27,956 bases of DNA, taken from Thermofilaceae archaeon. GTDB lineage: Archaea; Thermoproteota; Thermoprotei; Thermofilales; Thermofilaceae. The notes below the pieces were generated by a model. It saw only the letters and a list, made by a program, of their open reading frames with translations, had not been told where the DNA came from and searched no databases. Positions within the stretch are counted from its first letter, which is position 1. The number at the start of each line of letters is the position of its first letter. Below are positions 1 to 27,956 of this stretch, in pieces. A program made the translations under genes and the position numbers. The stretch covers positions 1 through 27,956 of the forward strand of contig JAVYWK010000024.1 in assembly GCA_038727095.1 (NCBI GenBank). Direction: 5' to 3'.

Positions 1-170
1 GCATCCCACTCCGGGTTCTGCTCGTTCCACGATGATGGCACGTAAATGACGCTGGTAGCATCGAACCTCCTGTACCACCCCAGCCCCTCCCCCTCATCCG
101 AGGGGTCGAGCTTAAACCTCCAGAAACCACTCAGATCCAGTTTAGGCCTGTAATCGACCTTCACATTCAC
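1..170 (-). CDS. Glycoside hydrolase family 2 (beta-glucuronidase/beta-galactosidase-like), N-terminal fragment running off the window
   Basis: Not in the ORF track. Manual translation from GTG at 170 gives VNVKVDYRPKLDLSGFWRFKLDPSDEGEGLGWYRRFDATSVIYVPSSWNEQNPEWD, open to the window edge. L-x-G-x-W-x-F-x-x-D and VPSSWNE are typical of the GH2 N-terminal domain. Confidence 0.85.
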   Translation of the reverse strand, partial: MNVKVDYRPKLDLSGFWRFKLDPSDEGEGLGWYRRFDATSVIYVPSSWNEQNPEWD

Positions 171-274
171 CAGGAGGAGCACCGCGGTACTATAGCTTTC
201 CGGCGAACCTGCGAAAACACCGGAGGCATCTGAGGGGGTTCAATTCGCGCAGTTGATGCTCTGAATGTTCAGCC

Positions 275-291
275 TACAGTTTTAAACTGTA
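275..291. promoter_or_regulatory. 17-bp palindrome TACAGTTT-T-AAACTGTA containing the TATA box (TTTTAAA) of the MFS gene
   Basis: Perfect 8-bp arms with a 1-nt spacer. The TATA-like core at 280-286 lies about 22 nt upstream of GTG 308. Confidence 0.6.
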
Positions 292-307
292 TGGGGCGTG
301 GTGGGGT

Positions 308-1495
308 GTGCTTAAGCGCAAGGGTAGGCTGGGCAGGAACGCTAAGTGGCTGCTCGTAACGGAGTTGGGCTGGTCGATCCCGATGCCCTCTGTCTTCTAC
401 TACCAAGCCCTCTACATGACGGCTTTGGGATTCCGGGAGGTTGAGTACGGGCTTCTGATGAGCGTTTCGAGGGGCTTCTCGATCCTGGCTCCTCTCACCG
501 CCGTCCCCGTGGCATCCAGGCTGGGCTTCAAGAGGGCCTTCTTAGTGCTGGATTTGCTGGCGAACGTGGGCATCCTCTCCCCCCTCATCATAGGAAGGCG
601 CGAGCTCCTACCGTTGGCTTTCGTGGCCAGCTCGCTGCTCTCCGCTTCAGGAATCCTCTGGGAGGTGCTCCTCGTAACGGGAACCGATGAGGAGGCTCTG
701 GTGACCGCTTACTCGGTACCGTCGGTGATCTACATCGCTGGCAGCTCGCTCCCACCTTTAGCGGGGATGGTGATGGAGCGGATGGGGATCGTGGAGGGCT
801 ACAGGCTCGTCGCCTTCGCTGCTCTCGCCAGCTTCCTGGCTAAAACAGCCGTCCTCGCCCTCGCTCTGGAGGAGCCCCGCGAAGGAGCCCCTAGGGATGG
901 TATAAGCCGGCCCAGCTTCACACGATCGATCAAGGCGGTTCTCTCGGATAGGAGCGCGAGCATGCTCCTGCTTTACTTCGTGCTGTCCTCGATCCTCTAC
1001 TCGGTCTTCGGTTACCTCTCCCTATACCTGCACGACGAGAGGGGGGCTAGGATGAGCGTCGAGGAGGCCGGCTTCGTCTCAACGATCTCATCGCTTGTTT
1101 CCCTGCTAGCCGTCCTAACGGTCACTGTGAGGCCGCCCAACCCGCTCAGGTACCTGATCCTATCGGCCGCCGCTGGATCGCTGGCGTACACGCTCTTCTC
1201 GCTGTCGAGCGTGGTGCCCCGGCTCGCGTTTGCCGCTGCCGCGTTATCGGGGTTGCGCGGGGCTGAGTTCTCCGTTTCGAGGGCTCTGTTCATCACCCTG
1301 CTGGGCGGGGGGGCCGTGGAGAGGGGGCACGCGATAACACTCTCATACACGCTCAGCAGCATCGTCAGCGTCCCAGCGCCAGCGCTAGCGGGGCTCCTCT
1401 ACAGCTTCCACCCCGTCACCATCTGGCTTCTCGCGCTGGGAGCTACGCTCACGCAGATCGCAACTCTAGCCATGCTGGGAAAGCCGCGCCAGTGA
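308..1495 (+). CDS. MFS transporter
   Basis: 395 aa with about 12 hydrophobic segments in two halves and a polar central linker (EEPREGAPRDG). ASRLGFKR resembles MFS motif A, and PxxAG motifs occur late in each half. Confidence 0.8.
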   Translation: MLKRKGRLGRNAKWLLVTELGWSIPMPSVFYYQALYMTALGFREVEYGLLMSVSRGFSILAPLTAVPVASRLGFKRAFLVLDLLANVGILSPLIIGRRELLPLAFVASSLLSASGILWEVLLVTGTDEEALVTAYSVPSVIYIAGSSLPPLAGMVMERMGIVEGYRLVAFAALASFLAKTAVLALALEEPREGAPRDGISRPSFTRSIKAVLSDRSASMLLLYFVLSSILYSVFGYLSLYLHDERGARMSVEEAGFVSTISSLVSLLAVLTVTVRPPNPLRYLILSAAAGSLAYTLFSLSSVVPRLAFAAAALSGLRGAEFSVSRALFITLLGGGAVERGHAITLSYTLSSIVSVPAPALAGLLYSFHPVTIWLLALGATLTQIATLAMLGKPRQ

Positions 1496-1714
1496 ACATG
1501 GGACGTACTCGATTTTCAGCGAGAAACGCACGTAAGCCTCAAGCGGCGAAAACCCTACAACTGTTAAGCCGAAAGTTCTCTAACGATTGTCGAACAGTGT
1601 TGCATTGCGGCACGAACTTCTCGATGAGGTTGCCCAGAAGGGGCGAGGGGTTGCGCTTGATACGATGAGTGGGGAAGCGCTGGCGTAAGTATCAAGGTTA
1701 AACCGGTAGCGCAG

Positions 1715-2443
1715 CTACTCTAGGCCCCATTTAAGCTTGAACTTCGTTAACAGGGCAGTAGTGATTGTCCAGGCAGCGAGGCTGGCTAGGGAGAGGGGGA
1801 TTGGGTAAGCGTATGCCTGCATCGTTGTCGCTCTACCCAGGTCGACTAGAACGGTTGTCGGAACTGCGATGCAAGCTGCGCGTAAAGGTTCGGGGAGCAT
1901 TAAAGGTGTGTAGTAGACGGGGGGCAGCATCGTTGTAAGAGTTGCCAGCGGGTTTGTTACAGCGGAAACGTTCATGGGGTTTTTCAGTCTTAAAACTATC
2001 GAGAGGGAGAGGAATAGCCCTAGGAACGTGCCCAGAATCGATAGGAGGATGACTAGAGCAAGACCCTGAAGGCTCACGCCGGTTAATGCTGCTAGTAGGA
2101 GGGCTAAGGGAAGCTCGCTGGCGAAGAAAGGTAGGAATGCGCCGATCAAGGAGCCCAACATGTACTCTAGGGGGTTCAAGGGTGATGCAACCATCTTCTC
2201 GTATTCGAAGGATACCTTGTCCCAACCGATAGATTGAGCTGCGATGTTCAAGCCTATGTTCCAGCCGCTTACCACTAGGAGGACTACCACCATGTGCTTT
2301 AAGGCTTCAACTCCTCCCCATAGACCGAAGATTGCTATAAGGCCCAGTGTAGCCACTACGGATTGCGCCAGCCACATCCACTGCCTCTTGAACAGCACAA
2401 ACTGCCTAAAAGCTACGCCCTGGATCCTCCAAACCCACCCCAT
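1715..2443 (-). CDS. ABC-2 type exporter permease
   Basis: 242 aa with about 6 TM segments. DKVSFEYEKMVASPL and PPVYYTPLMLPEPLR...PTT match ABC-2 signatures. It directly follows the ATPase gene. Confidence 0.85.
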   Translation of the reverse strand: MGWVWRIQGVAFRQFVLFKRQWMWLAQSVVATLGLIAIFGLWGGVEALKHMVVVLLVVSGWNIGLNIAAQSIGWDKVSFEYEKMVASPLNPLEYMLGSLIGAFLPFFASELPLALLLAALTGVSLQGLALVILLSILGTFLGLFLSLSIVLRLKNPMNVSAVTNPLATLTTMLPPVYYTPLMLPEPLRAACIAVPTTVLVDLGRATTMQAYAYPIPLSLASLAAWTITTALLTKFKLKWGLE

Positions 2444-3337
2444 CTACCTCACCCTCACCGCGTACAGGTAGATATCCTCCAGGTCAACTTCACGCACCTC
2501 ATAGATAGTCAGCTTTAGCTCACTAAGCGAGCTGAAAAGTTCATCCCTCGCCTTCGCGTAGATCACCACCTTGTCGCCTAGATCGAGGTGTGGCAGGCCC
2601 TCTAGATCCCCGTTGCCTCTATCAGCGATCGCCTTGTGCTTCCAGGGAAACGCTTCAAGCAGAGCGGAGGGCTTTCCCGAGAGAACTGTCCTACCAGCGT
2701 TAATGAAGAAAACCTCATCAGCAGCTAGCTGAGCCTCAGATAGGTTGTGCGTAGTCATGAAAACCGTAGCGCCTTTCGCGGCCGCCCTCCTGATAACCCT
2801 GAGCACCTCGTACCTCCCCTCAACGTCTATGCCCGTCGTCGGTTCATCCAGGAAGTAGACCTCTGCTGGCTCCGCTAGGACAGACGCGACGACGGCCCTC
2901 CTCTTTTCCCCACCGCTGAGCACCCACAACCTCCTACTCCTTATCTCCCAGAGACCCAACTCTTCCAGCCACTCCCGAGCGGCTCTTTTAGCCTCGAAGT
3001 AGCTAAACCCCCTAATCATGAGTGAAGCCACAACAAGCTCCTCCGGTGTCAAATCCCCGCTAACCCCGTAGCCCTGCGGCAGGTACGCCACTCTCCTCCT
3101 CACCTCCCGGAACTCCCTCACAACATCGAAGCCGCAAACTCGAGCCCAACCCTTGTCCGGCTTATAGTACGTTGTTAGAATCCTCGTCGTAGTAGTCTTA
3201 CCGGCGCCGTTAGGTCCTGCAAGAACAGCTACGGATCCAGCTTTCACGGAGAATGTGATTTCTCTGACCCCCCAAGTCTCACCAAACCGCTTACCCAACT
3301 CGACCGCTTCTACGCCCACCCTTACCGCACCCCTCAA
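2444..3337 (-). CDS. ABC exporter ATP-binding protein (multidrug/DrrA-like); true start is more likely GTG at 3319
   Basis: Walker A GPNGAGKT, signature LSGGE, Walker B YFLDEPT and H-loop TTH. TATA TTTATAT at 3355-3349 is too close to TTG 3337 but fits in-frame GTG 3319. Confidence 0.92.
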   Translation of the reverse strand: MRGAVRVGVEAVELGKRFGETWGVREITFSVKAGSVAVLAGPNGAGKTTTTRILTTYYKPDKGWARVCGFDVVREFREVRRRVAYLPQGYGVSGDLTPEELVVASLMIRGFSYFEAKRAAREWLEELGLWEIRSRRLWVLSGGEKRRAVVASVLAEPAEVYFLDEPTTGIDVEGRYEVLRVIRRAAAKGATVFMTTHNLSEAQLAADEVFFINAGRTVLSGKPSALLEAFPWKHKAIADRGNGDLEGLPHLDLGDKVVIYAKARDELFSSLSELKLTIYEVREVDLEDIYLYAVRVR

Positions 3338-3846
3338 TCCGACTATACATATAAACTTTCCCTTACATAAAACCAGCCTTATATTTGATTAGCAACCGAG
3401 CAGCGTTCAGTGAAAAATCGGGTAGCTTTTTCGACAAAGCTTGCGGAAATCGCTACATGTCCTTCGAAACTCAAACAAAATCGGGTTTGATAGCTCCTAT
3501 TTTCTATTCACAGATTAAAAAGCCGGTCACTTGGGCTCGGTTGTGCTCGGTAGGCCCGCTCACCGGCATTACTAGAGCGGGTTTTGCTGTCAACACGCTT
3601 AGAACTGTTAGCATTGATAGTTGGGTGTTACTCTATGATGCTCAAGGGATAAGTAAGACGATAGATAGACACGTAAGTTTTCCTTTTAAATGCATATAAT
3701 GAAGATGAACATTTTATGTGCAAGCAATTATACAAACTTTATGATAATTAAAAATTTATACTAACATTTACTTTTATTGAATAAGTTTGAAAGTATATTC
3801 TTTAAATATTTGTTAATAATTTTGCTTAAATTTCTCATCAGCAAGC

Positions 3847-3870
3847 TTTATAAGGAACAACCTTGCAAGG
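3847..3870 (+). promoter_or_regulatory. TATA box (TTTATAAG, 3847-3854) plus 10-bp palindrome CCTTGCAAGG (3861-3870) upstream of the SBP gene
   Basis: The TATA ends about 22 nt before ATG 3877, consistent with a leaderless transcript. It is preceded by about 170 bp of very AT-rich DNA. Confidence 0.6.
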
Positions 3871-3876
3871 CATTAC

Positions 3877-5271
3877 ATGAACGCGAAAAAAGCGTTCCTT
3901 ATCGTGATTCTCGTATCGGTTGCACTAGTTCTCGCGCCTAGCTATGCAAGCCCTGAAGTAAAACCGGATCCAAACGTAAAGTACGAAGATACACTCGTCA
4001 TAATCACACCTACGCAAGCTGACCTGCTTAACGCTGTTGTACAAGGTTTCAAGGATTACGTGAAGAGGGAGCTGGATTTTGATCTCAACGTGCAATTGAT
4101 CCGTGTTGGGTCTCCAGAGGCGATGAACAGGATTATAGCGTGGGCTGGACGACCTGAAGCTGACATATTCTATGGGGGTGATATAATCTACCACTGGAAG
4201 CTGAAAAGCCTAGGTCTTTTGGAATCCTACAAGCCGCGATCCCCGTATTATGACAGGTTGCCGAGCAGTTATCGGGGCCTCCCCATAAAGGATCCCGATG
4301 AAATGTGGCATCCAAAGCTTTGGTGGGGGCACGGCTTCATGTACAACACTGAGGTTCTAAGAAGATTCAACTTGGAGCCTCCGAAGAGCTGGGATGAACT
4401 GTTGGATCCGAAGTGGGAGGATTTGATCGTGATGTGCACTCCCTCCAGGTCGTCGTCAACCTACATCAACGTGATGATAATCATCCAGAACAGGGGGTGG
4501 GATGAAGGTTGGGGCTACTGGAGGCGGCTTGCAGCGAATGTTGGCGCTTTTGTCCCTAGAAGCCACGATGTGCTAGAGCTCGTCTCAAAGGGTGAGTACG
4601 CGGTTGGCTTCATCTACGCGCAGGGTGTCGTGCTGAACAAGGCGAAAGGCTATCCCGTTGCAGTGTTCATGGATCCAACCGGCTTCATCGTCAGTGGAGT
4701 CTCGCTCTTGAAGGGTGCACCCCACCCCAACATCGCTAAGCTCTTCCTGGACTGGTGGTACACGCCTGAAGCTCAGAGCATAGCGCTCAGGTTCGGCGGT
4801 ATCCCCGTGCTCCCAGAAGTGGTCATAGAAGGAGAAGAAGGCACTCCAGGCGCCATACTGAAGGAGTACATGGGTGGTAAACGCAACGTGTACGAGTACC
4901 TCGACACGTTCGCAAACGTCAGGTTCTACAACTTCACATTCGCCGAGCAGGCATTTGCCAACGTTAGTAAGATTTTCGACGATACGATAGTCGCACGTCA
5001 CAACGAGCTAAAGGAGGCGTGGAAAACGATTCGTTCGGTGGAGGAGACTGTTGAGGGCATCTCAGCTGCAGAGGAGAAGCTAAAGTCGGCCGTCAAGGCA
5101 TTCGATGCGGGCGATTACGCCACAGCTAAATCTTTAGCTCTAGAGGCTGAGCAAGTAGCTGCTGGAGAAAGAGCGAGGATACAGATGATGACGCAGGCAG
5201 CAATAGTAATCGTTGTTATCGCGGTAATAGCTGCTGCGGTATTCGTCGTAGTGAGGCGTAAGCGCAAGTGA
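3877..5271 (+). CDS. ABC importer solute-binding protein, AfuA/FbpA-like, with signal peptide and C-terminal membrane anchor
   Basis: N-terminal signal peptide. PEADIFYGG, YNTEVL..PPKSWDELLDPKW, TPSRSSST, GEYAVG and LLKGAPHPNIAKLFLDW are typical of this SBP class. Ends in a TM helix plus RRKRK. Confidence 0.88.
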   Translation: MNAKKAFLIVILVSVALVLAPSYASPEVKPDPNVKYEDTLVIITPTQADLLNAVVQGFKDYVKRELDFDLNVQLIRVGSPEAMNRIIAWAGRPEADIFYGGDIIYHWKLKSLGLLESYKPRSPYYDRLPSSYRGLPIKDPDEMWHPKLWWGHGFMYNTEVLRRFNLEPPKSWDELLDPKWEDLIVMCTPSRSSSTYINVMIIIQNRGWDEGWGYWRRLAANVGAFVPRSHDVLELVSKGEYAVGFIYAQGVVLNKAKGYPVAVFMDPTGFIVSGVSLLKGAPHPNIAKLFLDWWYTPEAQSIALRFGGIPVLPEVVIEGEEGTPGAILKEYMGGKRNVYEYLDTFANVRFYNFTFAEQAFANVSKIFDDTIVARHNELKEAWKTIRSVEETVEGISAAEEKLKSAVKAFDAGDYATAKSLALEAEQVAAGERARIQMMTQAAIVIVVIAVIAAAVFVVVRRKRK

Positions 5272-5302
5272 ACTGTATTAGTAATGGTAAATATACCCTC
5301 CA

Positions 5303-5314
5303 TTTTTCCCTTTT
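5303..5314 (+). terminator. Oligo-T tract after the SBP gene (possible partial terminator)
   Basis: TTTTTCCCTTTT lies between the SBP stop and the AGGTGA SD of the ATPase. Confidence 0.35.
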
Positions 5315-5335
5315 AAGTGATAAGGTGAATACCCC

Positions 5336-6403
5336 ATGGTTAGAGTGTCCGTTAGAAACCTCTGGATGAGGTTCGGAGATGTCACAGCCTTGAAGAATAT
5401 CAGCCTTGAAGTAAATGAGGGAGAGCTGGTCACTCTTCTGGGGCCGAGTGGATGCGGGAAGACTACACTGCTTAGGATTATCGCCGGGCTCTATAAACCG
5501 ACGAGCGGGAGGGTTTATTTCGATAATGAGGATGTAACTGATAAACCTCCATGGGAGAGGAACGTTGGCCTTGTTTTTCAGGATTACGCGCTCTGGCCTC
5601 ACATGACGGTCTTCGACAACATAGTTTATGGGCTTAAAAGGCGCGGTGTACCTAAGAGCGAGATTAATGAACGAGTAGAGAATGTTTCCTCACTCTTGGG
5701 AATCTCGGAGCTTCTCAAGCGCTACCCTCACCAGTTGAGTGGAGGGCAGCAACAGAGAGTAGCTCTGGCCAGGGCTCTAGTGATCAACCCGAGTGTCCTA
5801 CTGCTGGATGAACCGTTGAGCAACCTTGACGCTAAGATACGCGTTAACGTTCGGACAGAGATAAGGAAGCTACAGAAGAAGCTTAAGATCACCACCATCT
5901 ACGTCACCCACGATCAGGAGGAGGCGCTGGTGCTCTCGGATCGCGTAGCCGTCATGAGGATGGGGGAGGTGGAACAGGTAGGAACACCCTTCGAAGTGTA
6001 CTACAACCCAGGGAGCGCATATGTCGCCGATTTCATCGGCCAAGTGAACATGCTTCAGGGAGAGGTACGCTCCACGCGTGAGGGTGAGGTACTCCTCGAA
6101 ACTGCAATTGGACCTCTGCTAGCTCGCAGCTACGATGCCTTCCAGCCCGGATCCAAGGCTTATGCTGTCTTTAGGCCAGAATACGTCGAAGTTCTGAGAG
6201 AGCCAAGTGACGATTTCAATGCGTTCCAGGGGGTCGTTGATGTCATCCAGTTTCTAGGGAACATGGTTAGAGTAGAGGTTCGCATAAACGATGTACCACT
6301 GAAGGTGGAGATACACAAGCCGCTCAATTTCAAGCTGCCTCAAGTTGAGGAGAGAATCTACTTAAGGGTGCCTCCTGAGCATATAAGAGTCCTATCAAGA
6401 TAG
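5336..6403 (+). CDS. ABC importer ATP-binding protein (PotA/AfuC/FbpC type) with C-terminal TOBE-like domain
   Basis: GPSGCGKT, FQDYALWPHM, LSGGQQQR, LLLDEPLSNLDA and YVTHDQEEA. SD AGGTGA upstream. Confidence 0.95.
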   Translation: MVRVSVRNLWMRFGDVTALKNISLEVNEGELVTLLGPSGCGKTTLLRIIAGLYKPTSGRVYFDNEDVTDKPPWERNVGLVFQDYALWPHMTVFDNIVYGLKRRGVPKSEINERVENVSSLLGISELLKRYPHQLSGGQQQRVALARALVINPSVLLLDEPLSNLDAKIRVNVRTEIRKLQKKLKITTIYVTHDQEEALVLSDRVAVMRMGEVEQVGTPFEVYYNPGSAYVADFIGQVNMLQGEVRSTREGEVLLETAIGPLLARSYDAFQPGSKAYAVFRPEYVEVLREPSDDFNAFQGVVDVIQFLGNMVRVEVRINDVPLKVEIHKPLNFKLPQVEERIYLRVPPEHIRVLSR

Positions 6404-8056
6404 GTGCGATTGATGCGCATTCGCGTATCCTTCTTCGATATTGTCAGGATTCTGTTGCTAGCTTACGTGCTGCTCTTCATATTGTATCCTCTGGCCTACT
6501 TTACCTTTAACGTCATCTCGCCGGGTGGTCTGCGGGAGTTTATCAACACGGTGACGTCCCCTCTTTTCATCTCTTTACTCCGTAACTCGATCTTCGTATC
6601 TCTCTCCGTTACTGCGTTAACGCTGCTAATTGGAGTACCATACGCGTACTCGCTGCACAGGTACAAGATAAGAGGGAAGGAGTTAGTCTTAGCATTAACC
6701 TTCCTTCCAGTCATGGTGCCACCCTTCGTGGGAGCCCTCTCTCTAATCTTCCTTCTCGGCAGGTTTGGAACAATCAATCTGCTACTACTGGAGGCGGGTC
6801 TCATCAGTAGACCTATTAATTTCCTCTACGGGCTCCATGGAGTCATCCTTGTGGAGACGCTGACTCTCTTCCCCTGGATGGCGATCAACGTGTACAACAG
6901 CTTACTGAAAATCGATCGGTCGCTCGAAGAAGCTGCGGAGAGCCTCGGCGCCACTCCGTTGACGAGGTTTTCTACCGTGACACTTCCCCTTATAGCACCG
7001 GGCGTTCTAACTGGTGTCTTCATGATCTTCTCGTTCTCGTTCACAGACTACGCGACGCCGATAGTCGTCGGTCAATACCAACTGCTGGCCCCTCAGGCTT
7101 TCATCAACGTTCAGCAAGCAATCAGCGAGGAGCGCGTCCGCATTGGAAGCTACATCGTTTTCTTTATGCTAGTAGTGGTTCTCGCCGTGTTTTTCGCGAT
7201 GAGGAAATACATAAGGTTGAGGGAATACGCCAGCTTGAGGATCCCCAGGCCCGTTGAAGAGCTGAGTCTCTCCGGGGTTAGGGGCGCGGCAGTCTCTTTT
7301 GGAGTATATACGATGCTGGCGCTCAGCCTCCTTCCCCACATCTACGCATTCATCATCAGCCTCTCAAGGATCTGGAGCTTTTCCCCGTTCCCAACAGCTT
7401 ACACTCTTGATAACTTCGTAAAAATCCTCACGGCGACTGCTCCTTTAACCAACACTGCTGTCTACTCTTTCCTCGCAACTTTACTGTGCTTTGTTATAGG
7501 CTCCCTGAGCTCATACCTCGTGTTGAGAACCGAGAACCCCTTAAACTGGTTGATCGACTCGCTGTTATCGATCATGTTCATCGTCCCAGGCATCGTTGTT
7601 GGAATCAGTTACCTCTTTGCTTTCAGTTGGCGTATCCCCGTGCTGAACTTTATCGGGAGCACATGGATAATCATGCCACTGATGCTGGCAACGCGCAGGA
7701 TCACTTACACATTAAGGTACTCGTTTGCCACTCTCCTAACGATAAGGAGGAGTCTCGAGGAAGCAGCCTACGTGCTTGGAGAAAAGCCGTCACTAACCTT
7801 CCTCAAGATAGTGATGCCCAACGCCATATTTGGGATTCTAGCGGGCACGCTTTTCTCCTTCATCGAGATCATCAACGAACTGACAGCATCCCTCTTCATA
7901 TACAAGCCCGGGTGGGAGACGATAACCATACAGCTCTTCATCGAGATAACCTCTGGGCACCCATCCACAGCTGCAGCCTACGCCGTTCTACTCTTCGTAA
8001 TATCGGGCGTGTCTACTTTCATCGCGACACGCCTCGTAAAGCCCAGAAGAGTGTAG
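6404..8056 (+). CDS. ABC importer permease, fused two-domain FbpB/AfuB type; probable start ATG 6413
   Basis: 550 aa with about 12 TM segments and two EAA loops (SLEEAAESLGA and SLEEAAYVLGE). Confidence 0.92.
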   Translation: MRLMRIRVSFFDIVRILLLAYVLLFILYPLAYFTFNVISPGGLREFINTVTSPLFISLLRNSIFVSLSVTALTLLIGVPYAYSLHRYKIRGKELVLALTFLPVMVPPFVGALSLIFLLGRFGTINLLLLEAGLISRPINFLYGLHGVILVETLTLFPWMAINVYNSLLKIDRSLEEAAESLGATPLTRFSTVTLPLIAPGVLTGVFMIFSFSFTDYATPIVVGQYQLLAPQAFINVQQAISEERVRIGSYIVFFMLVVVLAVFFAMRKYIRLREYASLRIPRPVEELSLSGVRGAAVSFGVYTMLALSLLPHIYAFIISLSRIWSFSPFPTAYTLDNFVKILTATAPLTNTAVYSFLATLLCFVIGSLSSYLVLRTENPLNWLIDSLLSIMFIVPGIVVGISYLFAFSWRIPVLNFIGSTWIIMPLMLATRRITYTLRYSFATLLTIRRSLEEAAYVLGEKPSLTFLKIVMPNAIFGILAGTLFSFIEIINELTASLFIYKPGWETITIQLFIEITSGHPSTAAAYAVLLFVISGVSTFIATRLVKPRRV

Positions 8057-8193
8057 GCGTTTTTCTATCCGTTCCTCCGGTTTTCGACCCCACCACGGGA
8101 GCATTGCATTTCGAACCTATTCGTCCATCTGCACCATTCTAGCATATCTTTAAGTGAGGACAGATTAATAGCAATGGCCGTAGCGGCATATTC

Positions 8194-8916
8194 ATGCGTG
8201 TCAGCGATTTGCGGGGACGGTTCTTCATCGTTGCGCACAGGGGGGCGAGCGGCTACGAGCCTGAAAACACCCTGAGAGCGGTGCGGAGAGCCATCGAGAT
8301 GAGAGTCGATGCTGTAGAGGTTGACGTGAGGGTGAGCAGAGATGGAGTTCCCGTTGTGATACACGACGAGAGCTTGGAGAGGACTACGAGCGGGCGGGGC
8401 ATGGTCAAGGATATGACTGTGGCTGAGCTGAGGAAGCTGGACGCTGGTAAGGGTGAGAGAATTCCCTTGCTGGAGGAGGTTCTCGATGAGGTGAAGGGAA
8501 AAGTGGTGCTTTTCCTCGAGTTGAAGGAGGTGGAAGCTGTAGTGCCTTCGCTGCGCCTCGTAGAGGAGCGCAAGATGCTTGATCAAGTGCTATTCATCTC
8601 CTTCGATAAAGTAGCATTATCGACTGTTAAGGCGAGGGTGCCCGAGGCGCACATAGGCCTCATCTACGTTAGACCAGAGGGGGGAATTGTCGAGGCGAAG
8701 CGCTTGGGCTGCGAGTTCGTGCTTCCGCATTACCGGCTGGCGACGGAGAAGGCCGTCGCTTTCGCCCATAGGATGAAGCTGTTGGTTGTAGCCTGGACGG
8801 TGGACGATCCGGCGCTAGCGGCCGAGCTGAAAGGTAGGGGGGTGGACGGCGTCGCATCAAACTACCCTGACCTGATCATTCCGCTCCGTGGGTATACTGG
8901 TATATCGATACATTGA
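8194..8916 (+). CDS. Glycerophosphodiester phosphodiesterase (GDPD, UgpQ-like), cytoplasmic
   Basis: VAHRGASGYEPENT, VEVDV, VVIHD, LELK, WTVDD and GVDGVASNYP. No signal peptide. Confidence 0.95.
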   Translation: MRVSDLRGRFFIVAHRGASGYEPENTLRAVRRAIEMRVDAVEVDVRVSRDGVPVVIHDESLERTTSGRGMVKDMTVAELRKLDAGKGERIPLLEEVLDEVKGKVVLFLELKEVEAVVPSLRLVEERKMLDQVLFISFDKVALSTVKARVPEAHIGLIYVRPEGGIVEAKRLGCEFVLPHYRLATEKAVAFAHRMKLLVVAWTVDDPALAAELKGRGVDGVASNYPDLIIPLRGYTGISIH

Positions 8917-8930
8917 TATACCGGTACACC
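8891..8930. promoter_or_regulatory. 40-bp imperfect inverted repeat, probable vapBC operator/promoter
   Basis: GGTATACTGGTATATCGAT-AC-ATTGATATACCGGTACACC: 19-bp arms matching at 16/19 positions, ending 13 nt before vapB ATG 8944. Confidence 0.7.
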
Positions 8931-8940
8931 GCTTTCGCTC

Positions 8941-9189
8941 TTGATGGCGAAGAAGACTGTTGCAGTTACGGAGGAGACTTACAAGATCCTTGTAGAGTTG
9001 AAGCAGAAGATGGGTTGCAGAACGATGGATGAAACGGTGAGAAGGTTGGCGGAGCTCTCCAAAAGGGCTCTCGCCGTCGAAGCGCTGGAGCACGTGAGAA
9101 GCAAGCAGCTGAGCAGGGAGGAGGTTGAAGCTCTAGCTAAACTGAGAGAGAGACTGAGGGAGGAAGGTGTGTGGTTGAGAAGATCGTAG
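8941..9189 (+). CDS. vapB: VapB-type antitoxin (ribbon-helix-helix-like N-terminus); probable start ATG 8944
   Basis: 82 aa. KTVAVTEETYKILVELK...MDETVRRL fits a strand-helix-helix pattern, and the gene overlaps the downstream PIN gene. Confidence 0.8.
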   Translation: MMAKKTVAVTEETYKILVELKQKMGCRTMDETVRRLAELSKRALAVEALEHVRSKQLSREEVEALAKLRERLREEGVWLRRS

Positions 9190-9566
9190 TCGATACAAAC
9201 ATCCTAATCGACATCTTTGAGCGAGGAAACGAGAGGCTCCTGCTGAAACTCCTGGAGTTTGAGGTGTTTGTACCCTCCGTCGCCCTCTATGAATACCTGT
9301 GGGGGTACCTCTACATCGGCCGCGATTACCTGAGGGAGAAGGAGCTAATCGAGAAACTCTTCGCAGTTGTTTACCCCGACCAGCGGATCACGCTCAAAGC
9401 GATGGAACTGGAAGTTCAACTCAGGAAGCAGGGATTCTCAATCCCACAGGCTGACGTTCTAATCGCAGCAACCGCTCTCACACTCAATGCCCCGCTACTC
9501 TCCAGAGACCTGGAGCACTACGAGAAACTGAGGAACTTCGGGCTAAAAATCCTCACCGAACTGTAG
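9171..9566 (+). CDS. vapC: VapC PIN-domain toxin
   Basis: IVVDTNILID, ALYEYLWG, ADVLIAATA and LLSRDLEHY contain the PIN acidic residues. 131 aa. Confidence 0.93.
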   Translation: MVEKIVVDTNILIDIFERGNERLLLKLLEFEVFVPSVALYEYLWGYLYIGRDYLREKELIEKLFAVVYPDQRITLKAMELEVQLRKQGFSIPQADVLIAATALTLNAPLLSRDLEHYEKLRNFGLKILTEL

Positions 9567-9974
9567 CCGCCTACCAACAATATTCATGCTGCTGCTAACC
9601 CGTTAAGCAGTCTCCACACTCAGTGCACACGATATTGTAAGCTCCTCACACCCGATCATAAACATCGATCAGCGGCTCTGGAAAATTTCAGGAAGCAGAA
9701 GACCACAAATTATCGAAAAATTCAATTTATTAAACTCGATATTTCCCATAAAATTGCTAACATAGTGTAAACTACAAAGTCGCTTAATATTGATAAAAAT
9801 AGATTAAAAATAAGTTTATAAGTACCGAAAAATAATAAAAAACAAAATTAATATGAATTAACTTAATTTAGAAACAATAAAGAATCTCTTGAATTATAAA
9901 ATAAATTTTTAGATTTATTTTATTCTTAACTTTTAAAGATTATAACCTTAAAATTCTCTCAGGTAAAATCTTGA

Positions 9975-9988
9975 GAAAAATTTATATA
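9975..9988 (+). promoter_or_regulatory. BRE-TATA promoter (GAAAAA-TTTATATA) of the YbjN-like / zinc-ribbon / PrsW operon
   Basis: Consensus archaeal BRE plus TATA, ending about 28 nt before GTG 10017. Confidence 0.7.
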
Positions 9989-10016
9989 GGCTATTTTTAC
10001 CATCTTATCGAAAGAT

Positions 10017-10466
10017 GTGAAACCCGTAAAAATTGGCGATATAGAGGGATGGTTAAAAGAAAAGAATATAAAATTTGAGAAAGCTGGTCAAACTATAGTT
10101 ATTCCTTTTGAATCCACGCTTGTCGCTATTAGGGAATTTTCATGGAAAGAGGGTTTAAATATTATTGAGATAATTGCTACGGTAGCTGTAGAAGTTAAAC
10201 CTAGCCTCGACCTCTTCAGATTTCTCCTCGAGAGGAATGCTGAAACTCCTTTCGGGAAATTCACTTTTGTTGAAAAGGGATTGGACATGAAACCGACGGT
10301 ATTCTTTACGCACTCCCTTCTAGGCGCAAAACTCGATAAAATCGAGTTTGAAGAAGCTTTGAACACCATAATCAGTTTTGCAGATTTCTACGATGAGAAG
10401 ATTGCGGAACTTGGACAAGGGAAAACTTTTAGGGATTATTCAAAAGAAAAAACTGGTGGAAAGTAG
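10017..10466 (+). CDS. YbjN / type III secretion chaperone-like fold protein
   Basis: 149 aa and soluble. LFRFLLERNAETPFGKF, FFTHSLLG..LD..EF and ADFYDEKIAE.GQGK resemble YbjN-family members. Recognised by eye only. Confidence 0.6.
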   Translation: MKPVKIGDIEGWLKEKNIKFEKAGQTIVIPFESTLVAIREFSWKEGLNIIEIIATVAVEVKPSLDLFRFLLERNAETPFGKFTFVEKGLDMKPTVFFTHSLLGAKLDKIEFEEALNTIISFADFYDEKIAELGQGKTFRDYSKEKTGGK

Positions 10467-10783
10467 TGTCTAAAACTCTCGGTACGGTATTAATAATTTT
10501 AGGAGTCTTCGTTCTACTTTTCATCAACATTCTCCTAGGCATACCCCTGATTATAGCCGGCTTTTACCTCAGAAGGAAAACCCAACCCCCAGCCTACATG
10601 CCCCCACAGGCCCCCTACGGTTTCTACTACCCGCAACCGGTTCAACCTCCACCACCGCCGCCACCACCTCCCGTCCAACAGCAGCAGCCGATGGTTGCTC
10701 AACGCTACGTTTGCCCGAACTGTGGTCAACTACTATCGGGGCGCGAATCCTACTGTCCACGTTGCGGCGTACGGTTATCGTAG
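10466..10783 (+). CDS. Small membrane protein: N-terminal TM hairpin, Pro/Gln-rich linker, C-terminal zinc ribbon
   Basis: About 30 hydrophobic residues, then RRK, a poly-Pro run and CPNCG-x8-CPRCG. Its start overlaps the upstream stop (TAGTG). Confidence 0.8.
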   Translation: MSKTLGTVLIILGVFVLLFINILLGIPLIIAGFYLRRKTQPPAYMPPQAPYGFYYPQPVQPPPPPPPPPVQQQQPMVAQRYVCPNCGQLLSGRESYCPRCGVRLS

Positions 10784-10801
10784 ACGGCTGGTGTTCTTAT
10801 C

Positions 10802-11935
10802 ATGGCCTCTGTAACTTGCTGGAGTTGCGGTCAGCAGAACGATTCGAGGAACCTTTACTGCATCAATTGTGGTCAACCCTTACGTGCTAAGATGTGCCCA
10901 AGCTGCGGGCAACAGGTGCAGGTGAACGCTAACGCATGCCCACGTTGCGGCTACTCGTTCCAGCCTCAAAGCCTTTCAGCCTACAGGTATTCGATGAACC
11001 AATCAACCCCTTACGTTGAACCGAGCTTTACTCCGCGGAGAAGCCTCATTGAAAATGTTAAATTGATTCACAATTTAATCTTCAGTAAAAGACCCCCGAT
11101 ATATAGGGCTTCTCAGGAGGTTTATGGGAGGCTACCATGGTCTACCATAAATTCGTCTGGAAAGTACCTCAACTATGCCCTATTTTCGATCCTGGCTGGA
11201 GTCGGGCTTGTCTTCCTCATATCCCTCACCGAGGGGGTGGTCGATTACTTCGTCGTAGCGTTTGTAACAGCGATCATACCAGCTTTAATGTACTTGCTCT
11301 GGATGAGCAGGAACGATAGGTTCGAGCCTGAACCAGCATGGATGATAGCTCTAGCCTTCGGTTGGGGGGCTCTCTCAACACTTCCAGCCATAATACTAAA
11401 CGATCTTACCTTTTCCCTAGTAGGGGGTTGGAGCGGGGTAGCGGGATTGACAGAGGAGCCGTCAAAGATGCTTGGTGTTTACCTTATGGCTGTAAGCCCC
11501 AACCTGAGAAACGAGTTTAACGATCACCTTGATGGTCTAATCTACGGCGCAGCTGCAGGGTTGGGTTTCGGCTTCGTGGAAAACATCCTGTATATTACGC
11601 GGCTAGTCGGTGAGAACCCACTGATCATCGGGATCAGAGCCATAACGATAGGCATGCACATGTTCTGTACAGGCCTCATCGGCTGGTGGATGGGCTACTT
11701 GAAAGTTCACGGTATAAGCATCAACCTCACAAACATTCTCCCCGCTTTAGCCTACTCCGCAACACTCCACATGTGCTGGAACACAATAGGCAGTTTCGAA
11801 TACTTGAGCCTGATAGTCTTCATAGCTGGCCCAATACTGGTCTTATACCTCAATAAAATGGCTAAAGAAGCTTTGATCGATGAGTACTACTGGGGCTTCG
11901 CATCAGGCTACGCACCCGTCGAGATGACAAGATAA
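10802..11935 (+). CDS. PrsW-family membrane protease fused to an N-terminal double zinc ribbon
   Basis: N-terminal CWSC/CINC/CPSC/CPRC. PrsW motifs: DRFEPEP, TEEPSK (EExxK), DGLIYGAAAGLGFGFVEN (FxxxEN), GMH and LHMCWN (HxxxN). Confidence 0.9.
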   Translation: MASVTCWSCGQQNDSRNLYCINCGQPLRAKMCPSCGQQVQVNANACPRCGYSFQPQSLSAYRYSMNQSTPYVEPSFTPRRSLIENVKLIHNLIFSKRPPIYRASQEVYGRLPWSTINSSGKYLNYALFSILAGVGLVFLISLTEGVVDYFVVAFVTAIIPALMYLLWMSRNDRFEPEPAWMIALAFGWGALSTLPAIILNDLTFSLVGGWSGVAGLTEEPSKMLGVYLMAVSPNLRNEFNDHLDGLIYGAAAGLGFGFVENILYITRLVGENPLIIGIRAITIGMHMFCTGLIGWWMGYLKVHGISINLTNILPALAYSATLHMCWNTIGSFEYLSLIVFIAGPILVLYLNKMAKEALIDEYYWGFASGYAPVEMTR

Positions 11936-11992
11936 AATACCCTTTAATCTCACTTTTTAGCATTAAGATTTAGTAAAATTAATTAAAAATTT

Positions 11993-12529
11993 TTACCATT
12001 CTTTCGTGTAAACTCTTGAAGCGAGCTTAGCAGCTACATAGCTGTAGCAGGGTGAGCCCGTGTGCTTTACCGATTTCTCCCCTATGATGTGCACCACCTC
12101 CACATCCGTCGCGGTGAGCGCGTCAGCGATGAACTGCCTGTGACAGTACTCGGGTTTCCCCTCCCTGCAGATGATCAGCGGGGCCAAACCTTCGACAGCC
12201 ATACCCCGTATCAGCGATAAGGCCCTGAGAGCTTGGGGCTCGGTCGTCAGGTAGACCACGTACGACTGGAATGTTGGCGAGCTAGTGCACGTCACGGGTT
12301 CTGCAACCCTGTACCTCTTGCTCAAACCAAGCGCCCCGAGCTCGCCGAGCCAGACGTATGAGACCCCGACCCGCTCCAGCTCCGCTCTCAGGTTCTCACC
12401 GGTGTAGAAGCTGACGCTCGAGCGGGGGAACCTGCGCACGTCAACCACCACCCTGCAGCCGAGCTTTCCCACTATCTCGAGGAAGCGCTCAGGCTTTACA
12501 CCCCCGTAACCGAGCGTGTACGCTCGCAC
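11993..12529 (-). CDS. DUF488 family protein
   Basis: YTLGYG, VVDVRRFPRS, Y.WLGELG, CREGKPEYCHRQFIAD and VVHI match the DUF488 pattern. Confidence 0.85.
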   Translation of the reverse strand: MRAYTLGYGGVKPERFLEIVGKLGCRVVVDVRRFPRSSVSFYTGENLRAELERVGVSYVWLGELGALGLSKRYRVAEPVTCTSSPTFQSYVVYLTTEPQALRALSLIRGMAVEGLAPLIICREGKPEYCHRQFIADALTATDVEVVHIIGEKSVKHTGSPCYSYVAAKLASRVYTKEW

Positions 12530-12578
12530 CGCGTAGAAGCGGTATGGCTAGAAAAAGAGTTTCACTCCCGAGTAGCGC

Positions 12579-15548
12579 TCAACCGTAGAGGACTGCTCTT
12601 AGACCTTTGAAGCCGAAGGGTCTCAGCACGTACTCATCGATCCAGTGGGCTTCGTCGGTGAACGTCTCGGGGCCCGTCCACGCGGGGTCCCCGCCCGCGT
12701 AGTGGAGTGGTCCGAAGAGGTTCCTCAGCGTCCCGACGAGCACAACCCTGACATCGTTGACGCCCGGCTTCACTAAGCCCGTGACGTCCACTTCGAAGGG
12801 GGGTAGGAAGACCTCCCCTGCTCTGCCCCCGTTGACGTAGACCTCGGCTAGCGCGGCGTTCAACTCGCTGAACCTCAGCGCGACCCGCTTCGCAAGGCTT
12901 GGGAGCTCGAAGCTCCTCCTCAGCTCCACCGAGCCAGCGTAGAAGGGTAGGCCTTCGCGGCAGAGGTCGGAGGCGTCGACGATCCTCCTCTCCTCCACGA
13001 TCCGCGAAGCCCCTCTAGGCCGCGGCTCCACTCCGAAGCTGCCGAAGATGTAGATGGGCTCCAGCTCCGGTTCAACACCAACCGTGCCCGACAGCTCGAC
13101 CGTGTTCACCCCTTGGACCAGCAGGCTGGATGCATCAGCAACCCCAAAGCTCGGGTCGAACCAGCTCCTCTCCCAATCCGTCACCGGCTTACCGTTCACT
13201 TTAACATCGTAGAGGTGCGGCTGCTCCAGCACCAGTTTTGCGCCCGTAGAGGCGGGCTCGGCTAGGCACTCGAACTCGAACTTGAGAGCGAAGCACGTAC
13301 CAAGGCCCTTGGTCGAAATCAACCTTTGCGCGCGCCAAACGGGTAAAACATCGCTCCATGATCCTCCGTCAACGCTGAACCTGCAGTAGTCCAGGACGAG
13401 CGCGTTGGGCTCCAGCCTCTTCAACTCCCAGCCGCTTTCGCTAATAGTCACCTCGAGCACCGGCTTGAGCTTGGGCTCCGGCGGCAGTGGTTCACCCCGG
13501 GTAAAGCGTATCAAGGTTGAGCCAATAGGAGGAAGCTCCAGCTCAACCCACGTCCTCGCTCCGCTCTCCCGCGCCCCGAGGTCGCGCACCTCGCCTGTGA
13601 ACGCGTTCCAGAGTTCCGGCTTCCACGCTCCTTCAATGCCTATTCTCAAGCTCCTCGAGGCTGCTCTATCCGTGTTCGCCAGGAAGAGCAGCAACCCGTC
13701 GTCCAGCTCCCTTAAGTGGTAGAGGACAGAGCCCTCGGGGTCGCCCTCGATCAAAACGGGCCTCGGGACGCCTTTCAGAGCCTCCTCCAGCGAGCTCCTC
13801 TCCAAGGGTACGAGCTTCGCTTGGCTCACGAGATCCTTTAGCTCGCTGGACGGCACGCCCTCAACCCTCTCGGGTGGGGTTCCCGTGAAGATGAGAGTGC
13901 CACCTGCCCTCGCGAACTCGGTGAGCAGCTTGAGGGTTGTGGAGGCGATTGTGACGCTCGGCGGCACTATCACCGCGTCGTACAGCGCCCTCCCCACCCT
14001 CAGCTTGCGCCCTTCGACGGACGAGTGTTTCGCCATGATCGTCTCGTCGCCCAGCTCGAAGTCGATGTGTAAGGCAAGCAGCTCCCTCAGCAGCTTCCCG
14101 AGGCTCTCGTCGAGCTCTGCAACCCTCTTCTCGGCCAACGGCGTGTAGAGAGCCCAAGCGCTCCCGATCGGGTGAACGACTAGGACGTTCGCCACCCTGA
14201 CGCCCCGCGAGAGAGCGTAGCTGAGCCTGGCGAAGTAGTCCTCGATTAAGCGGTTGTACCTCCACCAGGGCTGGGCCCAGTGGAAGTTGAGGCCGTAATC
14301 CCGCTTCCGCCTACCCCTCAGCGAGTAGGGGAGTAGGTGGTGGTTGAGGAGGTTAACGCCGAGCGCGTAGAGGAAGTCGCCGATCCACTTCCGGTCGGCG
14401 AAGGTAGGGCAGTTGCCGGTGCAGCCGTACGTCTCGCAGAGCACGCGCTCCCGCCCCAGCTGGTTGGCTACGCTCGCCACCTGCTTCGCGGTCAGCAGGC
14501 TGCCCCAGATCTGGAAGCCCAGGTGGTCGATCCCTGGCACGTGCTGGTACTCGTAGTGGGGCATCACTGCGCCCGCGCACTTCAACTGGCTCAGGAGGCT
14601 ATCCTCCGCAAGGTAGTGGCCGGTGAACTTCAAGCCGTGCTTCTCGCACCACTCGTAGATCTGCCGGGAGAAGGCTTCGACGAACAGCAGCGTCACCGTC
14701 CTCCAGAAGTCGTACCGGGTCTTGAGGTAGTCCCCCAAGTCGAAGATGAGCTCCGGTAGCCTCCCCACGATGTCGTAACCGTTCAGCTCCCTAAACTTCT
14801 CCGGTAGCCTCCCGGTCCAGGGCAGGGAGACGGCTGGGAAACGGGGGCCGCGCGGCGGCAGCTGTACGCGGGGGTGGGGTCTGCTCGACTCGATGTTCGG
14901 CTCGTCTGTAAAGACCCCCGGTATCGTGCGCCCGAACTCCTCCCTGAACCTCAGGTACGGTTCGTAGGCCTCCTCGATGAACAGCTTCACGGCGCCCCGG
15001 TCTAGGAGGTCTACGTAGCAGAAGCCCTCGTACCAAGTCTCGCCCGGCTGCGCGACGTACTCGACGAACGTCAGGTACAGCGGAGCTTTCCCCGCTTCCC
15101 CGGCTTCCGCCCTCTCATAGCGGATCGGAACACCTCTTTCGTCTAGGTGCACCCGGAAAGCGGCGACAACGCGTGGACCGCTGAACGCCCTCTCCGACGC
15201 GACGGCGACGAGTGCTTTAGCCGCTGCTCCAGGGTCGCGTGCCGGCACGAGCCCTCCCGCGAAGCCGGAGGGCCATCTCAGCTCGTCGTACATCCAGATG
15301 TAAGCGCCCAACCGCTTCGCAGCCTCGACAGCAGCCCTGAAGGCCTCGAACCACTCTTCGCCCAGAAATAGGGTGACTAGTCCCTCTCTCGCATGGAAGA
15401 ACGCTCCGCCGAAGCCGGCGTCAACCATCCTATCGACCTGCCTCGCCACCTCCTCCGGGTCCAGCTTATCGTTGATCGACCAGAAGGGGGCGCCCCTGTA
15501 CTCCATCGGGGGTTCCGCGAAGAGTTTAGGGTCGAGCACGCAGCTCAA
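12579..15548 (-). CDS. Large cytoplasmic glycoside hydrolase, GH106 (alpha-L-rhamnosidase)-like; probable start GTG 15539
   Basis: PFWSIN, GFGGAFFHAREGL, WMYDELRWPSGFAGG, GVFTDEP, FTGHYLAE, PGIDHL, AKQVASVA and CETYG, followed by C-terminal beta-sandwich segments (GLPFYAG, AEVYVNG). No signal peptide. Substrate uncertain. Confidence 0.75.
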   Translation of the reverse strand: MSCVLDPKLFAEPPMEYRGAPFWSINDKLDPEEVARQVDRMVDAGFGGAFFHAREGLVTLFLGEEWFEAFRAAVEAAKRLGAYIWMYDELRWPSGFAGGLVPARDPGAAAKALVAVASERAFSGPRVVAAFRVHLDERGVPIRYERAEAGEAGKAPLYLTFVEYVAQPGETWYEGFCYVDLLDRGAVKLFIEEAYEPYLRFREEFGRTIPGVFTDEPNIESSRPHPRVQLPPRGPRFPAVSLPWTGRLPEKFRELNGYDIVGRLPELIFDLGDYLKTRYDFWRTVTLLFVEAFSRQIYEWCEKHGLKFTGHYLAEDSLLSQLKCAGAVMPHYEYQHVPGIDHLGFQIWGSLLTAKQVASVANQLGRERVLCETYGCTGNCPTFADRKWIGDFLYALGVNLLNHHLLPYSLRGRRKRDYGLNFHWAQPWWRYNRLIEDYFARLSYALSRGVRVANVLVVHPIGSAWALYTPLAEKRVAELDESLGKLLRELLALHIDFELGDETIMAKHSSVEGRKLRVGRALYDAVIVPPSVTIASTTLKLLTEFARAGGTLIFTGTPPERVEGVPSSELKDLVSQAKLVPLERSSLEEALKGVPRPVLIEGDPEGSVLYHLRELDDGLLLFLANTDRAASRSLRIGIEGAWKPELWNAFTGEVRDLGARESGARTWVELELPPIGSTLIRFTRGEPLPPEPKLKPVLEVTISESGWELKRLEPNALVLDYCRFSVDGGSWSDVLPVWRAQRLISTKGLGTCFALKFEFECLAEPASTGAKLVLEQPHLYDVKVNGKPVTDWERSWFDPSFGVADASSLLVQGVNTVELSGTVGVEPELEPIYIFGSFGVEPRPRGASRIVEERRIVDASDLCREGLPFYAGSVELRRSFELPSLAKRVALRFSELNAALAEVYVNGGRAGEVFLPPFEVDVTGLVKPGVNDVRVVLVGTLRNLFGPLHYAGGDPAWTGPETFTDEAHWIDEYVLRPFGFKGLRAVLYG

Positions 15549-15638
15549 AGGGCACGGTAGTAAAAATGCCTTGCCGCTCAGCGTCCCTAAACCGAGCCGT
15601 GAATTCGGGTGCTCAAAGGCCAGGGTGCAGCTCGCTTG

Positions 15639-17087
15639 CTAGCGGCGCCTACCTTGCTGCCCGCATTCGATCAGGAGAAGCCAGCCGTTAGGCAGCTGCT
15701 TTTCGTTGGCGAACATGATGGGCAGACCCTTGGACAGCGGGTTCGGGACCCTTACGGCGAAGTACCGCCCCTCGCTGCAGTAGCGGGAGACGTTGTGGAG
15801 CACGTGCGACCAGACGACGGTCTCGTTGGGCAGTATCCCTGCAACCGTGTTCCCGCTCACCTCTGCGTAGACTGCTTCCCCACTGGCCGTGACAATGCCG
15901 AACTCCACCGGCCAGTCGTAGTAGAAGGGGGCTATGCCGAAGTTCTTCACTACGACGTGTACGCTCACAGAATCGCCCGGGAGAGGCTCGACGGAAGCGT
16001 AACACACAGCGAAGGTGTAGCCCATCCGCTGGGATGCTTCAGCTGCCCTTCTCAGCTCCGCCGATGTGTATGGATGGGAGAAGAGCCGATCCATGAGTAG
16101 GTAGCTGGCGTGAGTAGCTTTAATGCACTGCATGAAGTGCTCGAACAGGTCGGCCCTCCTGAAGACGTCCGCTTGGATCTCCGGGCGGACTTCGCCCCCG
16201 ATCGGTTCGGTCTTCCACCTTTCAGTCAACCCAGCCCTCCGTAGCTGGTTGTAGAAGTACCAGTCCACTTCCCCCAGCGTGGCGTAGGCGAAGGAATCGT
16301 CGTGGAAGCCTACGTTGTAGTCCCGCGTTACCCTGCTCGGGTAGCGAACTTGCAGCCTCGTTACGTTGAAGCTTCGATCATAAGCCTCAAGCACAGCCCG
16401 CTGCGTTTCTTCGCTGGCGAACCACTCGTTATGCGGGTAGGTGTGCCACTCCCCCCAGAAGCCTAGAAGCCCAACCTGGATAAACGCTATCCTGGGGTCA
16501 CCGTCGTACCTCCTACCCAGCACCCGGATGAACTCCACCATGAGCTTCACCATGCGAGGGTCATCGTAGTCAGGCGACAATCCGCCACCGTACTCCTCGT
16601 ACCTCCTCATCTCAACCCCCGCTTCAATCAAGCACTTGGGAACCCCCGTCGGCAGGCTGGGGTAGTCGAAGTAGAAGCGGAGTATCAGCTGGTGCCCTCG
16701 CCCCGCAACTTCGTTGAGAAGGTTCTCCAGGCGGGTAAAGTCAAAGTAGTACGCTGAGCCGTTGCACTTCACTACGCTGTTCACGGGGACGTACGCGAAC
16801 TCCATAGAGTAGGGGAGGGGCGCGCGCCCCCTCAAAGCTCGCGCCGTTTCAACAAAGGGTACGAAACCCTTCAGCGGGTTGGTGACCGGCACCGCTCCGA
16901 AAGGGATAACGTGCCACTCCCGCCCCGGAGGAGGTGAAGGGCGATCCCTCTCCGCGATCATACTCCTCCACTCTTCAGCGCGGCTTGAGGAGGAGAGAAG
17001 CCAGAAAGCCGCGGACGAAACAATAACAGCTGGAAGGAGGAGTATGGTAAGCCTCAAGCTTCTCGAGGAGCTCCATTTGGCAAGCAC
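15639..17087 (-). CDS. Membrane-anchored putative glycoside hydrolase (DUF4832-type, clan GH-A-like TIM barrel plus C-terminal Ig-like domain)
   Basis: N-terminal TM helix. NPLKGF, ILRFYFDYP, PDYDDP, YDGDPRIAFIQVGLLGFWGEWH, PIGGE, MGY and NFGIAPFY. Sequons NGS, NVT, NET and NVS. Confidence 0.7.
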   Translation of the reverse strand: MLAKWSSSRSLRLTILLLPAVIVSSAAFWLLSSSSRAEEWRSMIAERDRPSPPPGREWHVIPFGAVPVTNPLKGFVPFVETARALRGRAPLPYSMEFAYVPVNSVVKCNGSAYYFDFTRLENLLNEVAGRGHQLILRFYFDYPSLPTGVPKCLIEAGVEMRRYEEYGGGLSPDYDDPRMVKLMVEFIRVLGRRYDGDPRIAFIQVGLLGFWGEWHTYPHNEWFASEETQRAVLEAYDRSFNVTRLQVRYPSRVTRDYNVGFHDDSFAYATLGEVDWYFYNQLRRAGLTERWKTEPIGGEVRPEIQADVFRRADLFEHFMQCIKATHASYLLMDRLFSHPYTSAELRRAAEASQRMGYTFAVCYASVEPLPGDSVSVHVVVKNFGIAPFYYDWPVEFGIVTASGEAVYAEVSGNTVAGILPNETVVWSHVLHNVSRYCSEGRYFAVRVPNPLSKGLPIMFANEKQLPNGWLLLIECGQQGRRR

Positions 17088-17192
17088 TGCTCATCCTGCC
17101 AGCGCGCGCTTTTCAAAGTATCGGAGCAAGACTTCAGCTGAGGTGAGCATTGGTGACGCTAGCGGTAAAAACTAGCTAAAGGGGTCTTAGGT

Positions 17193-17804
17193 GTGAGCGT
17201 GCGCTTAGCGTACATCGGCGTGCGCGAGAACACTTTGAAGGGGGCTGGGAAGCTCATATGGTACCCTTTCGCAAGGCTGGATCCCGATGAGGAGGGGTGG
17301 TGCCTCCTAGTAGACTGCTTCGCCGCCGCGCTCGCGGGCTCATCGACCGCTAGGCTGCTGCTTTCGAGAAGGCTCGAAGTTTCCCGGCTCGAGCTGCATC
17401 CGCAGCCCCCCATAGACGCGCCAAGGCTTGAACCGGTATCCTGCGGGCAGGAGGTTTTGCAGGAGATCAAAACACTCCGCGGTAGACCCGGTGGAACATC
17501 GGTGACTTTCTCGCCCTTCGAGCCCGTCGATTACGCGGCCGTCAGGATGCTCGGATCGAGGTTGGCGCTCAGGAGGATTGAAGAGTTCTTTAAGGGCTTC
17601 GTTAAGCCGCACGAGATGGTAGAGGCGTTGCTTGAAGCTGTGAAACCGGAAAGATTGACCTACTGGGGGGTTCTGTACGTCCTGCTTCAAATCGACGAGA
17701 AGAGGCGCGCCTTCTTCATCTTCGGCGGACGGAGGGTTAGATCCACGTTGCACGAGGCATACCTGATGAGGGAGGATGTTTGGAGAAATATTTCGCGAGG
17801 TTAG
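17193..17804 (+). CDS. Hypothetical protein
   Basis: 203 aa ORF filling the gap between the GH and oppF, with protein-like composition. It stops 2 nt from the oppF stop. No motif recognised. Confidence 0.65.
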   Translation: MSVRLAYIGVRENTLKGAGKLIWYPFARLDPDEEGWCLLVDCFAAALAGSSTARLLLSRRLEVSRLELHPQPPIDAPRLEPVSCGQEVLQEIKTLRGRPGGTSVTFSPFEPVDYAAVRMLGSRLALRRIEEFFKGFVKPHEMVEALLEAVKPERLTYWGVLYVLLQIDEKRRAFFIFGGRRVRSTLHEAYLMREDVWRNISRG

Positions 17805-17806
17805 CT

Positions 17807-18766
17807 TTACTTCGCGTAGAGCCAGCAGGCGACACTGTGCCCGCGCTCCAGCTCGGTGAAGAAGGGCTCATCCCTCTTGCACTTCTCGGTCGCGAAGGGG
17901 CAACGCGGGTGGAAACGGCAACCGGGCGGCACGTTGATAGGGGACGGGGGTTCTCCCTGTAGCCTCTCCTTCCTCCTATTCCTCAGCTTCGGGTTCGGTA
18001 TGGGGACTGAGCTGAGCAAGTACCTCGTGTAGGGGTGGGCGGGGTTCTCGAAGACCGCTTCCACACCCCCTGTTTCGACGATCTTTCCCAGGTACATGAC
18101 GGCAATCCTGTCACTCATGTAGTTAACCACGCCGATGTCATGCGAGATGAAGAGGTAGGAGATCCCACGCTGAGCCTGCAGATCCTTCAGCAGGTTGAGG
18201 ATCTGAGCTTGAACCGACACGTCGAGGGAGGACGTGGGCTCGTCGAGAACTATCAGCGAAGGATTGAGGAGCAGTGCCCGCAGGATCGCGACGCGCTGCT
18301 TCTGTCCCCCACTGAGCTCGTGCGGATACCTGAAGAGGTGCTCCTTTCCTAGGCCGACCGAGCTTAGCTGCTCAACGATGAAAGACTCCGGATCGTCGGG
18401 GAGCAAGCCGTGCTCGTTTAAGGGTTCGAGGAGGATCTCATAAATCGTCATTCGGGGGTTCAGCGACGTGTTAGGATCCTGGAACACCATCTGAGCCCTC
18501 CTCCTGAACTCCTTAAGCGCTCGCCCCTTCAGCTTTGTTACATCCATCCCATCGAATAGCACCCTTCCCTCGGTGGGCTCGATCAGCAGGATTGAAAGTC
18601 GGCCCAACGTCGACTTCCCGCAGCCACTCTCGCCAACTAGACCCAGCGTCTCTCCTCGGCCTACTTCCAAGGTCACTCCGTCGACCGCCTTCAGAGCACT
18701 GAACAGCGACCCTCTAACACGGAAGTACTTTTTCACACCCTCTAACCTGATGAGCGCCATGGCCAT
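17807..18766 (-). CDS. oppF: Opp/Dpp ABC ATP-binding protein (OppF/DppF-like); start ATG 18766 or 18760 rather than 18790
   Basis: [29 protein letters not shown] and C-terminal GCRFHPRC...C...VAC. SD GGAGGTGA overlaps the oppD stop. Confidence 0.93.
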
Positions 18767-19773
18767 CACCTCCTCAGATGGAGCCAGCAATGCACGATGT
18801 GCCCATCAGCCAGCTGCAGAGCACCCGGGAACTCTTTTTCGCAGACCTCCATGGCGTGGGGGCATCGAGGCGCAAACGGGCAGCCCGGTCCCATGTCGAT
18901 CAAGTTGGGAACGGAACCGGGTATAGACTCGAGCCTCTTCACCCTTCTAGTAGGATCCGGTACGGCACGGAGCAGCATCTCTGTGTAGGGGTGGGACGGG
19001 CTTTCGAAGATCGTGAAGACATCGGCCGTTTCCACAACCCTCCCTCCATACATTACGTAAACTCTATCGGCCACCTCTGCTACAACCCCCAAGTTGTGGG
19101 TGATCAAGATCACGCTCATCCCGTACTTCCTCCGCAGCTCATCGAGCAGGTCCAGGATCTGCGCTTGGACGGTTACGTCCAGGTTCGTTGTAGGCTCGTC
19201 GGCGATCACGAGCTTAGGTTTGTTCGCAATCGCCGTAGCTATGACGACCCTCTGCCGCATCCCACCGCTCAGCTCGTGCGGGTAGCTCTTAACCCGCACC
19301 TCCGGGTTCGGGATAAGGACGTCCTTCAGGAGTCTGACGGCCTCCTTCCTCGCCTCCCCCTTCCCAACCTTCTGGTGCTCAAGTATAGTTTCCATGATGT
19401 GGTCGCCAGCGGTGTAAAGGGGATCCAACGCGCTGCTGGGATCTTGGAACACGTATGCTATCTCATACCCCCTGATCTCCCCGAGCTCCTCCTTATTCAG
19501 CTTAGCCAGATCCACGACCGAGCCATCCTTCCTCTTGAACAGCACGCTCCCCGCCTCCACTCTACCCGGGGGTTCGATGAGGCCAGTCAGCGCTCTTGTG
19601 AAGACGCTCTTACCGCTACCCGTCTCGCCCACGATGGCTACGGTCTCACCCTCGTAGACGTTTAAGTAGGCTTCAGTGACCGCGTGGACGACGCCCGCGT
19701 AAGTGTAGAAGCGGACTGTCAGCCCGCGAGCCCTAAGAACCTGATTATCCATCATCTCAGCCATGGTCGTCAC
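18766..19773 (-). CDS. oppD: Opp/Dpp ABC ATP-binding protein (OppD/DppD-like); probable start ATG 19764
   Basis: [31 protein letters not shown] and GCPFAPRC...C...VHC. Confidence 0.93.
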
Positions 19774-20877
19774 CTACAACTTCGCCTTCAACTCGATCGA
19801 CCTCCTCGTCTTGGGGTCGAACACATCTCGAAGGGCGTCGCCCAGCATGTTCCACCCCAGCGAGATCAGCAGCAGGGCAAAACCGGCCTCCACCACGATC
19901 CACCAGCTCCTCTCAGGGAAGTACTGGCCGGCCATCGAGATGAGGAGGCCAAGGTCGGGCACCGGCGGCTGGGCTCCCAAGCCTAGGAAGGAGAGAGCAG
20001 CTGAGGAGAGAGCTGCTGTGGCCATGTCGAACGTGAACATAACGAGCAGCGGTGAGGAGATGTTCGGCAGTACGTGCTTCATGAGGATCCTCCACGTAGA
20101 AAGGCCTAGAGCCCTCGCAGCCTCGATGAAGCCCTGCTCCCTCAGCGTCAACACCGAGCCCCTCACGACTCTTGCGTACGGCGGCCACCAGACCAGGATC
20201 AGGGCTAGGAAAAGAGATAGGATGTTCGCGATGTTCGGCGCGTCGGCCGGGTTCAACGCAAAAAGGGCTGCTAGGAGTGCGGTGAGCGCCGTATTAGAGA
20301 TCAGGACGTTCCTGAGGGATATGCGCAGTGTAAGACTGAAGGCGATCGCGAGCACGAGGCCGGGGAAGGCGAGCATCATGTCGGTAAACCTCATGATCGC
20401 CTCATCGATGAAGCCGCCGAAGTAGCCCGAGACCAAGCCGAGGAGCACGCCGAGAGCAGCGCTGGCCACCACGATGATGAGGCTCATGACCAGCGCGATC
20501 CGGAAGCCCCTCATGATGAGGGAGAGGATGTCGCGCCCATAGACGTCCGTTCCGCTCAGGGGCATTCCGCTGCAGTCGTTCATGCATGGGGGATGCGGTA
20601 GCCTGCCCGCGAGAGCAGGGTTCTTCAAAACGGGGTACATGTCGTAGGGCTCCCACGAGAGTGACGGCCCGAAGAGGGCTAGAAAGGTTGTAGTGAGCAC
20701 GAGCACCAGGCCGGCGGCACCCGTCTTGGAGGTCGTCAGCGCGTACAGCGTAAGTTTCATCTCCTGCAGCTTGGATTTGTTTCTTTCGAGCCAGCCCGGG
20801 TTGAACCTCTCCCTGAGCTCAGCGTATTTGTTCAGAAGCACAGTGGAGGACTTGTACAGGATGTTCATGCAGCCCAC
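19774..20877 (-). CDS. oppC: Opp/Dpp ABC permease (OppC/DppC-like); probable start ATG 20868
   Basis: GTDVYGRD, SGYFGG, FIEAARALG, KHVLPN, LSFLGLG and LGDALRDVFDP. Confidence 0.93.
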   Translation of the reverse strand: MGCMNILYKSSTVLLNKYAELRERFNPGWLERNKSKLQEMKLTLYALTTSKTGAAGLVLVLTTTFLALFGPSLSWEPYDMYPVLKNPALAGRLPHPPCMNDCSGMPLSGTDVYGRDILSLIMRGFRIALVMSLIIVVASAALGVLLGLVSGYFGGFIDEAIMRFTDMMLAFPGLVLAIAFSLTLRISLRNVLISNTALTALLAALFALNPADAPNIANILSLFLALILVWWPPYARVVRGSVLTLREQGFIEAARALGLSTWRILMKHVLPNISSPLLVMFTFDMATAALSSAALSFLGLGAQPPVPDLGLLISMAGQYFPERSWWIVVEAGFALLLISLGWNMLGDALRDVFDPKTRRSIELKAKL

Positions 20878-21936
20878 CTAGTACCTCACTCTTGGGTCAA
20901 TCAGCGCGTAAACGATGTCGACAACAAGGTTCATAACTATGTAGACCAGAGAAAACAAGAAAGTCCCCGCGATTATGACGGGGAAGTTGAGGCGCGAAAT
21001 CCCCTGGTATATGTACCTGCCCACACCCGGAATGTTGAAAACCGTTTCAGCGATTATCGCCCCCGTCAGTAGGCCGGCGAAGTGGAGGCCTAGTATGGTC
21101 ACGATGGGAGCGAAGCCGTTCTTCAACGCGTGCCTCCAAACTCTCATGTCAGATAACCCCCGCGCCCTAGCGAAGAGAATCGAATCGGAGCTCAGCGCGT
21201 CGAGGAGGCTGTTCCTTACCACCCTCGCCAGGAAGCCCGCGGAGAGTACACCGAGCGCAAACCCCGGAAGCCACATCCTCGCGAAGGTGCTCGAAACCAC
21301 GTTCATCTCACCGCACATCAGCGCACCAAATATTGGTACCTGACCGAGAGCCCAAGCGACATAACCGATTACTGGAACACCTTCTCTCAACCCCTCCAGC
21401 ATCAGAGCGCAGGAGCGTGAGAATATCGGGACTCCGGCCATCAGAGAGGCTTTCACTTGAACATAGAAGAGGAGGATCAGGAAGTAGTAGAGTACAAACC
21501 CCGGTATCGAGCTCCCAACGAGTGCGAAGACCCTTACGAAGAGGTCGGCGAAACTGTCGCGCTTAGCAGCTGCTATAATCCCCAGCGGAATGCCGATCAG
21601 CACTGTGAAGGCAAACGCGAATATAGCCAGCTCCACGGTTATGGGGAAGCGGTCGGTCACCTGCTTTACCACGAGTTCGCCCCTCGTCGGATCCTTCAGC
21701 CGCCCTGTTACCAGCTGGTAAACTAGGAAGCCGAACTGCTCGTACCATGGTGCATCGAACCTGTACTCTTTTCTCAGCTGCTCCAGTGTTTCGGGGTTGA
21801 GTAGCTTTTCCCCAACCCACGCTCTAACAGGGTCGGTCGGTATCACGTAGGCTATTAAGTACGTGATCAGGAGGGCGCCGATTACACTCGGGACAAAAGT
21901 GACTACCCGTCTGGCTAAAAAACTGGCTAACCCCAT
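20878..21936 (-). CDS. oppB: Opp/Dpp ABC permease (OppB/DppB-like)
   Basis: PTDP, RFPITVELA, GIPLGI, ARARGL, RHALKN, AETVFNIPGVG and VDIVYALIDPRVRY. Confidence 0.93.
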   Translation of the reverse strand: MGLASFLARRVVTFVPSVIGALLITYLIAYVIPTDPVRAWVGEKLLNPETLEQLRKEYRFDAPWYEQFGFLVYQLVTGRLKDPTRGELVVKQVTDRFPITVELAIFAFAFTVLIGIPLGIIAAAKRDSFADLFVRVFALVGSSIPGFVLYYFLILLFYVQVKASLMAGVPIFSRSCALMLEGLREGVPVIGYVAWALGQVPIFGALMCGEMNVVSSTFARMWLPGFALGVLSAGFLARVVRNSLLDALSSDSILFARARGLSDMRVWRHALKNGFAPIVTILGLHFAGLLTGAIIAETVFNIPGVGRYIYQGISRLNFPVIIAGTFLFSLVYIVMNLVVDIVYALIDPRVRY

Positions 21937-21949
21937 AACCTACTCACCG

Positions 21950-21964
21950 AAAAAATCGGAAAAA
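21950..21964 (-). terminator. Double oligo-T tract between oppA and oppB
   Basis: The minus strand reads TTTTT-CCGA-TTTTTT immediately after the oppA stop and before the GGTGAG SD of oppB. Confidence 0.5.
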
Positions 21965-21966
21965 CA

Positions 21967-24132
21967 TCACGGTTTGAATCCGTAGAGCTCCTGCCACAAC
22001 GTAGCGTTCCAGTAGTACGGGTTGTACCTGAGCAGGATGTAGCTGTCCTCCTTGTAGTCCGCCACGAAGTAGGGTCCCGTTGATACAGGCTTCGTGGATA
22101 ACAGCATGAAGACCGGGTCGTCGCTGCCTGGGCTCACGTACTTTGCCCATGCTGCAGGGTTCCTCCCGTTGTTCGAGTCGGCTAGAGCTGCGCGGTACTG
22201 GTCGCCTAAGGCGTACTGCATCGGGAAGATGGAGCCCACGCCTGTCACGAAGATTTGCATAATCGGCACGTAGGGGAACTTCAGCTTAAACCGCACGACG
22301 CCTGCCGTCGGCCCTGAGTACCCGAAGAAGTTGAGCAGGCTTTCTAGGCTCGTAACTTCAGCGCTACTGCCACGGAAGCTCGTCACTAGGCCCTCGCTCC
22401 TTGCGATGCTGTCCAGTTCAGACTCCGTCAGCACGCTGGAGGCGTTGATATCGATGAACTCGGCTATCATCCACTGAGGCCCGCCTGGCAGGTTTGCTCT
22501 CACTGCCCTCCATATGCTGAACAGAGCGTCGACAGCGGTTATGGGGTACGTCTTGTTGTTCCAGGGATCGTAGGCAACGACATTGCCCCTGATGATGAAG
22601 TAGAGATCCGTCATGTTCCTGCTGAAAGCCCACGCCACCGCGAGCTCGGGAACAGGCTCTGTCTCCTCCTTCCAAAGGGTCACAAGCCTCCCGTAAACGT
22701 GCCAGAAGATTTCCCAGCCGAAAGACTCGTAGGACTTCGCGGGGTCAAACGTATCGGGCCAGCCTATCGTGCCGATGACCATCGTCTCAGGATCGTTAAC
22801 CACGTTAAGGACGCCTGTGTCGACGACCGGTGCCTTCCGATCCTCGTAAACGAGGTCGTACCGGGCGAACGTGGAAAGCGGGTAATACATCCCGTAGACC
22901 CAGCTACCGTAGTTCTCGCCTCTAATGTTCTGGCCCATCATTATCATCGAGCACATTCGGTTGAACTTGATGACAGCAGCCTGTATCACGGCTTCCCGCA
23001 CGTTGGGCTCAACGATCTTCTGCGAAGCCTTACAAAGGGCACTTAGAACTATGTCCTTCAGGCCGCCCGCGCCGAGGGTCACCATACTCACGGGGTTCTC
23101 CCAGTTGGCTTCAGTAGCGCTCCAATCAACGCTGTAACTCACCACAATTAAGGGCTTGTTCGTTGGGCCCGTGTACGCGGCCCCCGTGCCCTTAGGACCG
23201 ACCACGACGATGAAGCGCTCCGTCTCGATGGCCTCATCAACTGAAGCAATGAAGTTCTCCACATCGGCTGGAGCCACGTTAGCTCGGTAATCGATCGCTT
23301 CGAACACGCCACCGCCATAGACGAAGGGCATCAGGTAGTTGTCGGGGTCGAGGTAGTCAGGGATCCAGCCCAGCAGCATCACGTCGTACTGGAAGTGGTC
23401 CACAAGCTCGAGGTACTTAGGCCACGCGTAGGCTTCGACGACAACCTTGAAGCCCAGCTCACCCCACGATTGCTGTAGCAGCGCTGCGATCTGCTGCCGG
23501 GCGGTGCTGCCTTCGTTGTAGATGATGGTGATTGTGTACTTACTGGGGTCGAAGCCCCTATCCTTCAGGGAGTTTATGATTTCTTTGGCCTTTGACATAT
23601 TGTACTCAAACTTGGCGATTCCAAACTCGGTGTACCCAGTCAACCCCTTGGGTACGATGGTGTAAAGCCTTGTGTACAGCCTGTTAAACACTTGGTTTAG
23701 GATAACGTCATAGGGTGTGGCGTAAGCCAGGGCTAAACGAACTTCCGTAATGTTGAGCGGCACGCTCATCGGGTTCAATCCTATGTACTGTATCGTCAGG
23801 CCTGGCCTATCCGGTCTCCGCACGAGACGAAGCGTGAAGTTACCAACGGGAGTGTTGTTCACATCGGGCCAGCGCGCGGGCGTTACAGCTGCGATGTCGA
23901 AAACACCCGTCTTATACATGTTGATTCTCGTACCTTCATCGTTCACTACGACGTAGAGGATCGCCTTGTGGAAGGGGGGCTTCACAACAGGTTGCTCCTC
24001 AACTGGCGGCTGGGGAGCTGCTGGTTTTTGGAGAAACATGAAAGCAGCAATCGCTGCAACCACGATCAAAATTACCGCTGCAGCGATCAAGAGTAAACTT
24101 CGCCTACCCCGGTTCTGCATCACAGGCTTCAT
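21967..24132 (-). CDS. oppA: Family-5 (OppA/DppA) solute-binding protein, N-terminally membrane-anchored and circularly permuted
   Basis: N-terminal TM and Pro-rich linker. The recognisable family-5 motifs are present but the halves are swapped: the canonical N-terminus (MVIGTIGWPDTFDPA) starts at about residue 449 and STGPY...RYNPYYW sits at the C-terminus. Confidence 0.9.
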   Translation of the reverse strand: MKPVMQNRGRRSLLLIAAAVILIVVAAIAAFMFLQKPAAPQPPVEEQPVVKPPFHKAILYVVVNDEGTRINMYKTGVFDIAAVTPARWPDVNNTPVGNFTLRLVRRPDRPGLTIQYIGLNPMSVPLNITEVRLALAYATPYDVILNQVFNRLYTRLYTIVPKGLTGYTEFGIAKFEYNMSKAKEIINSLKDRGFDPSKYTITIIYNEGSTARQQIAALLQQSWGELGFKVVVEAYAWPKYLELVDHFQYDVMLLGWIPDYLDPDNYLMPFVYGGGVFEAIDYRANVAPADVENFIASVDEAIETERFIVVVGPKGTGAAYTGPTNKPLIVVSYSVDWSATEANWENPVSMVTLGAGGLKDIVLSALCKASQKIVEPNVREAVIQAAVIKFNRMCSMIMMGQNIRGENYGSWVYGMYYPLSTFARYDLVYEDRKAPVVDTGVLNVVNDPETMVIGTIGWPDTFDPAKSYESFGWEIFWHVYGRLVTLWKEETEPVPELAVAWAFSRNMTDLYFIIRGNVVAYDPWNNKTYPITAVDALFSIWRAVRANLPGGPQWMIAEFIDINASSVLTESELDSIARSEGLVTSFRGSSAEVTSLESLLNFFGYSGPTAGVVRFKLKFPYVPIMQIFVTGVGSIFPMQYALGDQYRAALADSNNGRNPAAWAKYVSPGSDDPVFMLLSTKPVSTGPYFVADYKEDSYILLRYNPYYWNATLWQELYGFKP

Positions 24133-24248
24133 AATACCCCCTTTAAAAATCTTACTTTCTATAACGCAAGCAGCCTTCTAGGCTAAATTTTCTTTAATGC
24201 TATCAACCATATAGCTACTTATAAGCTTAATCCTATATTTTAAAAGTC

Positions 24249-24259
24249 AAAAAAGAAAA
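24249..24259 (-). terminator. Oligo-T terminator after the GH3 gene
   Basis: The minus strand reads TTTTCTTTTTT about 10 nt after the stop at 24270. Confidence 0.5.
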
Positions 24260-24269
24260 TACAGCAAAA

Positions 24270-26531
24270 TCAGATTGGCTGGACTACTGACTCGGCTAGC
24301 ATTTTACCCCGCTTACCCACAATAACGGTTTCGCGCACTCTGATGGTCCCCTTAAGCCCCTCATCCTCCGCGTGCCTAGACACTGAGAGAGTGTAGACGC
24401 CTTTCTCCACAACGAGCCTCATACCGGGGTCGTAGTAGGCTAGCAGCTCGAGAGGTAGAGAGAAGGTGACTCTCACCCTCTGGCCGGGCTTTAATGTAAC
24501 CCTCCTGAAGCCTTTAAGCTCTTTAATGGGCCTCGCGACGCTAGCTGTAGGTCTAGACGCGTAGAGCTGGACAACTTCGTCGCCCTCCCTACCGCCCACG
24601 TTCTCAACGGTGACTGAAACTCTGATCGAGCCTTCAAGCCCAACCTCGCTGGGCTCGACTAACAAGTCCCTGTACTCAAACCTTGTGTAGCTGAGGCCGT
24701 AGCCAAAGGGGTAGAGGGGCTTCGCATCGGCCTCAACATACCTGTTAAAGGACGACGGTTTGCGCCTATAGAAAACTGGGATCTGCCCAGCGCGAGCTGG
24801 TACCGAAATGGGTAGCCTCCCTCCCGGATTCGCGTAGCCGAAGAGCACTTCCGCCACTGCCGTGCCGCCTTCCTCACCCGGGTGCCAAGCTTCGAGTAGC
24901 GCCCCGATTCTGGCCAGAAGCCTCCCGGGTAGCGCTAAAGGCCTCCCGCTGACGAGCACGACAACAACGGGTTTCCCCAACTCGAGGAGCTCCCCTAGCA
25001 GCTCTGATTGGACGCCGGGTAAGCCGAGCTCGCACCGGTCCAACCCCTCACCCGAGCAGAGCTCCGGTTTCCCCAGCCAGAAGCCGCCGGACCGCTCACC
25101 CAGCACAGCCACGATGGCTTCAGCCTTCTCGGCGGCTTCGATAGCCTCCCTGAAGCCGCTCCTGTCCTCCATGAGGATCCCGCATCCTCTCGCGTAGTAG
25201 ATCTCGATGCCGCTGGGCGCGAGCCTTTTGATACCCTCAAGAACTGTCACGACCTCGACGGCCGGCGCGTCTAAGCCCAGGTGGGCCGCGTAATGGTAGT
25301 CGCCGAGCATGCAGAGCGGATCGTCAGCGCAGGGTCCAACAACGGCTATCCTTCTCGCCTTCAGCGGCAGCATGCCCCTGTTCTCCAGCAGGACTACCGA
25401 CTTCCTCGCCGCTTCGCGCGCAAGCTTTCTCGCTTCAGGGTTGTCGAGAACGTCAGGGACGCTGCTCTCGTCGACGTAGGGGTTCTCAAAGAGGCCCAAA
25501 AGGGCCTTTACACGGAGGACGCGGGCGGCAGCTTCATCAACCCTCTTCTCGGAGACCAAGCCCTCCCGCACCGCATCGATCAGCCTCCGGTAGCAGTCCG
25601 GGTGGGGCAGCTCTATGTCGACCCCAGCCTCCAGCGCTTTAATAGCAGCCTCCAAGTCGTCCCCCGCCACCCTGTGGTAGGTCTGAAGCTGCCTGACCGC
25701 AAAGTAGTCGGAGACGACAATACCCTCGAAACCCCACTCATCCCTCAGGATCCTACGAAGAAGCCAGCTGTTCGCGTGGCACGGGACCCCGTCGATCTCA
25801 TGGTACGCCGGCATAATCGCCGCTAAACCAGCCTCCTTCACGGCCGACTCGAAGGGGTACAGCACCGCCTCCCTGAACTCCCTCTCGCCCACGCGCACGG
25901 GTGCCGTGTTCCTCCCACCCTCGGGGAAACCGTGGCCAGCGAAGTGCTTCCCCGTCGCTAAAACGCCGCCCCGCAGGCTCCCCTGCACACCCTTCACGTA
26001 TGCGACGCCGATAGCAGCTGCCAGGTAGGGATCCTCTCCGTAGGTTTCCTCCGTCCTACCCCACCTCGGGTCCCAGCTGAGGTCAAGCACGGGGGCGAGA
26101 ACGTGCCTGCAGCCCACAGCTAGAGCCTGCCTCCGGATCTCTTCTGCAACCCTTTGCACCAGCTCGGGGTCCCACGTGGCGGCTAGCGCGATCGCCTGCG
26201 GGAAGCAGGTAGCAGTTGGAGCCATGAGCCCCGCAAGCGACTCTTCGTGCACGATCGCGGGGATCCCGAGCCTAGTCTCCTCAACGAGGAACCTCTGCAC
26301 CTCGTTAACCAGCCTAGCTGCCTCCTTCGGCGAGAAACCCAGCCGGCTGCCGGAAACCCTGGTGATCTGGCCGATACCGTTCGAGAGGAGCTTCCTAGCC
26401 TTCTCACGCGAGAAGGATCTACCCTCGACCAGCTCCTCGACAGGGACGGAGAGCAGCTGCGCAACCTTCTCCTCCAGCGTCATCCGCGAGAGGAGATGTT
26501 CGACAGCCTTCGAGATTTCCAGCTGCGCCAC
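24270..26531 (-). CDS. GH3 beta-glucosidase/beta-xylosidase (BglX-like), cytoplasmic
   Basis: MTLEEKVAQL, RLGIP..HEE, DPRWGRTEETYGEDP, KHFAGHG, nucleophile motif VVSDY, SGEG.DR, PLYPFGYGLSYT and a C-terminal Fn3-like domain (EVVQLY..KELKGF). Confidence 0.96.
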   Translation of the reverse strand: MAQLEISKAVEHLLSRMTLEEKVAQLLSVPVEELVEGRSFSREKARKLLSNGIGQITRVSGSRLGFSPKEAARLVNEVQRFLVEETRLGIPAIVHEESLAGLMAPTATCFPQAIALAATWDPELVQRVAEEIRRQALAVGCRHVLAPVLDLSWDPRWGRTEETYGEDPYLAAAIGVAYVKGVQGSLRGGVLATGKHFAGHGFPEGGRNTAPVRVGEREFREAVLYPFESAVKEAGLAAIMPAYHEIDGVPCHANSWLLRRILRDEWGFEGIVVSDYFAVRQLQTYHRVAGDDLEAAIKALEAGVDIELPHPDCYRRLIDAVREGLVSEKRVDEAAARVLRVKALLGLFENPYVDESSVPDVLDNPEARKLAREAARKSVVLLENRGMLPLKARRIAVVGPCADDPLCMLGDYHYAAHLGLDAPAVEVVTVLEGIKRLAPSGIEIYYARGCGILMEDRSGFREAIEAAEKAEAIVAVLGERSGGFWLGKPELCSGEGLDRCELGLPGVQSELLGELLELGKPVVVVLVSGRPLALPGRLLARIGALLEAWHPGEEGGTAVAEVLFGYANPGGRLPISVPARAGQIPVFYRRKPSSFNRYVEADAKPLYPFGYGLSYTRFEYRDLLVEPSEVGLEGSIRVSVTVENVGGREGDEVVQLYASRPTASVARPIKELKGFRRVTLKPGQRVRVTFSLPLELLAYYDPGMRLVVEKGVYTLSVSRHAEDEGLKGTIRVRETVIVGKRGKMLAESVVQPI

Positions 26532-26894
26532 TTGCTGATCGATTACGTAATGGTAAAAATGAATTGCTCAGCGCCCGCCTTTCTTGACGAGACGAATACC
26601 GTCAGAGCGGTAAATACCGGTACGATGGTTAAGATGATTAAGCGCCCGAGCATCAAGGTTTCCGCATCTATTCATCAAATCAGTTCCGAGTCCGTCGACG
26701 AGCCTGTTTCTAACCCCACCCAACGTGTCATCCCTAGAAGATCCCGTCTAAGCTGTCAACTTCCTGAAAGCTGCAAGTTATCAACTACGAATGGGGGGTC
26801 CACTCGGTAGCCTAGCTGAGCGATCACTAGGATCGCCTCTGAAATTACTAATCGATGTTACCGAAGGAGCTCGCAAGGCGTATACTAGGTGAGT

Positions 26895-27956
26895 TTATTT
26901 AGCCTGCAAAACCCTCTTCTTCCAGTCAATGTAGTGTAGCAGATCATCGCGGAGCGAGGTTAAGAAGTCCTTCGCGCACGCCTTGTGGTCTATCGTCCAC
27001 TCACCTGTCGACGAGTGAGCCACAACCCTCACAGTCTCCCCCGGCTCCCTCGGGAGGAGTATCTTAGCCAGGTACATAGCCGCTCTCTCCGACCGGAAGC
27101 TGATGAGCGCCTCGATCTCCTCGATCCTCCCGTCCCTCCTCCTGACGTCAACCCTCATGTAGATCGGACCCCAACCCACCGGCGGAGCCCTATGAACGAG
27201 GGATTGGACGTAGCGGGCGAACTCCTCCGCGTCGCCCGTTATCCTCAGGGGCACGTACGCTTCCGCCATATCCTGGTAGACCTTCACTTCGGCGGACTTC
27301 CTCAGCATGAGGCGGCTCGGTACGACTTTAAGCGCCGCTTCTCTAGCGGGCAGTACGCTCCCGATCACGGAGGGCAGTAGGGCGACGAGAACGCTCATCA
27401 GGGCTGGGCTGAAGGGCGAGGGTTTGACAGCTACGACTCTCACCGGGATGAGGCTTTGGAAGAACTGGCCAAGGATGAAGCCGGCAACTCCGCCGAGGAT
27501 GCCGTAGCTGAGCCCTTCGATCAGCACGAGAGCTGAGACGTAGGCGGGGCTGGCTCCCAGCGCGCTGACGGTTGAGTACTCCTTCCCCCTCTCGTACATC
27601 GAGCCGAGCAGCGAGATCGCCACTACAGCGGCGGAAAGGAGGAGGACGATCATGAACTCCGGAACCGCTGTGGCTTGGACGAACTCACCCACGATCACAA
27701 GGCAGGATGCTGCAGACCCGTCGGCCTCGCAGGCTCTGAACGATTCGTACACGTACGTGGTTATCTGGGCGCCGCCGGAGGTCGTCATGTTGCCGCTCCA
27801 CACGTAGCTCATCCTAACGAGCTGATCCCTCAAACCTGCTGGAGGGTCACCCTCTAGCAGCAGCTTGTACACTTGCAGCCCGGGTGGGGCAAGCTCGAGC
27901 GGCACGATGATGATGCCTTGGGATTGCGCTTGCGGTAGCTCGAGAAGCGGGGTCCC
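26895..27956 (-). CDS. FtsX/MacB-domain membrane protein, 3' part; the frame stays open past 27905 to the window edge
   Basis: SMYERGKEYSTVSALGASP...LIEGLSYGILGG...LPAREA matches the FtsX permease pattern. The 17 codons upstream of the track start (GTPLLELPQAQSQGIII) contain no stop. Confidence 0.8.
   Translation of the reverse strand, partial: GTPLLELPQAQSQGIIIVPLELAPPGLQVYKLLLEGDPPAGLRDQLVRMSYVWSGNMTTSGGAQITTYVYESFRACEADGSAASCLVIVGEFVQATAVPEFMIVLLLSAAVVAISLLGSMYERGKEYSTVSALGASPAYVSALVLIEGLSYGILGGVAGFILGQFFQSLIPVRVVAVKPSPFSPALMSVLVALLPSVIGSVLPAREAALKVVPSRLMLRKSAEVKVYQDMAEAYVPLRITGDAEEFARYVQSLVHRAPPVGWGPIYMRVDVRRRDGRIEEIEALISFRSERAAMYLAKILLPREPGETVRVVAHSSTGEWTIDHKACAKDFLTSLRDDLLHYIDWKKRVLQAK

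Follow-up and report, generated by a model that had tools for sequence, protein, structure and literature searches.

A conserved chaperone-like and zinc-ribbon gene pair joined to a zinc-ribbon PrsW protease gene in a Thermofilaceae archaeon

Three expressed genes in a variable cassette

We analysed a 27,956-nt stretch of DNA from a hot-spring Thermofilaceae archaeon (contig JAVYWK010000024.1 of assembly GCA_038727095.1, positions 1 to 27,956; hereafter the window) in which three forward-strand genes, here called A, B and C, form one expressed cluster. Gene A (10017..10466, GTG start) encodes a 149-aa cytoplasmic protein with a predicted YbjN / TY-Chap1 (T3SS class I chaperone-like) fold. Gene B (10466..10783, GTG start) encodes a 105-aa protein with a hydrophobic anchor, a Pro/Gln/Tyr-rich linker and a C-terminal zinc ribbon, and gene C (10802..11935, ATG start) encodes a 377-aa protein that combines a double zinc ribbon with a PrsW-family glutamic-type intramembrane protease. 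A and B have base 10466 in common (a 1-nt overlap) and B and C are separated by an 18-nt gap. An SD-like GGTGG is located 8 nt 5' of the start of gene B and an SD-like GGTG lies in the gap before gene C.

The cluster is preceded by an AT-rich spacer (9567..10016, 28% GC) that contains no ORF of at least 50 aa, no Rfam family and no tRNA; it makes up the left part of the segment that the sister species G002 lacks. Within the spacer, a forward-strand promoter match, GAAAAATTTATATA (9975..9988), ends 28 nt 5' of the gene A GTG, which suggests that the mRNA is leaderless or nearly so, if transcription starts where such a promoter would place it. It is the one place where the window matches exactly the sequence RNWAAWTTTAWATA, which we take to be the BRE+TATA consensus (0.08 matches expected; at least one match in 8 of 100 shuffles).

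Expression was read from assembled RNA-library contigs, which can neither prove a single transcript nor show RNA ends. A 1,621-nt contig (depth 72) spans 10020-11640, across both the A/B and B/C junctions, and smaller contigs extend the cover to 11942, beyond which depth falls from 47-72 to 0-1.3. RNA-library cover is absent at 9773-9954 in the spacer and is 0-1.3 on the DUF488 side, while all 30 bins are covered in two DNA runs. RNA run X15 yielded one 188-nt contig on the A/B junction (depth 4.8), too little for use. A forward-strand T-rich tract (TTT ... TTTTT; 11943..11958) lies just 3' of the gene C stop, adjoining the point where the RNA-library contigs end, and is possibly an archaeal terminator. 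The initial annotation, made from the sequence of the window, had described three tightly coupled genes behind a BRE-TATA promoter, and the ORFs, the promoter match and the contig that bridges both junctions all agree with it. Among the 39 strain differences listed, 25 are synonymous and 14 non-synonymous, suggesting that the cluster is under purifying selection.

The three genes lie within a variable cassette (9580..12001). G002 has 96 nt in its place, and a co-occurring population skips it; a joint from 9576 to 12002 was recovered at depth 107 in DNA run X1. G002 aligns to 8206-9579 and 12002-12656, and between these flanks it carries a 62-nt relic of 11866-11926 in gene C (79% identical). 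Judged from this alignment, G002 deleted the cassette and retains a relic of the protease gene. GC3 is 0.36 in A compared with 0.53 in B and 0.57 in C, which hints at a composite cassette, and is 0.66-0.82 in the flanking genes. The cassette is set in a locus for the uptake of sugars and peptides, with transporters and glycosidases as neighbours, and a VapBC toxin-antitoxin pair adjoins the cassette.

An anti-virus role had been suggested for the locus at the outset. The low GC, the variable presence among close relatives and the adjoining VapBC pair are features that a mobile defence or addiction element might show, but the VapBC pair is found in the cassette-less G002 too, the surroundings are those of nutrient uptake, and a search of PADLOC-DB 2.0 matched neither B nor C and gave for A a single hit without significance (E=0.016, 12.3 bits). 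No integrase, tRNA or Rfam family was found at the cassette, its flanks have only weak short repeats (18 nt, 83%), and a search of the viral contigs of IMG/VR found no relative of A and a single distant (26%) relative of PrsW. We therefore consider a defence or addiction element very improbable, and the anti-virus suggestion is not upheld.

Protein families encoded by the cluster

Protein A passes the Pfam cut-off for TY-Chap1 (PF22551; 35.7 bits, cut-off 27) and, marginally, that for YbjN (PF10722; 23.0 bits, cut-off 22), both of the clan TypeIII_Chap, and a hydropathy scan detected no hydrophobic segment in it. The best PDB matches of its AlphaFold model (pLDDT 92.1, pTM 0.86) in a Foldseek search are YbjN (6vu7), AmyR (5fr7), DR_1245 (4h5b), ExsC and SicP, all with a probability of 1.00 and TM scores of 0.59-0.66. 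The matches include chaperones solved with their wrapped clients, such as SicP-SptP. A is thus predicted to have the alpha-beta-alpha fold of class I chaperones, as the initial annotation had proposed. A profile of the A family recovers 1,021 representatives at E<=0.001, with A itself in a narrow clade (its own cluster scores 231 bits, the next 126) remote from most of the family. The YbjN branch of the T3SS-chaperone fold is described as widespread and understudied in a 2026 review (PMC13466201), and unstructured chains are reported to wrap around the dimer in the AmyR paper (PMC5398634).

Protein B consists, in order, of the anchor, a basic patch, the Pro/Gln/Tyr-rich linker and a C-terminal CPNCG-x9-CPRCG zinc ribbon; the anchor is rich in helix breakers and the tail has 19 Pro in 70 residues. 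Hydropathy analysis revealed a single hydrophobic stretch of ~30 residues near the N-terminus (19-residue windows above threshold at residues 1-36). This stretch, probably a helical hairpin, begins within a few residues of the N-terminus, leaving essentially no extracytoplasmic part. The ribbon falls under the Pfam cut-offs (Zn_ribbon_3, 23.4 bits vs 27), and that of the B orthologue in L041, a locus from another lineage, passes Zn_Ribbon_1 (31.4 bits, cut-off 25). Its key residues (C83 P84 N85 C86 G87 ... C97 P98 C100 G101) are invariant in all six aligned B members, and strain differences in B are 9 synonymous vs 3 non-synonymous. The middle gene therefore does appear to encode a membrane-tethered zinc ribbon. 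Pfam searches of B returned generic zinc-ribbon families only and no anti-sigma (zf-HC2/ZAS) family; with no ZAS domain and no extracytoplasmic part, B is not RsiW-like. A protein atlas search with B gave a best score of 0.82, under the meaningful level.

Protein C begins with a double zinc ribbon (10802..10966, forward strand; residues 1-55) that has four CxxC pairs at residues 6, 20, 32 and 46 and matches Pfam DZR (PF12773; 43.8 bits, cut-off 27.3), the double zinc ribbon and zinc-ribbon families considered being PF12773, PF13240 and PF13248. The PrsW catalytic core (11330..11827, forward strand; residues 177-342) is the sole match in the genome to PrsW-protease (PF13367; 96.0 bits, cut-off 23.5), a glutamic-type family classified as M82 in MEROPS. 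It contains TEEPSK (217-222, with E218-E219), GFVEN (257-261, with F258...E260-N261), H286 and LHMCWN (322-327, with H323...N327), scored in the form that we take the four PrsW motifs to have. All four are present, as had been noted from the sequence of the window; they are kept in 5/5 full-length orthologues and in two aligned shorter paralogues, and lost in one further paralogue. The PrsW, DZR and YbjN assignments of the initial annotation have thus passed their profile cut-offs, and the B ribbon has not. Orthologues share 38-57% identity with C; the closest among these genomes is that of G012 (53%), and G005 reaches only 38%. A hydropathy scan of C identified five hydrophobic stretches between residues 121 and 355, two of which overlap and one of which is ~50 residues long. 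PrsW proteins are described as having four conserved motifs and, in most members, approximately eight helices (Zhang et al. 2012, PMC3482391). Against the equivalog model of the B. subtilis RsiW site-1 protease (NCBIfam NF033739), C scores 61.9 bits where the cut-off is 225, indicating a member of the PrsW family and not of the equivalog.

The ribbons of B and C had also been described as closely similar. The motif match is literally true (CPNCGQ...CPRCG in B and CPSCGQ...CPRCG in C, 46% identical over 28 aa), but no special likeness emerged: in a whole-genome search B did not match the ribbon of C at E<=0.01, while in other genomes it matches unrelated proteins of ~330 aa through their ribbons, with E-values down to 1e-6. 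On these comparisons the resemblance is generic.

Linkage of the A-B pair and of PrsW genes

Genes A and B are adjacent in 5/5 contexts (the window, G007, G005, G013 and L041), where the two genes overlap by 1 nt or 4 nt or are at most 5 nt apart. Both families are tiny, with 11 A proteins and 7 B proteins out of 5.8 billion, and they are co-distributed, the lengths of the longest contigs in the two sets agreeing pairwise. The protease gene does not follow this pattern. Three Thermofilaceae genomes (G007, G005 and G013) carry the PrsW orthologue and the A-B pair on separate contigs with different neighbours, so the comparison of gene neighbourhoods across genomes contradicts the initial picture of a conserved three-gene system; the conserved unit is A+B. 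All four genomes with A-B also carry a zinc-ribbon PrsW orthologue, and A was not found in the protease-bearing genomes G012, G011 (80% complete) and G016 (57% complete). Co-occurrence at the genus level is not significant (three A-bearing genera among the five PrsW-bearing genera of nine; p ~0.12 by our own arithmetic). A 225-aa protein (P0005) that was considered as an A-B fusion is more likely a frameshifted assembly, its B-like part starting out of register and having an abnormal end.

The gene 3' of B is visible in three contexts and encodes an intramembrane protease in two of them, from unrelated families: PrsW in the window and a rhomboid (PF01694, E=1.5e-24) in L041, where it is convergent, not co-directional. 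The third, in G007, is an unrelated 360-aa ORF, and none of the rhomboids of the Thermofilaceae genomes is linked to A-B. The pair may be self-contained, consisting of a chaperone-like protein and its tethered zinc-ribbon client or handle with no proteolysis involved, in which case the position of PrsW would be a by-product of the assembly of a foreign cassette and its co-transcription incidental. Such an explanation fits the separation of A-B from PrsW in three of the four genomes with both, the GC3 difference between A and the other two genes, the dispensability of a cassette that G002 has deleted and a co-occurring population skips, and the different closest relatives of A (G005, 62%) and C (G012). 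It accounts less well for proteases of two unrelated families at two of the three visible positions, when G000 has one PrsW and two rhomboid matches among ~2,490 ORFs. Similar tailed proteins are also over-represented near the PrsW genes of two distant families of archaea (see below), and the 18-nt gap with its SD-like sequence, together with the junction-spanning RNA-library contig, argues for deliberate co-expression. We regard a self-contained pair as possible, though somewhat unlikely.

By our count, a neighbour no more than 1.5 kb away carries a Pro-rich tract or a C-terminal ribbon at 7/12 zinc-ribbon PrsW loci, compared with 1/16 control loci (1/9 PrsW paralogues without a ribbon and 0/7 rhomboid loci; Fisher p=0.004) and with a background of 17.4% in G000 by the combined criterion (binomial p=0.0017). 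This enrichment is moderate; it relies on crude ORF criteria, and only ~5/9 contexts are independent (p=0.011). Together with the rhomboid after A-B in L041, it keeps the idea of proteolysis alive, both lines being indirect. Several of the tailed neighbours, among them those in G012 and G005, are soluble PRC-barrel/Pro-rich/ribbon proteins, which cannot be intramembrane substrates.

For this reason B, like the other tailed neighbours of PrsW, might instead regulate the protease or serve as its adaptor, docking on the cytoplasmic part of C (double zinc ribbon or linker) and gating protease activity on other substrates, with A modulating the docking. In family f25 the conserved PrsW neighbour has a Pro-rich tail without a ribbon, which makes the tail a candidate for the element that is recognised. 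In G013 a PrsW paralogue that is catalytically dead shares an operon with a ribbon-tailed protein, a pairing that points to binding and not to cutting. Domains fused to the cytoplasmic side of PrsW have, moreover, been proposed to sense signals (Zhang et al. 2012, PMC3482391). A contact of ribbon with ribbon or of ribbon with tail is hypothetical, however, the similarity of the B and C ribbons is generic, and A-B is mostly unlinked to PrsW; we judge an adaptor role unlikely. Two proteins of the f25 cluster were considered as relatives of A and B. A 117-aa soluble protein has no Pfam family, an hhalign probability of 0.14% to A and an unusable model (pLDDT 46.1), and a Pro-rich membrane protein gives no BLASTP alignment to B, the likeness being one of architecture only.

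A possible regulated-proteolysis switch

Overall, A-B is an undescribed chaperone-tether pair, which in this genome is coupled to a protease of a known type. Zinc-ribbon-fused PrsW proteins have been predicted to be signalling peptidases (Zhang et al. 2012, PMC3482391), and the reading that we tentatively favour is that the expressed cluster joins a conserved A-B module to a protease of this signalling type, the three proteins acting as a regulated-proteolysis switch. B would be anchored by its N-terminal hydrophobic hairpin, with the disordered Pro/Gln/Tyr-rich tail and the zinc ribbon facing the cytoplasm. A would bind the extended tail in the way that class I chaperones wrap unstructured clients, and B would thereby tether A, or the A-tail complex, at the membrane. 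The zinc-ribbon PrsW would then cut or otherwise control the anchored B, as the rhomboid may do in the other lineage, and the cytoplasmic part would be freed or removed, with whatever downstream effect that may have. B is a plausible candidate for either a substrate or an adaptor of the protease. A complex prediction for an A dimer with full-length B, run without controls, scored 0.52, 0.02 and 0.02 where the mark was 0.32; it counts neither way.

This switch is favoured by the protease that follows B in two of three contexts, by the enrichment of tailed neighbours, by the presence of a PrsW orthologue in every genome with A-B, by the likeness of the A fold to client-wrapping chaperones and by the published prediction of signalling peptidases. 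It is opposed by the separate contigs of A-B and PrsW in G007, G005 and G013, by the proteases that occur without A in G012, G011 and G016, and by the lack of significant co-occurrence among genera. The convergent orientation of the L041 rhomboid, the absence of linkage for other rhomboids, the soluble PRC-barrel neighbours and the lack of an extracytoplasmic part in B also count against it, as does the promoter evidence: GGTTAAACC, an element common to the A-B promoters of G007, G005 and G013, is upstream of no PrsW gene in the fetched loci.

The cluster resembles the B. subtilis PrsW/RsiW/sigma-W system in that its protease belongs to the PrsW family and shares the catalytic motifs, and in its small anchored candidate partner with a cytoplasmic zinc part, whose gene overlaps that of a preceding soluble protein. 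In sigW-rsiW, as in A-B, the soluble-protein gene comes first and the anchored-protein gene second; archaea are known to lack sigma factors. Unlike RsiW, B lacks an extracytoplasmic domain for a site-1 cut and a ZAS anti-sigma domain. Unlike B. subtilis PrsW, C carries an N-terminal double zinc ribbon and scores far below the equivalog cut-off, and its gene is linked to the A-B pair in this genome only.

With the YbjN family (E. coli YbjN, Erwinia AmyR and Deinococcus DR1245), A shares its fold and passes the Pfam cut-offs, and with class I T3SS chaperone-client pairs (SicP-SptP and ExsC-ExsE) the cluster shares the tight coupling of a chaperone gene to that of a partner in which one segment is unstructured. 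DR1245 is described as having a defined protein partner, DdrB. A differs from these in its narrow clade, remote from most of the family, and in its proposed client, a membrane-anchored zinc-ribbon protein; we know of no such client described for the YbjN family, and of no T3SS in archaea. As a membrane-tethered cytoplasmic zinc module that a soluble partner may use as a handle, B recalls ZitP of Caulobacter and GltJ of Myxococcus, which, as described, are bacterial, lack homology to B and have another domain order (the ribbon of B being C-terminal). C, a small cytoplasmic domain joined to a PrsW core, is most like the Zn-ribbon-, FHA-, PilZ- or cNMP-fused PrsW proteins, which are distinct from toxin-processing PrsW. 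These were predicted for bacteria (Zhang et al. 2012, PMC3482391), and the text available to us gives neither substrates nor partners for them, whereas here candidate partners come from archaeal gene neighbourhoods. An archaeal PrsW homologue, HVO_0408 of Haloferax volcanii, is listed in a 2022 review with function and targets unknown (PMC9263693); it is euryarchaeal, the review text available to us reports no zinc-ribbon fusion or partner for it, and we set it beside C by description only.

By extension, A-B and an intramembrane protease could be for archaea what the sigma/anti-sigma release switch is for bacteria. A cut in the anchor, by PrsW or a rhomboid, would free A or the A-tail complex for a cytoplasmic target, and the double zinc ribbon of TACK-archaeal PrsW would recognise a class of Pro-rich, ribbon-ended tails. 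We offer this extended model as a speculative one that we consider improbable. According to the same 2022 review (PMC9263693), little is known about which proteins the membrane proteases of archaea naturally act on, and if the release-switch reading is true, the tailed proteins would be the first substrate class of archaeal PrsW and B the first defined client of an archaeal YbjN-family protein. If the link to the protease is incidental, the finding is that of an undescribed, narrowly distributed two-gene module. The locus offers a small, easily cloned trio in which client binding by a YbjN fold, and the cutting or docking of a tailed membrane protein by a zinc-ribbon PrsW, can be addressed, and the clustering of tailed proteins with PrsW orthologues, seen in two distant families of archaea, provides a new lead that extends beyond one genome.

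Gene layout and predicted products

The ORF coordinates of three tightly coupled forward-strand genes are exactly as proposed in the initial annotation. Gene A (10017-10466; 149 aa, GTG start), for a predicted YbjN/TY-Chap1-fold protein, and gene B (10466-10783; 105 aa, GTG start), for a putative anchored zinc-ribbon protein, overlap by base 10466, which belongs to the stop codon of A. Gene C (10802-11935; 377 aa), for a double-zinc-ribbon PrsW protease, is separated from B by 18 nt. The starts of B and C are each preceded, at a distance of 7-8 nt, by an SD-like GGTG motif, and a T-rich tract follows the stop of C. The consensus BRE-TATA promoter reported ahead of A was also borne out, as GAAAAATTTATATA, which we take to be a BRE plus TATA box, has its sole exact match in the window at 9975-9988 (0.08 expected by chance; at least one match in 8 of 100 shuffles). 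This match stops 28 nt short of the GTG of A, which suggests that the first gene of the cluster is leaderless or nearly so.

The 450-nt spacer upstream of A (9567-10016; 28% GC) contained no ORF, no RNA family and, at 9773-9954, no RNA-library cover. Within it, several DNA contigs of two runs are interrupted or fork, leaving loose ends at 9706, 9828, 9848, 9900 and 9955, so the spacer varies between strains. An 18-nt imperfect direct repeat (83% identical; 9993-10010 and 11989-12006) brackets the three genes, its right copy overlapping the 3' end of the flanking DUF488 gene; it is too short and AT-rich to be called a target-site duplication.

A exceeded the Pfam cut-offs for TY-Chap1 (35.7 bits; cut-off 27) and YbjN (23.0 bits; cut-off 22). 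Its predicted structure is of high confidence (pLDDT 92.1) and its ten top PDB matches (TM 0.59-0.66) begin with E. coli YbjN, AmyR and DR_1245, followed by type III secretion system (T3SS) class I chaperones, in support of the YbjN/T3SS-chaperone fold predicted for it. By profile search, A falls in a large superfamily, of which 1,021 representatives reached E<=0.001; scores drop from 231 bits in its own cluster to 126 in the next. TY-Chap1 is described as a peptide-binding chaperone family related to T3SS chaperones and YbjN (PMC9503650), the latter being termed understudied in a 2026 review (PMC13466201), and in AmyR unstructured client chains are reported to wrap around the dimer (PMC5398634).

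C matched PrsW-protease (96 bits; cut-off 23.5) and DZR (43.8 bits; cut-off 27.3) and, as had been claimed, retains all the PrsW motifs (E218-E219, E260-N261, H286 and H323...N327). These are kept in the five full-length orthologues and two shorter paralogues aligned, and lost in one further paralogue. With 61.9 bits, well below the cut-off of 225, C does not qualify as an equivalog of B. subtilis PrsW. Zhang et al. (2012) describe four motifs and about eight helices in PrsW, and bacterial fusions to PilZ, cNMP-binding, FHA and Zn-ribbon domains that they predict to be signalling peptidases (PMC3482391); the protease architecture of C is already known. According to a review of archaeal membrane proteolysis, the function of the H. 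volcanii PrsW-like protein is unknown and the targets of archaeal membrane proteases are scarcely known (PMC9263693).

B has one hydrophobic stretch of about 30 residues near its N-terminus, followed by RRK and a 70-residue tail (19 Pro, 10 Gln, 6 Tyr) ending in CPNCG-x9-CPRCG. These features agree with the proposed membrane-tethered zinc ribbon, but the only Pfam matches, all to zinc ribbons, fell below their cut-offs. Since orthologues carry a central Gly, Trp or Pro within the hydrophobic stretch, the anchor may form a helical hairpin with both ends cytoplasmic. The special likeness seen between this ribbon and the second ribbon of C proved generic. The CPRCG codons of B (10754-10768) and of ribbon 2 of C (10937-10951) are identical at 14 of 15 nucleotides, a match too short for interpretation; it may be fortuitous or a remnant of sequence exchange within the locus. 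Unlike RsiW, B has neither an external domain nor a ZAS domain, and an RsiW-like substrate role was rejected for this reason.

Conservation of the A-B pair

Of the 40 nearest relatives, six carry a full-length C orthologue (G012, 53% identity; G007 and G013, 49%; G016, 48%; G005, 38%; G011, 44-59%, split over two contigs), while the four same-genus genomes gave ribbon-level matches and no full-length orthologue. Neither A nor B adjoins C in any of the six. A occurs in four of 41 relatives (the genome of the window, G000, included) and in four of 120 genomes of the class, all Thermofilaceae, and wherever it occurs B follows directly: with a 1-nt overlap in G007 (a context repeated in contig L043), a 4-nt overlap in G005 (where B runs into the contig end after 94 aa), a 5-nt gap in G013 (42 aa of B visible) and, taking the ATG of database protein P0013 as the start of B, a 1-nt gap in metagenome contigs L041 and L042. 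In a collection of 5.8 billion proteins, the A family has 11 members (three distant, at about 31% identity) and the B family seven (one weak), and their entries pair up by the longest contig listed. This constancy of order, together with two tiny families that pair up, indicates that the conserved unit is A plus B. G007, G005 and G013 carry their PrsW orthologue on another contig than A-B, with other neighbours, and the proposal of a conserved three-gene system did not hold. Co-occurrence of A-B and PrsW at genome level (4/4) is not significant when counted by genera. That A-B stands beside PrsW in the window through incidental juxtaposition is a somewhat unlikely reading, but one to be taken seriously.

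In one 225-aa database protein, P0005, A runs on without interruption into a segment that is hydrophobic and Pro-rich like B. It was not counted as a true fusion: the B part looks out of register at both ends, which makes an assembly frameshift the more probable origin. The A-B promoters of G007, G005 and G013 have in common an element GGTTAAACC-N6-7-GATAWATA (AGTTAAACC in G005), located on the minus strand at L037:3130-3175, L023:728-775 and L025:585-640. It is possibly an operator beside the TATA box, and is absent from the promoter of the window and from the PrsW upstream regions.

Expression and history of the cassette

The A-B-C stretch is present in hot-spring metagenomes of several studies and partly in two metatranscriptome runs. 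In RNA-library run X12, a 1,621-nt contig (depth 72.4) covers 10020-11640 and bridges the A/B and B/C junctions, which is not proof of a single transcript; smaller pieces extend the cover to 11942. The contig has the same gene order and 77 differences from the window, and thus comes from a strain about 5% diverged. RNA-library depth was 0 over 9773-9954, 0-1.3 over 11957-12138 and 8-13 further out, while both DNA runs had cover in all 30 bins. Assembled contigs show neither RNA ends nor strand and the library may contain DNA, but the sharp contrast with the flanks makes it likely that the cassette (the variable segment 9580-12001) is expressed. Among 39 listed of 120 strain differences, 25 were synonymous and 14 non-synonymous (A 10:9, B 9:3, C 6:2), so that B, despite its low complexity, behaves as a real gene.

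The cassette is compositionally foreign, with GC3 of 0.36 (A), 0.53 (B) and 0.57 (C) against 0.66-0.82 in flanking genes. GDPD and DUF488, the genes on either side of it, adjoin each other in G001 and G003. In the closest relative, G002 (DUF488 95% identical), the alignment breaks off at 9579 and is taken up again at 12002; the intervening 96 nt hold a 62-nt remnant (79% identical) of the final codons of C, which indicates that the cassette, or at least C, was in the common ancestor and was later deleted in G002. One DNA run contains the joint 9576->12002 at depth 107 beside the cassette-bearing form at depth 24-31; both forms are thus found together in nature, and the cassette is dispensable. 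A VapB (RHH-type)/VapC (PIN) pair directly left of it (8941-9566) is present in the cassette-free G002 and absent from G001 and G003. The reading of the cassette as a defence or mobile element fits poorly: neither a tRNA nor an integrase was seen, nor any flanking repeat that convinces, relatives of A were not found on viral contigs, a PADLOC search gave no significant match, and the ABC transporters, GH3, GH106-like protein and GDPD of the wider window are not those of a defence island. We regard this reading as very improbable, and the anti-virus role first suggested is likewise unsupported.

Neighbours of PrsW and the role of B

In the three contexts where the gene after B is visible, it is PrsW (window), an unrelated 360-aa ORF (G007) and a convergent rhomboid 114 nt away (L041; PF01694, E=1.5e-24). 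G000 has about 2,490 non-nested ORFs, of which one matches PrsW and two match rhomboids, so that two proteases in three is far above chance by our own rough, after-the-fact arithmetic.

PrsW orthologues elsewhere have tailed neighbours of their own. In G012 these are a trio, of which two are PRC-barrel/Pro-rich/ribbon proteins and the third is a membrane protein ending in a ribbon (L063:7124-8818); in G011 the neighbour is a membrane protein that is multi-pass and has its ribbon at the C-terminus, and G005 has a PRC-barrel/Pro-rich/ribbon protein 2.5 kb away (L064:4713-5162). The G007 and G016 PrsW loci have no such neighbours. In G013, motif alignment showed that one PrsW paralogue lacks Glu-Glu as well as the two His motifs, which makes it a likely pseudo-protease; its gene overlaps by 4 nt that of a 283-aa protein with an N-terminal hydrophobic segment, a Gln/Tyr-rich linker and a terminal zinc ribbon (L060:4982-5863 and L060:4134-4985, minus strand), the pair being divergent from the active zinc-ribbon PrsW. 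Three clustered Zn_Ribbon_1 ORFs of similar sizes in G007 (C53:3137-4304) are unlinked to PrsW. A 401-genome phylum sample added five genomes with a PrsW orthologue. In another archaeal family, f25, three of four orthologue-bearing genomes share a cluster adjoining PrsW (L072/G445, L073/G295 and L074/G325; for example L073:3156-4751) that encodes four proteins. One is soluble, of 117 aa and no known family (model pLDDT 46); the next, of about 105 aa, is a membrane protein with hydrophobic segments and a Pro-rich tail but lacking a ribbon; a third is hydrophobic (76 aa), and the fourth is a membrane protein of 203-231 aa whose Pro-rich linker is accompanied by a ribbon-like terminus (CPSCG...WCP..KYV). 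The soluble-then-anchored order of this cluster is that of A-B, with no detectable homology between them.

Neighbouring ORFs were counted as tailed if they were 60 aa or longer, lay no more than 1.5 kb away and had CxxC...CxxC at the C-terminus or 9 or more Pro in a 30-residue stretch. By this definition, tailed neighbours occur at 7/12 zinc-ribbon PrsW loci, 1/9 loci of PrsW paralogues without a ribbon and 0/7 rhomboid loci (Fisher test, 7/12 vs 1/16, p=0.004), the controls leaving out the ribbon-only matches L017-L020. Against the G000 background, drawn from contigs of at least 8 kb (17.4% of 1,289 focal genes; 4.4% by the ribbon criterion alone), binomial p was 0.0017 for either criterion and 0.0014 for ribbons only (4/12), or 0.011 with about 5/9 contexts taken as independent. 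Zn_Ribbon_1 matches number 6-11 per genome, and the PrsW locus, the protease's own two included, holds 5/11 in G012, 3/9 in G013 and 3/6 in G011. The ORF criteria are crude, and we consider the signal moderate and short of decisive.

Being soluble, the PRC-barrel neighbours are excluded as intramembrane substrates. This speaks for docking or regulation as the function of at least some tailed proteins. By extension B would be a docking regulator of the protease and no substrate, which we hold to be unlikely, more so than incidental juxtaposition.

Among the matches listed on PrsW and archaeal intramembrane proteases, titles and abstracts contain no description of a YbjN-like/zinc-ribbon/PrsW module, and both the A-B pair and the tendency of ribbon-tailed or Pro-rich proteins to cluster at archaeal PrsW genes appear to be undescribed. 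Of the signalling module first proposed for the trio, the observation and the predicted folds stand and the interpretation does so in part, but three-gene conservation does not. Our leading, still tentative, reading is that A and B are a conserved chaperone-tether pair that is joined here with a signalling-type PrsW in one expressed cluster, in which B would be a substrate or target of the protease.

Follow-up and report, generated by a model that had tools for sequence, protein, structure and literature searches.

The window analyzed here is the whole 27,956-nucleotide stretch of contig JAVYWK010000024.1 from a Thermofilaceae archaeon. It harbors an open reading frame, P0001, that starts with ATG, is free of internal stop codons, and exactly fills the span listed in Table 1. 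The gene heads a complete Dpp/Opp-type cassette: a gap of 30 nt separates it from the first permease gene downstream on the same strand, and the DppBC-type permeases and the DppDF-type ATPases (the latter carrying oligo_HPY domains) follow. A GH3 beta-glucosidase-type gene is located directly upstream of P0001, and GH106-like and DUF4832/DUF4874 genes are found beyond the ATPases.

Table 1. Features of P0001 and of the adjoining transporter genes, in coordinates of the window.
Feature	Position (nt)	Strand	Basis
Whole ORF P0001, 721 aa, circularly permuted family-5 solute-binding protein	21967..24132	-	block order B-C-A
Residues 1-34, basic N-terminus (NRGRR) then hydrophobic helix	24031..24132	-	sequence; AlphaFold2 helix 10-34
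Residues 35-54, Pro-rich flexible tether QKPAAPQPPVEEQPVVKPPF	23971..24030	-	sequence; pLDDT 62-65
Block B, residues 55-281, post-NPYYW strand, then lobe 2 to GWIPDYLDPD	23290..23970	-	Pfam profile 150-365; DppA 257-417 by sequence; within model 51-431 = DppA 207-507
Block C, residues 282-431, family-specific beta-rich insertion (~282-357), then canonical C-terminal return to lobe 1	22840..23289	-	structural alignment; predicted strands and helices
Residues 432-449, linker from canonical C-terminus to canonical N-terminus RKAPVVDTGVLNVVNDPE	22786..22839	-	bounded by structure and sequence alignments to DppA
Block A, residues 450-709, canonical N-terminal strand to STGPY...RYNPYYWN	22006..22785	-	
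Residues 710-721 and stop, conserved C-terminal tail helix ATLWQELYGFKP	21967..22005	-	conservation; AlphaFold2 helix 710-717
Permease 1, BPD_transp_1 with BPD_transp_1_N, DppB/OppB-like	20878..21936	-	Pfam
Permease 2, BPD_transp_1, DppC/OppC-like	19774..20877	-	Pfam
ATPase 1, ABC_tran and oligo_HPY	18766..19773	-	Pfam
ATPase 2, ABC_tran and oligo_HPY	17807..18790	-	Pfam

Three blocks were named with reference to the canonical family-5 solute-binding protein (SBP). Block A is the canonical N-terminal part of lobe 1, which ends at NPYYW; block B comprises the strand after NPYYW and lobe 2, ending at GW..DY.DPD; and block C comprises the C-terminal segment that goes back into lobe 1. P0001 reads anchor, linker, B, C, linker, A, tail, and block-specific HMMs located each of the three blocks once. 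Judged by its composition, the N-terminal segment is probably a membrane anchor or signal-anchor, for which an N-in/C-out topology would be expected. Homologues carry longer P/T-rich linkers at the position of the Pro-rich tether. In the tail, W713 and Y717 are invariant and G718 and P721 nearly invariant in an alignment of 75 sequences.

The first-pass annotation had interpreted P0001 as a family-5 SBP that is circularly permuted in nature, and every motif that it quoted was found in the protein at approximately the position given. The first half carries KAILYVVVNDEGTRINMYKTGVFD from residue 56, followed by YIGLN, VRLALAYA, YNMSKAKE, GWIPDYLDPD, and EPNVRE; the second half carries ETMVIGTIGWPDTFDPA, which begins at residue 449 (nt 22788 for the first codon), with STGPY...RYNPYYW at residues 684-708. 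The whole protein matched PF00496 (SBP_bac_5) with an E-value of 1.1e-49 and a score of 170 bits, in two stretches: profile positions 150-365 at residues 57-275 and positions 1-142 at residues 492-709. By score, P0001 is thus a member of the family, for which the curated cut-off is 32.4 bits, but it does not follow the collinear order of the profile. When they were scanned alone, residues 55-444 (E = 2.1e-38, 132.8 bits, profile 150-365) and residues 445-721 (E = 1.7e-10, 41 bits, profile 1-142) each exceeded the cut-off. Block C is outside the coverage of the PF00496 model.

Among solved structures, 34 distinct chains were matched by P0001 in phmmer (E ≤ 0.01), the best being the DppA proteins of Yersinia and E. 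coli. Against E. coli DppA (1dpp_A), residues 450-548 were aligned with 2-102, residues 678-709 with 175-206, and residues 107-268 with 257-417; the two stretches in the A part are individually weak (i-Evalues of 9 and 160, respectively). The pair of matches in swapped order that a permutant should give was therefore obtained both with DppA and with the Pfam profile.

The boundaries of the rearrangement could also be located. DppA residue 507 falls at about model residue 431 in the structure alignment, and DppA residue 2 at residue 450 in the sequence alignment; the linker is accordingly assigned to residues 432-449, which agrees with the proposal that the old termini had been joined near YDLVYEDRKAPVVDTG. 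The new termini had been placed in the loop after NPYYW, and the Thermococcus barophilus protein P0098 runs without interruption from NPYYWN... to ...HKRVIYV at exactly this point. The new start in P0001 aligns to DppA residue ~207. The tether may have moved to a different face of the protein, as the first-pass annotation had proposed. We take domain I of DppA to be residues 1-262 and 479-507 and domain II to be residues 263-478; with these limits, one lobe would hold both this start and the canonical N-terminus, and the cut at DppA ~206/207 would fall inside lobe 1 and leave both inter-lobe crossings in place.

A model of P0001 was calculated with AlphaFold2, using the alignment of the 75 same-order homologues as input. 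The model had a pLDDT of 93.6 and a pTM of 0.88, with low confidence only at residues 1-10 and in the Pro-rich stretch. The linker at 432-449 is predicted to be well ordered (mean pLDDT of 96-97 for 10-residue blocks over residues 431-450). When the model was compared with the PDB in Foldseek, only family-5 proteins were returned, with alignments of about 375 columns and best TM-scores of 0.36 by query and 0.50-0.53 by target; solved chains thus cover at most about half of the model sequentially. Such half-length matches are the expected pattern, because a sequential aligner follows only part of a permuted chain, and no solved chain with the order of P0001 was present among the PDB matches listed.

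The two parts of the chain were therefore aligned separately. Model residues 51-431 aligned to DppA 207-507. Residues 433-721, folded alone (pLDDT 91.6, pTM 0.92), aligned from the canonical N-termini of known structures (8are_A 18-225; 6dtf_A 31-238; 4oet_A 1-187). The two pieces hence tile the canonical chain (DppA 1-507) in swapped order and without overlap. The predicted model displays the bilobed cluster-C fold, and the pTM of the whole chain together with the two separate alignments suggests that block A sits on blocks B and C as it does in canonical proteins. In many of the matches to the A-only model, the aligned range reached the canonical C-terminus, with helix 710-717 aligned to a C-terminal element of the target.

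A word-indexed search yielded 202 relatives. Among the 120 of these that were listed, proteins from Infirmifilum, Thermofilaceae, Desulfurococcus, Sulfolobales, Fervidicoccaceae, and Pyrobaculum (taxa named as given by their sources) cover 93-100% of P0001 at 48-81% identity; that of Pyrobaculum aerophilum (P0064) is collinear over residues 54-721 at 50% identity. The alignment of the 75 homologues that have the order of P0001 (42-80% identity) contains 67 invariant columns. These are distributed among all three blocks and the linker, in which G440 is one of them. In a phylum sample of 301 genomes, 21 contained a match at E ≤ 1e-30, and a full-length collinear orthologue was found in 15, several of them single-contig genomes that are ~99% complete. 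The dN/dS ratio between P0001 and a same-genus orthologue was 0.061 overall (0.052 for B, 0.047 for C, and 0.058 for A) and 0.148 for the 18 codons of the linker. The gene is under purifying selection.

These data bear on the notion that the order is real but that P0001 is a decayed or otherwise non-canonical fusion of two partial SBP fragments that does not adopt the bilobed fold. Such a fusion would account for the reading of the protein as two separate partial domains by Pfam, and for the ~150 residues (~282-357 and parts of 549-640) that have no counterpart in DppA. However, the whole chain is modeled with confidence, the two pieces tile DppA without overlap, every block has a dN/dS of ~0.05, the invariant columns are numerous, and the gene stands at the head of its cassette in all ten related loci examined; decay is thus very improbable.

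Read support was examined in Logan contigs from four hot-spring metagenome runs, each belonging to a different study. The whole gene was covered in all four runs, and neither joints nor indels nor loose ends were present. The region nt 22780-22900, for which the first-pass annotation had advised a check of coverage, lies within a single contig in 4/4 runs, and so does the C-to-A junction (nt 22786-22839). Contigs end and start around a 38-nt unitig of approximately double depth at nt 22712-22749 in all four runs, and no contig spans it. Residues 462-474, which form the best-conserved motif in the family, are encoded here, and the unitig is presumably common to P0001 and relatives that occur alongside it, for instance P0002 and P0003 (81% identical). 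Continuity over nt 22712-22749 in the present assembly rests on overlaps of 22-30 nt, on equal depth at both flanks (e.g. 35.8 vs. 35.3), and on independent complete genomes.

A contig from a metagenome-assembled genome could, in principle, fuse the 5' and 3' parts of two SBP genes at a conserved stretch, and the uncrossed unitig is where such a chimera would be suspected. However, the C-to-A junction and A up to about its 25th residue share a contig with B and C upstream of this node in every run, and the depth does not change across it. In addition, full-length collinear orthologues occur in 15 genomes, several of them single-contig, and 75 proteins from many sources have the same order. The chimera is effectively refuted, and the order of P0001 is not an assembly artefact.

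Close relatives are cut elsewhere. P0098 of T. barophilus (725 aa) aligned with P0001 in two segments, in which P0001 residues 302-716 correspond to 79-495 (46% identity) and residues 53-281 to 497-720 (43%). From these segments, its order is lipobox, S/T linker, C, A, B; the region of the C-to-A linker is conserved, and the ends of P0098 fall where P0001 is continuous (282-301). Along with P0090 of Pyrococcus yayanosii and P0120 of T. peptonophilus, it belongs to a set of Thermococcales lipoproteins annotated as DppA or ABC substrate-binding protein. These are 46% identical to P0001 over both segments and have the insertions and the C-to-A junction in common with it. Unlike P0001, in which block B comes first behind a membrane helix, they have a lipobox and an S/T-rich linker followed by block C, and their chain ends after GW.PDYLD. 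Such C-A-B proteins look collinear to Pfam, because the PF00496 model does not include block C. The C-A-B form was also found in five Thermoproteota genomes of the sample of 301 (~48% identity). One genome, G214, contains both a B-C-A copy (77% identity) and a C-A-B paralogue (35%) that has a transporter cassette of its own. The abundant secreted lipoprotein PF1408 of Pyrococcus furiosus, which is annotated as dipeptide-binding (PMC3824201), may belong to the C-A-B group.

Two further cut points lie within block B. P0094, P0097, and P0123 are cut at about B position 45 and P0124 at about B position 140, such that the chain starts inside lobe 2; like P0001, these proteins (40-47% identity) belong to the family and have the C-to-A junction. 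P0124 and P0094 were represented on several contigs, and P0123 was a singleton. In P0001 numbering, the approximate positions of the cuts are in predicted loops, one before residue 55 and the others at ~92-98, ~192-199, and ~282-301. P0047, P0050, P0051, P0055, P0062, and P0063 were also considered as permutants and were rejected, as they are N-terminally truncated fragments.

To survey the block orders, HMMs of the blocks were built from the 75-sequence alignment and run over 270 fetched proteins. The 179 proteins retained had an occupancy of 55% or more, were shorter than 1000 aa, and contained A as well as B. The order was B-C-A in 94 of these, canonical A-B-C in 48, C-A-B in 28, and B-C-A-B (a cut inside B) in eight; the remaining protein had A-B only. 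A tree was inferred from the concatenated blocks in FastTree and rooted at the midpoint. All close permutants grouped in a single clade with 126 members (support 0.90, stem 0.50), in which C-A-B forms are basal and both C-A-B and cut-in-B forms are also nested among B-C-A proteins. Fitch parsimony gave eight changes of cut point in this clade, or seven after an artificially split label had been merged, and the count was the same when nodes with support below 0.9 were collapsed. As the tree is a quick one and related sequences share labels, several switches of the cut point in the clade are likely rather than certain. The type of anchor is independent of the cut point, as a membrane helix or a lipobox occurs in both B-C-A and C-A-B proteins.

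Circular permutations customarily arise when a gene is duplicated in tandem, the copies are fused in frame, and the outer parts are then lost. P0001 may have originated in this manner, by tandem duplication or in-frame fusion and subsequent loss of the outer parts. The junction of the old termini is common to the C-A-B and cut-in-B relatives, which argues that it arose once in the clade and that the chain start was moved later. Fused A-B-A-B proteins of 1000-1240 aa are found in distant relatives (P0155, P0159, P0196, P0197, and P0203). A search for a duplicated B-C-A-B-C-A intermediate gave no match at E ≤ 1e-20 among proteins of 1263-3605 aa, which is a weak negative. On balance, although with considerable reserve, we favor a permutation series, in which the termini were fused once in the clade (40-60% identity) and the start was moved among at least four loops (giving B-C-A, C-A-B, and cuts at ~B 45 and ~B 140) in ~7 switches by parsimony. 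In this series, the event would recur independently elsewhere in the family, with a canonical/permuted pair that is 83-84% identical and a second, very widespread Thermoproteota family whose cut lies in the NP.YW loop as well.

The cassette provides the context for function. In all ten related loci, the SBP gene is followed by four genes encoding 307-459 aa (longest-ORF calls, which describe the layout only). Outside the cassette, the gene content of relatives is not conserved. Very probably, P0001 is a functional, membrane-tethered SBP of the Dpp/Opp class (family 5, cluster C) that serves the downstream four-gene ABC importer, and is a natural circular permutant with the order B-C-[18-residue linker]-A; its binding, transport, and topology are deduced from the features described above. 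The tethered protein would most likely close on its ligand by ordinary hinge-bending (a “Venus flytrap”), dock on the permeases, and deliver the ligand to the permease pair.

Some orphan family-5 proteins act as surface receptors, sensors, or scavengers, and an intact permuted fold could have such a role in place of feeding the adjacent transporter. The lack of conservation past the cassette would be compatible with this role. The short same-strand spacing to the first permease gene argues against it, as does the retention of the five-gene layout in all ten related loci, including that of the C-A-B paralogue. A receptor, sensor, or scavenger is thus unlikely.

The identity of the substrate was approached by several means. 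When P0001 was compared with NCBIfam equivalogs (including DppA_dipep, OppA (PRK15104), SapA, NikA, and GsiB), all 11 listed families were far below their cut-offs; the best was DppA_dipep, at 77.6 bits vs. a cut-off of 1005. The GH3, GH106-like, and DUF4832/DUF4874 neighbors in the window favor an oligosaccharide. No glycoside hydrolase was detected at E ≤ 1e-8 in the 52 cassette-flanking ORFs (of 144 called) of the ten related loci. A peptidase is nearby in two of the ten: locus L015, from Pyrobaculum, has a Tricorn-type protease directly upstream, and in L020 an M42 aminopeptidase is upstream of the C-A-B paralogue of G214. The genes near the others are unrelated. With this mixture of peptidase and glycosidase neighbors, gene context leaves peptide and oligosaccharide undivided. 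Asp259 is invariant in the 75 sequences and was aligned in phmmer with DppA residue 408, which we take to be the residue that binds the amino group of the peptide. We lean slightly toward a peptide over an oligosaccharide as the substrate of P0001.

P0001 was compared with canonical cluster C (PF00496) proteins, such as E. coli DppA (1dpp, 1dpe, 8z1z), OppA (1ola, 1b52), and HbpA2 (3tpa). It differs from them in its B-C-A order (as opposed to A-B-C), in the 18-residue linker that joins the old termini, and in having an N-terminal membrane helix, a Pro-rich tether, and ~150 extra residues. Circular permutation is rare in nature and is mostly seen as isolated cases. Full-text literature searches returned no description of natural circular permutation in an OppA/DppA-type protein. 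The earlier remark that no natural permutant of this family had been described agrees with this outcome but is not thereby established as a statement, and papers on archaeal OppA could bear on the novelty. A literature search for 7FI3 returned AlphaFold benchmarking papers only. A passage of PMC8694067 mentions circular permutation generically. Engineered circular permutants and permuted halves of periplasmic binding proteins have been reported (e.g. ribose-binding protein halves, PMC9815098, and biosensor scaffolds, PMC6335823) and indicate that bilobed binding proteins can tolerate new termini; unlike P0001, they are laboratory constructs from other clusters (class I sugar binders, MBP) and not from family 5.

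Pfam splits B-C-A proteins into two partial domains and reads C-A-B proteins as ordinary, and domain-based pipelines consequently miss such permutants. In the textbook class of hinge-bending proteins to which P0001 belongs, the fold and the transporter partners are retained as the chain is cut at several different loops in close relatives. This offers a natural data set on how, at high temperature, chain connectivity affects bilobed proteins in their folding, stability, and dynamics, on sites for new termini or reporter insertions in binding-protein biosensor scaffolds, and on the origin of permutations at the level of the gene. If the permutation series is correct, it would point to a mechanism that recurs at the level of the gene, namely tandem duplication or fusion with retention of the 5' anchor-coding segment, and to a fold that is unusually tolerant of, or selected for, a changed point of attachment of its tether.

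The genome that encodes P0001, the permuted substrate-binding protein of the window (block order B-C-A, where A is the canonical N-terminal part ending in NPYYW, B the next strand and lobe 2, and C the C-terminal return to lobe 1), carries a further permutant, P0121. In a Pfam scan, residues 33-278 of this protein matched positions 144-361 of the PF00496 (SBP_bac_5) profile. The swapped order was evident from an alignment to a solved chain: residues 105-290 of 7fi3_A were paired with P0121 residues 498-680, and residues 401-573 of 7fi3_A with P0121 residues 108-269. As in P0001, the chain starts in the loop after NP.YW. The swapped portion ends in ...GDGPFY...RNYP and is followed by an additional region and a C-terminal membrane anchor. 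No similarity between P0121 and P0001 was detected by BLASTP. Full-length collinear relatives of P0121 were located in 185 of the 301 genomes sampled from the phylum. Its architecture is similar to that described for the OppA proteins of S. solfataricus and A. pernix (PMC3387779).

Locations of the second permuted binding protein and of the genes flanking the P0001 transporter
Feature	Location	Strand	Remark
P0121, 894 aa	contig C12:43510-46191 (L001:511-3192)	+	second swapped-order binding protein, same genome as P0001
GH3 glycosidase with Fn3-like domain	window 24270-26531	-	flanks transporter, same strand
DUF4832/DUF4874 protein	window 15639-17087	-	flanks transporter, same strand
GH106-like protein, 989 aa	window 12579-15548	-	flanks transporter, same strand

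Among the flanking open reading frames that were scanned in 10 related loci, none encoded a glycosidase. The same-genus orthologue of P0001 (G262:C11:16240-18402, locus L003; 90% identical) sits in a 1297-aa open frame, which suggests that a stop codon is absent between the orthologue and the upstream gene in this frame. Within the P0001 gene, window positions 22712-22749 code for the invariant motif FDPAKSYESFGWE. In each of the four metagenome runs, this stretch formed a 38-nt unitig with roughly double the depth of its flanks, and contigs ended on either side; this unitig is probably a node common to co-occurring relatives. Separately, the G+C content was 0.42-0.46 at window positions 3001-4000 and 9001-12000, compared to 0.55-0.64 across most of the window.

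Block assignment also revealed B...C-A(-B) orders in P0138, P0150, P0252, P0145, P0153, P0163, P0173, and P0175, which are short family-5 proteins (544-701 aa) having just 24-39% identity to P0001. Three of them (P0138, P0150, and P0252) were nested in otherwise canonical clades of the tree; P0138, named a PGF-CTERM protein, has seven cluster members. These proteins are probably additional, independent permutations. A pair consisting of permuted P0149 (582 aa) and canonical P0134 (563 aa) was found in the representative search. The two are 83-84% identical across both segments and have similar N-terminal anchors; in P0149, the last ca. 160 residues of P0134 are placed ahead of the first ca. 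350, with a join of five residues. P0149 is a singleton seen on a single 125,816-nt contig, and the P0134 cluster has eight members. If real, the rearrangement would represent a very recent, independent permutation.

Tandem arrangements of at least two family-5 units (A-B-A-B or similar) were observed in P0155, P0159, P0196, P0197, P0203, P0214, and P0168 (1024-4308 aa). These long proteins could serve as models of the duplicated intermediate in a permutation, but their identity to P0001 is only about 28-33%.

The PF00496 model ("Middle") leaves the C-terminal block uncovered, and residues 273-714 of P0098, a C-A-B relative from Thermococcus barophilus, matched profile positions 1-365 collinearly in the Pfam scan. 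Because the profile lacks this block, C-A-B permutants match it collinearly and seem ordinary in domain annotation.
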